A stretch of 64,000 nucleotides of DNA from Elsinoe ampelina (taxonomy: Eukaryota). The notes beneath the pieces are model-generated. The model saw only the letters and a program-made list of their open reading frames with translations, searched no databases and was not told the DNA's origin. Location of the stretch: positions 1 to 64,000 of the forward strand of contig ML992513.1 of the NCBI GenBank assembly GCA_010093995.1. Direction: 5' to 3'. This document shows positions 1-64,000 of this stretch, in pieces. Position numbers and translations under genes: made by a program. The first letter of the stretch is position 1; every line of letters begins with the position of its first letter.

Positions 1-1300
1 AGTATAGGTACTATATATATACTATAATAGTAAATAGGCTAGTTACTTTAGTAAAGATAAGATACTTAATTTCCTCTTATAGAAATACTTCTAGCTAACT
101 ATAAGGAAAGACATTAATAACTATATATAGTTATACTAAGTATACTAGAAATATAAGGTATACTACTATTACCTCTATAGTAAGCTACGTATACTACTAA
201 TACTAGACTACCTATAGTAAGAAATTATAATAGATTTTATTACTAACCTACTACTAAGTAAGTAGAGTAGTAGTATCTATAATATAGTACTAGTAATTAT
301 AGACTATTATACTAAGATATTACTATATATCTCTACTACTAAGAAGTATATATCTATAGAGCTAGTAAAGATTCTATGTAACTATATTATCTACTATTAT
401 AGTATTCTAAGAGAAATAGTAAGTAATTAAGGATTAGTCTTTACTAGCTAGTTCTAGAGTAAATTCTATTATAAAATACATATAAAGCATAGGCTTAGTA
501 TAGCCTTCTACCTATAAATAGATAGTTAAACTAAATAGTAAAACTAGATGTTAAAATAGTACCTAAGGTACTACTATATAGAGCTATAGAATAACTAGGC
601 TAAATGTCTATTATAAGTAGAATTTATAAGTAATAATAGTATTTATACTATACTACGTATAAGCCTCTTCTAGATAATATATAGCTACTATCTAGAATTC
701 AAAGTAATAGCTATTAAGTCTTAGAATAAGACTTTAGGGAAAAGAGTACTAGTAGTACTAGAGTTAGTATAATACTTATAAGATATATATATAAAGCTAG
801 TAGAGTAATAGAAAGAGGCTTCTACCTACTAGGCTAAGTACTATAATAGAAAGTATATACTAAAAGTATATAGTATAGGTAACTTAGTACTACTCTTAGC
901 TAAGAACTTATAGCTACCTATACTAAAGAAGAAGATAGAACTATAATTCTTTAACCTATTTTATATACTTAACATAATTAGATTATAGATGTATTACCTA
1001 GCTTTACTAAGTTAGTATTATACCTATAATATCTTTTATATATCTCTTCTTAAACTATAGATAGGTAGAGCTAGTAATAAGCTAAAAGAGAGTATATCTC
1101 TTACTAATAAAGTAGATAAGTAGATAGTAGAGGAGATTCTAAGTAAGAGAACTATAAAGAGTAAGGTATTCTACTTAGTAAAGTAGAAGAACTAGTCTAT
1201 TAAGTTTAATAGCTAAAAACCTAAAGAGAATTATATAAATATAAGAGAGCTAATTACTATATATATATTATAGCTAAGAGTAGCTAAGAAAGGTTACTAA
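1..1300 (+). pseudogene. RIP-inactivated Ty3/Gypsy pol 3' end: integrase plus chromodomain (chromovirus)
   Basis: After reversing C>T/G>A changes the frame reads GHFGKDKT..KYFWPTMRKDI, WQEITMDFITDLP, LVIVDRYTK, SDQGSVFTSQFW, STAFHPQTDGQTERQNQ, and at ~1115-1260 WIVEEILSKR..FYLVKWKNW..NSWEP (chromodomain). Many TAA/TAG stops. Confidence 0.9.
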
Positions 1301-1499
1301 AGGTATAAATTATAAAGTATATAAGTAGATAGATTATATAAATATATAAATAGAGTAAAGAATAGACTTCTTATCTAGGGAAATATATTCTTAATAAAGT
1401 ACTATACTTATACTACTATTATAGGTATTAACCTAAACTCTATACTCTATTATACTCTATATAAGGCCTTATTATAGGTATAGCACTAGAGATATATAC

Positions 1500-2660
1500 C
1501 TAGCTTATATATACCTACTTATCCTTATTATTATCTTTATTTACCTCTATACTAGAACTTTCCTCTATAAGTACTATAGAGGCTATAAGCTACTTACTAG
1601 CTATAATATAGTTAACTTTAGTAGTAGAACTACTAGAGTTATATACTATCTAAACCTATTAGCTATATTTATAATATATAAGAAGTATAGTCTAACTTAC
1701 TTTCTTATTAATAATAATTAAGCTATAAAGGCTATACCTAATCTTCTATAGCTCCTTAACCTTCTTATACTTAAGTATAATACTACTAGGTAAGCTACCT
1801 ATAGGCTCTATATATAGAGTTAAGACCTTATTAATAACCTTATTCTTATTAGTATAGTATACCTTAAGTATAGTCTTAAACTTCTTAACCTCGAGAGTAT
1901 TCTTATAGACTATAGTATATATATACTTCTTAGCTATAGTAATACTAGTCTAGTAAGAGGCCTTAAGCTTAGTAACTATATTATAGATATTAATATATAC
2001 GTTACGTAAGATAGATAGAAGTAGCTTATATATATACTTACTATAGGTATAGTATTTATACTTATAGTAGAAGAAGATACTAAAGTTACTTCTAGTATAG
2101 ATATAACCTACTATAAATTAGTTATATCTCTTATAAGAGCTCTATTAGCTTACCCTTAGTAATACTATTAGTATACCTAGTATAGGTATTAGTCTTCTCT
2201 TTAGAAAGTAAGAGAGTTATAGAGTTAAGACTAGTAGTAATAGCTCCCTAAGTACTAGTAGACCTTATACTATAAGTATTAGCTATAGAAGAGCTAGAGT
2301 TAGATAATATAATAGTTATAGGTAATATACTTATATAGTAAGAGGTTAATAAAATATAGATATATTTTAAATAAAAAAGAAAAATATAAGGAGAAATAAT
2401 AAAATTATATAGACTAACCTCTAGTATACTATATCTTTATTATAGCTACTAGTATAAGGTATATATCTTCTATAATACTACTAGGAATTCTAAGAAAAGT
2501 AATATTATTATTACTAATTAGCTTTAGTACTATAGTAACTAGATAAATACCTCTCTAGGAACTAGATTTCTAGGACTACTACTACTAAATAGTATATAAG
2601 ATATATACGAGGCCTTTATAAAAATGCCTTAACTACCTTATATTTATATTACCTCTAAAT
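1500..2660 (-). pseudogene. Putative antisense, intron-containing ORF in the Gypsy 3' region (RIPed)
   Basis: Minus-strand donors GTAAGT at 1700 and 2041 and GTTAGT at 2418, each with a branch-like motif and AG 50-90 nt downstream. CTT/CTC runs on + suggest Lys/Glu codons on -. Boundaries approximate. Confidence 0.45.
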
Positions 2661-2724
2661 AATACTATATGTTATATACTTCTAGTTTAGAGCTAAGAGT
2701 AGCTCTCCTAGAGGAGAAGGTAAT

Positions 2725-2911
2725 TATAAGGGCTTAGTATTAGAGTAGTACTTAGTAGTAGCTAGTTCTACCTACGTAACGTACTTAAATATTCTACGTA
2801 GCGCTTATACCTAGAGCTTAATAGTAATTACTTCTACTACTAACGGACTATTTAGTTAGATAGGCGTTCTCTATATTACGATATATATAGCTTTAATATA
2901 AGGCGTTAACA
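2725..2911 (+). repeat. 3' LTR of the Gypsy element, preceded by a polypurine tract (2710-2720)
   Basis: AGAGGAGAAGG, then TATAAG (RIPed TGTAAG) ... ending TTAACA. Fot1-like sequence resumes right after 2911, so the retroelement inserted into a Fot1 3' end. Confidence 0.65.
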
Positions 2912-4643
2912 CTTTTCCTCTTTAGATTTCTCTAGTATAGTTAGTAGTATAAGTAATTTTTTATACTTCTTACTCTTTTTCTTCTTTAATACTACTTTAG
3001 CCTTACAAAGGATATTAATTGTCTCTAGCTTACTAAAGATAAAACGGCCTTTAATAGTAACGTACTTACTACTTTTCTTATACTTACGTGTCTCGAGAAG
3101 CTATCGCTATTATTTAATTTTATACTATAATAACGTAAGAGCTATAGTTATTAATTCTAAATGTAACGTTATTCTTAAGATATATTACTTAACTAGCGAT
3201 TTAATGTTTATAACAGCTATATATATGTTTAGATTATAGTTAACTATATATAATAGTATACTAGAAGGTAGCTCTAACTATAAGACGTTTTTGTTAGATA
3301 GGACCTATTCTACTAAAGTAACTAATTAATTACGTAATTCGTGTAGTAAATTAGTAAGTACTATAATAGAGCTTATTAGATAGATACTAGAGTGTTTAAA
3401 GCTAGATTTAATATTCCTTATAGTTAGAGTATACTCTCGTACATATATATAGGATTTAGCCTACTATATATAGTATACTTAGCCTAGATTAAGGTAAAAC
3501 AGATTATTAATCTCTTTTATAAGAGCTATCTTTAATAGTAAAAAACAAGCTACGTTAAGTGGCTAGAGAATATATAATATATAAGGAGGAAATATAATAA
3601 GGTCGATATTATACTCGAAATAGAAGAAGGTAAATACAGCTATAATATATAAGCTATAGCTGTCTAGAATAAGGAGGCGTTAATAGCTATTAACGTTACG
3701 TGTTTTAGACTTAAACACTGTTAATCACTACTTAAAACTATATATATTACTCGTCTAGCCTTTATTTAATATTAAGAATCGCTATCTAGCTAGCTATAGA
3801 TCTAGAATCTACTACGTTATAAGGTATTTAGCCTTATAGATAATAAGGGAAAGTAGAGTATCTCTAGAGGCTTATATATACTCTAGGATTAATATCTACT
3901 CTTATTAGCTAATAATGTGTTTTCTAGCCTTCTTTCGGCAATGGTTATTCTTAGTACTAACTAGTACACGTATTAACTACGTTGTTCTAACTATATAACT
4001 TACCTTATCAAGGTTATAGACGTTAGTTAGTAGATAGTTATATTGTTTAAATAGGCTAGATAACACGTTAAAGAACGGCGTAATAGCCTTGTATATTCTA
4101 GCTTTAAGCCGTAATAACTCTAGCTAGTGTATATAGAGGCTTTAAAGCTATAGATAACATTTACATAGTTATAATAGCTAGTTCTTTCTAATAGGCTATT
4201 CTAACAACATTAGAAGAGTATTATTAGATATACGTACCTAGTAACAAATTATCTTAATTACTAATTAATAGAATAACATAGGAGTTATAGGTGTTCCGAG
4301 GCTATTAAGCTAAACGCTATAGACTATAAGTGTATCTTCTTTAGCCGGAGTAAGTAATTAGTCTTATATACGTGAGCTAGTACGTAATTATTATCCTTAT
4401 AATTGACCTTAGAGTATTAAGTATAGGATTTTAAACGCGTTAGTAGCCTGTCGGATTAAATTAAATTTGTTATGTTAATAGCTATAGATAGCAGCCTAAA
4501 TGTTAGCTTTAGTATATATAATAAAACAATTTAAATTATGATGTTTGTCACGTAAGAAGGAAGGATAGTTACGAAGATAACGCGTGAAATTTATAGGGCT
4601 GTAACTAGATCATAGGGGTGACTGGATCATAGGTGGATGACGT
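2912..4643 (-). mobile_element. Fot1/pogo-like DNA transposon, subfamily F, RIPed; 3' end interrupted by the Gypsy
   Basis: RIPed start codon at 4519 (MYTEADIQAA..); transposase colinear with the less mutated copies; 5' TIR (rc) ACGTCATCCACCTATGATCCAGTCAC.. ends at 4643, followed by TA. Confidence 0.9.
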
Positions 4644-4753
4644 TAACTTAAGTGAGGAGCGCGGCTCAGAGCGCGGAACCTCTATCGACTGACATCTTAT
4701 ACATAACTTAACGTTAACTAACTTCGTTAAATTCATGCTGACCTTACGCGGTC

Positions 4754-4862
4754 CACACCTCTCACCTCTCACCTCTCACCTCTCACACCCCACACCTCTC
4801 CCCTCACCACCCCCCTCATACCTCACCCCTCACACCTCACACCTCACATCTCCCACCTCACA
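4754..4862. repeat. Degenerate (CACCTCT)n C-rich low-complexity tandem repeat
   Basis: Four near-perfect ctctcac units followed by degenerate cctcaca/ccccac units. Confidence 0.85.
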
Positions 4863-5346
4863 TTTCACGACTTTCCAATGCTCCACGTGCCGCAGTAGCT
4901 CGCAGCTTCCACGATCTGACCTCAATGCGCCATAACTTGATACAGTTCCATCTAGTTACGATAGTTACCCGAATCCTCTTTCATCGTCCAGCCTGAAGAG
5001 TCACGCAATCGTCGATTTGACTGTCATCTGACCTTTGACTGATAGTACGCTTGTGTGTTGACATTCATCCGCCAGGAATCTGGCTAAGTTATCGAGTTAT
5101 CTGCAGCCCTCATTGCCCACCGAAGAGTCTGACAACAATGACACTTCTCGTCCTCTCCGCTCTCATCCTCTTCTAAGTTATGCTGGGAGTATTCCACTCC
5201 ATCCCGCTGCTTGCCGTTTCACTCTCATTCCCTTCTCTTGCCTTCCGTCTCGTTCTATCTCATTCCGTCTACTTTCAACCCAATGCAGAGCCTCAGATCC
5301 TCAGTCTCGGTCCGCGGGGTGACCAGACCTGGTCATGCTGTCGATA

Positions 5347-7222
5347 ACGTCGTGCGTCCACAAGCGACGCGCGTCCACAAGCGACGCACATAAAAAGGCG
5401 TCAACGAGGTAAATTCTTCAATTGCTCTATTCAATCAGGCTAGTTCGTCTCCAGAATCAGACTTAATAGGCTCTGGCTCTTCCTCCTCCGTATCCTCCGG
5501 TATAGGCTCCGGCGTAAGTGACTTTTGATGCTTTTTTTGCTTCTTCTTCTTTGTCTCTTCTTCGGCCTTACGAAGGATATTAATCGTTTCTTGCTCGCTA
5601 AAGACGAACCGGCCTTCGATAGCGACGCGCTTACCACTTTTCTTACGCTTACGCGTCTCTAGAAGCTAGCGCTGTTGTTAAACCTCCCGTTGAAGTAGTA
5701 ATAAGGCCGCCGTCGACGATTCGAATTGTAACGTCATTTTTGAGATATATCGCTTAACCGGTGTTTCGACGTCGACAACAGCCATACGCGCGTTCAGACT
5801 ACAGTTGACCGTACGTAAACTTGCGCCGGATTGTGGCGACCCTAACCGCAAGACTTCCGAGTCGAATTGGCCGTTTTCCGTTATACTTTCCGTTAGAGTA
5901 ACTAGTCAATCACGTGATTCGTGTAGCAAATTTACAAGCACCGTAATAGGACTTATTAGATAGATTCCGGAATGTCTAAAACCAGCCTGAATATTGCTTG
6001 CGGTTAGAGCGCGTATTCTGGCGTTTATATAAGATTCGGTCTACTATACTCGGTGTATTCGGCCTAAATCGAGACGTATTAGATTGTCGATCTCCTTCGT
6101 AAGGGCTGTCTTTAACGGCGAAAAACAAGCAACGTCGAGGGGCTGAAGGATATACAACGCATGTGGTAGAAAGACAACTAGATCGATGTTATGCTCGAAA
6201 CAGAAGAAGGCAAAGGCGGCCGTAACGTGCGAGCTATGGCCGTCTAGAACGAGGAGGCGTTGACGGCCGTTAATGTCACGTATTTCTGGTTCGAAAATCG
6301 TCGTAAGCCACTCTAGGCCGTGTGCGTCGCTTGTCCAGCCTTTATTCGATGTTGAGAATCGCCATCCGGCTGGCCACGGATCTGGAATCTAGTTTGTTTG
6401 GAGGTTTTTAGCCTTGTATATTACAAGGGGGGGTAGCGTGTCTCCGGAGGCTCAAATACACTCCAGAATTGATATCTACTCCTGTCGGCCGACGACGCGT
6501 TTTCTAGCCTTCTTTCGACGACGGCTAGGATCTAAACTGACTACTACTTGCGTCGATTGAGTTAAACCGACGCTAGCGCCTACCTCGTCGAGGTTATAGA
6601 CGTCTAAAGGAGGGTAGTTATATTTTTTAAACAAGTCGGATAACGCATCGAAGAACGGCGCAATAGCCTCGTAAGTTCCAGCTTTAAACCGTAAGGACTC
6701 TAGTTGACGGGATTGACGCGTCTTGATCTCCGGATGACGTTTATATAGTCGCCGTAACCACGTCTTTCCGATAGGGTGTAATAGAGCAGAGGGAAGTTCG
6801 TTGTCCGATATACGTGCTCGGTGTTGAATTATCTCGATAACGAGCTCACGGATAAAGCAAGGCGTCGCAGGTGTTCCAAGGCTATCGAGCTGAAGGATAT
6901 AGCCTACGAGCGTTTGTTCTTCGGCCGGAGATAGTAACTGCTTCGGTAGATTACGTGTAGTACGTGATTGTCGGCCGTGAAGCCTATCTCGAAGCGTAGA
7001 AGGCGGAATCTGAAACGCGTCGGCAGCTTGTCGAATCGAGTTGTAAGTATTGTTCCGATAGCCTCGGAGAGCAGCTTCGATATCTGCTTCAGAATACATA
7101 TAAAACAGCTCGAAAAATGATGTTTGTCACGTAGGAAGGAAGAATAGTTACGAAGATGACACGTAAAAAAAAATGAGGTGTGCGCGACTTGTGGGCGTGC
7201 GCGACTCGTGGGCGCGCGACGT
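5347..7222 (-). mobile_element. Full-length Fot1/pogo-like element with mismatched TIRs (5' end subfamily D, 3' end subfamily B)
   Basis: TA-flanked ACGT termini. Left TIR ACGTCGTGCGTCCACAAGCGACGCGC..; right TIR (rc) ACGTCGCGCGCCCACGAGTCGCGCAC.. Confidence 0.9.
5435..7099 (-). pseudogene. Fot1/pogo DDE_1 transposase (HTH_psq, CENP-B HTH, DDE), 555 codons with RIP stops
   Basis: Open for 207 aa (MYSEADIEAAL..YNLDEVG), then TGG>TAG and CAA>TAA stops; motifs LLVLDGHSSH and ILQPLDVACFSPLK. Confidence 0.92.
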
Positions 7223-7224
7223 TA

Positions 7225-8399
7225 GCTGTTACAAACATCGAATCGCTAGTTAAGTAATATATCTCGAGAATGACGTTATATTTAGAATCGACAACTACGG
7301 CTCTTACGTTGTTACGGCGCGAAATTAAATAACAGCGACAGCTTCTTAAGACGCGTAAGTATAAGAAAAGTGGTAAGCACGTCGCTGTCGAAGGCCGTTT
7401 CGTCTTTAGTGAGCTAGAGACAATCGATATCCTTCGTAAGTTAAGGCCGAAGTAGCGTCAAAGAAGAAGAAGGGCAAAAAGCGTAAAAAATCGCTTATAC
7501 CGTTGACTTCACCGGAGGAATCTGAAGAGGAACAGCAATCGTCTATACCGTCGAATTCTAAGGACAAACTAGCTTGATTTGATAGAGTAATTGCATGATT
7601 TAACGTAACTCACCTACGAGCGGTTTGTCCCTACAAGCGGTTTACAAAATTAGCTTTTTTTACCTTTTTAGTAATATCTCTATAAAACCTTAATATCCTA
7701 GCCTAATATTATATATAATGCTAGATACTCTATAGATCTATATATACTACTAATCTTATTACTATAGAAGCTTAACTACTACTAGTATTTAGATATTAAG
7801 TTTTCTAGATTTTATAACTTAAATTAGCTATATATTAGCTTTAAGAGAGTTATAATAAGGAATTGAAGAAATATTATATAGCTACTACTAAAATTTATAT
7901 TATATTATATTATTCTAGTATTAAATATATCTCTATTAAGAGATAATCTAGTTTTTAAGAGAATTTAACCTAAAAATAAAATTTTTAAGTTTTTAAAGCT
8001 ACTTTTTAGACTTAGCTACTATAAGAGCTTAATACTTCTACTATCTATCTTATATCTAACTAAATATAGTAAATATTCTAAATTACCTCTTCTATATAAA
8101 TATTTATTAAGAAAATTAGTAGTAAATTTTAGAAATCTAAAAGTCTATATTATAATAGCACTTCTAAGTTTTATATAGTGTCTTTGATACAACTTATAGT
8201 TCTAATATCTTACTAGTCCTATCTTAAATTTAAAGCTATATTAGCTATAGTTCGTAGAGATATTACTAAAAAGGTACAAAAAAGTAACTTTGTGAACCGC
8301 TCGTGGGGACGAACCGCTCGTGGGTGAGTCACGTTACCTCGTTGATGCCTTTTTGCGTGACCGGACTTTAGGAGTGACCGGACTTCCGGTGGATGACGT
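7225..8399 (+). mobile_element. 3' fragment of a Fot1-like subfamily E element, split by a MITE
   Basis: Transposase C-terminus (RKRKKSGKHVAVEGRFVFS). 3' TIR ..GTGACCGGACTTTAGGAGTGACCGGACTTCCGGTGGATGACGT followed by TA. Confidence 0.85.
7603..8334. mobile_element. ~730-bp non-autonomous MITE with subfamily C TIRs
   Basis: ~90-bp imperfect TIRs beginning ACGT(G/A)ACTCACC(C/T)ACGAGCGGTT. TA duplication; flanks rejoin to the uninterrupted GATTTACCTCGTTG seen in other copies. AT-rich non-coding interior. Confidence 0.92.
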
Positions 8400-9030
8400 T
8401 ACACGTGTCGACTGTGTTGTTCCAACTGCACACCTCTGGTGTAGGCTTGTATCTTTTTGCTCTCCTCATGGTTTTTAGCGCGTTCGTGACCGGGCCTCTG
8501 AGGGAACTGCGTCATGATCGATCAGAAATCTTAAGTTGAGGCTGTTTTCCGCGAAGTGAGAACATTGCGGGGTGTCGTTTTGTGATCAGTGTGCCATGCT
8601 GATCAGGCAGATAAGATGCAGATTCCTCTACGACGAATGTGCGTGTTTTTCAACCTCCTGACGAGTGTTCGAGAATCACGATGAGACAATAATAGCGGGA
8701 AGAAGAATCGAAGCACACTGAACAGAACGAAAGATGAGCTTTCGAGTGGAGACGCCTTGCAGTTGATTAAAGCTTGGCAACGCGACAAGGAATGCCTTCT
8801 TTTACGCGCTGCATCATCTGGCAAACCGGAGTCATTTACACAGTCCTGAGGACAATGACAAGAGCAGAGAGGATGACAGATTAAGCCCAAGTCAGGACTG
8901 GAGGACTGCTGCTGGCTGAGGACTGTCAAGCAGAGAAGGCACGAGCATGGCAGCTAAAGACTCGGATGATGCTGCATGGGGTCGTGCGGTGATAACTTAA
9001 CTTATGAAATCTTTGTCACAGCATGGCATA

Positions 9031-9768
9031 ACGTCATTCCCCCACGATCCGGTCACCCCCACAATCCGGCCACAGCCCTATAAATTTTACACGTTATCTT
9101 CGTGACTATTCTTCCTTCTTACGTGACAAATATCACAATTTAAATTATTCTATCATGTATACTGAAGCTAACGTTCAGGCCGCTATCTATAGCTATCGAC
9201 ACGACAAATACGACTTAATTCGAAAGGCTGCTAACGTGTTTAGAATCCTATACTCTACGCTTTAAGGTCAATTACAAGGACAATAATTGCGTGTCGAGAA
9301 TAATATATTAAGCTAATTGCTTACTCCGGCCGAAGAAGACACACTTGTAGCCTATAGCGTTTAGCTCGATAGCCTCGGAACACCTGCAACTCCCGCGTTA
9401 TTCTATCAATTAGCAATTAAGATAATCCGTCACCGGGCACGAGTATCCGACAACAACCTTCCTACATCTTTAGAGCAGCCTATTAGAAAGAACTAGCTAT
9501 TACAACTACGTAAATGTCATCTGCAGCTTTAAAGTCTCTACACACGCTAGCTAGAGTTATCACGGCTTAAAGCTAGAACATACGAGGCTGTTGCGCCGTT
9601 CTTTAACGCATTATCTAGCCTATTTAAACAACATAACTATCTACTAACTAACATCTATAACCTCGACGAGGTAGGTTGTATAGTTAGAATAACACAGTCG
9701 ACACGTGTACTAGTTAGTACTAAAAACAACCACCGCCGAAAGAAGGCTAGAAAACGCATTATTAGCTA
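9031..9768 (+). mobile_element. 5' part of a Fot1-like subfamily A element
   Basis: TA + ACGTCATTCCCCCACGATCCGGTCACCCCCACAATCCGGCCAC; ATG at 9155; truncated by the subfamily B TIR. Confidence 0.9.
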
Positions 9769-11645
9769 ACGTCGTGCGTCCACAAGCGATGCGCGTCCAC
9801 AAGCGACGTACACCTCCATTTTTTTTACGCGTTAACTTTGTAACTAACCTTCCTTTTTACGCGACAACAATCGAAACTTGAGCTGTTTTATTATGTATTC
9901 TGAAGCTGATATTGCTGCCGCCCTCGAGGGCTATCGACACGAGCAATTCAGCTCGTTAAGCGCTGCTGCCGACGCGTTTAAAATCCCGCGTGCTACGCTT
10001 CGATATCGTTACTACGGTCGACAATCACGTACTACACGAAACGAAGGACGTCAATTACTATCTCCAGCTGAAGAACAGACACTTGTAACTTATATCCTTC
10101 AGCTCGATAGCCTTGGAACACCTGCGACGCCTTGCTTTGTCCGTGAGCTTGTTATCGAGATAATTTAACACCGAGTACATCTATCGAATAACGAACTTCC
10201 CCCGTCTCTACTACACCCTATTAGTAGGACGTGGATACGTCGACTATATAAACGACATCCAGAGATTAAGACGCGTCAATCCCGTTAACTAGAGTCGTCA
10301 CGGTTTAAAGCTGGAACCTACGAGGCTATTACACCGTTCTTTAACGCGTTATCCGACTTGTTCGAAAAGCACAACTATCTGCCAACAAACGTATATAACC
10401 TCGACGAGGTAGGCGCTAGCGTCGGTTTAACTTAATCGACGCAAGTAGTAGTCAGTTCAGATCCTAGCCGTCGTCGAAAGAAGGCTAGAAAACGCGTCGT
10501 CGGCCGACAGGAGTGGATATCAATTCTAGAGTGTATTTGAGCCTCCGGAGACACGCTACCCCCCCTTGTAATATACAAGGCTAAAAACCTCTAAACAAAC
10601 TAGATTCCAGATCCGTGGCCAGCCGGATAGCGATTCTCAACATCGAATAAAGGCTGGACAAGCAACGCACACGGCCTAGAGTGGCTTACGACGATTTTCG
10701 AACCAGAAACACGTGACATTAACGGCCGTCGACGCCTCCTCGTTCTAGACGGCCATAGCTCGCACGTTACGGCCGCCTTTGCCTTCTTCTGTTTCGAGTA
10801 TAACATCGATCTAGTTGTCTTTCTACCACATGCGTCGTATATCCTTTAGCCCCTCGACGTTGCTTGTTTTTCGCCGTTAAAGACAGCCCTTACGAAGGAG
10901 ATCGACAATCTAATACGTCTCGATTTAGGCCGAATACACCGAGTATAGTAGACCGAATCTTACACAAACGCCAGAATACGCGCTCTAACCGCAAGCAATA
11001 TTCAGGCTGGTTTTAGACATTCCGGAATCTATCTAATAAGTCCTATTACGGTGCTTGCAAATTTGCTACACGAATCACGTAATCGACTAGTTACTCCAAC
11101 GGAAAGTATAACGGAAAACGGCCAATTCGACTCGGAAGTCTTGCGGTTAGGGTCGCCACAATCCGGCGCAAGTTTACGTACGGTCAACTGTAGTCTGAAC
11201 GCGCGTATAGCTGTTGTCGACGTCGAAACACCGGTTAAGCGATATATCTCAAAAATGACGTTACAATTCGAATCGTCGACGGCGGCCTTATTACTACTTC
11301 AACGGGAGGTTTAACAACAGCGCTAGCTTCTAGAGACGCGTAAGCGTAAGAAAAGTGGTAAGCGCGTCGCTATCGAAGGCCGGTTCGTCTTTAGCGAGCA
11401 AGAAACGATTAATATCCTTCGTAAGGCCGAAGAAGAGACAAAGAAGAAGAAGCAAAAAAAGCATCAAAAGTCACTTACGCCGGAGCCTATACCGGAGGAT
11501 ACGGAGGAGGAAGAGCCAGAGCCTATTAAGTCTGATTCTGGAGACGAACTAGCCTGATTGAATAGAGCAATTGAAGAATTTACCTCGTTGACGCCTTTTT
11601 ATGTGCGTCGCTTGTGGACGCGCGTCGCTTGTGGACGCACAACGT
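9769..11645 (+). mobile_element. Full-length Fot1/pogo-like element, subfamily B, lightly RIPed
   Basis: Matching ~43-bp TIRs containing two CCACAAGCGACGC repeats; TA on both sides. Confidence 0.95.
9893..11557 (+). pseudogene. Fot1/pogo transposase, 555 codons, multiple RIP stops
   Basis: MYSEADIAAAL..; stops at CAA>TAA, TGG>TAG, CGA>TGA; 3' two-thirds nearly identical to 5435-6600. Confidence 0.92.
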
Positions 11646-11647
11646 TA

Positions 11648-12648
11648 TAACGTGCGAGCTGTAGCTGTCTAGAATAAGGAGGCGTCGACAGCTGTTAACG
11701 TTACGTGTTTTAGGCTTAAACACTGTCGATAACTACTTAAATCTATACGCGTTACTTGTCTAGCCTTTATTCGATGTTAAGAATTGCTATCTAGCCGGCT
11801 ACGGGTCCGGAATCTACTACGTTATAAGGTATTTAGCCTTATAAATAACAAGGAGGGGGAGAGCATCTCTAGAGGCTCGTACACACTTAAGGATTAATAT
11901 CTACTCTTATCGGCTAATAACGCATTTTCTAGCCTTCTTTCGGCGGTGGTTGTTTTTAGTACTAACTAGTACACGTGTCGACTATGTTATTCTAACTATA
12001 TAACCTACCTCGTCGAGGTTATAGACGTTAGTTAGTAGATAGTTGTGTTGTTTAAATAGGCTAGATAATACGTCAAAGAACAGCGTAATAGCCTTGTATA
12101 TTCTAGCTTTAAGCCATAACGACTCTAGCTAGCATATGTAGAGACTTTAAAGCTGCAGATGACATTTACGTAGTTATAATAGCTAGTTCTTTCTAATAGG
12201 CTGCTCTAAAGATATAGGAAGGTTATTGTTAGATACTTATACCTAGTAACAGATTATCTCAATTGCTAATTAATAGAATAACGCAGGAGTTATAGGTGTT
12301 CTAAGGCTATCGAGCTAAACGCTATAGGCTATAAGTGTATCTTCTTTAGCCGGAGTAAGCAATTAGCTCGATATATTATTCTCGACACATAATTGTTATC
12401 CTTATAATTAACCTTAAAGCGTAGAGTACGGGATTCTAAACGCGTTAGTAGCCTTTCGAATTAAGTCGTATTTGTCGTGTTAATAGCTATAGATAGTAGC
12501 CTAAACGTTAGCTTTAGTATATATAATAGAATAATTCAAATTGTAATATTTGTCACGTAAGAAGGAAGAATAGTTACAAAGATAACGCGTAAAATTTATA
12601 GGGCTATAGCCGGATTATAGAGGTAACTAGATCGTAGGGGAATAATGT
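11648..12648 (-). mobile_element. 5' ~1 kb of a subfamily A element, inverted relative to 9031-9768
   Basis: RIPed A-type TIR ending at 12648; same RVENN-type linker as the 9031 copy. Confidence 0.88.
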
Positions 12649-12650
12649 TA

Positions 12651-13327
12651 CACGTGTTAACTGTATTATTCTAACTATATAACCTACCTTGTCGAGGTTA
12701 TAGACGTTAGTTGATAGATAGTTATATTGTTTAAATAGGCTAGATAACGCATTAAAGAACAGCGTAATAGCCTTGTATGTTCTAGCTTTAAGCTATAACG
12801 ACTCTAGCTAGCGTATATAGAGGCTCTAAAGCTGCGGATGACATTTATATAGTTATAATAGCTAGTTCTTTCTAATAGGCCGCTCTAAAGATATAGGAAG
12901 GTTATTGTTAGATACTTATACCTAGTGACAAATTATCTTAATTGCTAATTAATAGAATAACATAGGAGTTATAGGTGTTCCGAGGCTATTAAGCTAAACG
13001 CTATAGGCTATAAGCGTATCTTCTTCGGCTAGAGTAAGCAATTAGCCTACTACGTAAGAGTTAGTATATAATTGTTGTTCTTATAATTAACCTTAAAGTG
13101 TTAAATATAGGATTTTAAACGCGTTAGTAGCCTTTCGAATTAAGTCGTATTTGTCGTGTTAATAGCTATAGATAGCGGCCTAAATGTCAGCTTTAGTGTA
13201 TATAATAAAACAATTTAAATTATAATATTTATTAAATAAGAAGGAAAGATAGTTACGAAGCTAATACGTAAAATATTAAGGGGTGTAACTAGACTATAGA
13301 GGTAACCAGACTCCTAGTAGATAACGT
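12651..13327 (-). mobile_element. 5' part of a subfamily E element
   Basis: E-type TIR (rc ACGTTATCTACTAGGAGTCTGGTTAC) ends at 13327; colinear with 23617-24295. Confidence 0.88.
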
Positions 13328-13329
13328 TA

Positions 13330-14127
13330 TTATATATCCTTTAGCTACTTAACGTAGCTTGTTTTTCACTGTTAAAGACAGCTCTTATAAAGGAGATTAA
13401 TAATCTAATATATCTCGATCTAGGCTAAATATACTACGTATAGTAGGCCGAATTCTACGTATATACACGAGAGTATACTCTAACTATAAGGAATATTAAA
13501 TCTAGCTTCGAACACTCCGGTATCTATCTAATAAGCCCTATTATAGTGCTTGCTAATTTGCTATACGAATTATATAATTAACTAGTTACACTAATAGAAA
13601 GTAGCTAATCTAGCTAAAACATCTTATAGTTAGAGTTACTATAATCCGGCGCAAGTTTATATATAGCTAACTATAGTCTTAATATATATATAGCTGTCGT
13701 CGACGTCGAAACACTAGTTAAGCGATATATCTCAAAAATGATATTATAATTTAAATTATTAATAGTAGCCTTAGTACTACTATAATAGAAAGTTAAACAA
13801 TAGTAGTAGCTTCTAGAAACGTATAAGTATAAGAAAAGTAGTAAGCGCGTTACTATTAAAGGCCGGTTTATCTTTAGTAAGTAAGAGATAATTAATATCC
13901 TCTATAACGCTAAAGCAAAGACAAAGAAGAAGAGGGGTAAAAAGCGTAAAAAGCGCCTACGCTAACACCTATACCGGAGGAATTAGAAGAGGAAGAGCTA
14001 TCGGATCGACTATCTAATTTAGAAGACGAACTAGCATGATTTAATAGAGTAATTACATAATTTACCTTATTAATGCCTTTTTGTATAAACCGCTCGTAGG
14101 GATAAACCGCTCGTAGGTAAGTTATAT
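13330..14127 (+). mobile_element. 3' part of a subfamily C element; contains the empty site for the hAT insertion
   Basis: Begins in the SHILQPLDV motif and ends with a C-type TIR (AAACCGCTCGTAGGGATAAACCGCTCGTAGG..). Confidence 0.88.
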
Positions 14128-15175
14128 TACTAAAAACAACTACTGCCGAAAGAAGGCTAGAAAACGCATTATTAGCTAACAAGAGTAGATATTAATCCTA
14201 GAGTATATACGAGCCTCCGGAGATACCCTACCTCCCCTTATTATCTATAAGGCTAAATACCTTATAACGTAGTAAATTCTAGATCTATAGCTAGCTAGAT
14301 AGTAATTCTTAATATTGAATAAAGGCTAGACAAGTAACATACATAGTTTTAAATAGTTATCGACAGTGTTTAAGCCTAAAACACGTAACATTAACAGCCG
14401 TTAACGCCTCCTTATTCTAGATAGCTATAGCTTATACGTTATAGCTATATTTATCTTCTTCTATTTTAAGTATAATATTAACCTTATTATGTTTCTACCT
14501 TATATATTATATATTCTCTAGCTGCTCGACATAGCCTATTTTTCACTGTTAAAGACAGCCCTTACGAAAGAGATTAATAGTCTATTTCGCCTTAATCTAG
14601 GCTAAGTATACTATATATAGTAGGCCGAATTCTACACGCGCGTAGGAGAGTATACTTTAACTATAAGGAATATTAAATCTAGCTTTAAATACTCTAGTAT
14701 CTATCCGATAAGCTCTATTATAGTGCTTACTAATTTGCTACATGAATTATATAATTAATTAGTTACTCTAGCAGAATAGGTCCTATCTAACGAAAATGTC
14801 TTATAGTTAGAGCTACCTTCTAGCGTACTATTATATATAGTTAACTATAATCTAAACGCGTATATAGCCGTCACAAACATCGAATTACTAGTTAAGTAAT
14901 ATATCTTAAGAATAACATCACGTTTAGAATTAATAACTATAGGTCTTATGTTGTTATAGTATAAAATTAAATAATAGTAATAGCTTCTTAAGACGCGTAA
15001 GTATAAGAAAAGTAGTAAGCATATCGCTATCGAAGGCTAGTTTATCTTTAGTAAGCTAGAGACAATTAATATCCTTTATAAGGCCGAAGTAGCCTTAAAG
15101 AAGAAGAAGAGCAAAAAGTATAAAAAATTACTTACACTATTAACTTTACTAGAGGAGTCTAAAGAGAAATAGCTA
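14128..15175 (+). mobile_element. 3' half of a subfamily A element; its terminus continues at 26545-26673
   Basis: GAGAAATAGC-TA at 15174 rejoins TA-TTATCTATACTATCGAATTC at 26545, matching uninterrupted copies (7528-7560, 25340-25372). Confidence 0.85.
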
Positions 15176-17749
15176 ACGCAACTTACCTACGAGCGGTTTA
15201 TCCCTACGAGCGGTTTATATAAAAAGGTATTAACGAGGTAAATTATATAATTACTCTATTAAATTATACTAGTTTATTTTCTAAATTAGATAGTCGATCC
15301 GATAGCTCTTTCTCTTCTAATTCCTCTAGTGTAGGTATTAGCGTAGATTAGTATAACTATTAGAGTAGGGTCGGCCCCTTTAGGTTTAGTACTACACTAG
15401 GGTTTAGGTCGGCCTCTAGCCGGCGTAGTGCCGCTAAGGGCTTAGTAGTACTAGTACTAGCTCCGCACTATAGCTATAATAGTACTATACTAGCACTAGG
15501 TGTAGGTCGAGTTATATACATTCTAGACGTAGTATAGTACTAGGTTAGGTCGGTAGATAAGTAGTATAGTGCTATTAAGTCCTTAGCGTACCTTTACTAG
15601 TATTACACTAGAGTTGCTATTCTTATAGTAAATTCTTATAGTAACTGCTATGTCCTATAACTCTTGTTACTTTTCCGCTCTAAACACTTAAAGTTATAGT
15701 AGGTAAAGGATACTAGAGAGAAGCAAAAGTTATTAATTATTAACTCTTATATATAATTACGACCTAATAGTGATTTATAGAAGATTAACCTAATTAACAT
15801 TATCTATATAACTCCTATAAGCCTATTTTATATACTTAGCTAGTAAGCTATATACTACCTAGAACTAATACCTTATTATCTTATTATCTACTTTATCTAG
15901 AGAATATTCTAGCTTTAGCAAGTTTACTCTTATATAAATTATAACTCTTAACTAGTAAACTAAAGTACTAAAGCTATTAAGTAGAGTCTAAGACTAGAAT
16001 AATTAGTTCTAGGTAGTTTAGCCTTTCTACTAACTTATAGTATAGTTACGGATTGCCTTAATACTATTAGATTACTAGTTAATAGTAAGTATAAGGCTAT
16101 CTAGGGCCTTAATCTTTGCCTAAAGGTTATTAATAAATTTATAGTAAGTAATATTAGCCTAATAAATAATAGAGAGGCAAGTAGTAGATATAGTAGTAGA
16201 TTTGCTTAAATTCTAGCAACTATTAGTATAAGTTATACTATAGCGACGTAAAGGTATACTAGATAGTTATTTAAATATTCCTAAGGAGAGAAAGAAGTAA
16301 CTTAGCTAATAATCTACTTATATTCCTTAGTATAATAATAGCTATTATTAGTATTGTTGTTTTTTTATAATAGACAATAGCTATTGTCTATATTATCGTT
16401 CTTATAATAGGTAATACTAGATATATATACCTTTTAGTTGCTATTTCTTCTTCTTTCTCTTAAACTTCTCTTTCTTGTTATTTAATATCTCCTTCTATAA
16501 TGCCTCCTTCTTATGCTTAACTCTACCTTAACCTAGTAGATCTAATTCTCTTTTAGCCTTATAAGATAACTCCTAGTAACTATACTAGGCCCTTATACCT
16601 ACGTTAGTATAAAGCCTATATCTGCTATATAACTCTTATATATCTTAACTTTAATAACAACTACAAAATCTAAGCCGAATATATCTATAATAACTATAGA
16701 GGTTTAGTACTTTACTATAAAGTCTACTACACTTATAATACCCCTTATAACTTTATAAGTATTTCTAATCTAATCTTTCTCTATAATCTAACGAATATTA
16801 GTATAATATCTTATAGACTAATAATATCTTTAACCTAATTAATATATAGCGCGCTATTAATTGTCTTATTCTCGATAGAAAAGTAGATCTACTCTTACTC
16901 TTTGCTATATACTATAATATTAAACGTAAGTAAGAGAAGTTAAATTACATTAATAATAGTAATAATAGTATTTCTTCCGACAACTAATCTAATTAAGGTA
17001 GCATAGTTAAAGTGTTAGCGGGCTAATAGCTTTAGATAGTTATTAATAATATAGACTTATACTTTATAAAGACTTAATTACGTTACCTCTTCCCGTAAGT
17101 AACTAAAATTAACTATAATAACAGCGTATATAAGCTCTTAAAGTAGAAGTATTTATATTACCTCTAGCTATACTAGTAGTTATATTACTACTCTAGGTAG
17201 TACTATTAGTACTAGTAGTAGAAGCACCTCCCTTATTATTCCCTTTACTATTAGTATTATTCTAGAAAGTAACTTAACTATTATCGGGCTTAAACCTAGC
17301 AAGGAAGTCGAAAGTATAATAAGGTAGATATTAGTAATAGCGTAGAGAGTAGTATTAGTAATAAGTTAGCTAAGGTTATAGGTGCTATAGTAGAAGTAGT
17401 TATTAAGGTCAATAATAAAGAAAGTAGCGCGGAGATTAGTTATAGCTTTAGCCTTTATATTATAGTTAATCTATACGATTTCCTCGTTAACGTTTTTATA
17501 AGCAAATCTAGTATAACTAACGTAGATATAAATATAGTTATATTAAAGATACTAGCGGGTAAGGAAATAAGCTTCCTTAGGGCGGCTAACAAAGGGAGAC
17601 TATTAGCATTAGTAGGTAGAATTATATATAGTAATAAGAAAGATACGCGTAGAAGTGCTTTAGAGTAGGTGTTAGTATAGATACTATAAGAGCGTTATTA
17701 CTTAGAGGCTATTAACTAGATATGCTTAGAATACTAGCCTCTAACCTTA

Positions 17750-20700
17750 GTAACGTTATATAGTAGATCTTTGTCCTTATTATGCCCTTCTTTCTCGTTA
17801 ACCTCTTTATTACTTAAACTATAAGTAGTAATATTTCTAAAGTTGTTACTTATGCTATCTATTCCGCTATTAGTATTATTATTAGCAGTAGTAAAATTGT
17901 CTGTCTTAGCTAATTAGATATTTTAAAAATTATTTTCTACTAGCTTAGAGACTATAATTTATCGGATTGTCTATAGAAGTAATTTATGCCTTTAATTACT
18001 AATAATATTCTTCGCTACATTAAAAACATATTTAATACCTACACTAGCGATTAGTATTATAAGAATATTATAAGTAATATAAGCTAGTTGTAGGAATAAG
18101 TACTTATTTTCTTTCTACTAAAAAAGAATATTAAATTCTAATATTTCTTATATAAGTAAAGTTCTAAGGTAATTTTCTTCTTCTATTCTTATTATATAGA
18201 TATTACTCTACTCTTATAAAAGTGTATTATCTTAGCTAGATACTAGAGGTATAAAGCTACTTCCTGTGTTTAATAAGAAAGGCTTCTTAAACTAGTAAGT
18301 AATAGATAAGGCTAATAAAGGAGGTAGGAGAGTAGTTTAAGGAGAGTAGTTATTATTATAGTAATTAAGGTAGTTAAGGAACTATTTATAGTAAAGTAAT
18401 TTAAAATATAGTTTCTACGAAGTATACTTATATATACTAAGTTTCTAAGTTAAATCTAAAATTATGCTATAATTAAATAAGAAACCTTAACCTCTACTTA
18501 TTTACTTATAATACTTAGAAAGCTTAGTATAACTAGCTTTCGCTATATTTTATATAACTAATAGCTAGTCTAAGTTATTGTCCTCTTTCTAAGTAGACTT
18601 AACTACGTTAAGAAAGTTAAAAAGAGTATTATATATAAGCTATATATATTATACTAATAGCGTATAAGACTAACTTAGCTAGTTAGTTATATCCTTAAAA
18701 TTCTCTAGTATTTAGATAATAATCTTTAGATATGCCTATTCGGTATAGCCGAGGTAAAGGCGTTTTATATCTATATAATTAATAAATGCTATATCTTAAT
18801 TAGCTAGTGCTTTGTTAGTTTAGGACTTATATGTAATTACAATCTCCGCGTTAAGCTATTTATTAATAATTAGTTAAAGTTTAATAGCTTACTTATATAT
18901 ATTATATATTAAGTTCTAATAGGTATAAATATCCTAAACGACTAAGAGTCATTTACGAGAAAGTAGATATACTTAAAGGAATTTAAAGTGTTAGTAGCGT
19001 TAAGGGGATTAGTCGATTATAATATAAATTATATAGAGCTTTAAAATTAGTTAAAAAACTATAAGAAAGAACTATAAGAAATATAACTTACTTTATAGAG
19101 GGAATTTAGAACTAATAGAGTTTTTTAGATATTATAGAGATATTACTTCTTAAGCTTATTAGCTTTCTTATTATCCTTAGTAGTTTCTAGCTATAGAGCT
19201 TAAATAATATCTTATATAACAAGATTAATTATATAGGCTAGATATAGAATTATATTCTTAATAGAGAACTAGTATATATTCTTCTTCTTAAGACCTTATT
19301 ATACTTTAGATTATAGAGTATTATTATTACTTATATTATTTACTATAATAGTAAGAAGATATATATTAATCTTTTTTTTATTTAGAACTCTTAGTAGTTC
19401 TATACTAAGTATAACTCTAGTATACTATCTACTAATTAGTATAAAATCTAGTAGGTACTTACGTACTTACTAGTTGTTATTAATATAGTATACCTTTATA
19501 GCTATAAAACTTAGATAGTTATTTATAGACTAGCTATCTAGCACAATTAAAACTTTTATTTAACTACTAAGATTAGTAAGAAGATTAGACTAAATATCCT
19601 TATAGTACTCTTTTAATAGCTCTAAGGCTCGTGTCTAACCTAGAATATTAGTATATAGCTAGAGGAAATATATAAATTAAAGAAAGAAGGAATTATTAAC
19701 TATTTAGAATAACTAATTATAATTAATAAGAACCTTAATAAGCTCTTTTTTAAATTGTTCTAGAGAGAATTATAGTATATAGGATATAGTACTAGTAGCG
19801 TTCGCTTTTAATTATATTAGAGCTATCTAAGCTACTAATTGTTTATAGCTAGAAGATTTTATATTCTAGTAGCTTTAGTATCTAAGATGTTTTATTAGGT
19901 ATTTATTACTAATTAAGTTTATTATTAGGTGTTATAAAACTCTACTATAGCGGAGATAATATATAAGAGGTATTCTATTAGCAAGCTTAGTACCTTTATT
20001 AAAGTTAGCCTAAATAACTCTATAGTAGGTTATAGAATTCTAGTTTAGTAGGTTTTATATTCCGCTAACTCTTAATTTACTACCTATTAATGTTATAGGC
20101 TACTATATTTTTTAGACTTATATAGCTAGCTATTCTTTAAGTAGTATATCTAGTTAGTAGAGTAGATAGCTAACAATTTTAATAGTTTTATAGAATTAAG
20201 TAGAGAATAGATTATTCTAGTAATTAACATAGAACTCTTTAAGCTTGTAGAGGAGAGATAGTAGTAGCATAATAACTTCTAAGAGTATTTATAGTTAAGG
20301 ATTAACTAAGTCTTTATTAAATACTAATATTTTAAAAGTAGAGATATAGAATATTACTAGCTATATAACAAGGAGTAGAAAACTATAAGAATGCTCTATA
20401 AGAATCTATTAGCTACTCTTAATTTATAGATTAAAAAAATTTTAATAGTATAGAACTAGAAAGCTACTAAAACTATAGTCTAATTTTCCTAACTTAAGGT
20501 TAATCTATTTATTCTTATCTATATTATTCTTACCCTTACTCTCCTTATTATTATTATTACTCTTATCTATTGCCTTATTATTATCTTTATCCTAATTCTC
20601 TTTATTAGAATTATTAAAGTCTCTAGTAGTAACTACCTTATAGTATATTTTAGCTACTTCCTTAGTCTTATACTTGTTAAGTTTCTTATTAAGAAGGTCT

Positions 20701-21600
20701 TTAATCTTAGAGTTATTCTTAACTTCTTCTTTAACCTTANNNNNNNNNNNNNNNNNNNNNNNNNNNNNNNNNNNNNNNNNNNNNNNNNNNNNNNNNNNNN
20801 NNNNNNNNNNNNNNNNNNNNNNNNNNNNNNNNNNNNNNNNNNNNNNNNNNNNNNNNNNNNNNNNNNNNNNNNNNNNNNNNNNNNNNNNNNNNNNNNNNNN
20901 NNNNNNNNNNNNNNNNNNNNNNNNNNNNNNNNNNNNNNNNNNNNNNNNNNNNNNNNNNNNNNNNNNNNNNNNNNNNNNNNNNNNNNNNNNNNNNNNNNNN
21001 NNNNNNNNNNNNNNNNNNNNNNNNNNNNNNNNNNNNNNNNNNNNNNNNNNNNNNNNNNNNNNNNNNNNNNNNNNNNNNNNNNNNNNNNNNNNNNNNNNNN
21101 NNNNNNNNNNNNNNNNNNNNNNNNNNNNNNNNNNNNNNNNNNNNNNNNNNNNNNNNNNNNNNNNNNNNNNNNNNNNNNNNNNNNNNNNNNNNNNNNNNNN
21201 NNNNNNNNNNNNNNNNNNNNNNNNNNNNNNNNNNNNNNNNNNNNNNNNNNNNNNNNNNNNNNNNNNNNNNNNNNNNNNNNNNNNNNNNNNNNNNNNNNNN
21301 NNNNNNNNNNNNNNNNNNNNNNNNNNNNNNNNNNNNNNNNNNNNNNNNNNNNNNNNNNNNNNNNNNNNNNNNNNNNNNNNNNNNNNNNNNNNNNNNNNNN
21401 NNNNNNNNNNNNNNNNNNNNNNNNNNNNNNNNNNNNNNNNNNNNNNNNNNNNNNNNNNNNNNNNATCTATAAGAATTACTTCTATTATAGTAAGAATTAC
21501 TTTCTCTTCCTTAGTTATTTCTTTAGTCTTAATTACTAGAGTATTAGTTATCTCTTTCTCTTTACTAAAGGTTTACTAATCTATAGGATTAGTAGATATT
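17750..21600 (-). pseudogene. hAT transposase (BED-type zinc finger, catalytic core, C-terminal dimerisation domain)
   Basis: De-RIPed CLRCG..HP..KHL (~19880-19960), QDVxTRWNSTYDM (~18900-18940), WWKEN..FPQLARIARDILAIPIASVGVERVFN (~18000-18125). Start and end approximate. Confidence 0.88.
20740..21464. other. Assembly gap (725 N)
   Basis: Run of N within the low-complexity N-terminal region of the hAT transposase. Confidence 1.
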
Positions 21601-21973
21601 ATAGATCGAGAATTAGTAGTAATTTATAAGAGAAGGTAGAATAGTAAGTATAATAGAGAGCAAAATATAAGATATAAGTTTTATAAGAAGAAGATAAAGA
21701 GAGAAGGATTTAGTATTTCTTATACGTATAGTAAATAGAGTAGCTAGAAATATAAGTAATAATAGATATTAATTCTATTATTATACTAATATAAAGTTAT
21801 TATAGTAGAGAATAATAATACGAAATTTATATTCTATATACTATTATAAATTCCTTAATAAGGCTTAATATTTCACTCTTAGTATTTTTGCCTTGCTCTT
21901 TTCTACCTTTATAAATAAATTATAATAATTAATTTAACAAATTTACGTAGCTATAGCTTGTAAGAAATAAGTA

Positions 21974-22537
21974 ATACCTCTAAAAAGAGTAAAGCTAAGA
22001 AAGTAAGGCACTAAGAAAACCACTACTAAAAAGCCTACTATAGGTAGTTACGTAACAAAATTTAGACTAGTATTAACTAGACAAATTCGCTAGGTAAAGA
22101 GCTATAGGTTTAAGCTAGGTAGTTAGTTTCTTATAGTAAATTCTTATAGTCTTATATCTAATATAGTATAGCTATTACTCTCCGAGAGATTTATTACTAC
22201 TAGAAGATAACTAAACTTCTTATATATAAGCTCTCTTTCTCTTGTGTTATTTATAACATTATATAAGATATTAAGTTAACACTTATAAGTAGAGATTTAT
22301 GCTTTACGCTAGATACTATTAAGTGTCTCTAGAAAGTAAGTAAGGTAATACTAGTAGAATATTTTAAAGGTATATTAACTATACATTTAAAATATATAAT
22401 ACCTTATACTAATAACTATAGTAGACTATAATCTTAATACTATCTATACTAAGCGTTATACTATTATATAGAAAGACTCTTAGCTTACTAAGAAATATTA
22501 TAATAAGTACTACCTACTTACTTTCTCTAATTAGTAA
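21974..22537 (+). pseudogene. RIP-inactivated histone H3-like (partly CenH3-like) gene inside the hAT; exons 21974-22121, 22172-22369, 22425-22537
   Basis: Using only C>T/G>A reversals the frame reads MPPKR..[103 protein letters not shown]. Two phase-compatible GT..AG introns (50 and 55 nt). Confidence 0.9.
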
Positions 22538-23616
22538 AACCTCTCCTCTATAATACTATAAGAATAGACTATAAGAAATAGGTAGGTATATTTTTATATA
22601 GACTAGACTATTAAATTTCTTTTCTATAGACTTATTATAATGCTAAAGTATAGTATAATAACTATAGTTACCTTAAAGCCTAACTAAGGCGTAGTGCTAT
22701 AACGTAGTATAATACTAGAATTTAACTCCGGTGCTAATTCGGTATAGTACTATCGTAGTATAGTATAGCGCTATTATAGTGTAGTACTATTCTTACTTAA
22801 CTACGGTGTAGTACTAGTGCTAGTATAGCTTAGTATAGTACTAGTACTAGTGCTAATATAGTAGGGTACGGAGCTAGTGCTATTTAGTTTAGCACTAGGT
22901 GCTAACCTGCTAAGAATAGCTCTATACTAGTACCGGAGTTAGCCTTCGGCCGCTCTAACTCTACTCTAATAGTTATACTAGCGTAGATACTTTTTTACGC
23001 TTTTTGCTCCTCTTCTTCTTTGTTTTTACTTTAGCGTTATAGAGAATATTAATTATCTCTTACTTACTAAAGATAAACTAGCCTTCGATAGTAATATACT
23101 TACTACTTTTCTTACGCTTATATATCTCTAGAAGCTACTACTATTATTTAACTTTCTATTATAGTAGTACTAAGGCTACTATTAATAATTTAAATTATAA
23201 TATTATTTTCGAGATATATTACTTAACTAGTGTTTCGACGTTAATAATAGCTATATATGTATTAAGACTATAGTTAGCCGTATATAAACTTATACTAGAT
23301 TATAGTAACTCTAACTATAAGATGTTTTAGCTAGATTAGCTACTTTCTGTCGGTATAACTAGTTAATTATATAATTTATATAGTAAATTAGTAAGTACTA
23401 TAATAGGACTTATCGGATAGATACTAGAGTATTTAAAGCTAGATTTAATATTCCTTATAGTTAAAGTATATTCTTATATATACGCGTAGAATTCGGCCTA
23501 CTATATATAGTATATTTAGCCTAGATTAAGATATATTAGATTATTAATCTCCTTTATAAGAGCTGTCTTTAATAGTAAAAAATAAACTATGTTAAGTAGC
23601 TAAAGAATATATAATA

Positions 23617-25478
23617 ATATTATCTACTAGGAGTCTAGTTACCTTTATAGTCTAGTTACGCCCCTTAATATTTTATATATTAGCTTCGTAACTATCTTTT
23701 CTTCTTATATAATAAATATTATAATTTGAATTATTTTATTATATATATTAAAGCTAATATTTAGGCTGCTATCTATAGCTATTAATACAACAAATATAAC
23801 TTAATTCGAAAAGCTACTAACGCGTTTAAAATTCTATACTTAATACTTTAAGGTTAATTACAAGAATAATAATTATATACTAACTCTTACGTAGTAGGCT
23901 AATTACTTACTCCGGCTAAAAAAGACATACTTATAGCCTATAGCGTTTAGCTCGATAGCCTTAGAATACCTATAACTCCCGCGTTATTCTATTAATTAGT
24001 AATTAAAATAATTCGTTACTAGGTATAAGTATCTAATAATAACTTTTCTATATCTTTAGAGTAGCCTATTAGAAAGAACTAGCTATTATAACTATGTAAA
24101 TGTTATTTATAGCTTTAGAGCCTTTATATACGCTAGCTAGAGTTATTATAGCTTAAAGCTAGAACGTATAAGGCTATTACGCCGTTCTTTAATGCGTTAT
24201 CTAGCCTATTTAAATAATATAACTATCTATTAACTAACATCTATAACCTCGACGAGGTAGGTTATATAGTTAGAATAATATAGTTAATATATATACTAGT
24301 TAGTACTAAAAATAACTACTGCTAAAAGAAGGCTAGAAAATATATTATTAGCTAATAAGAGTAGATATTAATCCTTAAGTATATACGAGCCTCTAGAGAC
24401 ACTCTACCTCCTCTTATTATCTATAAGGCTAAATACCTTATAACGTAGTAGATTCTAGATTCGTAGCTAGCTAGATAGCAATTCTTAATATCGAATAAAG
24501 GCTAGACAAGTAATATATATAGTTATAAGTAGCTTATAACTATCTTTAAGCCTAAAATATGTAATATTAATAGCTATTAATACCTCCTTATTCTAGACAG
24601 CTATAGCTTATATATTATAGCTATATCTACCTTCTTCTATTTTAAGTATAATATTAACCTTGTTATGTTTTTTCCTTATATATTATATATTCTCTAGCTA
24701 CTTAACGTAGTCTATTTTTTACTATTAAAGATAGCTCTTATAAAAGAGATTAATAATCTATTTTGCCTTAATCTAGGCTAAGTATACTATATATAGTAGG
24801 CCGAATCTTATATATATATATAAGAGTATACTCTAACTATAAGGAATATTAAATCTAGCTTTAAATACTCTAGTATCTATCCTATAAGCTCTATTATAGT
24901 GCTTGCTAATTTACTATACAAATTATATAATTAATTAGTTACTCTAGTAGAATAGGTCCTATCTAACAAAAATGTCTTATAGTTAGAGCTATAATCTAGC
25001 GTACTATTATATCTAGTTAACTATAATCTTAACACGTGTATAGCTATTATAAACATTAAATCGCTAGTTAAGTAATATATCTTAAGAATAATATTATATT
25101 TAGAATTAATAACTATAGCTCTTATGTTATTATAGTATAAAATTAAATAATAGTAATAGCTTCTTAAGATATATAAGTATAAGAAAAGTAGTAAGTACGT
25201 CGCTATTAAAGGCTATTTTGTCTTTAGTAAGCTAGAGACAATTAATATCCTTCGTAAGACTAAAGTAGTATTAAAGAAGAAGAAGAGTAAAAAGTATAAA
25301 AAATTACTTATACTATTAACTTTACTAGAAGAATCTAAAGAGAAATAGTAATCGTCTATACTATCGAATTCTAAGGACGAACTAGCTTAATTTAATAGAG
25401 TAATTATATAATTTACCTTGTTAATACCTTTTTATATAACTAGACTTTAGGAGTAACTAGACTTCTAGTAAATAACGT
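23617..25478 (+). mobile_element. Full-length subfamily E Fot1-like element, heavily RIPed
   Basis: E-type TIRs at both ends with TA duplication; flanks rejoin the host C transposase. Confidence 0.92.
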
Positions 25479-26546
25479 TATATAAGAGAGAAACATAATA
25501 AGGTTAATATTATACTCGAAATAGAAGAGGGTAAATATAGCTATAACATATAAGCTATAGCTGTCTAGAATAAGAAGGCGTCGATAGCTGTCGATATTAC
25601 ATATTTCGGGCTTAAACACTGTTAATAACTACTTAAAACTATACGCGTTACTTGTCTAGCCTTTATTTAATATTAAGAATTACTATCTAGCTAGCTACGG
25701 GTCTAGAATCTACTACGTTATAAGGTGTTTAGCCTTATAAATAACAAGGAAGAGAAGTATATCTCTAGAGACTTATATATACTCTAGAATTAATATTTAC
25801 TCTTATTAGCTAATAATATATTTTCTAGTCTTCTTTTAGTAGTAGTTGTTTTTAGTAGTAACTAGTACACGTGTTAACTATGTTATTTTAACTATATAAC
25901 CTACCGTGTCGAGGTTATAGATATTAGTTAGTAGATAGTTATAATATTTAAACAAGTTAGATAATATATTAAAGAATAACGTAATAGCCTTATATATTCT
26001 AGCCTTTATACATAGCAATTCTAGCTACTATAACTAAAGGCTTTATAGTTGTAGATGTCGTTTCTATAGCTAGAATAGCTAGTTCTTACTAATAGGCTAT
26101 AATAGAGATATTAGAAGTATATTATCTAAAACATGTACTTAGTAATAGATTATCTTAATAATAAGCTCTAGTGTAAAGTATAGCGTTATAGGCGTTTCTA
26201 AGCTATCGAGCTAGTTAAGATAGTTAATAAGTACTTCTTCTTTAGCTAGTAATAGTAATTAATATAGTAGATTCTTTATAGTCTATAATTATTATTCTTA
26301 TAATTAGCTAATAAGCATTATAGGTAGAATCTTATATACGTTAGTAGCCTTATAGATTAAGTTAAATTTATCGTGCTAATAGTTATAGATAGCCGCCTAA
26401 ATGTTAGCCTTAGTATATATAATAAATTAGAAATAATTCTAATATTTATTACGTAAGAAAGAAGAATAGTTACAAAGTACACATATAAAAAAAGAAGAAG
26501 TATAAACTATTTATAGAGATAAACTACTCGTAGGTAAGTTATATTA

Positions 26547-26673
26547 TTATCTATACTATCGAATTCTAAGGACGAACTAGCCTAATTTAATAGAGCAATT
26601 AATTAATTTACCTCGTTAATGCCTTTTTATATAACTAGATTATAGAAGTAACTAGATTATAGAGAAATAACGT
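26547..26673 (+). mobile_element. 3' terminus and TIR of the subfamily A element
   Basis: rc ACGTTATTTCTCTATAATCTAGTTAC is the RIPed form of ACGTCATTCCCCCACGATCCGGTCAC. Confidence 0.85.
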
Positions 26674-27208
26674 TAGATTATTAATAGAGAATAGAATAAT
26701 AGCTATATAGTATAATATCTAACGTAGACTTATTAAGAGACAAAAAGGGAAAAAAGTATAAGTTAGAAAGTATTTATTAAGTTATTTCTCTTATTAGAAT
26801 CGATCTTAGAAGTGATTTTGTCTCGGATATAGATATAACAGAAAGAGAGACATAATATAACTTAGAGAGAAGCAATTAGGAAGAGAGCGCTTAGTAGAAT
26901 AGTTAATAGCTAAGAGTGTTTAACTAAGTTACCTTATAGATCGAAGTAGTTATATAACTTTAATAAATAGTATAGTGCTAAGTAATTAACTTAAGAGTCC
27001 GGGTCTAATCTTCTATAATTAAACTTAGTAATAAGTTATAATAGCGACCTTTTAAAACTATAACTAATAAGCTAAGACATAAGATGTCCTAAGTTACTTT
27101 AAGTTAATAAAGGTAATTTAGTAGTAACTAAGTTATAAGTATACTATAAGAGTTATAGTAGAGAATAGTACAATAACCTAGAGATGATATAGTTAATAAA
27201 AGATAGTA

Positions 27209-27941
27209 ATGTAATTTACCTACGAGTAGTTTATCTCTATAAGCAGTTTATAAAATTAGCTTTTTTTACTATTTTAGTAATATCTCTACGAACTATAGCT
27301 ATAATAGCTTAAAATCTAGTATAGACCTAGTAGGATACTAGAACTATAAGTTATATTAAGACACTATATAAACCTTGATAGTACTAATAAAATATAGATT
27401 TTTATATTTCTAAATTTTTTTACTAATTTTCTTAATAGATATTAAAACAAATAAGGTAATCTAGAATATTTACTACATTTAGTTAGTTATAAGGTAGATA
27501 GTAGTAATATTAAGCTCTTATAGTAGCTTAGTCTAAAAATTAGCTTAAGAACTTAAAAACTTCTATTTTTAGGTGAAATTTTGCTAAAAGCTAGATTATC
27601 TCTTAATAGAGATAAATTTAAGACTAGAATAAAATAATATAATATAGATTTTAGTAGTAGCTTTATAATATCTTTTAAATTTCTTATAATAAACCTCTTA
27701 AAGCTAATATATAGCTAATTTAAGTTATAAAATCTAGATTTTTTAATATCTAGTTATTAGTTGTAGCTAAGCTTCTATAATAATTAAATTAATAATATGT
27801 ATAGATCTATAGAGCATCTAGCATTATATATGAAATTAGGCTAGAATATTAAGGCTTTATAGAGATATTACTAAAAAGGTAAAAAAAAAGCTAATTATGT
27901 AAACCGCTCGTGGGGACGAACCGCTCGTGGGTGAATTACGT
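27209..27941. mobile_element. Second MITE copy, inverted relative to 7603-8334; marks the AT/GC boundary
   Basis: Same TIRs, interior and length (733 bp); TA-flanked. Confidence 0.92.
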
Positions 27942-27942
27942 T

Positions 27943-28032
27943 ACGGTGTGAGATGGTACGGTGCGAGATGATTACGGTGCAAGATAGTACGGTGCGAGAT
28001 GGTACGGTGCGAGATGGTATGGTGGGCGATGG
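27943..28032. repeat. 15-bp minisatellite (ACGGTGCGAGATGGT), ~6 copies
   Basis: Directly visible tandem units with few substitutions. Confidence 0.9.
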
Positions 28033-29816
28033 TAAGTTATGGTAGGCGATGTATGCCAGGAGATGATGAACTAGGTCATGGTGGGAGACCGAAAGCGCCC
28101 TGTGAAGAGATTAGCGACGCATAGGACGAAGGAAGTGAAGGCGAAAGGTATGGATATACTGTGTGATAGGAATTACAAGTGAAAGGACACAGACCTGCAC
28201 GTAGAAGGCTGAGCATGTGAAGAGCGATATCTGGGTTGAGTCCTTTGAATCTGTGACGCTGATGCCAGCCATGGATCAAGCGGGATAGGATATGGGGAAC
28301 GTTCGGACCATCGAAGTGGATTGCAGGAGTTCCATGACCTATCAGATCGTGGCTGGTCCTCCAGCTAAGACATGGCACAATCGAAACCCTCTCCAAGGTG
28401 AGATCTGTGTCGCCATCGTAAAAGAACAGTCAGGGAAGAAGCATGGAACGTCGAGCTACAAGCAGACGTCAACTAGCGGAGGTAATGCCCGTGCGGATCT
28501 GCGTATAGCAGACTGGGAAGTTATGCATGACCATGTGATTTTCAGGCCGTGGCACCGATTTCGGCAATACGGCTTAGGGGGGCACCTATACAGCTGCCGC
28601 AGTTGTGTGCCAGACTCAAGGAACCGCGGTGGAGTGGCGTCGACGGTAACGGCCAACATGACGGGACTCTGGGGTTGAAAACTCCGTCCTGGAAGTATGG
28701 AGCGATCAATGACCGAACCATGTCCGCAGGCCGTGGACGGCCTATTCAAGGAGACCGACAGGTGCTAGTTCAGCCCTGTCAATCGAGTCAACGGAAGCTT
28801 AGGAGGGACAGACTATGGGACACAGAGTTTCACGGCGATAATATCACCTTACCCTGGGATGAAACACGGCTCTTGGATCGTGGAAATCTGCCTCGTCGCT
28901 TATGCATACCTCACACACGTTGGAGACGTTGGGAATACACTCGATGCGTTGTGGCCAGTGGCGTCCCACGGCCGATAGCGTTGAAATCGCCATGATCGTC
29001 AACAGCAAGGCTCCCCATCACTGCGGGAGTAAGCAGGAAGAGGAATGCGTGTAGAAATCGTCGAAAGAAGACGGGAATGAGGTCGATCTGAAGACAAGGG
29101 ACGAGGTGAAGTCGAGCAGGGAGGAGGTGAGTGGGGCGGAGAAAGATCTGGGGAAGCGTGATCAAAATGACAGGCAAAACGCTTGACCTTCCCCTTTCGT
29201 ACTTTCCTTCTCCCAGTCACATGGGAAATACATTGTGCATTACTGTACAGTAGCTCGACCGTCCGCCACCACGTTGGGTACCAGTCTTGTAAAAGCATGG
29301 TATCGTTGACAAGCAACGTAGGTCGTGGTTGTTGCACATCGAAACCACGTCTTTCCTCCAACTTAAGCGGCCTTGCCGAGCTCTATCGGGATCACACCGT
29401 TATGTTGGGGGGGTTGGTGTGCTCGCAAATGTACCTCGCCCTATTACCGCTCGCCAGGGACTGGTGGTATACCAAGGACAAGTCGATAGAGACGTTGTAG
29501 CGGGAACCGGCCCATGGAGAATTCCAGCGCGTGGTCTCGTTGCGTGGTCGATATGGTTGGACAGAGCCTCGCCCATCGTGGCCATCTTCGCGGTTGTACC
29601 GTTAGCACCCTAGTTGGCCCCATCCTCATGTCAGACATTGATCGTCATTCGTCTATCGACAGGTGGAGTATACTGCCGAGCACCGTCTTATATCATCACT
29701 GGCCCTACCCGCCTCGCTGATTTGGGTAATCGTTTCAAGTCGCACTTGTCCACCATCGCTCTTTACCCATTCACAGTTATTCATAAACTCTGTGATCGAT
29801 AGACAAGACCGCAGAC

Positions 29817-31362
29817 ATGGGTGCTGTTGGAACTCAGTCGCCTGTAGTAGGCGCCGCATCGCAGTTGAAGACGACACAGGCCAAGCGGCCATTCACTAAG
29901 GTAGGCGCAGTTCGAGGTCTCGATAAATACCGCACAGCTAACGTTGTTCAGGACTTCAAGAGTCTATTTGCCATGTTGATGATCAACCTTTTCAGCCTTC
30001 GACCGGATTTGCAAGGAAAGGCGCGATACAGCTTCACATCACAGGAGGCCATTATTCGGCTACAAAAGCTGCAATTCTCCCGCAATGCTTCAGTACCGGG
30101 ATCCACCTCAAACACGATTACGACGACCACATACAGCATGAGTGAGCTCTTCGCGACGCAGATGTGGGAGTGGTATGCGGAGGCACGATTTGTCGAGCAA
30201 CTCACCGCTGGCGGCTACTTCACCAGCGCAAAATCCACATGGCAGTTGACCCGGAAGGGCATTCGAGTACTTTCGAGATTCGTCCTGAGCAATGGAGTGA
30301 ATGAGGAGGCTGTCACAGAGTTGTTACAACATGAACGATATATGCTTCCTCTCGTCATCCTTGAGAGGGACGACAAGACGGACAAGATCTTCACTGATCG
30401 GACAACCACCGAGCTCATCTTCCGTCGCTTCGCAGGCGCGCGTCCAAACACGAAAGATGTCTCGAACAAGGTCTCGGCCGCGTCCACGGACTCCAATATT
30501 CTTGCAGGCATCCCTGTCACTGTCACTCCCCGCTCGCCCCCAGCCAATTCGCTTTACCAGTTCAATGGCCATGCTTGTCTGGACTGGATCCTCGACAATT
30601 GTATGGTGACCAGTGAGCAGGAGGCCCTCGCGATTGCCAACTTGTTTCTCAGGCATGGCCTCATCTCTGCAGAGCAAGAGAAGGAAGACTTTGAATTAGG
30701 CACTCTCAGTGGCTTCTCTGCTCGGACGAGCGCGATATATAGGATCACAGATCGAGGTCTCGACTCGACCATTTGGGAGCTCAGCCCAAGGCAAAGCATG
30801 GATACGTCGAGGGGCACCCACTCACGGGAAGCCCAGTCCAACTCGGACAAGCTGCTATTTATCCTCGGAGACCCCGCCCTCCGACTCGTCTTCCGAGAGT
30901 TCCTCGACTTGAGACAGTGCGAAGAGAACCTCACCTTCTACTATGAAGTCAAGGAAGTCATGGAGACCTGGGCATCCATCAAGTCAGCACCAGAGGCACA
31001 GATGGAGACTGTCATCGCTTCAGTCCACAGTCTGTACAATGCATTCCTCGTCGACAACGCAGTGTCAGAGGTCAATCTCGGATCCAGATTGCGCAAGGAC
31101 CTCCAGGCCTCGGTTTGCGACCTCTTCCAGACTCCGGATGAGAAGGCAACTCTTCTACGTGCGACACTCGACCTGTTCCTTGCCGCACAAGATAGTATCT
31201 TCGGCCTCATGGCATCGGTAGGTTTCACTCGTCACAAATATTCATGCATTCATACTGACATGATTCCAGGACTGCGTTCCACTCTTCTTGCAACAACAGG
31301 GTAATGACAGGCTGTATATGGACCGATCTGTGCAACGCGGTATCACCCTGCAGGCGCATTGA
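29817..31362 (+). CDS. Regulator of G-protein signalling, FlbA/Sst2-like (DEP-DEP-RGS); introns 29901-29951 and 31218-31269
   Basis: RPFTK|DFKSLFA, TTTTTYSM, WQLTRKG, FRRFAG, DPALRLVFREFL..CEENLTFY, SEVNL, LMAS|DCVPLF; canonical splice sites. Confidence 0.9.
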
Positions 31363-31811
31363 TCGAAATTCGATTTTGCTATCATCGTTCTTGCCACGTT
31401 CTAAGCGTCATATCATCATCGGGAGGGGAGAGGCTTCTCCACAGGCTGTATACCAATGCACTTTTGTATTACTATCACAAGATGTATTTATTGCTCATGG
31501 AGCTACAATATCCTCATCGTCTATTCCCAAATTCATCGCCCCACGACCCTTACCAAGCTTCCAAAGCTTTCTATCTACTACTTCACATTTTGACACACAG
31601 GTAGTTCTACCTGGCCTTGTTCTAGACATACGGAGTCCTCTTGAGCTGAAGGTACTTGCTGACTGCGGATCGGTCGACTCCTGAGCAGCCCGTACATCTC
31701 TCCGAGCCGTCCTGTCCTGACCAGACCGGACTTCTCAAGCTGGCGAATACTGTCGGATCACTTCCATCCTGCACATCTCAAATATCGACAGGCTCTCCAA
31801 AGTCTGCAACC

Positions 31812-32843
31812 TCATACTTTCCCCAACAACCCCATCAACTCATCCTTCCTCTCTTTCCCACACCAACTCCCCTCGATCGCCCACCTACATATCCCGACCC
31901 ACTCCTCCCTGTTCAGCCCAAACGCCTCCTGCACTGCTTTGTAACTATCCAAGATGTAACCTCCAAGATACTCCGGATCATCACTGTTCACACTAAACCT
32001 CACGCCTGTGTCCAGGAACTTCCTGATCGGCAACTCCTCCACCTTCCCCACGCACCGCAGTGCGACATTACTCAACGGACACATCGTCACCAGCACCTCC
32101 TCCCTCGCCAACCTCTCCATCAGTGCTGCGTCATCCCCCGCGCGGATCCCGTGGTCGATGCGCTCACATCCCAGCAAGTCAAGGCACTTGATCACATTCT
32201 CCGCGGGTCCCTCCTCACCCGCATGAGCCGTAACGCGAAGTCCCATCTCCCTAGCATCCTTGTAGATCTGAACGAACAGTTCCGGCGGAAACCCATTCTC
32301 ACTACTATCAAGACCAATGCCGACAAAATCCTTACTCTGCACCGCCGCGATAAAGTCCGGGTGATGCAGCGTCTCCAGCGCCGACGCCACGGGGAGATGC
32401 CGCAGGAAACAAGGAATCAGCAGCGTGGACATGCCCAATTCGCGATGGGCGCGGGCGCAAGCGGCTTTGATGCCTGCGACGACGGTGGGGAGGGGGATGG
32501 AGCGGGTGGTGTGGGCTTGAGGGTCGAAGAAGATTTCGGCGTGGTGCACGCCCTGGGAATGGGCTTTGAGGAGGTAAGACCAGGTGAGGAGTTCAAAGTC
32601 GGCGGCGTGGATGAGCGTGTCCATGCCGCGGTAGTAGTAGGCGAGGAAGTCGTCGAGGGAGGTGAATTGTTTGTAGCGGGCGGTCAGGGTGTCGATGGAG
32701 GTGTAGGCGGGGTCGTCGGTGGGGAGGGGGATGGAGTTGCGTTTTGCGAGGGTGAAGAGGTCGGTCGGGGAGAGGGTGCCTTCGATGTGCAGGTGGTGTT
32801 CGCATTTTGGCAGTGCCGTGAGGAAGGCGTCGTCGACGGACAT
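31812..32843 (-). CDS. AAH1: Adenine deaminase (ADA/AMP deaminase family)
   Basis: LPKCEHHLHIEGTL, EIFFDPQAH, TAHAGEEG, RIDHG, CPLSN, NSDDPEY; 343 aa, no introns. Confidence 0.95.
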   Translation of the reverse strand: MSVDDAFLTALPKCEHHLHIEGTLSPTDLFTLAKRNSIPLPTDDPAYTSIDTLTARYKQFTSLDDFLAYYYRGMDTLIHAADFELLTWSYLLKAHSQGVHHAEIFFDPQAHTTRSIPLPTVVAGIKAACARAHRELGMSTLLIPCFLRHLPVASALETLHHPDFIAAVQSKDFVGIGLDSSENGFPPELFVQIYKDAREMGLRVTAHAGEEGPAENVIKCLDLLGCERIDHGIRAGDDAALMERLAREEVLVTMCPLSNVALRCVGKVEELPIRKFLDTGVRFSVNSDDPEYLGGYILDSYKAVQEAFGLNREEWVGICRWAIEGSWCGKERKDELMGLLGKV

Positions 32844-33841
32844 GTTTGATGATTGAACTGTTGGATCTTTTGCTGCAGATTCTATGATGTGGGAGGAAAT
32901 GGGTTATAAATGTGTACTTCGGTAATTCCCTTGAAGAGCTCTTTCGAAATTTTGAGACTGATCCACATGCGATACAGGGTGGCGGCGAGCTCCGATAAGC
33001 CTTGTCACTTACCTGGTGCAAAACGAGTTGATGAGTTTTCGCAAGAAGCGGGAGACCTCCTTGAAGATACATGTGCTGTTTCCAGCCGTATCCTCGCCCG
33101 ACACAGCCACGCAAGAATGATGTCGAGGTCGACTTCCTTTCATCAGGCCCGATGTCCCGTGACCTTGGCAGGCTCGGGTGGGGCCGAGAGGAGCTTACGT
33201 AAGCACAAGAGAAACGGGCGGGAGCCTTGGCCCGATTGCCGCAGGAGAAAACTGTTTCTCTATTGCTCAATCTCGCTTGCGCCACCGCAACGACTGTCTA
33301 TATCTGTACTATATTGACGACCTGTCGCGAACGCCACAGATCATGTATCGATACTGGCCCGTGTTCAATACACGGCGCGTAAGCGAAGAGCCTGGAGAGG
33401 TAAGGACAAGACGTAGCAGCACACACCAATTACGGCGACAGCAAGCTTCACAATACATGGTCACGACCACAGTGACATGTCAGAACAGCACCTGGCGTAC
33501 CATCGACTCCTATATTGATGGCCCAGACCGAAGGCAGGTCTCGACTAGTCGATCTTCCACATTCCTCACCATGCCGTATCTACCACAAGAATATGCCGCG
33601 GCCAGATCAAAGTCCGCTCGACGACCGTTAGATGCTCATCCATGCCAACATCAACGGCCAGGCAAGGTCAGACAAGGCCCTTCAACCGTCTGCCAGTCAA
33701 CCTTGTTGACCTTATTTTTTCCTTGTCTTCTGCACGAACCCTTGCTGCATACCATAGCTGTCAATGACAAGACTTATCCCCTGTCACGACCCACGACAGG
33801 AGGCAGCTCGATGAAGCGACCACAGGAACTAAGGGGGAAGC

Positions 33842-35174
33842 ATGCTGCCAGACCCTTCGGTCTACGTGACCAACGCGACTTCGCCATACTTTCAGTACCC
33901 GTACAGTCTATCGCACGTTCTCCCAATCTTCGGGAAAGGCCTGTATGCGCCAAGTGTGTGTGGTCTACTTTCGGCGACATCATGTCTGACATACATGGTC
34001 TTGATTTCGAAGAGATTGTTCCGATCTAGGAAGACCCTTCAAGACTACTTCACTTATGTATGGCAGCCCGCCTCGAAGTGTTAGTTTCAGCTGACCCTCA
34101 CAGAACCAATACCTTGTTCTACTGAACAACTTGCTCTGTGCTGAGACAATACAAGGGGCAGCCTGGTCCATTTCATTCCACTGGATACGGTTAGATGCAG
34201 TCCTTGCACCCTCAAAGACATGCTTGGTCCAAGGTATACTTGTCAACCTCGGGGACGTAGCATCCAGTTTCTTCATTCTGTCCATCGCTGCACATACTTT
34301 ATATGCTTCGGTATCTGGGCACCGAGTTGGGGTGCGCCCTTTTATTGCGACTGTGTGCGGAGCCTGGATCCTCGCTTGGTTCGTCTCGATCATTGGTCCC
34401 CTTTATTTCGGCCGCACATTCATTACGGCGGTCGGCGGTTACTGTTGGATCAATCCTAATTACACGCGAGAGAGACTGGCACTGCGCTTCTTCTGGATCT
34501 TCTTGACGCAATTCAGCAGCTTGTGCATCTATGCCGCCATTCTCATCAGCATTAGAGCAACCATGAAGGAGGTAAAGAATGCCTCGACTCTTCAGCCTTC
34601 GGGTACTCACAAGAAACTCGACCGGGTTGCAAGATTCATGGCCATCTACCCATTATCATACATTATTCTCACCCTCCCCATTTCCGCTTTGAGGATGTGG
34701 AATCTGGCACACCCACAGACACCGCCTCCACACAAGGTTCTCCTGGCCTCAACTACCATGCTTGCCTCGTGCGGATGGGTTGATGCTCTGCTATACACCT
34801 ATTCACGCCGACACATCTCGGAGACTCGGACAGGATCAGATCCAACAGCCAGCCAAAGTGCAAGAACAATCCGGCAGCGCATATCAACAATGGTAAGCAA
34901 CACCTTACGAAGCCCGGCGAATGAACGACTCCCATCAGGCGAGACTCCACCAATTCCAGAATCAGTCCGCAGTTCTGGGATCTTCATCAAGCAGTCGATC
35001 GAAGTGCACGTCGAGGATAGAGGGAGCAGTCGGAACTTTAGCGGTGGAGGCTTCGAGGCTATCGAAGAAGCACATGAAGGTAGAGACGGTAATGAAGGGA
35101 GGGACAATGCAGGGAGGGACATTGAACAAGGCTATCCAATGCAGACAGGGGATAAAGGCAAAAGCACGACATGA
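33842..35174 (+). CDS. 7-TM GPCR, Git3/Gpr1 (GprC/D)-like; intron 34058-34103
   Basis: Spliced Y|NQYLVLLNNLLCAE; CLVQG, GGYCWI, FMAIYPLSYIILTLP, GWVDALLY; seven hydrophobic segments. Confidence 0.85.
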
Positions 35175-35562
35175 TACCACGGATACCATTTAGCTAATGT
35201 TTATTTCTCATGACACTTTCACTACTACTCATTTCGCTCCTCTTTTCCCTTCCTCATCAGGCCAGAAAGTAGGCATTCGATGCTGACCTAGCAGACTTAC
35301 CTTTCAACGCCGCCGCTCCGTAGCTTAGCCACGGAAGTCACAATCCCTCTCAGCCACTGATCACCACGTTTACCATGATACCGGGAAGGCACTACCAAGA
35401 TCACCCTACAATGTTGCCCAAGAGAGGGAAGCACCGACCAAGAAGCTACTCACCACCCTCGCCACCACCTATCATCCAACCACGCTCCCTACACAACCCA
35501 ATCACATCCCAACACACCACCTCCTCCAATCATAGTCCCCAGCCTGGAACCAAAACTTCCCC

Positions 35563-36799
35563 ATGGCCGCATCCCACCCCCTGACCTTTCGCACCGTAGA
35601 CCCCTCCCCCTTTCCGACCCACCAGCACACCGTCCCTTTCCACTTCAACTGGCGCCACCCCCACCGGCACCACTTCCCTTTCCCCACAGCCCCCAAATCC
35701 TCCCCGCCACTATCCCCCACGTCCGATTCGGGCATCATCCCCTTCCCACGCTTCGGGTCGCCCGACGGAGACTGTGGCTTTGGAGCTGAAGACACCGAGC
35801 CAGCTAGACGAGAGGGTGGAGGACGAGAGGTGGCGGTGGCCCAGCTTGGTGGTCCGGTTGGGGCAAGCGATGCAGTTGAGGAGGAGGGAGAAGGAGAAGG
35901 GGGAGAAGGGGGAGAAGGGGGAGGTGGACATGGGGGTGAGGTGGAGGGACGAGGAAGGGGGGAGGAGGTAGAGGGAGGAGAGGGGGAAGGGGGGGGAGAT
36001 GTGGTGGGGGCAGGAAGAAGAGTGGGGAGGATGGAAAGAGATGGAGGAGAGGAGGAGGAGGAGGAGGAGGAGCAGTACGCTGGAGATCGCTCGTTTTCCG
36101 TCTCGTCGGATCTGGAAGGGGCGGATCATGTGGCGTTCAAGTCTTCGTTGAGCGGCGCTTTGGGACAAGAATGTCAATGTCCCGATGGACTTGGTGGGGT
36201 AGAAGAGTGTCTGGTCGCTAGAGGCATTGGAGACAAAGGTGATGCGGCTGAAGCGGATCGCGCGGAGCCGGAGAAGGTTCGGGGTCTCGAGATCGAGATG
36301 GCGGAGGTGAGGCACCTCATGGATGAGCTGATGGCGCGGGCAGAGGAGTTGATGCGACTGTGTGAGCTCGGCTTGGAAGATACTGGAGAAGTGGGAGGAG
36401 GACCTGGGTTGCGTCTGCGGGATCTGGAGACGAGGTTCCAAGGCGGGTCGGCTGAAACGATGGAGAAGGTCGCTCGTTGCGAGATTGCAAAGAGTGGAGA
36501 AGAAGGACAACGAATTATCTACGAAGGAGAAGGAGTTGGACGAGAAGAAGGCTGATCTGGTGGAGCGAGAGCAACGAGTGGATTGGGAAGAGATCGAGCT
36601 GAGGAAGAAGTTTTACTGGGTAGAGTGGAACGAGGCCGAGTTGGCTATGAAGCAAGATGCTACCGCGACCATGGAGAGCGATATTGTTAGAAGGGACGGC
36701 GGCGGAGACGTGGTCGACGAGGGTAAGGGGATGTACTGCAAGGAGCCTGTGCTGGTGCAGGACTCCTGGAAGAGCGAACAAGGCAGACTGGCTTGCTAG
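35563..36799 (+). CDS. Hypothetical low-complexity/coiled-coil protein; gene model uncertain (frame change near 36362-36470)
   Basis: 330-aa ORF from an ATG overlaps a second frame with heptad-like KEKELDEKKADLVEREQR; a GTGAG donor at 36362 could join them. Confidence 0.4.
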
Positions 36800-37047
36800 G
36801 CTTATTACACCAGGATGAGGGTAGAAGTTCAAACAGTTTTTAATTCGCCATGAGCGACGACGAGCTCGCATCTCAGATGCCCGGGCCGTAGTAGTATTCC
36901 AGATCTGTCTATGATACATACGCCTCTCCGGCGAACAAATTCCAGAATACATGCTTTTCGCGCCTGTCGCTTTTCATCAGTCGTAGCCAAAGTCCTTGAT
37001 GGGTATTACAGAGATCCAGACACTTCCTTCTCGTATCCGCAAAGCGC

Positions 37048-38976
37048 CTATGAAGGTGGAGGCACTCTTCCCACGCTGCCTCTACCCGCCACTCTTCCAT
37101 TCCCAGCGTCTCGTCCTGTCGCTCCTTGGCCGTCCCTCACGCCTTGCCGCTCTGACACCCTGATGAATGCGTCGATGGGTCCGTCAACGCGAGGTTCGAC
37201 CACGTCCCTGCTAAGCCCAGCACCCATCCACATCCCCTCTGGCACGTCCTGGCGCCTCGATAAACGGTCCAGAATGCCTCTCATACTATCGACGTCGCTG
37301 GCTGCGTCTTCACCTGTCCTCTCCCCATCTCTCTGCCGCTGCCTCTCCCTCTCCTGAATCTCATCGATCAGGTCCTGGCGTCCCCGCTCCTCGTCTCGTA
37401 GGCGCTCGCCGGGTGCTCTAGGGTCTGAGATGCGATCGATCTCAGGGGGCGTGAAGCCAGCGGCGGCGAGGGAGCGGCGGGTCTGTTCACGCATCTGGCC
37501 TTCAGCTCGTTCGCGGAGGTGATGCCTGACGCGGTCGTGAGATTCGCGCTCCGAGTCTTCACGGCGCAGGCTTGGAACGCGGGTGAGAGTGCGGTCGCGG
37601 GGAAGGAGCTGTAGTTGGCCATCGCGATCGACGCCAAGGTGGTATTGACCGTAAGGCTCATGTCTACTGTGCGGGAGGAAGTAATCTTCAGTGCGGGAGA
37701 CCGCATCGCGGGTGCGGGATCGTATGGCTGAATCGTACGAGGGAGGGTATGGGAAGCGATTGCGAGGTAAAGCCAGAGCGTCGCGGTTGTTGGGATCCAT
37801 GTCTATCGTCACACCTGAACGTGAGGCAGAATGAGAAGCTGTCCTATTACTCGGCAAACCAGAACGAGGATACGGTGGCGGCAAGGTCGCAGATGGGTCG
37901 ATGTGGCGCAGGCGCTCGCGAAGAGAATTGAAGTCATCGCGCAATGAACTAATCTCATCCTCATAGACGAGAAGAGACTCTTCATGCGCTTCTTGAAGAG
38001 CTGACAGATTCTCTTGCAACTCAGACCGTAATCTACTGATTCCATCTGCTCTATTGGTCCCACCCGACCCGTACAACGGATCCTCGGTCCTATCTAGAGG
38101 ATTGTACTGCAGAGGGGAATTGGACCTTGCATCGCTCGAATCGCTATCGTATGGTGGACAGTCTTGCGACAAACCGAGCGACATCTGGCTATCCGGATTT
38201 GCGAGATGGTCGGGCGCAGTCGATTGGCTGTCCGGCGCATCTGCAGTGGATGTAAAGGAGGCTGATGCAGCAGCGCTGGTAAAGCTACTATCGGCGCTGG
38301 GCAAATTGCCATCCACGGGAATGCTCTCGCGCATGATCTGCCATGCATCATCCTGAGGCGTCATGGGCGAAGGACTTCTCACACGATCTCCAAGACCAGT
38401 GGCAGGCTGTACTGAAATGGTGGGGATCGGCGCATTCGTCTGCGCTGCCTCATTCTGCTCAGAGACGTCGAGCGGGGGTGTAGGTAGGAACGAACGCCGT
38501 GCAGGAGAATCGTTTCCAGTGGAAGAAGCCAATTGTTCCTGACGTCGTAGACCACGCAGCATCCTCTCCAACGATTGGGTTGGCCCTTCTCTTTCCGTGT
38601 CGGGCTGATATGCCGAACGAATTGTGTGAAGCCTATCTCGCACATGACGCGCGATAAAGCGAGATGATGTCGGAGCGGGGACCGGTAGTGGTGGAGGTGG
38701 AGACATGGCGGGTGGAGGCGGCGGACTGCCGGCATGAGTAGTTTGGAACACATAGTTGCCTACTGGAGCTCGAGTGGTGGCATGTCGGTTCAAGATGGGT
38801 CTTCTACGAATTGAAGAACGAGCAGCAGCAGTAGGATCTGTCCTGACAGTATCCTTTGTGCTCGTGTCTTCATGGTCGCGCCATATTCTGCTGTTGTCAG
38901 CTCGAGAAATTTTGCGACCAATCGCGACAGCTGCGAGCTACGCGCGAAGCATCGCGTGTACTTACGGAAGGCCCAT
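37048..38976 (-). CDS. Fungal hypothetical, largely disordered protein; short exon 38976-38966, intron 38965-38888
   Basis: ATGGGCCTTCC|gtaagt..ctgac..cag gives MGLPIWR in frame with the 581-aa ORF; motifs PSADSSFTSAAASASF and RRQDVPEGMW. Confidence 0.8.
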
Positions 38977-39627
38977 TTTTGCGACAAGAAGTCTTGTCGC
39001 GTGTATCTGCTAAATGAAAGCGACACGCGACAATTGAGAATGGAGAATAGAAAGGACAGGCGACAAAGCCAACGGGAGGGAGAAGCGTGAAGGAGAAATG
39101 AAACCGAATCAGAGCTTTGGGAGGCTTGGGATCGAGGAACGAGGATTGAGGGTGCGACAGGACAAAACGGGACGGGACCACGGCGTCGAGGGGACACAGA
39201 GAACGGGCGGGCGCCGGGCGAGCAGGGCGGCGGCGGCAACAGGCCACCCGCGTCACCTCTCCAGGCTCTCCTCCCGCCAGGCCAGGTTCGAACTTCGCTG
39301 ATCCCTGCAGAACATCTCGAGCACAGCCTAGTCCGTAAAAAGCAAAGCGCTGCGGACCGGTGCGACGTCGGCTCCAAGTCGAAGCATGATTGTCGCCGCT
39401 GCAGGGCAGGTTGAGACGAGTTGACTCTGACTTGAGAAAGACAACTTCTCAAGGCCACTCTCGTATCGACAACACTCTCTCTTCGGCAATTGTGGATTCT
39501 GACCTGGTGTATTCGGTATCTGCAATGGCTCGGTGACCTCTGTCCGACCCGGATTCAGTTCGACATTCGACATGCATCCTCCCGAGCAAGCGCCCATAAC
39601 CTGGTGACAGACCTTGGCAATACCACC

Positions 39628-41004
39628 ATGATCGAATTAGGTCTGGTCAGGATACACAAGCTGCTCGCTCACACCTCGTTACCATGGCGAGCTATTCATG
39701 TGGCCGGCACAAATGGCAAGGGTTCAGTGTGCGCCTATGTGTCAGCCATGTTGACACATTACAATACGTCTGAGCTGATACGACATACTGGACACAAACC
39801 AATGGTGCATGCACGCTTCACATCTCCACACCTGATTGACAGGTGGGACTGTATCACCATCAACGAGAATGTCGTGTCAAAGTCCATTTTTGACGAAGTC
39901 GAAGCACAAGTCAAGGACAGGAATCAGCAGCATGGTATTGGCGCCAGTGAGTTTGAAGTACTGACTGCCACTGCATTTGAGATCTTCACGCGGGCAAAGG
40001 TGGACATAGGCGTGGTCGAAGTCGGTATGGGAGGACGACTGGATGCAACGAATATACTTGGACAGCCATTGCCCGAGGATGTCGAAACTGATCTGGCTGG
40101 AGATTGGAGCTCACATCGACCACTACCTTTGGCTACAGCTATCACGGCCATAGGTCTGGACCATCAGAAATTTCTCGGTTCTTCAATTGAGGACATTGCA
40201 CGGGAGAAGGCAGGGATCTTGAAACCTAGAGTGCCAGTCATTGCAGCCAGACAGGCCGAGAGTTCTGTCGAACGGGTCCTTGTAGAACTAGCAACCGCCC
40301 TCTCTGCTGGTGACATGAGCTTTGTGTCTGACAGGACGACCTTGGAAGATGTATGGACGGAGAATGGTCAGCCCGCGGTGGTTACCGAGAACCGACCAAT
40401 CCAGGCGAGATGGCCAAATGGAGCGATTGCAGTCCAGCTTGTCTGGAAGGCATTGAGCCAGCTTGGTAGACTGGACAGAGTGCCATCTGCGCTATTATTA
40501 CAGACACTGAAAGACATTTGTCAGATCCCAGGGCAGACGCGGTGGGCAGGCCGGCTTGAGACGATCAATCTGTCACCTATCACCGATCGGAAGACCACAG
40601 CGCTTCTGGACGGTGCTCACAATGCGCAGTCAGCACAAATGCTGCGCAAACATCTGGACCAGCTCGGTCGAGAGAAGACAACATGGATCGTTGCAGCGTC
40701 GCAGGGCAAAGACCTGGCGGAAATGTTGCAAATCCTACTTCAGGAAGGTGACACGGTCTTTGCAGTCGAATTTGGCCCTGTGGATGGTATGCCTTGGGTC
40801 ATGCCACAAGATTCTCTGGACATTGCCAAGGACGCAGGCAGTCTTATCCGTGGACAACATCAAGCTTATGGCAGGGACGTTTTGAGGGCTGTGAAAGATG
40901 CGTCGCTCAAAGAGGGGCGCGTCGTGATTGCAGGAAGTTTGTATTTGGTGGGGGATGTTCTCCGCCTCCTGCGACAGTTTGAAAGGGGTGCTAGCCAGAC
41001 GTAA
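39628..41004 (+). CDS. FOL3: Dihydrofolate synthase (FolC/Mur ligase family)
   Basis: MIELGL start, IHVAGTNGKGS, FTSPHL, EVGMGGRLDATN, LDGAHN, AGSLYLVG. Confidence 0.92.
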   Translation: MIELGLVRIHKLLAHTSLPWRAIHVAGTNGKGSVCAYVSAMLTHYNTSELIRHTGHKPMVHARFTSPHLIDRWDCITINENVVSKSIFDEVEAQVKDRNQQHGIGASEFEVLTATAFEIFTRAKVDIGVVEVGMGGRLDATNILGQPLPEDVETDLAGDWSSHRPLPLATAITAIGLDHQKFLGSSIEDIAREKAGILKPRVPVIAARQAESSVERVLVELATALSAGDMSFVSDRTTLEDVWTENGQPAVVTENRPIQARWPNGAIAVQLVWKALSQLGRLDRVPSALLLQTLKDICQIPGQTRWAGRLETINLSPITDRKTTALLDGAHNAQSAQMLRKHLDQLGREKTTWIVAASQGKDLAEMLQILLQEGDTVFAVEFGPVDGMPWVMPQDSLDIAKDAGSLIRGQHQAYGRDVLRAVKDASLKEGRVVIAGSLYLVGDVLRLLRQFERGASQT

Positions 41005-41386
41005 ATACGATGCAGTGTTACATCATTGCCGATGCGAACAGTCCGTGCTAAGCGGGTTCCAGAAATCTGGAGTTGGAATGGAAGGATGCACAGACAAAGA
41101 AGTAGAAGGACGACCTCGGTCTGGTCTAGCAGAGGTAAAGAATAGGAGAATGTTTTTGTCCCAAGCACGAGTTTCTCACTGAATCGCCCTTTAAGCTCAC
41201 CATTTTAGCGCGCGGAGTTGATCCGTGCGGACCCAACTTTTTTTTTTGGTTTTGGCTGGCTGCAGCTCGTTCCAAAGCGAAGCAAGTCCCACACTTCCAA
41301 GTGGACCTCCGTAGCCAAGCAGTGCCGACTTTCTCGTTCCTGCAGATCCGCATCGCTGCGTCCCTTTCTCGTCTGCACACAACCCA

Positions 41387-44300
41387 ATGACTTCCGCCAG
41401 GGATGCCATCTTTCAGAACACACCCTCGCCAGAAACGACGACCAAAATGGAGCGGGGGAACGGTCTTTCCTGGTCGCATCGGCGCACGCCAGACACGACC
41501 GAGTTGATCGAGCACGCGAAACGGGCGCTGGACGAGTCGGCTAAACATCACATCCACAACCAGGACATTCCACAGCCAGGATGGTCCGTCACGACTGGCG
41601 AGGCTCTCAATCTGAATGACCGTGGTATCAGATCGCTTCCTCTCGAGATCATTGAATTGATTAAACACCGCGTGGAGAGGTACGACTCTTCTCATCAATT
41701 TTACCGCATAGGCTGACCATCAGGCTTGCTCTGTCGCGTAACAAGCAGATTGCTCTACCTGCCGAGATCAGCATCTGCACACGTCTATACTACCTCAACA
41801 TACGCAAGAATGGTCTGACCGAGTTTCCCGAGACTGTATGTGTGGTCAAGTACTATACCCGTGCCACGCTGACTTTCCAGATCTTGAATATCCCCAACCT
41901 TCAGTTCCTCGACCTCACCCAAAACGACCTCACGTCGATACCTGAAGACATATCACGCATGCAGTCACTGAAATTTCTCGCCCTCGAGTACAATAACATC
42001 TCCCGATTACCGACGTCACTTGGCGATATGACAAGCCTTACCAAATTACGGATCGATAATAATCCTATTCAATATCCCCCACCGGAGGAGCTGGCCGAGA
42101 ATCCTGATGCGCAACGTAGAGCCGGCTATGACAAGCCAACATACGTCTGTGGCCAGGTCAAAAGATTCATGAGGCTGGAGAAGGAAAGACAACGACAAAG
42201 AGCCGAGTCCGACATGAGCGAAAGCAACCTGGAAACACCGCGACCCCTGAGAAGGACAAATACTGGTCGATTCCCCGTCCGACCCTCAATGGGTAGCGTA
42301 GATAACAGCGACAACGACAATGCCCCAATGATGGGTTACCGTGCCCCTCCCATTCCGCAAAAGTCCTCAGCGAGAGACTCACTGGCTGTCCAACCCCTTC
42401 GTCGACCTGGCCTCGCCCCACTGACCATGCAGGGTTTGGCAAACAGGAGTAGAAGCGAGACTGTCGCTACCGGCAGTCAGAAACTTAAGCGACATGGTTT
42501 CGTGCCTTCCCGAAAGACGTCCGGACCTCCATCGGCGAATTCACTGCTCAAAGACCCGAATGCTATGAAGCCGGCGCATTTTCGCACTGCAAGCTATGCA
42601 AATGGTGCCAACGGAGCAGCAAATCACTCTGGGACTATGAGCCCGATCAGTGCTCAAGCACCACGGCAATGGATGTCCAAGTCTCGGCTGTCAAGCTTGC
42701 CTGAAGACCGTCGAGTGTCGAAAATTACCAGTCCCACCATCCGCAGCGCAAGACTACTGGTCTACTCCTTGGACCAGCTCAATCGTCCGGTAGACGATGC
42801 AATCCGTATCCTGAGGGGTGATTCGTCATTCCCGTCGCAAGCAGAACGAATGCACGTGACCGCAACGCAAAACCTCAAGGAGCTGGACGCCCAACTTCAC
42901 ATCCTCACCCCAATGAACGAGCGGCAAAGCCAAGAATCCAAGGACATCCGTCTTATCCTCAAGCGAAGTCGATATTGCGTGCAAGCGTACCACCAGCTCG
43001 TGGCCGAGCTTCGGGTGAACGCGCGCAAACTTGTCCTACGCGGCGATCCGATGTACCTCCGTGCACTAATGCTTCAGCTGCACGCATGCCTTCTCGAAGT
43101 GCGAAACGCATGCGACATTCAAGAGGCTACTTTGGCCCCAGTCCCACCTGTCTCACGTTTCAGCAATGTTAGCGCAGCTCGCTCAGACCGCACCGTCACG
43201 CCCACGCAGTCAAAGCCCAATAACAAACGTTCGCGCGGTGCGAAAATTATCGCCGGCCTCCGCGAGAAGAGCCCGGGTTCCGCCTCCCTACAACCGCCAT
43301 ACTCTGCACTCGCAAGCGCCACCTCAAGCCGCACTACAACCATGACCTCAATGTCACTTGCGACACCAAAGAGCACAGAGTCATTTGGACCGCACTCGCA
43401 TCGCAGCCCGCACCGGTCGCGCACGAGCACCATGACGTCCACAGCTTCTCTTCAGCCGCCCTCGCAACTACCCACGCCAGTGCTCGACGTCAACGAGGCG
43501 GCTGAATTTGAGAAGATATATCTGACCCTCCGACAAGCGTGCGACGTAGCAGACCAGTGTCTACTCGGATGCAGGCAGGACTTCTTCTTGCGCAAAGAAG
43601 GAGCTGCGCGTAGTATGAGCTCGTCTGCCGCAAGAGCATGGACAGGTGCACTCAACAAGTGTGACGCACTCATGAACTCATTGGGCGCTCTACGCAGCAG
43701 ACTCAACAGCATCAAACTCAATGACCCCTCCATTAGAAAAAGCCGTGACTTTTGGCTCGCCTGCGATGCTGTTTTCAGCGTAAGTTTCCCCGAGAAGAAA
43801 TCAGGCAGAAGTGCTTTGAAATGGACCCTCCTTAACATAGACCAGTCGTGGTATGATTTGGCTTCTGAGATGAAGGTGCTATCCAACGCCGGCCTAGACA
43901 TTTCCTCCATCAAGCCCCAGATGCGTCCCGTTCAGCGCGCCATTAAAGATGCTTCCCGCCACATCGGCAATTGCAGCATGGCAAACCGCGTCATGGAAGA
44001 CCAGCGCGCAAAGCGATTACAGAACCAAGGGCACGCTATCCCTCCCACACCGCTTTCAGCAGCACTCGGTCCTGCGGTCCAAGCCACTGTACCAAGCACG
44101 CCGGGCTTATCAGGCGGCATGAATAGCGCAAATGGGATAAATGGCATGAATGGAGTGAATGGTTCGGGCTACGGTATTTACGGACACGGCCACGGCGGCT
44201 CCCACGCGCACGTCGTCAACAACAGTACGAGCTCTACTGGGAGTGTTGTGGCAATGAATGGTGGAATGGGTATGGTCAGTCCGGCGGACATGACATACGG

Positions 44301-44418
44301 GTATCAGTACGGCAAGGGACAGGTCAATGGACATGGGCCGGGCTACCATGGGGAGAGGGAGAGAAGCGATACTGTGTTGAGTCGGTATGCTGGCAGGGAT
44401 GGGATCAGAGGGCGATGA
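41387..44418 (+). CDS. SOG2: RAM/MOR network leucine-rich-repeat protein Sog2; three introns (~41680-41723, 41836-41880, ~43780-43844)
   Basis: N-terminal LRRs (LxxLxLxxNxLxxxP), RFPVRPS, RLSSLPE, C-terminal PPTPLSAALGPAVQATVP. Confidence 0.88.
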
Positions 44419-45274
44419 TGGCATTAGGAGAAGGTGACGGGAACGGCATACTTCTCCCACGAAGGAGAACGAGAGCTGCTGCTGCTGATCGTCCCCACGC
44501 TGGGTATCACTGGATCAATCATTTGGATGTGGAGCCAGAACAGCAGACCCACAGCCTCGTCAAGCAGCGAAAATGGGCCACCAATGTACTGGTACGAACA
44601 AAGGCGCAACCCCATCTGGAGTAATACGGGCCTCTTTGGATCAAAAAGGGTGTAATCATAATCCCGGCAAAGCACTTTTACACAACATAATCAGGCGGGC
44701 ATGGTGGATAGGATGGAGGTTGGCATGTATTTTATGGCCTTACTCATGTATGAGATACGAGCATATGACATTTACGGCAATGAAATAGTTTATGATGACT
44801 CGTTGCCTCCGCGGGTGTATTGCAGTGATTGAGAGGTATGGAGGGATGCGCTTGAGGGCGCTGCTCGGGAGGCAGGGATCACGTGATGATAGTGAGTAAA
44901 TACTTTTGCCTCTGAGGTACAGGGGAATGACATGAGAACCAGGGCACAGTGCAGCTGGATGGTGTGGCGAGTCACATATGCACATCAATCATAGAGGTAA
45001 GAAGGGCTCCTCTTCCTCGATGCTTCCTCCGAAGCTTCTTCTGTAGACGAAGCGCCAAGTATCACAATCACGATCCAACCTGAAAACGCTCCGGTCTCCC
45101 CGTCTGCCAAATCAAGAGTGTGGTCAAGCGCATCAATTCGGGTTCTTCCATCTACGACCAGCCCAAAGCTTCTACAGCCGCATTGTCCCCTCCTCAGCAC
45201 AAGCCCACAATACCCCCTCACTCTCCCATGCTCTGCTCCTCCTCCACCAACCTACCCAGTCATGATGCGCGCGC

Positions 45275-45759
45275 TTAGTCGAACAGACCAAAGCCCATAT
45301 CCTCATCCGACTCCTCCTTCTCCTCTTCCTTCTTCTCCTCGGCAGCCGGGGCCGAGGCGTCACCGCCAGCAGCGGCAGCGGCTCCACCGGCGGCAGGGGC
45401 GGCGGCGGCGCCGCCTCCGGAGCCGACGTTTAGGAGGAGGTCTTTGACGTCTTTGCCTTCGAGGGCCTGGCATGGGTTAGTTGGTGTCCGGGTAAGGGGA
45501 TTGGGCATTCATTGAGGGTGGAGGGTGCAGGGGAAGGGTTAAGGATGTCGTACCTTTGCGAAGAGGGAGGTCCAGATGGGCTCGACATCGGGGACCTTTG
45601 CGGCGGAGATGAGAGTCTGGAGCTTCTCGGCCTGTGGAGGAGGTTAGTCTGGTGTCGAGATTGTGCCTGGGAGGCGGGTGTGTAGCGTACGGTGATCTCG
45701 ACACCGTCATCCGCGAGGATGAGAGCGGCGTAAGATGCGGCGAGCTCGGAGGTGGACAT
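45275..45759 (-). CDS. RPP1: 60S acidic ribosomal protein P1; two introns
   Basis: [65 protein letters not shown]. Confidence 0.97.
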
Positions 45760-46210
45760 TTTTGGATGTGTGGTGGTTTGATGAATTGATATGTTCGGAA
45801 GTAAATGTGTCTTTCTGTGAGATGCCTTTCGCTTTTCTCGTACGGTAAGCGACGGTCTTCTTCTCAATGGGGTTGACTGGGCTGTTTCTTTGGTTGCAAA
45901 AGTTCGTCAAGTCGAGCGTCGGGTGGTGGTTTGCTCGGAGGAACGTATCGCCGGGGGGAAGCATGACTCGTGGCAAGAGGCTGAGAGAGTGGTTCGTGCC
46001 AAGGATCAGTGATGCTCGACGGGAGCTGCTTCGACGGCCCCGCTTTGAGACGTCGGACGGGTAGAGGTGGAGGGCAGGCTGTTTGGGAAGCTCATGTAGT
46101 TGCCGTTGCACAAGCATCTTACTCTATTCTGTCTGATCACTATCGCAATCCGTTGAAAGACCCCGCCGTCACTTCAGAAACAACATTCATCAAGCTGGAT
46201 CGCAATCACG

Positions 46211-47912
46211 ATGACCGACTCACCCCGCCCTCGCATCCCGCTTGATCCCAGCGAGCAACCCATTCTTGACAAGATCCTCCATATCCGCGATCAGCTATCG
46301 CTACTCAAGCAAGACCGAAGCACATATATCAAGACGCAAGATGTCATGCGATTCTATGATGAGGTTATACAACAGGTTGAGAAGCTCAATCAGATAAGGT
46401 CCAAGAAGAGGGAGGAACAGAACAGAGGTACACCGGCGCGGATCACTTGGATTGAGAGGTTCCGCCCTGACACTAACGCAGTCGATCTGGTGCTTGACGA
46501 CTGCTTCCAGCTCATATCACTCTTCTTCCTGACAATCGGTCGCAACCATGAGGCGCCAGCTGTGTATGTATTCTCCTTATCGGAGGTGACCAGAAAGCTA
46601 ACCACGTGCACAGGTATTCTGCCATCTCGACAGTCAAGGTTGGTCGGTATGTGTTTTGTTATGGCTTAATACTAACACGGACAGCGCCTGCTTGATCATC
46701 TCAAGGAAGCCGGCTTCTACTCCCCAAAAGACCTCGAATCGCTTGAGTCGCATCTCAAAACATGGCAGCAAAACATTGAGAGAGGGAAAGATGACCATAG
46801 CCCACAGCTGATGACGCTTCTTCAAGCGCGCATAGATGTATGCATGCATACTTTACAGGATCTTCAGCAGCCGTTGTCGAATCTGGATCCGAACATGATG
46901 GAGACATACATCAAACTGGTGTCCATACTGCGGTCGTTATCGGCTTGCAATACAAGGTCAAAAGTAGGATGCGGCGTGATCGATAAGTAGTTAATATGCT
47001 AACGGATAGCAGTACCCAGCAAAGGAAGTCAAGGAGCTCAACGACCAGCTGCTCCAAATCTCGGAACAATTACATGCAGGAGATGGCACACACGAGGGCA
47101 AGTCTGCAGAAGAGGCGTACGCGGAGAGGCTGGCGCAGATTTCTCTATCCGAAACCGGTCCTCAAGACGGCGAGTCCGTTGTCAAGACACTGCTGGCGAG
47201 ATGCCTGATATGGAGGGAGATTATCGAGAAGAAGTTGGTCACACATGAATGTTATCTAGCATATCATCGCTGATTTGTTGCTAGGCAGGGTAAGATCGAT
47301 GAGCGCTTCCGAGACACGTACGACAAGCTCCGAGAGATCCGCGACAGGCTGGACCAGATGAACTTGACACACGCTTGGTCGCTCCGCGAGACGGATCTAT
47401 ACAGCTACCAGAGACAACTGGACAGGATTGACGAGTCGAGAGTCGACGGTAACTTCTTGGACCATGAAGGCAAGCCTGCAGATCTACATGCCCAGCGCAC
47501 GCTGCTCTACCTCCTGCGTCGCAGCTATGCATACATCTACCAATACATCATCTCCTCGGAACCAGTCTCGGAGGCTCTACTGCCGATCTACAACCAGCTT
47601 TTGACGCTCAAGCGATGCCTCATCGAGGTCAAGAACGCGGGTGGGGTAGATTCGCCGCGCGAGCTGTATCCGTATAGTATGAAGGTATGTTGCCAGTTCT
47701 GGAGCCATCCATCTTGACCTGACGCCTTCTAGCTGAACTCGATCGACAACATGAAGAAAGATGGCAAATTCATGGTCGGCAACGACATCCCAGAAGGTCA
47801 AGGCGCGGTGATCGCTCTCCTCGCAGAATGCTTCGACCTCGCGTACGATCTCCGCAACGAAGCCGAGGAAAAGTCCGAGTCGGACACCAATGGCGTCAAT
47901 GGGAGCGATTAA
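46211..47912 (+). CDS. Conserved fungal protein resembling yeast YPL260W (DUF2408/UPF0662); multiple introns
   Basis: LSLLKQDRSTYIK, LISLFFLTIG, THAWSLRETDLY, SSEPVSEALLPIYNQL, RELYPYSMK|LNSIDN, IPEGQG. Confidence 0.82.
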
Positions 47913-48121
47913 TGTGTTGATGACGGTGTACATCTTTTGACGGTCGTTGCTATGGTATCGATATGAGGCGAATGAGGTGGCAGCTCAGTCATGCGTGGCG
48001 TTTTCGGAGTATGCTCCAGCAACAGGATGTGGGAGAGACAAAGCCGGTCTAGCAGAGGCAGAATACGTCCAGGGCGACCAGACTAGTATGTATACCCAGA
48101 ATGGACGGGGTGGGAATTTGC

Positions 48122-48717
48122 TCAGCCCAGCTCGATGTTACCCAGCATTTGGGTGCCATCACCTTCATCCACCGGCGATGGGGCATCGGCGTCGACAAAG
48201 GTCAGATGCGAGCCGTATGAAATGCATAATTCTTCTCCAGGTTGGATGTCACGAAGTGCGTGGTATGTCATGATCTGATGGGTCGTGTCCGCTTTCCAGC
48301 CCACATTTTGGTCCAGGGTGGAGTGGTTGAACATGGATCCTAGACCAAGGACGACAGCTTGGGTCATGCGAGGTTTTTTGGTCGTGTCTGTTGGAGAAGG
48401 GGGAAGAGGCCAATTGCTGGTCTGGTCAGGCACGTAACGGGACAGCGATGGCGAATTCATCCATATAGATGGTAGTGATGACAGTGTTTGTCTAGTCAAC
48501 TTACTAAGTGTAATGGTACAGTTCTGTCTTTGCGATATGCTCCTTGTTCTCGTTCACATCCAGCACCAGAACGGGACATGTCTCCAAAACTGTTCCTTTT
48601 GCAATAAAAGTAGTGGCAAATACGCCTCTACCCTTTGGTGTGTCTAAAATCAGCTCTATATCCAGACATCGAGTCAACTTATGCCCTTTTGACTCGGCGA
48701 TCCCACTGGCCCCCATT
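48122..48717 (-). CDS. Small SET-domain lysine methyltransferase (S. pombe Set7-like); intron 48504-48417; start codon uncertain
   Basis: PKGRGVFA, CPVLVL, HYT|YNW, LGSMFNHS, RDIQPGEELCISYG. Confidence 0.88.
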
Positions 48718-48861
48718 CTTCCAAATGCTAGATACATCGAATCGAAAAACAACCCCTCCAAAAAGATCTTCATCCCCGCACAGACCAACCGTTCGTCACT
48801 CCGACTTATACTTCCCGCTTCACATGCTCCCACCATCCAACCTCACCTCCTCACACCACCA

Positions 48862-49934
48862 ATGCCGCCCCGCCTCTCCCAATCCTCCACGCCACACAGC
48901 GTCTCACTTAAAGTCCTCCGGTACATCCTCTCCCCCTTCCCTTCCTCTTCCCCTCCCTCTTCCCCTCCCCCTGGCCCCCATTCACCCCCCGCCCTACTGA
49001 CCTTTTCCGAAGCCTATCCAAACCCTCCCCGACCCCCTCCCTCTCCCTCCCAGAAATCCCCTCCCACCCCTCCCTCCAGTCCGCCTCCCTCCCTTACCCC
49101 TCCGCCAACGCAGACGGCTTCCCCCTCGCCCCTATCCTGACGCTTCCCCCTTCTTTCGGCGCTGCGTACGTGGGGGAGACGTTCAGCTGTACGCTGTCCG
49201 CGAATAACGAGCTTGGCCCGGACAAGGAGATTGCAGTACGGGATGTACGGGTTGAGGCGGAGTTGCAGACGCCTGGTGTGAAGGATGGGGTGGAGTTGGC
49301 GGTGGAGTTTGCGGACGGGCTAGGGGGGGTCAAGGATGGAGGGACTCGGGAGGGTGATGGGGATGGAGATGGGGATGGAGATGGAGGAGCTAGAGAGGGT
49401 GGGGGAGATGGGAAGTGGATGGGTCAAGGGAGGGAGTTGGACAGGGGAAAGAGCAGGCAGGGTATCATCAAGTATGATCTCAAGGAGGAGGGGCCGCATG
49501 TTTTGGCTGTTACGGTGACGTATACCGAGGTGGAAGGGGAGGAGGAACGGCGGCGCACGTTCAGGAAGCTGTATCAGTTCTCGGCGCAACAGGCTGTGGG
49601 GGTGAGGACCAAGATTGGGGAGTTGAAGGGTTTCAAGACGAAGGGGTTCGCGGTGGAGGCGCAGGTGGAGAATCTCACGGCGGGAGAGGTGGTGCTTGAG
49701 GCGGTGAGGTTGGAGATGGCGGAGGGGGTGGCCGGGTGTGGGTTGAATGGGGATAGGATGTGGTTGGGGCCGGGGGATGTGGAGCAGGTTGCGTTTAGGT
49801 TGGAGGAGGAAGGGGAGATCAAGGTTGAGGGTGGGAGGTACGTGTTGGCGCAGTTGAAGGTGGATTGGAGGATGGCGATGGGGCAAGACGGAACGCTCAA
49901 GACGGGGTGGTTGGGGTGTTTGAAACGATCCTGA
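48862..49934 (+). CDS. TRAPPC13-like (DUF974) trafficking protein; intron 48921-49012
   Basis: HSVSLKVLR|LSKPS, LPPSFGAAYVGETFSCTLSANNE, LKEEGPHVLAVTVTY, RTFRKLYQF. Confidence 0.88.
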
Positions 49935-51619
49935 AGACGAGGATCGTGCCACTGGCGTCGAGCCGGGGGCTCGATAACAGCAACATCATCCGTGGCTAAC
50001 AAGAGCTGAAGCTTCCCAAGCTTACAAGAGTCTTGGTGCTGTTGCTCAGAGCTCGATGCGAACCCCCCAGCATGGGGACAACAGAGACTGAGGGGGCGAC
50101 GAGAATCTCACGACTACTTGCCGTGGGTCTTGACGATTGTTCTCCAAAGCCAGCAGCAAGAACGTGGTCAATACCTCAGCACTTCGGCGCTCATAATTGC
50201 GTTGGTATGCACGGTTTCTCCGAGGAGAGATTGAGCTTTGTTCTCCACCGACGAATGCGAGCGCCCAAAATTGCAACTTCATGCACGAGCAAGCCAAGAG
50301 GCGACTACTGGATGGTTGCTCAGCATGCAAGCCAGCATTCCTGTTTGCGTACAGCATTTACCGTTTCGGTCGAGCTTGGGCCGATCTCATGCACGAGGTA
50401 GCTCTACGATTATTGCCTACTGCGTGCGGGACGTTGTGTGCGGCTGAGGGCGACGCGAGGAGGGCTTCCTGGGCCAGCCATAGCGGAAACTCTAGCGTGA
50501 CCACCTGCATAAGTAGCGTGGGCAAGCTGGAGCACGATCTTGGCGGGTGGGGGGCACTTTGCCGTCGATCAATCAAAGCCATTCTTGTTACTTGAGAATC
50601 TGGTCGCTCCGCTGCCTCCGCATCGAGTCACTGGATTGCCGCTCATGACCGGGGTATCGGGACGAGGAAGAGGTGGAGTCTCCACTGCTCTGCGGGTTAG
50701 CCCCCACACACACCGAGATGTGCCAAGACGAAAACGTTACTCCATGAGATGGACATCAGTCGCGTACTCAGCCTTTCTACTCCCAAACATATGATGAGAT
50801 TCCTGGGCCGTTGCTGCCGCCGGCTGGTGTCGGTGCCCTGTCTCGGACATCCTCATCATTGTCGCTCGTCAGGTGATGCTCTCTCCTTCTTGTGAGTAGC
50901 ATACGCTTATTCAGTCTTCATTGTTCTGTCCTGTTCGGAACTTTGGCAACATCCTAGACTTTGCTTTCCAGCATGTCTAGCGCACCGACGATGATGGTCC
51001 AGGCTCCTTGTGCCGCTATTTCCGTTCCCGCGAGATATGCAAGGCAAAAGTCCACTGCAGAAAGAAGACTTAGCCCGTCACCTGAGCACAAGTGGCTTGC
51101 GTCGTTCTGCTGCTTTACAGTTGTCTAATTGGGTCTGGCCTTACTGTCACGGTCAAGAATGTCCGGCGATCACAGTTCCTGGGGGGATTCGCAAAGTACT
51201 GCTCGTGACATCTGCTTGGGACCACACAGGACAAAGCAGCTGTTTCCTGGAGACTGGAGTTACATATGGTGCATGTCGAGACCAGGCTACATACTCGGTC
51301 CAGTTTTCCGCCGGGGTCCTGGCATGCCTGCAACTATGGACGTCCTGGACAGATCACTATCTCGGAGGGCCCATCAGGTGGGCGCTCCGTGGTCACCCGG
51401 CCATTCAGATACTAGCTCAAGCCATAGCTTTTTGTTATGCAGTGCCAGGAAGGCCAGAACACTGAAACGAGAAGCCACGCATGGAGCGAATTTCCCGACG
51501 CTGCAGCCATCTTGTGACCTCGCAAGCCTTCATTTCATGCGGCTTCGCTTAGGCAATCAATGGAGTGGTGTGCTGCCGCATGGAGGGTACGGCCTGCTCT
51601 TGATATGGTGTGCAAAGAG

Positions 51620-51628
51620 CATAAATAC
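51620..51628 (+). promoter_or_regulatory. TATA-like element (CATAAATAC) upstream of the secreted protein gene
   Basis: ~115 bp upstream of ATG 51736, followed by a CT-rich leader. Confidence 0.4.
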
Positions 51629-51735
51629 AGCTCGGATCTCCGCTGCGTAGACCTTTCTCTACATCAGACCTCCTCATCTATTCCTTTGGCATCCCAGCTC
51701 GACTACACTCTTCATCATCATCCTCCTTGGCTACT

Positions 51736-52548
51736 ATGGTGACCAAAGTCAACGTATCGTCCCTTGTGGTCGCTCTACTTCCGCTCGTTCATGCTACCGT
51801 GAACTTCAATAATGACTATCCAGGCTTTCAGGGCGTCGAGCCGAGGCAGGCCTTCAACATCATCCCTGGAGGGGGCAACCCCCTTCAGATTTGGGGCAAC
51901 ATGCTTGGTGCAGGCAATTATCCCGCCAGCGACTGGAATGATTGGCAGGCCTCAGCCAGATGCAACGTCCGTACCTCAAGCGGAGGCTCCGCCGCAGCCA
52001 CCGGCGAGGTCTGTACCACTGCTGCCATAGTCCAATCCATCTCCACCGCCGTACGTCAAGCCTCTTCTCAGACCGACAACAACGCCGCCCAAATTCGCTT
52101 CATCGGTCCCATAAACAACTTCTGGAACTACTACCGTGAGGACCGCGGCCAAGGTCCATCATGCCCGACATGTCCCGGCCCAAATGCCGACCAGACCTGT
52201 TCCGCCTGGCAGCGCGACTGGCTGTTCAACAGTGGGTACAGCTTCTCGTGGCCCAACAAGCAAATCAAGGTGACATGCAAGAAGAGTTGCGCAGCCACGA
52301 ACATCGACCAGACCAATCTTGAGAACATCCTGGCTCTTCTTCCGAGGAGGGTTCAACTCGCCGGCGCCATGGGGGCCAACTTCTTCTTCCGGAGGGATTA
52401 TTCGAATGAAGTGGTCGGTCGTTGCAGGCTCACGATTCTGGGCGATGCGACCTATCTCGGTGGACAGGACTGGCGTAACACTGGCAATTCATGCCCCGAC
52501 TTGGTCTACGGTGGCGAGACGCCTGGGAACTGCTTTCATTATGGCTAG
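51736..52548 (+). CDS. Secreted cysteine-rich protein (270 aa, 10 Cys); effector/toxin candidate
   Basis: Signal-peptide-like MVTKVNVSSLVVALLPLVHA; intronless ORF with strong C-ending codon bias; no family recognised. Confidence 0.85.
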   Translation: MVTKVNVSSLVVALLPLVHATVNFNNDYPGFQGVEPRQAFNIIPGGGNPLQIWGNMLGAGNYPASDWNDWQASARCNVRTSSGGSAAATGEVCTTAAIVQSISTAVRQASSQTDNNAAQIRFIGPINNFWNYYREDRGQGPSCPTCPGPNADQTCSAWQRDWLFNSGYSFSWPNKQIKVTCKKSCAATNIDQTNLENILALLPRRVQLAGAMGANFFFRRDYSNEVVGRCRLTILGDATYLGGQDWRNTGNSCPDLVYGGETPGNCFHYG

Positions 52549-53053
52549 ACGGTAGCGCCATGCTTCCGGCTTGAACTTGCATGGGCAGGCACCCAGCCCC
52601 ATAAGCATGACTGTTCTGCTTTCCGTCCCGCACAACAGGCTCACGGTCTCTTTCGCTATCCTCTTAGTCTTTGCTCCTGCTTGGCATACCTCAGTACATT
52701 ACGTTCTTACACACGCAGCTGCTTCGCACATAGTCAATCTGATCTTCTGCACCAAACCGCCTATCCCGATATCAGTGTCCATGATGTTGTTGCCCTTTCT
52801 GTGACATAAGCTGCCTGCTTCCATTGCCTACAACTCGGCGGCACGTGCCTGTCATGCCCAGCGAGCATGTCCAACCCGACCTTCTCTCCGCCTTGCACGG
52901 GTACAAGTACCGACAAACTCATGGTACGTGATCCGCATTCGAAGTTGACCGGAAAACGACGACAGGACAATCCAGACACCAGATCCCGTGCTTATCGAAG
53001 AAAATCAAGTGCCCAAGACCCTCGTATGCGATCTTGAATCGGCCATCTAATGG

Positions 53054-54832
53054 CTAGGGAATGTTGAAATAAGTCGCCATCTCGTCCTCCAACGGTATCA
53101 GCACCTCCTGCTCCACCGTCCGGGCAAAATCCTGGTCTTTCAGATCCGCTCCCGGCTCCATGAGACATTTCAGGCAGAACTTGATGGCGTGGCTAAAGCC
53201 CTTCGAGACTTGATCATGATGTTCTTGCCAGTATTTCTGGGCATTGAGACATCTCGTCATGATCGACAGCTGATCCTGGGGTCCGCTGGCAGAGGTAGTA
53301 GTGTTTGGGTCGTCGAGGGAGCGACGTTCGTAGATCTCAAGCAGAATAACGCCGAGAATAGCGATGCGAAAGTTGTCGTTGAGGTTACTCGCGGGTCGAA
53401 GACCTACTTGCGTAGAGCTGTGCTCATGGCTGAGGTAGGGGTGCTTGATGTCGACCTGTTCTGTATTGAGAGCAGAACCTTGCTTGGCCCTCAAGAATAG
53501 CAAGTCAGCTTTGCTGAGTGTCTCGCTCAGCCATGAAGTATGGCTCAGCTGGAGTAGCGTGGCAGTCAATGTAATGGCCAAGTGATATCTGTCCTGAAAT
53601 CCGAGTTCGTTTGGCCGGCTTTGTAGAATGTCCTCTAGGCTCACATTCTGCTTTGTGTATTGTATGGCACGCTGGGCGTTGTAGGCCCCTCGCAGCCGCC
53701 CTTGATCATCCACGCAGAACCCAACGCAAGGGTGGCAGGCGCTCTGTAGCTGTGAGCAAATATCATCAACTATTTGTAGTTGTGCGACGTTGTGGTATGG
53801 TAGAGTGTTCGATAGCGGAGACATCGAAGGTACCGCGGTGATTTTGACCTTTACTTTTGAACTGGACTGCGTCAATATTGATTTCCTTTTATCTGTAGCT
53901 TCCGAAACTCACTTTTGTGCAGGCAATTGATCGAGCTCTGGTGGTAATCGCACCTCGACATCGAGCCACTTATCAGCACTGAGGTTCGCGGCATGGCGGA
54001 TTGACATGCCAAAACAGCAAGGATCACAATTGGTCGATTGGAAAGTCGCCCCTCTGCCTCGAGGCTGCTTTCTGGGTCCTTTTGTAGCAAGACGTTGCTC
54101 GAGTAGGAGCCCAGTAGCGTGACTGTTATGGAGTGTACAATAGTTATCGGACAAAACACTGTACAGCTTCTCGGCGTTCGCGCGGATGATATCAGCCCCC
54201 ATCATAAGCCGAGACTTGCTAGGTGTACGATACTCAGTTGTTGCTTCTACGAGCTTGTCGGCTTTGCTCTGAATCTTGTCAAGCATGTCGATGTCTCTCT
54301 CTAGTCTTTGCGTAGCTTGCTGGATCCTGTCTTTGGACATGGTGAACTTCAAGCGGTTGGAAAACACAAAATCAACCTGGGCATTATTTGCTCGCTTTGT
54401 AGTCTGCCGTTCGATGATGGCTTTCAGACCGACTTTGGTCAGGTCGTCCGCACCAGAGAGACCATCGAGTTTCGCTGCGATCTCGATCATTTGCTGCTGT
54501 ATGTTTACCATTGTGCTCCTGTATTGCGGGTATGCGTTCCCGAGACGTTCACGAAGGCCATCTTCAATTCCTTGATCAGACCAGTGACGGCAGCTTGCAT
54601 CGTGTAGCATTTCGTCGAGCTGCCCGTTCGAGGTCACCGGCAACAGGAGCAGCCTGATCGTGTATTCAAAGGAAGCATATTGTGCATGGAGAGATACGAT
54701 AGCATTTGCGAGATGTTGTCCAAAATGCCGGAATGTCCTGCGTTTGTCATTGATGGCTTCGTAGTGCTCCAGGGCCGAGATGATTAGTGGTATGGCGCCA
54801 AACACGACTCCTACGACCTCCAGTCCAGACAT
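53054..54832 (-). CDS. HeLo-like N-terminal helical domain plus degenerate kinase-like C-terminal domain; intron 53912-53862
   Basis: MSGLEVVGVVFGAIPLIISALEHY N-terminal helix; C-terminal RYHLAITL..LLQL..SWL, HPYL, LGVILLEI, AIKFCL, VLIPLE. The intron joins the two track ORFs in frame. Confidence 0.75.
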
Positions 54833-55095
54833 CGCAACAGCAGCCCCCACGGAACAGAAAAGACATGTAGAAGAGAGAATCACCAGAGCTGAGGTCGCAC
54901 AAGTTGAAGACCGGAGGTCCTCGAGCTGATTTGTCAGCCGCATCCAATCAGGCGCTGTGGCGTCTTGTCCTGCATATTCGCGCTGGAGACCTGATCGAAC
55001 TGTCGGCTCGATCAGCTTATTATAAGACTCCTACAGTCCGACGACAGTTGACTATAACTGACACTGATGTCCCGTCGACCTGGCCTTTCGTGACG

Positions 55096-58000
55096 ATGGC
55101 CGCGAGTATTGCTCAGAAGGCGAAAGCTTGCCTCATTGCCCTCAACGATGTGTCGGCTGCATTGCAGAGCGATGTCGGCTCAGCCGTTCACATAGCTGAT
55201 TGCCTCAGTCAAGACGACCTCGTATGGGAGACCGAGAGATTCAAGATATGGTGCGGTAACCTGGGAGCCCTTCAAGCTGGCCCGAGCTCGTTGGACGCCA
55301 GACTTCGCGATTCTGTCGTCACCACATCCAGCATCTTGTCACTACTGGCTCGACTGCTACAGACTTTATCGGATTGCTTCGATATTGTGACGGGGGTACG
55401 ACTTCCATTCGACCAAGATGTTGATGACGATGAGTCGGATGGGGAGACATCCAGCACGGATGAGGGCGAGGCGCCGGCAGCGTCTGAACAGCCGAAAGAG
55501 CTCGCTCTTCACGCACAGTCCATCAAGCAGATCATCAGCGATCTGTACAAGATCTCATTCAGGATCAGAAATTCATCACAAAGAGCGGCGAATAATACAA
55601 GGCATCTTTCGTACCAAGAGCCGGACCATGAGACCAATATCGACCTGTTGACCGCCTTCTCGTTCTTTGACAGACAGCATGTGTTGGAATTCCTCGCACA
55701 GCTCCGTCGGAATACGTCTCAATCTATCCCTTCAAGCAAGTTGAAAGGCATGGCTGAGCCTCTGGGCGCGACTCTCATCGGTTACGACGACTTTTTCGTA
55801 GACAGGCTCGCTGCTACATTGGGCCGAAGGAGGCGGCTGCTTCGTTACTGGCGGCGACATGCTCGGAAGCTCGCAGGACCAGAGCCGGTCACTCGACGGG
55901 AAGCAAAGCCTGAAGTCAGGATCATTCCTGACCAATCCAAGCATGGCGAGCAGACACAAGCGCCAGTACCACAGCTTGCTTCACGATCGATGCACGAAGC
56001 AAGCGTTGCACGCAAAACGATCTTCTCCGGTACTGAAGCAACCAAATTCGTCGAAGATCTGGACGCCCCGGTGGAAGCTCAGTCCGTCTTGTCTTATGCC
56101 TCATCAGCATTTGCGGTAGATGATGATGGCGTGCTGTTACCGAAGCCCCCGAAAACGGATCTGCGTGCTACAGAGTTCCTTTGCCCGTATTGTGGAATCA
56201 CATGCCCGATTCGACAGGCCAAAGGGAAGGCTTGGAAAGCGCACGTAATACAAGATATCCAGCCATACGTATGCACCTACAAGGACTGCAAAACAGGCGA
56301 CCAAATCTACGGCAGTTCCAAGGCTTGGCTCGAGCACGAGCGGCTGACACATAGGCGAGTCTGGCAATGTTTCGAACATCGAGAGCCTCAGTACACTTCG
56401 GCTTTGGGCTTGACGAAGCACCTGCAAAAGAACCACGAGCAACTATCGGCAGAACAGGCGCAAACGCTTGTCAACATGTCAGAATCTACGCTGCGAGATG
56501 AGAGGACTACTTGCCCCTTTTGTCTCCAAGATATCGGGGCTTCCGCCAATGCGAGCAAGCACATCGCTCGCCACATGCTAGCCATAGCCACGTTCTCGGT
56601 GCCTCCGGACATTACTCATGCTGAAGAAGTCGAAGAGGGAGAGGGGCTGTCCGGACTGGCCCAGCAACTCTCTGACCGGTCGTCGGAAGTATCCACCCTG
56701 GATCCTTCGCTGGAAGATTTCCAAATTCTGTGGATGTGCATGTCAAGGCAAGTCTACGACGCCGCCATCGCGCTTCTCGATCACAAGTTTCTCAGAGATG
56801 AAATCGAACATCAAGATCATGGTTGCAGGTGGACGTTCGGTCTGGTGAGCGGCCGATACGTGCTTGTAGCCGGTCCACTACTGCTGCTGAATGGCGACGA
56901 CTGGCGAGACGCCCTCGACTTCCGCGACATGGCGAGCCGTTTGACGAATCTCACCGTTATACTTTCTCTGGGTACCGGCAGTGGTGTCCCGAACAGCGAA
57001 TCTGGTGTTCGATTAGGTGATGTGGTAGTTTCCTTCCCTACGAGGAGATCGAGCGGTATCACGCGTTACGACGTGGCAGACGATAATCCATTCCCCAGCG
57101 CTCCCATGTCACTACAACGCGCTGTCGAAAGCATTCGTCTCTCGGAGTCTACAGTCCCATCATTCTTCCATACTTATGCGGACCATGTGGCGCCTGCAGA
57201 GGAGAAATGGCGACGGCCGCACTCCAAAACGGATACTTCATATGATGAGACATCTCCTATAGTCTATCGAAGTAGATCCAACATCGAAGTGCATCATGGT
57301 CTCATCGGAAGTGCGGTGGCATTGCTAGAAGACCATGGAGAGCGAGACAGACTGCATATGGATCAAGCCATCATCTGTTTCGAAACAGGCCTTGCATCCC
57401 TTGATGCCTCTTGGCCTTTGCTTGCTATAATGGGAATATCCGACTACTGTGATCCTCGTGACACGAGAATATGGCAGCCCTATGCGGCTCTCGCTGCGGC
57501 AGCGTATGCAAAGCTTCTGGTTCAGCACCTTGACGTGGAGCATAGCGAACCAAGGAGCACTCTTGGCACTGCTGCGCAAGCGGTAATGCCGGCCGGTGCC
57601 CGTAACGATGATGCCCTTGGAAACATGTCTGAATATGAAAGCTACGGTCAAGTATCTAGGAACTTATTGGCTAGCTTCAACAAGCAGCAAGCTACGCAGA
57701 TCACCTCAATGGCAAGTCGGGGGTCATCGCTGCCTGTAGCCTCTCCGGAAGATGGCGGTGACGACGAACTACGTGCCTGTTATCGCTCATTCCTCAGAAC
57801 CCCATATGAGCACCGTAAGAACCAACATACTGATTGGTCTGGCATTGGAGGCGAGTGGCTTTTGAAACACGAACCATTCGTTGAATGGGTCGAAGGAACG
57901 GCATCGAGGATGCTACTTGCTACTCGAGGAGCAGGGACAGGAAAATCAACACTTGCGCGCTTCCTCGTTGACGAAGAGCTTCCACGACTCGCCCCAGATA

Positions 58001-59766
58001 GCGCGATCTGCTACTACTTTTTCAGTTATAGAGACCAGCACAACTCTGTCAAATTTGTGCTTAGCGCACTGTTGCATCAGCTGTTTCGACATTCACAGGC
58101 GCTCTGCGAATGCGCTCTCCCGGCTTGGAAAATTTCAGCTCCGTCGCCCATCGAAGACCCCAAAGTCTTGTGGAGCATCTTTTCCGCCGTGCTTAAACGT
58201 CCGGATTGTCCGCCAATACTCTGTGTTCTGGACGGCATAGACGAGTGCGGTACAGCTGAGTCTGCAAACCCGCTAGACGGACTGTTCGATTTCCTCGGTC
58301 ATTTGGACAGCATGAAGGATGACGAAAGCACAAGGTGCAACATTCTACTGCTATGCCGCCCAGAGCCCCGTATCTTGATTCGTTTCAACGCCCTAGCCGG
58401 AGAATATCATTTGGCATGGTCAGATCGCCCTGAGGTAAAAGATCAGGACATGTATAGCCTAGCTGGTAAGGTGTCCAAGCTCTGCAATCCAATATCGATC
58501 CCGATCCAAGAACAGATCCATCTTGCGGAAGATTTGGCAACTTCTCCAGATTTTCAGCGGGCTAAGGTCTGGTTGGACTTCGCCATCAACAAATTGCCTC
58601 CAATGCAAGAGGCTCCTGAAGGACTGTCCGAAAGTCAATGTCGATTCTTTGACGAGGCCTTCCGATGCAGCACTATGAACAAGGCATCTCAAGACGCTTT
58701 CGAAAGGATCCATATCATGCTGGAGATTCTGTTGGCCGCCGGAGGTTCCCTCTCGTTAGGCGATCTTTACGTTGCAATGGAAATCTGCATAGAGCCCAAG
58801 GCGTCGAGTCTGCATGATTGCAAACCCGACGGTCTACTGCGGCCCCTGGAGTCATGTGAGCCTTTCGTCCTTGAAGACGAAGAACAAATAGTAAGGCTGT
58901 ACCATCCCATGATGCAAGCATACCTCGCCGACCCACACCTCAAGAATTCCGGGCTATCAAGATGGTACATCGACTTCTCAGACGTCTACAAGACCGGTGT
59001 CTTCCTGCTCATCAAATTCATGCTCTTCTATGAAGAGCAACACAAACTACAGTATCACTTTGGCACAGTTTACCGCGCGATTGCCAACAGGCTCCAGGAG
59101 CAAAAACATGTGCCCACTTCCGCATTGGCTCTTCACAACCTGTACGAAAGACTTTTTCCAAAGCTGGAATGGATCCGGCGACATGGTTGGACAGCCGATG
59201 AAATCCTGGCCGGCGTTCCACGTAGCCACTCGTTGCACGTAGCCCAGCTGCAAATAGCACTAGAAATGCAACGCAATCCCGACTTCTTCGAAGGATGCTG
59301 GGACGCTTTGGTGGTCAAGTTGACGGCCACTGTTGAGCTCGAACGTGGAATGTCGGAACCGGAACGGGGGAGACTCGTAATGGACGACCTTGATGCAGAT
59401 GTGACGGTCTCAGAAGACCAAGGAGCTGTCAATGCGATAGCCGGCATCGACCAACGATCTCGAATTCCAGATCCCAACGACCTTCAATACCCCATCAGTA
59501 AACTTTCACTGGAGGAGGATGTCACAGGACCTCGGCCTTCGAGATACAATCGCTCGAGTCGGCAGATGTCTCGACATCTTCTCCAAGATCAGGGAGATTC
59601 TTCAAGTGTCTCTTCGCGTAGGGTAATAGGCGTGCAGCCGGACTTCTCGGGGGAGGATCACCTGTTCGAGCGACAAAATGCATACAGCAACGATTGGGAC
59701 GTTGGACCGGAAGTCCCGGGCATCAACAAATTATTTCACCGAACGCATAGGAGAATGTCACATTAA
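55096..59766 (+). CDS. NLR-like STAND protein: helical N-domain, C2H2 zinc fingers, PNP_UDP-like domain, NACHT; no C-terminal repeats
   Basis: ERFKIWCGNLGA..SLDARL; CPYC..H, CTYKDC..HERLTH, CPFC..HIARH; GTGSGVP..VRLGDVVV..GISDYCD..WQPYAA; Walker A GAGTGKST, Walker B VLDGIDEC. Intronless. Confidence 0.85.
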   Translation: MAASIAQKAKACLIALNDVSAALQSDVGSAVHIADCLSQDDLVWETERFKIWCGNLGALQAGPSSLDARLRDSVVTTSSILSLLARLLQTLSDCFDIVTGVRLPFDQDVDDDESDGETSSTDEGEAPAASEQPKELALHAQSIKQIISDLYKISFRIRNSSQRAANNTRHLSYQEPDHETNIDLLTAFSFFDRQHVLEFLAQLRRNTSQSIPSSKLKGMAEPLGATLIGYDDFFVDRLAATLGRRRRLLRYWRRHARKLAGPEPVTRREAKPEVRIIPDQSKHGEQTQAPVPQLASRSMHEASVARKTIFSGTEATKFVEDLDAPVEAQSVLSYASSAFAVDDDGVLLPKPPKTDLRATEFLCPYCGITCPIRQAKGKAWKAHVIQDIQPYVCTYKDCKTGDQIYGSSKAWLEHERLTHRRVWQCFEHREPQYTSALGLTKHLQKNHEQLSAEQAQTLVNMSESTLRDERTTCPFCLQDIGASANASKHIARHMLAIATFSVPPDITHAEEVEEGEGLSGLAQQLSDRSSEVSTLDPSLEDFQILWMCMSRQVYDAAIALLDHKFLRDEIEHQDHGCRWTFGLVSGRYVLVAGPLLLLNGDDWRDALDFRDMASRLTNLTVILSLGTGSGVPNSESGVRLGDVVVSFPTRRSSGITRYDVADDNPFPSAPMSLQRAVESIRLSESTVPSFFHTYADHVAPAEEKWRRPHSKTDTSYDETSPIVYRSRSNIEVHHGLIGSAVALLEDHGERDRLHMDQAIICFETGLASLDASWPLLAIMGISDYCDPRDTRIWQPYAALAAAAYAKLLVQHLDVEHSEPRSTLGTAAQAVMPAGARNDDALGNMSEYESYGQVSRNLLASFNKQQATQITSMASRGSSLPVASPEDGGDDELRACYRSFLRTPYEHRKNQHTDWSGIGGEWLLKHEPFVEWVEGTASRMLLATRGAGTGKSTLARFLVDEELPRLAPDSAICYYFFSYRDQHNSVKFVLSALLHQLFRHSQALCECALPAWKISAPSPIEDPKVLWSIFSAVLKRPDCPPILCVLDGIDECGTAESANPLDGLFDFLGHLDSMKDDESTRCNILLLCRPEPRILIRFNALAGEYHLAWSDRPEVKDQDMYSLAGKVSKLCNPISIPIQEQIHLAEDLATSPDFQRAKVWLDFAINKLPPMQEAPEGLSESQCRFFDEAFRCSTMNKASQDAFERIHIMLEILLAAGGSLSLGDLYVAMEICIEPKASSLHDCKPDGLLRPLESCEPFVLEDEEQIVRLYHPMMQAYLADPHLKNSGLSRWYIDFSDVYKTGVFLLIKFMLFYEEQHKLQYHFGTVYRAIANRLQEQKHVPTSALALHNLYERLFPKLEWIRRHGWTADEILAGVPRSHSLHVAQLQIALEMQRNPDFFEGCWDALVVKLTATVELERGMSEPERGRLVMDDLDADVTVSEDQGAVNAIAGIDQRSRIPDPNDLQYPISKLSLEEDVTGPRPSRYNRSSRQMSRHLLQDQGDSSSVSSRRVIGVQPDFSGEDHLFERQNAYSNDWDVGPEVPGINKLFHRTHRRMSH

Positions 59767-60353
59767 CCCCGAGTTGCGACATCTGAAATTTGTAGTCTGG
59801 CGCAGCAACAGGGTCAAGGCACAAATAGAAAAAAAAACTCACAATCAGGAGGATATCAGAAGGATGAATACATTATCTCCCCCACTTGCCACCATCAGCC
59901 AGAAATGCCATGCGCAACTACAAACCACGATCCATCCAACGCCGCGCTACCCATGCCTCGAATGCCAAAACGCATTGCTTTTTATAAGCCGCCTTCCTCT
60001 TGATCGTCATCCAGCGAGAAGCTCAGTAGAGCTGATTAGTGTACATTGCCTCCCTCTTCCCCTTCCATCTCCCTCTATAGCGTGACCCAGACCCGATCCT
60101 GCCCTTCGACAAAGGCACGCTCAGCCAGTCTATCTTGCTCAGTGGCTTAGCCTCGTTGCTCTATCCCCATATATGCCCTCGCGACCCAGTCCTCGCGTAT
60201 GTCCCGTCTGCGGGCCGATCCCATTCGGCCCCGGTCAAGCAGATGATCAAATCCTGCTTAAGATCCTCTCATCACCTGTCGACTACCTTCAAGAATCCTC
60301 AATCATAGCTGAAATGTCGAATATAGCACCACACACCCATCTCCCCGTCCAGA

Positions 60354-63300
60354 CTAGACCCTATTCCCCGCCGCCGCCGGATCCAAATTCTCCGCCCCCA
60401 ACAGCCCAGGCGTATCCACATTCAACCCCAACATCGACGGGATGGGTTTCCTCTGCGTCCTCGCCTTCGGAATCCTGGGCGCACCCTGATTCGACCTCGG
60501 TTCCTTCATAAGCGACGGATCGAGTTTAGCCGGTACTACATAACGTCAGCATCATCCACACCCAGACATACACAGTGCAAAGGGTTGGAGGACAAAGCAA
60601 GGGCGTGGGGGGAGGGGGAAACATACTCCTACTGACAACCTGCCTATAATCCCCGGGAAACCTACTGCTCGGCGCCGCCGCCGCGGCCGACCTCCAGAGA
60701 TGATCCGACGTGTCGGACAAGAACGACGTATCTGCCTCGATCAGCCCAGAACCACCACCGTGTCTCTTCCCACACTCACCGGATTTCGAGAACAACCCCG
60801 TCTTGCCCCTATTCCGCTTACTAAGAATAATCTCGTCGAACAACTTCACCGCCGGATCCTCGCCCCTCTTCGTCTCCCTCTCATGGATAAACTCATTGAA
60901 ACACACCGTCTCCCGCATCAGCTCGAGGTACTCTGCGTTTTCGCCGGGGCAACTCTTGATGAAGCCGTCGAGGTTGAAGTGGTATATCAGACCGGACTTT
61001 TTCCTGTCGCCGGATGCCGCGTGGAGGAAGCGGCGGTAGGTGTACAGTAGCGAGGCGAAGCAGCGGACGAATGCGGCGCGGACGAGGTCGGGGCGGAAGG
61101 CGACGGGGCAGACGTGCACGACGTGGGGGACGCAGCCGGCGTGGGCTTTGATGGTGCAGCCGTTGCAGTGGTAGGATTCGTCGGGGCATTTTTCGTTGCA
61201 GATGGTGCAGTGGATTGGGGTGTTGTTGGGGCGTTTGCGTTTGACCATGCAGTGGCCTTCGACCCATTTGGTCGAGTCGGTGTCTTTGACGGGTTGGATG
61301 AGGGCCATGGGCATGATGGTGGAGGCGGCGAGGGTGGAGGGTGCGTAGATTGAAGGAGCGTAGCCGCCTCCATTCGGGCCCATGGAGAGGGCGGAGGTGG
61401 AGAGGCTGGGAGAGTGGCCGCCGACAAAGGGTTGGCTTGGGCGTCGGAGTGGGTTGATGCGGTCCAGTCCGAACTGTGAGGACATGAGCTGGGACACTTT
61501 CTGCTTTGCTTCTGACCTTTTGCTCACCGAAGAGCTGCGACGAATGGTCGTGTCGAATTGACCCGACCTCTTCTCACGCAGGGTCGTTTGCAAACCAAAT
61601 GCAGAATCACTTCGTGAGACTGGTGTAGGTGGGAATGAGCCTGACATAGGAGAGGAAATGGTAGGAGAAGGAGGTGCTTGGAAGCTGCTCTTATTGGTCG
61701 AGCTGGTGCCGGGACGCAGAGATGGTCTCCGCTCACCAGCTGCCGCAGGATCGCCTTTGGCATTGAGGGAGGCATTGAAGATGGGCGTGCTTGGTCTCGC
61801 AATCTGTGAATCAGCAAAGGAGCTGGAGGAGAGGTTGACGTGAGCAGCAAGTCCAGACTTCGATGCTCTCGTGTCAAAGACTTGCGGGGTCTCGGACGAA
61901 AAGTGATTGTTCGGGAACGTCTCAATGGCATATGGCGGAGGGCCCTTGGGTACTCCAAATCGATTGTGATGCGGCGCCGCGGCTTGCAGCAGCGCCGTGA
62001 GCTTTCGCCGTATTTGACGCGGAAGTGGTCGTGCTGGAGCGCTCGCCTCGATCTGATCGAGATCCAAGTCGATAATGACCACGTCGTCGTTTGGCAGAGT
62101 CACATCGTCGAAACGCTTCTCCACCCCAATAATGTACGGGCACGGCGCCTCAAGTGCTTGGAGCAGTCGAGCAGGTATGGTCGGTATGTAAACGCCAGTC
62201 CATTTGAGCGGATAGAGCAGATTGACGAGTGCAGCACAGGCAAGATGCAGCATCGAGCCATGTGACGAGAGAAAGATGATTCGGCTCTCCAAAACTGCAT
62301 ACTCGAAGAGCATGACGACATTCGGTATCGATAGCGCTCGGAAAAGAGCATAGATATCAATATTCCTCGATCCAGGTAGCTCGTTGATCGCTTCTTTCCG
62401 CGCATACAGCCGTAATTCTCGAATGGCGACCTCGATCTGAGTGATGGAGGTAAGCGGGCTTGGTGCTTCGACGCACATGTTGACCACGTAGCGTTCAAGT
62501 GGCTGCCACATGCCGACTTTCGGGGAGCTGGCTGGCACGTTGAGGATGGCGCCGTCCGTCATAGGCACAATGACAGCTTTCAGCCATTCTTTCCAGAATG
62601 CCGTCAGACCTTCATCGCGACCAATCAGTCCGTAGACTCGCGGCACCCAGAAGCCAGTCTCGCTTTCTGTGAGACCTTCGATCTTTGAAGCAGCCGCGTG
62701 CCGCACAGGTCGGAGCAAATCGGCCATCATGGCTATGCGCTCCTCCAATGCACTGATATCGTCCTCCAGCTGATCTCGCTCTTCCGACTCGGATTCGAGA
62801 GTTGGTAGTCTCGACAGCAGCCGTGATAACTTTGCTCTTTCTCCCGCGAGTCGCTCGCCGAGGCTGTTAGCCATCTCGCGCTCCTCGACCGTCATGTTCG
62901 CTTGTCTCCAAATTTCGCATTGTTGTTCCAGCTCGTTCGCAGCGTCGACGCCTAATGGTAGCCAGAGGGTGACGGATATGTTGAAGATCCTTGAACCATC
63001 TGCCGTGGTCATTGCGAATCCATGCCAGGTCGACCTCGGTCGCTGATCCGAAGCGACTACGCTGACATCGTTGGGGAAGGCGAACATGGGGATATAGTCG
63101 GGGAAGGCGCATCGTCTCTTTGACTCCTCAGTCATGGCCTTTGTTGGGTAGCGGTCGAGGAGTACGGGCTCGTATCTCCGCTTGAGAGGATGTGTGGTCG
63201 GATCGACCTTGAAGGGTTCAGGGGTAGGTATAACAGACTTGTAGTTGCTCAGTCGCTTAGACGTGAGGACAGAAGACTGTCTGCTCGGTGTTGTGCTCCT

Positions 63301-63888
63301 TCTCCTGTTCATGGTCGACAGTTTCCGCCGGAGACTGCCGACTCCTCCTCTTAAACCTGCGGCACCGTTCGTGCTGTCGTCGCTCATGATCCGGATCGTC
63401 TTCGGCCGTGCCTTGGCTGCACGAGGCTGGGCGGTAGTGACGGTGCCTGCCTGGAGGTGGACATCTTCGAGAAAACTGTCTCTCTCAGTAGCGAACTTGC
63501 GCAGCGCTTGCTCAAAGTCCTCTTCGCTGAGTACATTTGCGTTTCCCGTAGTTTGAACCTTGATGGTGGTGCTACTCCTGTTGCTAGCAGGAGAAGGAGC
63601 ATCGTCTGGTAGGTTGATGATACTGCCTATACTCTTGCGCGCATCCCAGCTGTACCTCTTCGACTTTCTGGCCGGAGTCTCCGAGGTGGGTGAGCCAGGA
63701 GTACCTGGGCGTGGACTCGTTGTGGCATCAGTCACCAAGGCTCTATCCTCCTCAATTGTCGTCTCAACTGGTGGCGGACCAGCAGTGATGTTGCGTTCGT
63801 CAAATATTTGAGTTGATTCTATACCAGCGATGAAGAAATAGTCTGCGAGGGGATTTGAGGTGGAATCATCCTGAGCGGTAGGCGCCAT
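60354..63888 (-). CDS. DENN-domain Rab GEF-like protein (uDENN-DENN-C1-dDENN); introns near the 3' end
   Basis: LADYFFIAGIE, YEPVLLDRYP, MFAFPND, APCPYIIG, HCTICNEKC..CNGC..H..C, AFVRCFASL. Last exon (PAKLDPSLMKEPR) lies beyond the track ORF. Confidence 0.9.
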
Positions 63889-64000
63889 TAAAATTTACCG
63901 TCGGTAGTGTTTATCCAAGCAGGTACAGGTAGCCCCGCGGTGATTATTTTATTACTGGGACCGACTCTTCCATGTGATTCCACCTTGGAGCAGCAATTGG

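Follow-up and report, generated by a model that had tools for sequence, protein, structure and literature searches.

A hAT element and its insertion site

The window, that is, the whole stretch of 64,000 nucleotides of Elsinoe ampelina DNA that was analyzed (contig ML992513.1, positions 1 to 64,000), is AT-rich over its first 28 kb, with a GC content of about 0.18 to 0.49. The remainder is gene bearing, with a GC content of about 0.50 to 0.61, and includes an RGS-domain protein encoded at 29817-31301. This protein shows 96% identity to Elsinoe ampelina, 98% to E. batatas (over 46% of the query), and 88% to E. fawcettii, which places the genome in or very near Elsinoe. Within the AT-rich part we delimited a hAT element that has a histone H3-like gene near its right end. 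The features of the element and of its surroundings are listed below.

13957..13964, minus strand: uninterrupted (empty) insertion site, in a paralog of the surrounding repeat (BLAST and local alignment)
15341..15348, no strand: left TSD copy, 8 bp, GCGTAGAT, identical to 22981-22988
15349..22980, no strand: entire hAT element of 7,632 bp, of which 725 are N
15349..15368, plus strand: left TIR, 20 bp, begins TAGTA, 20/20 complementary to 22961-22980
15349..15600, plus strand: left subterminal region, GC 0.43, three GGTCGG motifs
17950..18180, minus strand: hAT transposase C-terminal dimerisation domain (PF05699, Dimer_Tnp_hAT), RIP degraded
20740..21464, no strand: run of 725 N, either a gap in the assembly or a withheld stretch, which hides part of the minus-strand coding region
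21600..21973, no strand: spacer of about 375 bp between the H3-like gene and the presumed start of a minus-strand ORF, possible divergent promoter
21974..22537, plus strand: H3-like gene, three exons, near the right end of the element and pointing outward
22961..22980, minus strand: right TIR, 20 bp, 20/20 complementary to the left TIR
22981..22988, no strand: right TSD copy, 8 bp, GCGTAGAT, 8/8 match to the left copy

An earlier reading of the sequence (here referred to as the first-pass annotation) had drawn the borders of the element from its TIRs and TSDs. These borders were confirmed by the perfect TIR and TSD matches and by the paralogous empty site. Both the 8-bp TSD and the short TIR that define the hAT superfamily are present. 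The TIRs of hAT elements are short, about 10 to 25 bp, and their ends follow a YARNG-type consensus. Strict RIP reversal (CpA/TpG) allows the TAGTA of the left TIR to be read as CAGTG, which we take to fit the YARNG end.

Self-BLAST of the window revealed that the flanking repeats stop at 15346 and resume at 22979. The flanking repeat was present many times, and no second copy of 15347-22978 was detected inside the window. The BLAST pairs 13957-14123/15346-15180 and 22979-24287/13964-12657 overlap by 8 bp. Moreover, when the two flanks were joined with a single 8-bp copy, local alignment to the paralogous repeat was free of gaps at the junction. An uninterrupted paralogous site of this type is the strongest kind of in silico evidence for an insertion. 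A less mutated copy of the surrounding repeat encodes HTH_psq and Tc5-type DNA-binding domains, and the hAT element is nested in what reads, from these domains, as a Tc5/pogo-like repeat. Only the assembly, the match between the TSDs, and the continuity of the flanks connect the left and right parts of the element across the 725-N run.

RIP of the element is near saturated. Its GC content is 0.25 to 0.26, with a TpA/ApT index of 1.8 to 2.0 and a (CpA+TpG)/(ApC+GpT) index of 0.17 to 0.18. The same indices for the neighboring genes are 0.56 and 1.28, respectively.

Structure of the H3-like gene

The H3-like gene ends about 440 bp inside the right end of the element and consists of three exons separated by two short spacers.

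21974..22121, plus strand: exon 1, lysine-rich tail, 2 in-frame stops; starts ATA (possibly ATG before RIP)
22122..22171, plus strand: intron 1, 50 nt, GTTAGT...CTAAT...TAG
22172..22369, plus strand: exon 2, αN, α1, loop 1 (5 additional residues), and α2; 3 in-frame stops
22370..22424, plus strand: intron 2, 55 nt, GTATAT...TACTAAT...TAG; phase 1, in the codon equivalent to D106
22425..22537, plus strand: exon 3, loop 2, α3, and a C-terminal extension; 2 premature stops

Exon 1 ends in phase 1 in the codon equivalent to T45, and exon 3 is closed by TAG TAA at 22532-22537. The changes of frame between the exons are fully explained by the spacer lengths of 50 and 55 nt; for intron 1, the frame shift of 2 equals 50 mod 3. 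Each spacer has a 5′ GT and a 3′ TAG, with CTAAT located 10 to 20 nt before the acceptor. This motif becomes CTAAC, the fungal branch point, by one CpA reversal, and GTATAT becomes GTATGT by one TpG reversal. Both spacers look like fungal introns, and since two of them are present, the gene is not a processed copy. The first-pass annotation had described a three-exon frame on the plus strand whose retained introns indicated capture at the DNA level. Our analysis agrees on both points: three plus-strand matches to H3 were found at these coordinates, the spacers restore the frame, and their presence argues against a processed copy. The spliced frame contains 7 premature stops in addition to the terminal TAG TAA, and all 9 stops (9/9) are TAA or TAG.

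The encoded protein is a divergent H3

To determine the identity of the gene, we translated exon 2 without any alteration (22165-22372, with X at stops). Compared with solved H3 chains, this query matched H3 residues 50 to 109 (E = 3.3e-4), with an insertion of 5 residues in loop 1. The best 60 of 146 solved-structure matches were all H3, with no CENP-A or Cse4 among those listed. Against the Pfam Histone model, the same query scored 15.8 bits (E = 0.017), which is below the curated cut-off of 26.4. A search of representative proteins with exon 2 returned 11 proteins, and the four that were inspected were chimeric or tandem canonical H3. A slice of a protein found in this search served as the canonical H3 reference. 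When canonical H3 was compared with the whole window by tblastn, this locus alone was matched, at 22174-22398 (E = 9.8e-5) and 22424-22495 (E = 0.47). Neither the RIPped dimerisation piece nor exon 2 found a match in word-seeded protein searches, a weak negative because RIP removes the shared 5-mers on which such searches depend.

We also employed a RIP-aware codon score, in which only CpA<->TpA reversal is permitted and the null consists of randomly chosen stretches of this RIPped DNA. Exon 2 scored 162, compared with 69.3 ± 10.5 for the null (maximum, 117), and none of the 400 null stretches reached its score. The score of exon 3 was 89 (null, 47.0 ± 7.8; 0/300 reached it). Exon 1, which encodes the tail, scored 80 (null, 56.9 ± 8.7), a value matched by 3 of the 300 null stretches. 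The tail is therefore only marginally H3-like, and the histone fold itself is real. The near-complete H3 fold that the first-pass annotation had recognized is thus supported by the unaltered translation, which already matches H3, and by exons 2 and 3, which surpassed every null stretch. As read, 50 of 133 aligned residues were identical to canonical H3. After strict and lenient reversal, identity rose to 81/134 and 95/135, respectively, values that are upper bounds because the reversal was steered towards H3.

The gene differs from canonical H3 at several sites, as had been proposed. The ARTK motif and the two ARKS motifs are missing from exon 1, both as read and after reversal, and the protein starts with I/M-P-L/P-K. 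Position 68 is S instead of Q, loop 1 has 5 extra residues, and F84 is retained. The individual pre-RIP residues quoted in the first-pass annotation (LPFSR and others) are compatible with reversal; they represent one option among several and not a unique solution. Together, these results support the cargo gene being a divergent H3, distinct from the ordinary H3 of the host.

Transposase and orientation of the coding regions

The only other recognizable coding sequence lies on the minus strand. The PF05699 match (E = 3.8e-4) covers residues 41 to 117 of the minus frame at 17851-18300, translated with X at stops, and its 20.6 bits are just below the cut-off of 21.4. In searches of all frames of both strands of the element, long reads gave no Pfam match and tiled reads gave the dimerisation domain only. 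No Pfam match was obtained for the RNase H-like DDE core or the BED zinc finger, which may be masked by RIP and by the 725-N run. By sequence reading, the presumed start of the minus-strand ORF facing the H3-like gene is an ATA at 21599, followed by an open-looking stretch that continues into the N run.

The first-pass annotation had placed the H3-like gene head-to-head with its transposase. The dimerisation domain on the minus strand fits this orientation, but neither a transposase start nor an N-terminal domain was detected, and in Pyrenophora tritici-repentis the intact counterpart of the gene faces a "central ORF." The proposed arrangement may consequently be wrong in detail, as the ORF that faces the H3-like gene could be a homologue of the central ORF. 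The copy at 15349-22980 has no working part: the H3-like frame is broken, and the transposase is reduced to its dimerisation domain. This copy is a fossil without present function.

Probable kinship with the H3L gene of Pyrenophora tritici-repentis

The first-pass annotation had mentioned H3-like genes in hAT elements of Pyrenophora, and these are indeed in print as H3L. P. tritici-repentis carries a 5.6-kb hAT element with a transposase, a "central ORF," and the histone H3-like gene H3L (PMC3538342). There are 26 nearly identical H3L genes, for which expressed sequence tags exist, and by alignment H3L was neither H3 nor CenH3 (Manning et al. 2013, PMC3538342). Dhillon et al. (2019) found that hAT elements from six Mycosphaerellaceae also contain H3-like sequences, in RIPped form (PMC6710886). 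We compared the Elsinoe gene with the consensus sequences for P. tritici-repentis, Cercospora zeae-maydis, and Sphaerulina musiva published in supplement 2 of PMC6710886, which were translated and parsed by eye.

Read in this way, the P. tritici-repentis H3L has two introns that match those of the Elsinoe gene in codon and phase (K-A-G/T-V-A-L-R-E-I and Y-F-E/D-C-N, with the slash at the intron). S68, V70, Y103, N110, S124, and Y130 are common to H3L and the Elsinoe gene as read, and C107 and the L-L-A-F C-terminal extension are common to both after strict reversal. All of the shared positions are invariant in the canonical H3 reference. The layout is also the same: in the P. tritici-repentis consensus, H3L occupies the right end and points out of the element, and about 480 bp separate it from a divergently oriented ORF. 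Two regions differ: the H3L tail starts with MARTK, whereas that of the Elsinoe gene is of the MPPK type, and loop 1 of H3L has the canonical length, compared with 5 additional residues in Elsinoe. Because of the two common phase-1 introns, the shared non-canonical residues, the C-terminal extension, and the same place and orientation in the element, the Elsinoe cargo looks, by eye, like a member of the same lineage as the P. tritici-repentis H3L and not like a fresh capture.

Dhillon et al. inferred the capture of a transcript, since the copies of Pseudocercospora fijiensis showed no introns (PMC6710886). The Mycosphaerellaceae copies were reported as intron-less, in contrast to the two intron-like spacers of the Elsinoe gene. 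In the published consensus for C. zeae-maydis, however, we noticed by eye GTAAGT...TAG spacers at the same two codons, and in the same phase, as in Elsinoe. The C. zeae-maydis gene keeps a GKAPRK piece of the tail and appears to lack the residues common to P. tritici-repentis and Elsinoe. Aligned by eye, the S. musiva consensus copy 1 is uninterrupted at both intron sites, and its loop 1 is also five residues longer. Most of the P. fijiensis H3-like matches of 71 to 100 residues cover the third exon of the host gene only (PMC6710886), which would imply that the host H3 gene has no intron near codon 106. In that case, the intron at codon 106 is probably specific to H3L.

Alternative explanations

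Two alternatives concern what the gene is. The H3 likeness could be an artefact of the selective de-RIPping of AT-rich junk, a reading that has next to no chance of being correct. Reversal steered towards H3 does inflate identity, and exon 1 taken alone stands barely above the null. Nevertheless, this candidate is refuted by the match of the unaltered translation to H3 and by the scores of exons 2 and 3, which exceed those of 400/400 and 300/300 null stretches. The first-pass annotation had also detected a CenH3 flavor in the gene. A longer loop 1, the absence of Q68, and a tail unrelated to H3 are hallmarks of CenH3, and the Elsinoe gene has a loop 1 with 5 additional residues, a residue other than Q at position 68, and a tail unrelated to H3. 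Even so, it is very improbable that the cargo derives from, or acts as, a CenH3 that directs the element to centromeres. The gene retains F84 and resides within a transposon instead of a host locus, and H3 accounts for all of the best 60 of the 146 solved-structure matches, which contain no CENP-A or Cse4. The P. tritici-repentis H3L, which is the closest by shared residues, has a loop 1 of canonical length by eye and matched neither H3 nor CenH3 in the analysis of Manning et al. (PMC3538342). These comparisons do not support the CenH3 flavor. Both the extended loop 1 and the absence of Q68 more probably reflect variation within H3L: the P. tritici-repentis gene also has S68, and it lacks the loop insertion.

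The remaining alternatives concern where the gene came from and why it was kept. An independent capture of the Elsinoe host's own H3 gene, together with its introns and unrelated to the P. tritici-repentis H3L, would leave drift and RIP to explain the non-canonical residues. This scenario has a precedent in the interpretation by Dhillon et al. of the Mycosphaerellaceae case as a capture of host H3 (PMC6710886). In addition, the tail and loop 1 are unlike those of the P. tritici-repentis H3L, and the TIRs and internal DNA have no 11-mers of the published elements, two generic C. zeae-maydis words apart. We nonetheless regard it as improbable, given the six non-canonical residues common to the P. 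tritici-repentis H3L and the Elsinoe gene as read, the C107 and similar C-terminal extension that appear after strict reversal, and the positions and phases of both introns and the place in the element, which equal those of H3L by eye. The probable H3L specificity of the codon 106 intron, suggested by the third-exon pattern of P. fijiensis, points in the same direction. If host H3 genes of Dothideomycetes are interrupted at these two codons as well, the sharing of introns cannot separate common descent from independent captures. Alternatively, H3L could be a neutral passenger, picked up once and without benefit to the element, and the conservation seen in Pyrenophora would merely reflect the youth of the copies. 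The P. tritici-repentis copies are nearly identical and were interpreted as a recent expansion, and the genes "may have undergone drift" (PMC3538342); moreover, all of the Mycosphaerellaceae copies seen and the Elsinoe copy are RIP dead. On the other hand, 3 of the 26 P. tritici-repentis ORFs have missense changes and 2 have frameshifts, while 9 have silent changes only (PMC3538342). If the Elsinoe and Pyrenophora genes form one lineage, the fold, the introns, and the position have been kept over two orders, which would be hard to explain without selection. We consider a neutral passenger possible but unlikely.

The explanation that best accounts for the locus, and that we hold to be very probable, is a single old, RIP-inactivated insertion of an autonomous-type hAT element in Elsinoe (Myriangiales, Dothideomycetes), carrying an intron-bearing H3-like cargo of the P. 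tritici-repentis H3L lineage. Long maintenance of the gene as element cargo, as put forward in the first-pass annotation, is favored by the P. tritici-repentis H3L, which by eye agrees with the Elsinoe gene in the positions and phases of its introns and in several non-canonical residues.

Possible role of H3L in the element

According to our model, a living member of the family would move by the cut-and-paste mechanism of hAT elements and generate 8-bp duplications. H3L would be transcribed from a region of roughly 0.4 kb shared divergently with the neighboring minus-strand ORF, and the transcript would be spliced twice. The predicted product is an H3 variant that retains the ability to pair with H4 and has lost the K9 and K27 contexts of the tail. 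From the missing tail motifs and the apparent long retention of the gene, we speculate that H3L, deposited where the element is active, blunts the silencing of the element by H3K9/K27 methylation; this is our preferred guess for its role, although we think it rather unlikely. If the link to the P. tritici-repentis gene holds, the histone would be a gene that the transposon has long retained, rather than a chance hitchhiker, and its function merits testing where the gene is intact.

A wider reading can be proposed only tentatively, and its prospects are less than even. H3L may be one old, transposon-encoded histone variant with two introns of its own, borne by a hAT lineage in no fewer than three dothideomycete orders: Pleosporales, Myriangiales, and Mycosphaerellales. 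We include the Mycosphaerellales because the published Cercospora consensus has, by eye, the same intron positions. If there is a single H3L lineage, the intron-less copies of Pseudocercospora and Sphaerulina would be secondary, and the published interpretation of a "captured transcript of host H3" (PMC6710886) would need revision. Long retention would then imply a service to the element, for example, a histone lacking K9 and K27 that weakens heterochromatic silencing.

Comparison with known hAT elements carrying H3-like genes

To our knowledge, transposons with a histone gene of their own are rare. The combination of a hAT element with H3-like cargo has already been published for seven Dothideomycetes (PMC3538342 and PMC6710886), and the Elsinoe element is a further example. 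Full-text literature searches found no report of a hAT element with histone H3 in Elsinoe. With it, a third fungal order joins the published hAT-H3 cases, and the introns and residues that it shares, by eye, with the intact, transcribed H3L of Pyrenophora link the dead, RIPped copies to that family.

In spite of the common layout, the elements of P. tritici-repentis and Elsinoe differ in several respects. The former is 5.6 kb long, intact, and transcribed, whereas the Elsinoe copy is 7.6 kb long, including the 725 N, and RIP dead. The sequences of their TIRs are unrelated. Unlike its P. tritici-repentis counterpart, the Elsinoe element has a stretch of about 2.5 kb, between the 3′ end of the transposase and the left TIR, that is unaccounted for.

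The Mycosphaerellaceae elements have 8-bp TSDs and TIRs of 18 to 20 bp beginning with TAG, and their heavily RIPped H3-like copies lie in AT-rich blocks (PMC6710886). A text search of the published consensus file with 11- to 20-mers from the Elsinoe TIR and from the interiors of the H3-like exons found none of them, although line breaks can hide matches in such a file. The only Elsinoe words matched there were TTTAGGTCGG, from the subterminal region, and AAGCTAGGTAG, from the end of exon 1; each occurred once, and only in C. zeae-maydis. The subterminal DNA of the C. zeae-maydis element has a GGTCGG-type motif as well as the word TTTAGGTCGG, as does the left subterminal region in Elsinoe. The Mycosphaerellaceae elements are larger, at about 9.5 kb, contain one or two H3-like copies, occur hundreds of times, and belong to hosts of a different order (PMC6710886). 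Heavy RIP, an AT-rich setting, an 8-bp TSD, and a TIR beginning with TAG are common to these elements and to the one in Elsinoe.

Composition of the AT-rich compartment and its border

The AT-rich compartment of the window (1-15346 and 22981-28000) is made up for the most part of one repeat, present in many copies. These copies are both nested and in tandem, and their pairwise identity ranges from 65 to 91%. RIP was far weaker in the copies located at 4.6-12 kb (GC content, 0.35-0.49) than in those at 12-28 kb. One less mutated copy encodes recognizable domains:

6479-7126, minus strand, HTH_psq and Tc5 transposase DNA-binding domains

The presence of both domains in this copy identifies the repeat, on sequence grounds, as a pogo/Tc5-like DNA transposon.

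At position 28000, the RIPped AT-rich block changes abruptly to gene-bearing DNA. Examples of the genes found beyond this border are as follows:

29817-31301, RGS/DEP (FlbA-like) protein
41959-44415, SOG2 RAM-pathway protein
55096-59763, NPHP3_N (NLR-type) protein
60529-63888, DENN-domain protein

Interior of the hAT element

Within the RIP-inactivated hAT element, positions 20740-21464 consist of exactly 725 N, either a gap in the assembly or sequence that was withheld, and this run masks the portion of the minus-strand coding region closest to the H3-like gene. On the left side of the element, about 2.5 kb (15369-17900) separates the left TIR from the transposase remnant, whose 3' end faces it. 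Inspection of both strands of this stretch revealed no recognizable domains, and a search of the window for a second copy of it found none. The stretch may represent extra cargo, a decayed ORF, or an older nested insertion.

Comparison with published hAT consensus sequences

Two hAT consensus sequences from Mycosphaerellaceae, published in PMC6710886 (supplement 2), were read by eye. The Sphaerulina musiva consensus (Smu_cons) contains two H3-like copies that are unlike each other. The first is uninterrupted, with a loop 1 longer by about 5 residues; the second is preceded by an intron-like stretch (GTAAGT...TACTAAC...TAG). In the Cercospora zeae-maydis consensus (Czm_cons), the H3-like gene carries GTAAGT...TAG spacers at the T45- and D106-equivalent codons. 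The general inference drawn in PMC6710886 is that the captured sequence was a transcript without introns; the spacers of Czm_cons sit uneasily with that inference.

What the first reader, a model, noticed from the sequence alone, without database searches (positions are those of the whole stretch)
53054..59766. Head-to-head HeLo-like/kinase-like gene and C2H2-PNP-NACHT gene: candidate two-gene immune or cell-death module
Seen: the start codons are only 263 bp apart (54832 and 55096), implying a shared promoter, and the pair interrupts a run of housekeeping genes. The left protein begins with a G/hydrophobic helix (MSGLEVVGVVFGAIPLII) and ends in a kinase-C-lobe-like region with no recognisable catalytic motifs. 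Established: HeLo-family N-terminal helices (HET-S) are membrane-disrupting death executors, and fungal NLRs often sit next to their effector gene, usually coupled by an amyloid motif. Inference: I see no amyloid motif here, so coupling may use the partner's N-terminal ERFKIWCGNLGA helical domain or zinc fingers, an MLKL-like executor with a non-standard regulator or antidote.
Basis: partly seen in the sequence, partly recalled or inferred. Interest (0 to 1): 0.75.

Follow-up and report, generated by a model that had tools for sequence, protein, structure and literature searches.

The report
Fungal sensor–killer gene pair, swappable baits
A gene resembling the cell-killing protein MLKL is kept beside a partner gene across many moulds, and the partner carries a fixed front end with interchangeable back ends, which points to an undescribed fungal alarm-and-suicide system built like paired plant immune receptors.

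Summary
The pair is real and belongs to a conserved family. The left gene (575 aa, one intron, spliced in contigs of three runs) encodes a hydrophobic helix, a HeLo-like helical domain and a DUF7580 domain that models as a kinase fold without catalytic motifs. That is MLKL's layout. The right gene (1556 aa) starts with a constant module (four-helix bundle, conserved disordered linker, zinc fingers) followed by a decayed PNP domain and a NACHT. All 5 DUF7580 genes found in this genome face such a partner. In metagenomes, 54 of 54 informative partner loci have the left-family gene next door (48 head-to-head), and the two genes' divergences track each other. The partner's tail is swapped: repeats, NACHT, HET, Macro, kinase, and pieces of core proteins (TSC2, Sla1, RhoGEF). 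Some left genes carry a subtilisin instead. Best reading (0.6): a sensor with integrated bait domains controls a pseudokinase-gated death executor without an amyloid link. Binding, toxicity and trigger are untested. My literature searches found no description of the pair. The closest analogue is the wheat NLR/MLKL pair R3NLR/R3AK.

The parts
53913..54832 (-). Left gene exon 1 (ATG at 54832)
53862..53912 (-). 51-bp intron, GTGAGT...CAG
   Evidence: predicted; skipped in contigs of 3 of 4 runs laid
53054..53861 (-). Left gene exon 2 (DUF7580, stop codon included)
   Evidence: Pfam PF24476 E 3.7e-18, 66.7 bits against cut-off 27
54761..54832 (-). Conserved glycine/hydrophobic N-terminal helix (aa 1-24), candidate membrane-inserting helix
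   Evidence: G3, E5, G8, L11, P15 each conserved in at least 95% of aligned rows; Kyte-Doolittle 19-residue maximum 2.16 here, family median 1.56
54230..54832 (-). HeLo-like all-helical domain (aa 1-201)
   Evidence: AF2 helices; nearest named ESM Atlas cluster PF14479 HeLo, 0.94, 176/256; no Pfam HeLo hit
53057..54181 (-). Pseudokinase domain (aa ~218-575, spans the intron); conserved C232, H238, C342
54833..55095 (.). 263-bp divergent intergenic region, presumed shared promoter
   Evidence: gaps between profile hits of the two genes 290-855 bp, median 450, in 45 head-to-head loci
55096..59766 (+). Partner gene, single ORF, 1556 aa
   Evidence: one contig covers it without gaps
55102..55584 (+). 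Partner four-helix bundle (aa 3-163), HeLo/CC-like, no hydrophobic first helix
55645..55872 (+). Partner helical hairpin ending in an Arg-rich helix (aa 184-259)
   Evidence: R237, R245, R246, Y251, H255 near-invariant
55939..56151 (+). Linker predicted disordered yet conserved (S311, T313, S333, Y334, P349, P352), candidate docking motif
   Evidence: pLDDT under 50 at 282-338; 78/90, 85/90, 85/90, 73/90, 89/90, 90/90 rows
56173..56598 (+). Zinc-finger array (four conserved Cys/His sets; PF26082 in relatives)
56716..57570 (+). Decayed PNP_UDP-like domain
   Evidence: aligns with five PNP domains of this genome but lacks their first Glu and the EME motif; the paralogue passes the PNP_UDP_1 cut-off
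57850..58359 (+). NACHT-type NTPase (NPHP3_N); P-loop GKS and Walker B present, first P-loop Gly replaced by Arg
58687..58938 (+). Winged-helix region (weak HTH_TANC1 hit); no ANK/WD40/TPR repeats follow
   Evidence: E 0.0059

Best explanation
A two-gene intracellular surveillance and cell-death module. The left protein is the executor: a HeLo-like helical domain with a hydrophobic first helix, held inactive by its own pseudokinase domain, as in MLKL. The right protein is the sensor. Its constant front module (four-helix bundle, conserved linker, zinc fingers) docks on the pseudokinase. Its exchangeable tail is the detector: repeats, an NLR core, or a bait copy of a core cell protein that an invader (mycovirus, bacterium, rival fungus) attacks. 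When the tail is bound, modified or cut, the module switches or releases the pseudokinase, the executor oligomerises and the membrane of that hyphal compartment is breached. In a second branch the same pseudokinase gates a subtilisin, which could cut a gasdermin. At this locus the tail is a decayed PNP-NACHT receptor. Shown: gene models, splicing, linkage, co-divergence, tail and effector swapping, predicted folds. Inferred: binding, direction of control (activation or release), toxicity, the trigger.
For: Linkage: 5 of 5 DUF7580 matches in this genome face a partner-module match; 54 of 54 metagenome loci with at least 600 bp upstream, 40 of 40 clusters at 90% identity, against 2 of 39 on the downstream side; neighbouring locus tags on same-length contigs in 5 of 8 species seen in both lists. 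Co-divergence: Spearman 0.61 over 41 pairs, best of 2000 permutations 0.27. Executor anatomy. Effector swap on the left: DUF7580 plus peptidase S8 at C1, C8 and L049, with an S8-like match also at L064; at L049 it lies beside an RCD-1-like gasdermin (E 5.3e-05). Sensor swap on the right: 21 of 21 tested tails lie in one stop-free frame with the zinc fingers, in 12 domain classes; matches to fungal TSC2 N-terminus (E 1.3e-97) and Sla1 SHD1 (E 1.3e-20; next exon); Forkhead, RhoGAP, FHA+kinase, PAH+Macro in database proteins. Sister loci in the tree carry different tails. One ORF fuses the partner zinc fingers to a DUF7580 domain (L076). PF26082 is among the most copy-number-variable families in the N. 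crassa pangenome (PMC13412767, one passage). Precedent: wheat head-to-head NLR sensor and MLKL executor (bioRxiv 10.64898/2026.08.07.743466 and .743458).
Confidence: 0.6

Rival explanations
1. Selfish toxin-antidote or allorecognition pair: the left protein is a constitutive poison, the partner module is its antidote, and killing happens on fusion or in spores that lack the cognate partner. The tails are passengers or secondary.
For: Tight linkage and co-divergence fit cognate toxin-antidote pairs equally well. Copy number of the partner family varies among N. crassa strains. Two-gene het loci are common (PMC12881547 section 7).
Against: It does not explain why tails are so often repeats, NLR cores and signalling-protein pieces kept in frame, or the protease branch beside a gasdermin. 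No terminal repeats flank the pair, and it shows no RIP signature.
Confidence: 0.14
2. Reversed roles: the partner's own four-helix bundle is the killer, like a plant CC domain, and the pseudokinase protein is an adaptor or bait, like RKS1/ZED1 for ZAR1 (recalled).
For: The partner bundle's best structural match is Rx-CC, with NRG1.1 CC-R and MLKL in the list. Its first helix is amphipathic (median moment 0.38). Pfam HeLo hits 3 of 15 chosen relatives.
Against: The strongly hydrophobic, conserved first helix is on the left protein (mean hydrophobicity 0.73 against 0.21; 38 of 88 against 0 of 82 over 1.6). Effector-type domains swap on the left and sensor-type domains on the right. Most partners have no oligomerising NTPase.
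Confidence: 0.12
3. A non-lethal signalling pair: a membrane-anchored pseudokinase tethers a zinc-finger regulator that is released to act on DNA, RNA or proteins.
For: Zinc fingers and an Arg-rich helix could bind nucleic acid; weak Foldseek rows are C2H2 proteins (E over 1). Some tails are Myb-like, Forkhead or La domains.
Against: HeLo-like features, HET, NACHT and NB-ARC tails, and S8-gasdermin neighbours all belong to fungal cell-death systems.
Confidence: 0.1
4. The family works as proposed, but this copy's tail is a decaying remnant with no sensing role.
For: PNP motifs are lost, the first P-loop Gly is replaced and no repeats follow. The sister pair at C13:110-116 kb has a left gene lacking about 106 residues that relatives have.
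Against: The ORF is intact over 1556 codons, the left gene is spliced, an 86%-identical left protein exists in E. batatas, and the same decayed PNP-NACHT tail is kept in the paralogue and in E. fawcettii.
Confidence: 0.04

Closest known systems
Wheat R3NLR/R3AK (Rwt3.6.8) NLR-MLKL pair (bioRxiv 10.64898/2026.08.07.743466, abstract and passages; .743458, abstract)
   Same: Head-to-head sensor gene and helical-bundle-plus-kinase executor gene, inherited as a unit.
   Different: The plant sensor is a CC-NB-LRR without an integrated domain, and R3AK has a catalytic site that can be mutated. Here the sensor scaffold is a bundle-linker-zinc-finger module, mostly without an NTPase, with swapped tails, and the kinase fold lacks catalytic motifs.
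Plant paired NLRs with integrated decoys (RRS1/RPS4 in passages; RGA5/RGA4 and Pik-1/Pik-2 recalled)
   Same: Head-to-head sensor and executor, with copies of host-protein domains fused to the sensor.
   Different: Neither fungal protein is a canonical NLR. PMC12258605 (passages) found head-to-head NLR-NLR pairs rare in Sordariales (13 of 225 two-NLR clusters), a survey that could not see this kind of pair.
Mammalian MLKL / RIPK3 necroptosis
   Different: No sequence similarity shown, domain arrangement differs (rmsd 17.9 to 4btf), and most partners have no kinase, so activation by phosphorylation cannot be general.
NWD2/HET-S and PNT1/HELLP amyloid-coupled NLR-effector pairs (described in PMC12881547 and PMC9815663 passages; gene names partly recalled)
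   Same: Adjacent receptor and HeLo-family effector genes in fungi.
   Different: Those effectors end in an amyloid motif; this one ends in a 350-aa pseudokinase, and the partner starts with a folded 500-aa module. The review notes HELL-kinase/pseudokinase proteins exist but the passages seen give no partner gene.
het-Q2/het-Q1 protease-gasdermin clusters (PMC8851545, passages)
   Same: The DUF7580-S8 branch looks like a HET-Q2-type protease, and lies beside a gasdermin at L049.
   Different: The words kinase and zinc do not occur in that paper's main text. The window's own left gene has no protease.
Podospora het-V (PMC9262711, passages)
   Same: Two adjacent genes, one with an MLKL/HeLo-like domain.
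   Different: het-Va is a SET methyltransferase and het-Vb carries TUDOR domains; neither architecture matches.

Membership tests
DUF7580 (PF24476) | Profile match over the curated cut-off | tested here: met
   66.7 bits against 27; 30 of 30 relatives scanned
HeLo / HeLo-like (HELL) effector, left protein | Pfam HeLo, Helo_like_N, SesA or Goodbye match | tested here: not met
   No such hit at E <= 0.1 in 30 of 30 members or at E <= 1 for aa 1-205
HeLo / HeLo-like (HELL) effector, left protein | Helical-bundle fold related to HeLo/MLKL 4HB | tested here: inconclusive
   All-helical in the model; language-model features nearest to HeLo clusters, 0.94; the domain was not folded and searched alone
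HeLo / HeLo-like (HELL) effector, left protein | Glycine/hydrophobic N-terminal membrane helix | tested here: met
HeLo / HeLo-like (HELL) effector, left protein | Membrane permeabilisation and cell death | not testable with these tools
   needs expression tests
MLKL-type architecture | C-terminal protein-kinase fold | tested here: met
MLKL-type architecture | Loss of catalytic motifs (pseudokinase) | tested here: met
   No conserved HRD Asp or DFG at the positions aligned to a kinase; motif names recalled
MLKL-type architecture | Activation by phosphorylation from an upstream kinase | not testable with these tools
   the window's partner has no kinase domain
Amyloid-coupled NLR/effector pair | Matching amyloid motif at receptor N-terminus and effector C-terminus | tested here: inconclusive
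   Both termini model as folded helices; a crude pattern and composition scan found nothing there; published motif profiles were not available
Canonical fungal NLR (window partner) | NACHT/NB-ARC domain | tested here: met
   NPHP3_N E 7.9e-26; GKS and Walker B present
Canonical fungal NLR (window partner) | C-terminal ANK, WD40 or TPR repeats | tested here: not met
   none at E <= 1
Active PNP_UDP effector | Conserved first Glu and EME motif of intact fungal PNP domains | tested here: not met
   absent in the window protein; the first Glu is kept in 5 of 5 and EME in 4 of 5 other PNP domains of this genome
Sensor-helper pair with integrated decoys | Conserved adjacent, mostly head-to-head linkage | tested here: met
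Sensor-helper pair with integrated decoys | Varied host-protein domains fused in frame to one member | tested here: met
Sensor-helper pair with integrated decoys | The fused domain is hit by an invader protein and both genes are needed for death | not testable with these tools
   no trigger known

The most novel reading that the evidence does not exclude
A widespread, NLR-independent class of fungal immune receptors. One bundle-linker-zinc-finger scaffold acts as a universal adaptor onto which fungi graft bait copies of core signalling proteins (TSC2, Sla1, Rho GEFs and GAPs, Chk2-like kinase, Macro, Forkhead) or NLR parts. It signals through DUF7580 pseudokinases to either a necroptosis-like pore former or a gasdermin-cutting protease. 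The catalogue of tails would then list which fungal proteins are attacked by the still largely unknown enemies of fungi.
Probability: 0.4. Interest if true: 0.93.

Novelty: new variant of a known kind. Interest (0 to 1): 0.82.

Why it matters
Fungal immunity is known mostly from self/non-self incompatibility, and what fungal receptors detect in nature is an open question. A 2025 survey concluded that Sordariales had not converged on plant-style head-to-head receptor pairs, but it looked only at NLR-NLR pairs. This family has that layout with a non-NLR sensor and an MLKL-like executor. It gives two Pfam families without known function (DUF7580, PF26082) a testable joint role, offers an amyloid-free route to HeLo-type death, and links the necroptosis-like and gasdermin branches through one regulatory domain. 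The swapped tails make the guard/decoy idea directly testable in fungi.

Tried and rejected
Complex prediction of the left protein with partner aa 1-420 gave no verdict (median 0.30, mark 0.34; alignments not used; the last zinc fingers were left out for size). Profile-profile comparison of the two N-terminal domains found no homology, so a like-with-like HeLo interaction is not supported by sequence. The ESM Atlas gave no usable hit for partner aa 1-260. Foldseek gave nothing at E <= 0.001 for either model. A sequence search of the PDB with the left profile gave only a plant kinase at E 0.7. HET-S was not among the 50 rows listed for the left model, a list filled by the kinase domain. A weak extra hit at G000:C2:1139819 is a zinc-finger protein without the bundle and without a DUF7580 neighbour in 9.9 kb, so it was not counted as a partner. 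No terminal or flanking repeats suggesting a transposon were found. No listed sequencing run is on record as RNA, and partner coverage was patchy in three runs; neither is used to rank expression. Own-genome searches with the TSC2-like and PH/PB1 tails found nothing. No GT-AG intron joining RhoGEF to PH/CNH at L051 was found by my simple rule. het-V was checked and is a different system. Look-ups of earlier findings by sequence and by words were empty.
Full report
OBSERVATION. The window is G000:C13:1-64000 of a 28.3-Mb fungal assembly; a database entry identical to the left protein is named Elsinoe ampelina. The left gene starts at 54832 on the minus strand and the right gene at 55096 on the plus strand, 263 bp apart. 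Of 17 candidate introns that open the left frame, the one with a GTGAGT donor (53862-53912) gives 575 aa. That equals the database model P0004, and contigs of 3 of the 4 runs laid skip exactly these bases (two studies; RNA status is the tool's guess). The right ORF has 1556 codons without a stop. The database holds only a 205-aa piece of it among my hits (aa 299-503). Neither gene shows a RIP signature.

LINKAGE. In this genome PF24476 has 5 matches and the partner module 5. They pair head-to-head: the window; C13:115502+/114191-; C2:2628558+/2626593-; C1:1941403-/1943365+; C8:1154180+/1151851-. Two more partner queries found no further module; these counts are lower bounds. A metagenome scan with the partner alignment confirmed 253 relatives and returned the best 80. 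Profiles built only from relatives of the left protein found a left-family gene upstream in 54 of 54 loci with at least 600 bp upstream; 26 loci had too little sequence and were dropped. Of the 54, 48 are head-to-head and 6 tandem, in one clade. After clustering, 40 of 40 (90% identity) and 29 of 29 (70%) clusters are positive. On the downstream side 2 of 39 loci had a hit, one a second complete pair and one a fusion. Among 8 species named in both the left and the partner lists, 5 have neighbouring locus tags on same-length contigs (E. fawcettii, Polytolypa hystricis, Teloschistes peruensis, Fusarium decemcellulare, and Trizodia sp. two tags apart); 3 have the hits on different contigs (Lophium, Mytilinidion, Bogoriella), unresolved because each may hold several pairs. 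Pairwise identities of left pseudokinase and partner zinc fingers correlate over 41 pairs (Spearman 0.61, 796 comparisons; best of 2000 permutations 0.27; 0.57 among the 771 under 60%), and the two trees share several clades (the partner tree is the quick one, and the test ignores species history). Within this genome, the closest left genes (window/C13b 46%, C1/C8 42%) also have the closest partners (47%, 29%), so pairs duplicated as units.

SWAPPING. The five partners here end in PNP-NACHT (twice), NACHT-ankyrin, a CorA-like membrane tail (weak, E 5.8e-05) and a tail with no family. I scanned 63 of 82 listed downstream ORFs from 40 metagenome loci. For 21 loci where a family lay in the ORF continuing the fingers, all 21 are stop-free from finger to tail: TPR 5, ankyrin 5, Macro 2, and one each of CBM21, HET, Myb-like (weak), RhoGEF, DUF3384, SH3, kinase, NACHT-TPR and DUF7580. 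The DUF3384 tail matches a fungal TSC2 N-terminal structure (E 1.3e-97). The exon after the SH3 matches Sla1 SHD1 (E 1.3e-20) and one locus of this genome at 58%. Database partners add FHA+kinase, Forkhead, RhoGAP, PAH+Macro, WD40 and DUF6590, in species of several ascomycete classes. Close tree neighbours differ in tail: L024 CBM21, L025 HET-NB-ARC-TPR, window PNP-NACHT. On the left, C1 and C8 carry DUF7580 plus peptidase S8, and L064 has an S8-like match at its left gene. At L049 an extra DUF7580-S8 gene sits behind a standard pair and converges on an RCD-1-like gasdermin. L076 fuses partner fingers and a DUF7580 domain in one ORF. The constant parts are thus the pseudokinase and the partner module; effectors vary on the left and sensor-type domains on the right.

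MECHANISM. Most likely (0.6) the partner is a sensor whose constant module docks on the pseudokinase, and whose tail detects an invader directly or as bait. The left protein is the executor, killing through its hydrophobic helix and bundle or, in the S8 branch, through proteolysis. Whether the partner activates or restrains is open. Rivals: a selfish toxin-antidote or allorecognition pair (0.14), reversed roles with the partner bundle as killer (0.12), non-lethal signalling (0.10), and a decaying tail at this copy (0.04). Nothing here shows binding, toxicity or a trigger.

COMPARISON WITH WHAT IS KNOWN. It works like the wheat head-to-head pair R3NLR/R3AK, where the MLKL's four-helix bundle executes death (10.64898/2026.08.07.743466, abstract and passages.743458, abstract), and like plant pairs with integrated decoys. 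It is a member of neither, since the sensor scaffold is not an NLR. A 2025 review notes that some HELL domains occur with kinase or pseudokinase domains and that gasdermin-linked proteases can be fused to predicted kinase-like domains (PMC12881547, passages and sections 7 and 18), so the executor architecture is probably not new; the passages seen name no partner gene. PMC12258605 (passages) reports head-to-head NLR pairs as rare in Sordariales and proposes a CHK2-like kinase as a decoy in NLRs. PMC13412767 (one passage) lists PF26082 among the most copy-variable families in N. crassa. PMC8851545, PMC9815663, PMC10197012 and PMC9262711 (passages) describe other systems. Full-text searches: 'DUF7580' 0 papers; family accessions 1 paper; two term combinations 0 papers; searches listed nothing that describes this pair by title or abstract start. 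The library lacks most subscription papers, I did not read Daskalov 2016, and I saw no supplements, where HELL-kinase neighbourhoods might be tabulated.

VERDICT. Observation confirmed. The linkage and modular swapping are shown; the death mechanism is inferred. New variant of a known kind, interest 0.82.

Noticed in passing
window 51736-52548 (+): 270-aa protein with a signal-peptide-like start and several cysteines, no Pfam family, convergent with the left gene; one contig carrying the spliced left gene runs on to 52135, into it. Four differences at 51540-51698 in run X4, three of them also in X5.
   Followed up: no
window 1-28000: AT-rich DNA with RIP-type dinucleotide indices, an N-gap near 20740-21470 and a transposase-like remnant at 6476-7126 (family judged by eye).
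   Followed up: no
G000:C13:114982-116446 (L016:983-2447): The sister pair's left gene lacks about 106 residues (positions 124-229 of the window protein) that E. batatas and E. fawcettii relatives have; real deletion or assembly error. The E. fawcettii pair is closer to this copy (71%) than to the window's.
   Followed up: partly
G000:C13:116574-120059 (L016:2575-6060, -): A separate NACHT gene with a helical N-terminal exon converges on the sister pair's left gene.
   Followed up: no
L049:3-4000: Cluster of a standard pair, an extra DUF7580-S8 protease gene and a convergent RCD-1-like gasdermin.
   Followed up: partly
G000:C2:2729727-2730446 (-): One gasdermin homologue found in this genome (39% to L049's), about 100 kb from the C2 pair, with no DUF7580 hit in the 9.9 kb around it.
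   Followed up: partly
L074:44-6066 and L076:138-2654: A left gene flanked by two partner genes (L074), and a near-identical partner whose tail ends in a DUF7580 domain (L076).
   Followed up: partly
L055, L062, L072, L073, L091, L093: One clade has the left gene in tandem upstream of the partner, not head-to-head; two members have a kinase in or after the tail.
   Followed up: partly
P0194-P0222, L026-L028, L038-L040, L069: A Macro-domain-tailed partner clade recurs in many Dothideomycetes; Macro domains bind ADP-ribose (recalled), so it may sense ADP-ribosylation.
   Followed up: no
P0006, P0007, P0010, P0020, P0028, P0201: Several partners are named 'Checkpoint kinase 2' in databases but carry no kinase family, apparently by name transfer from a kinase-tailed member such as P0012.
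   Followed up: partly
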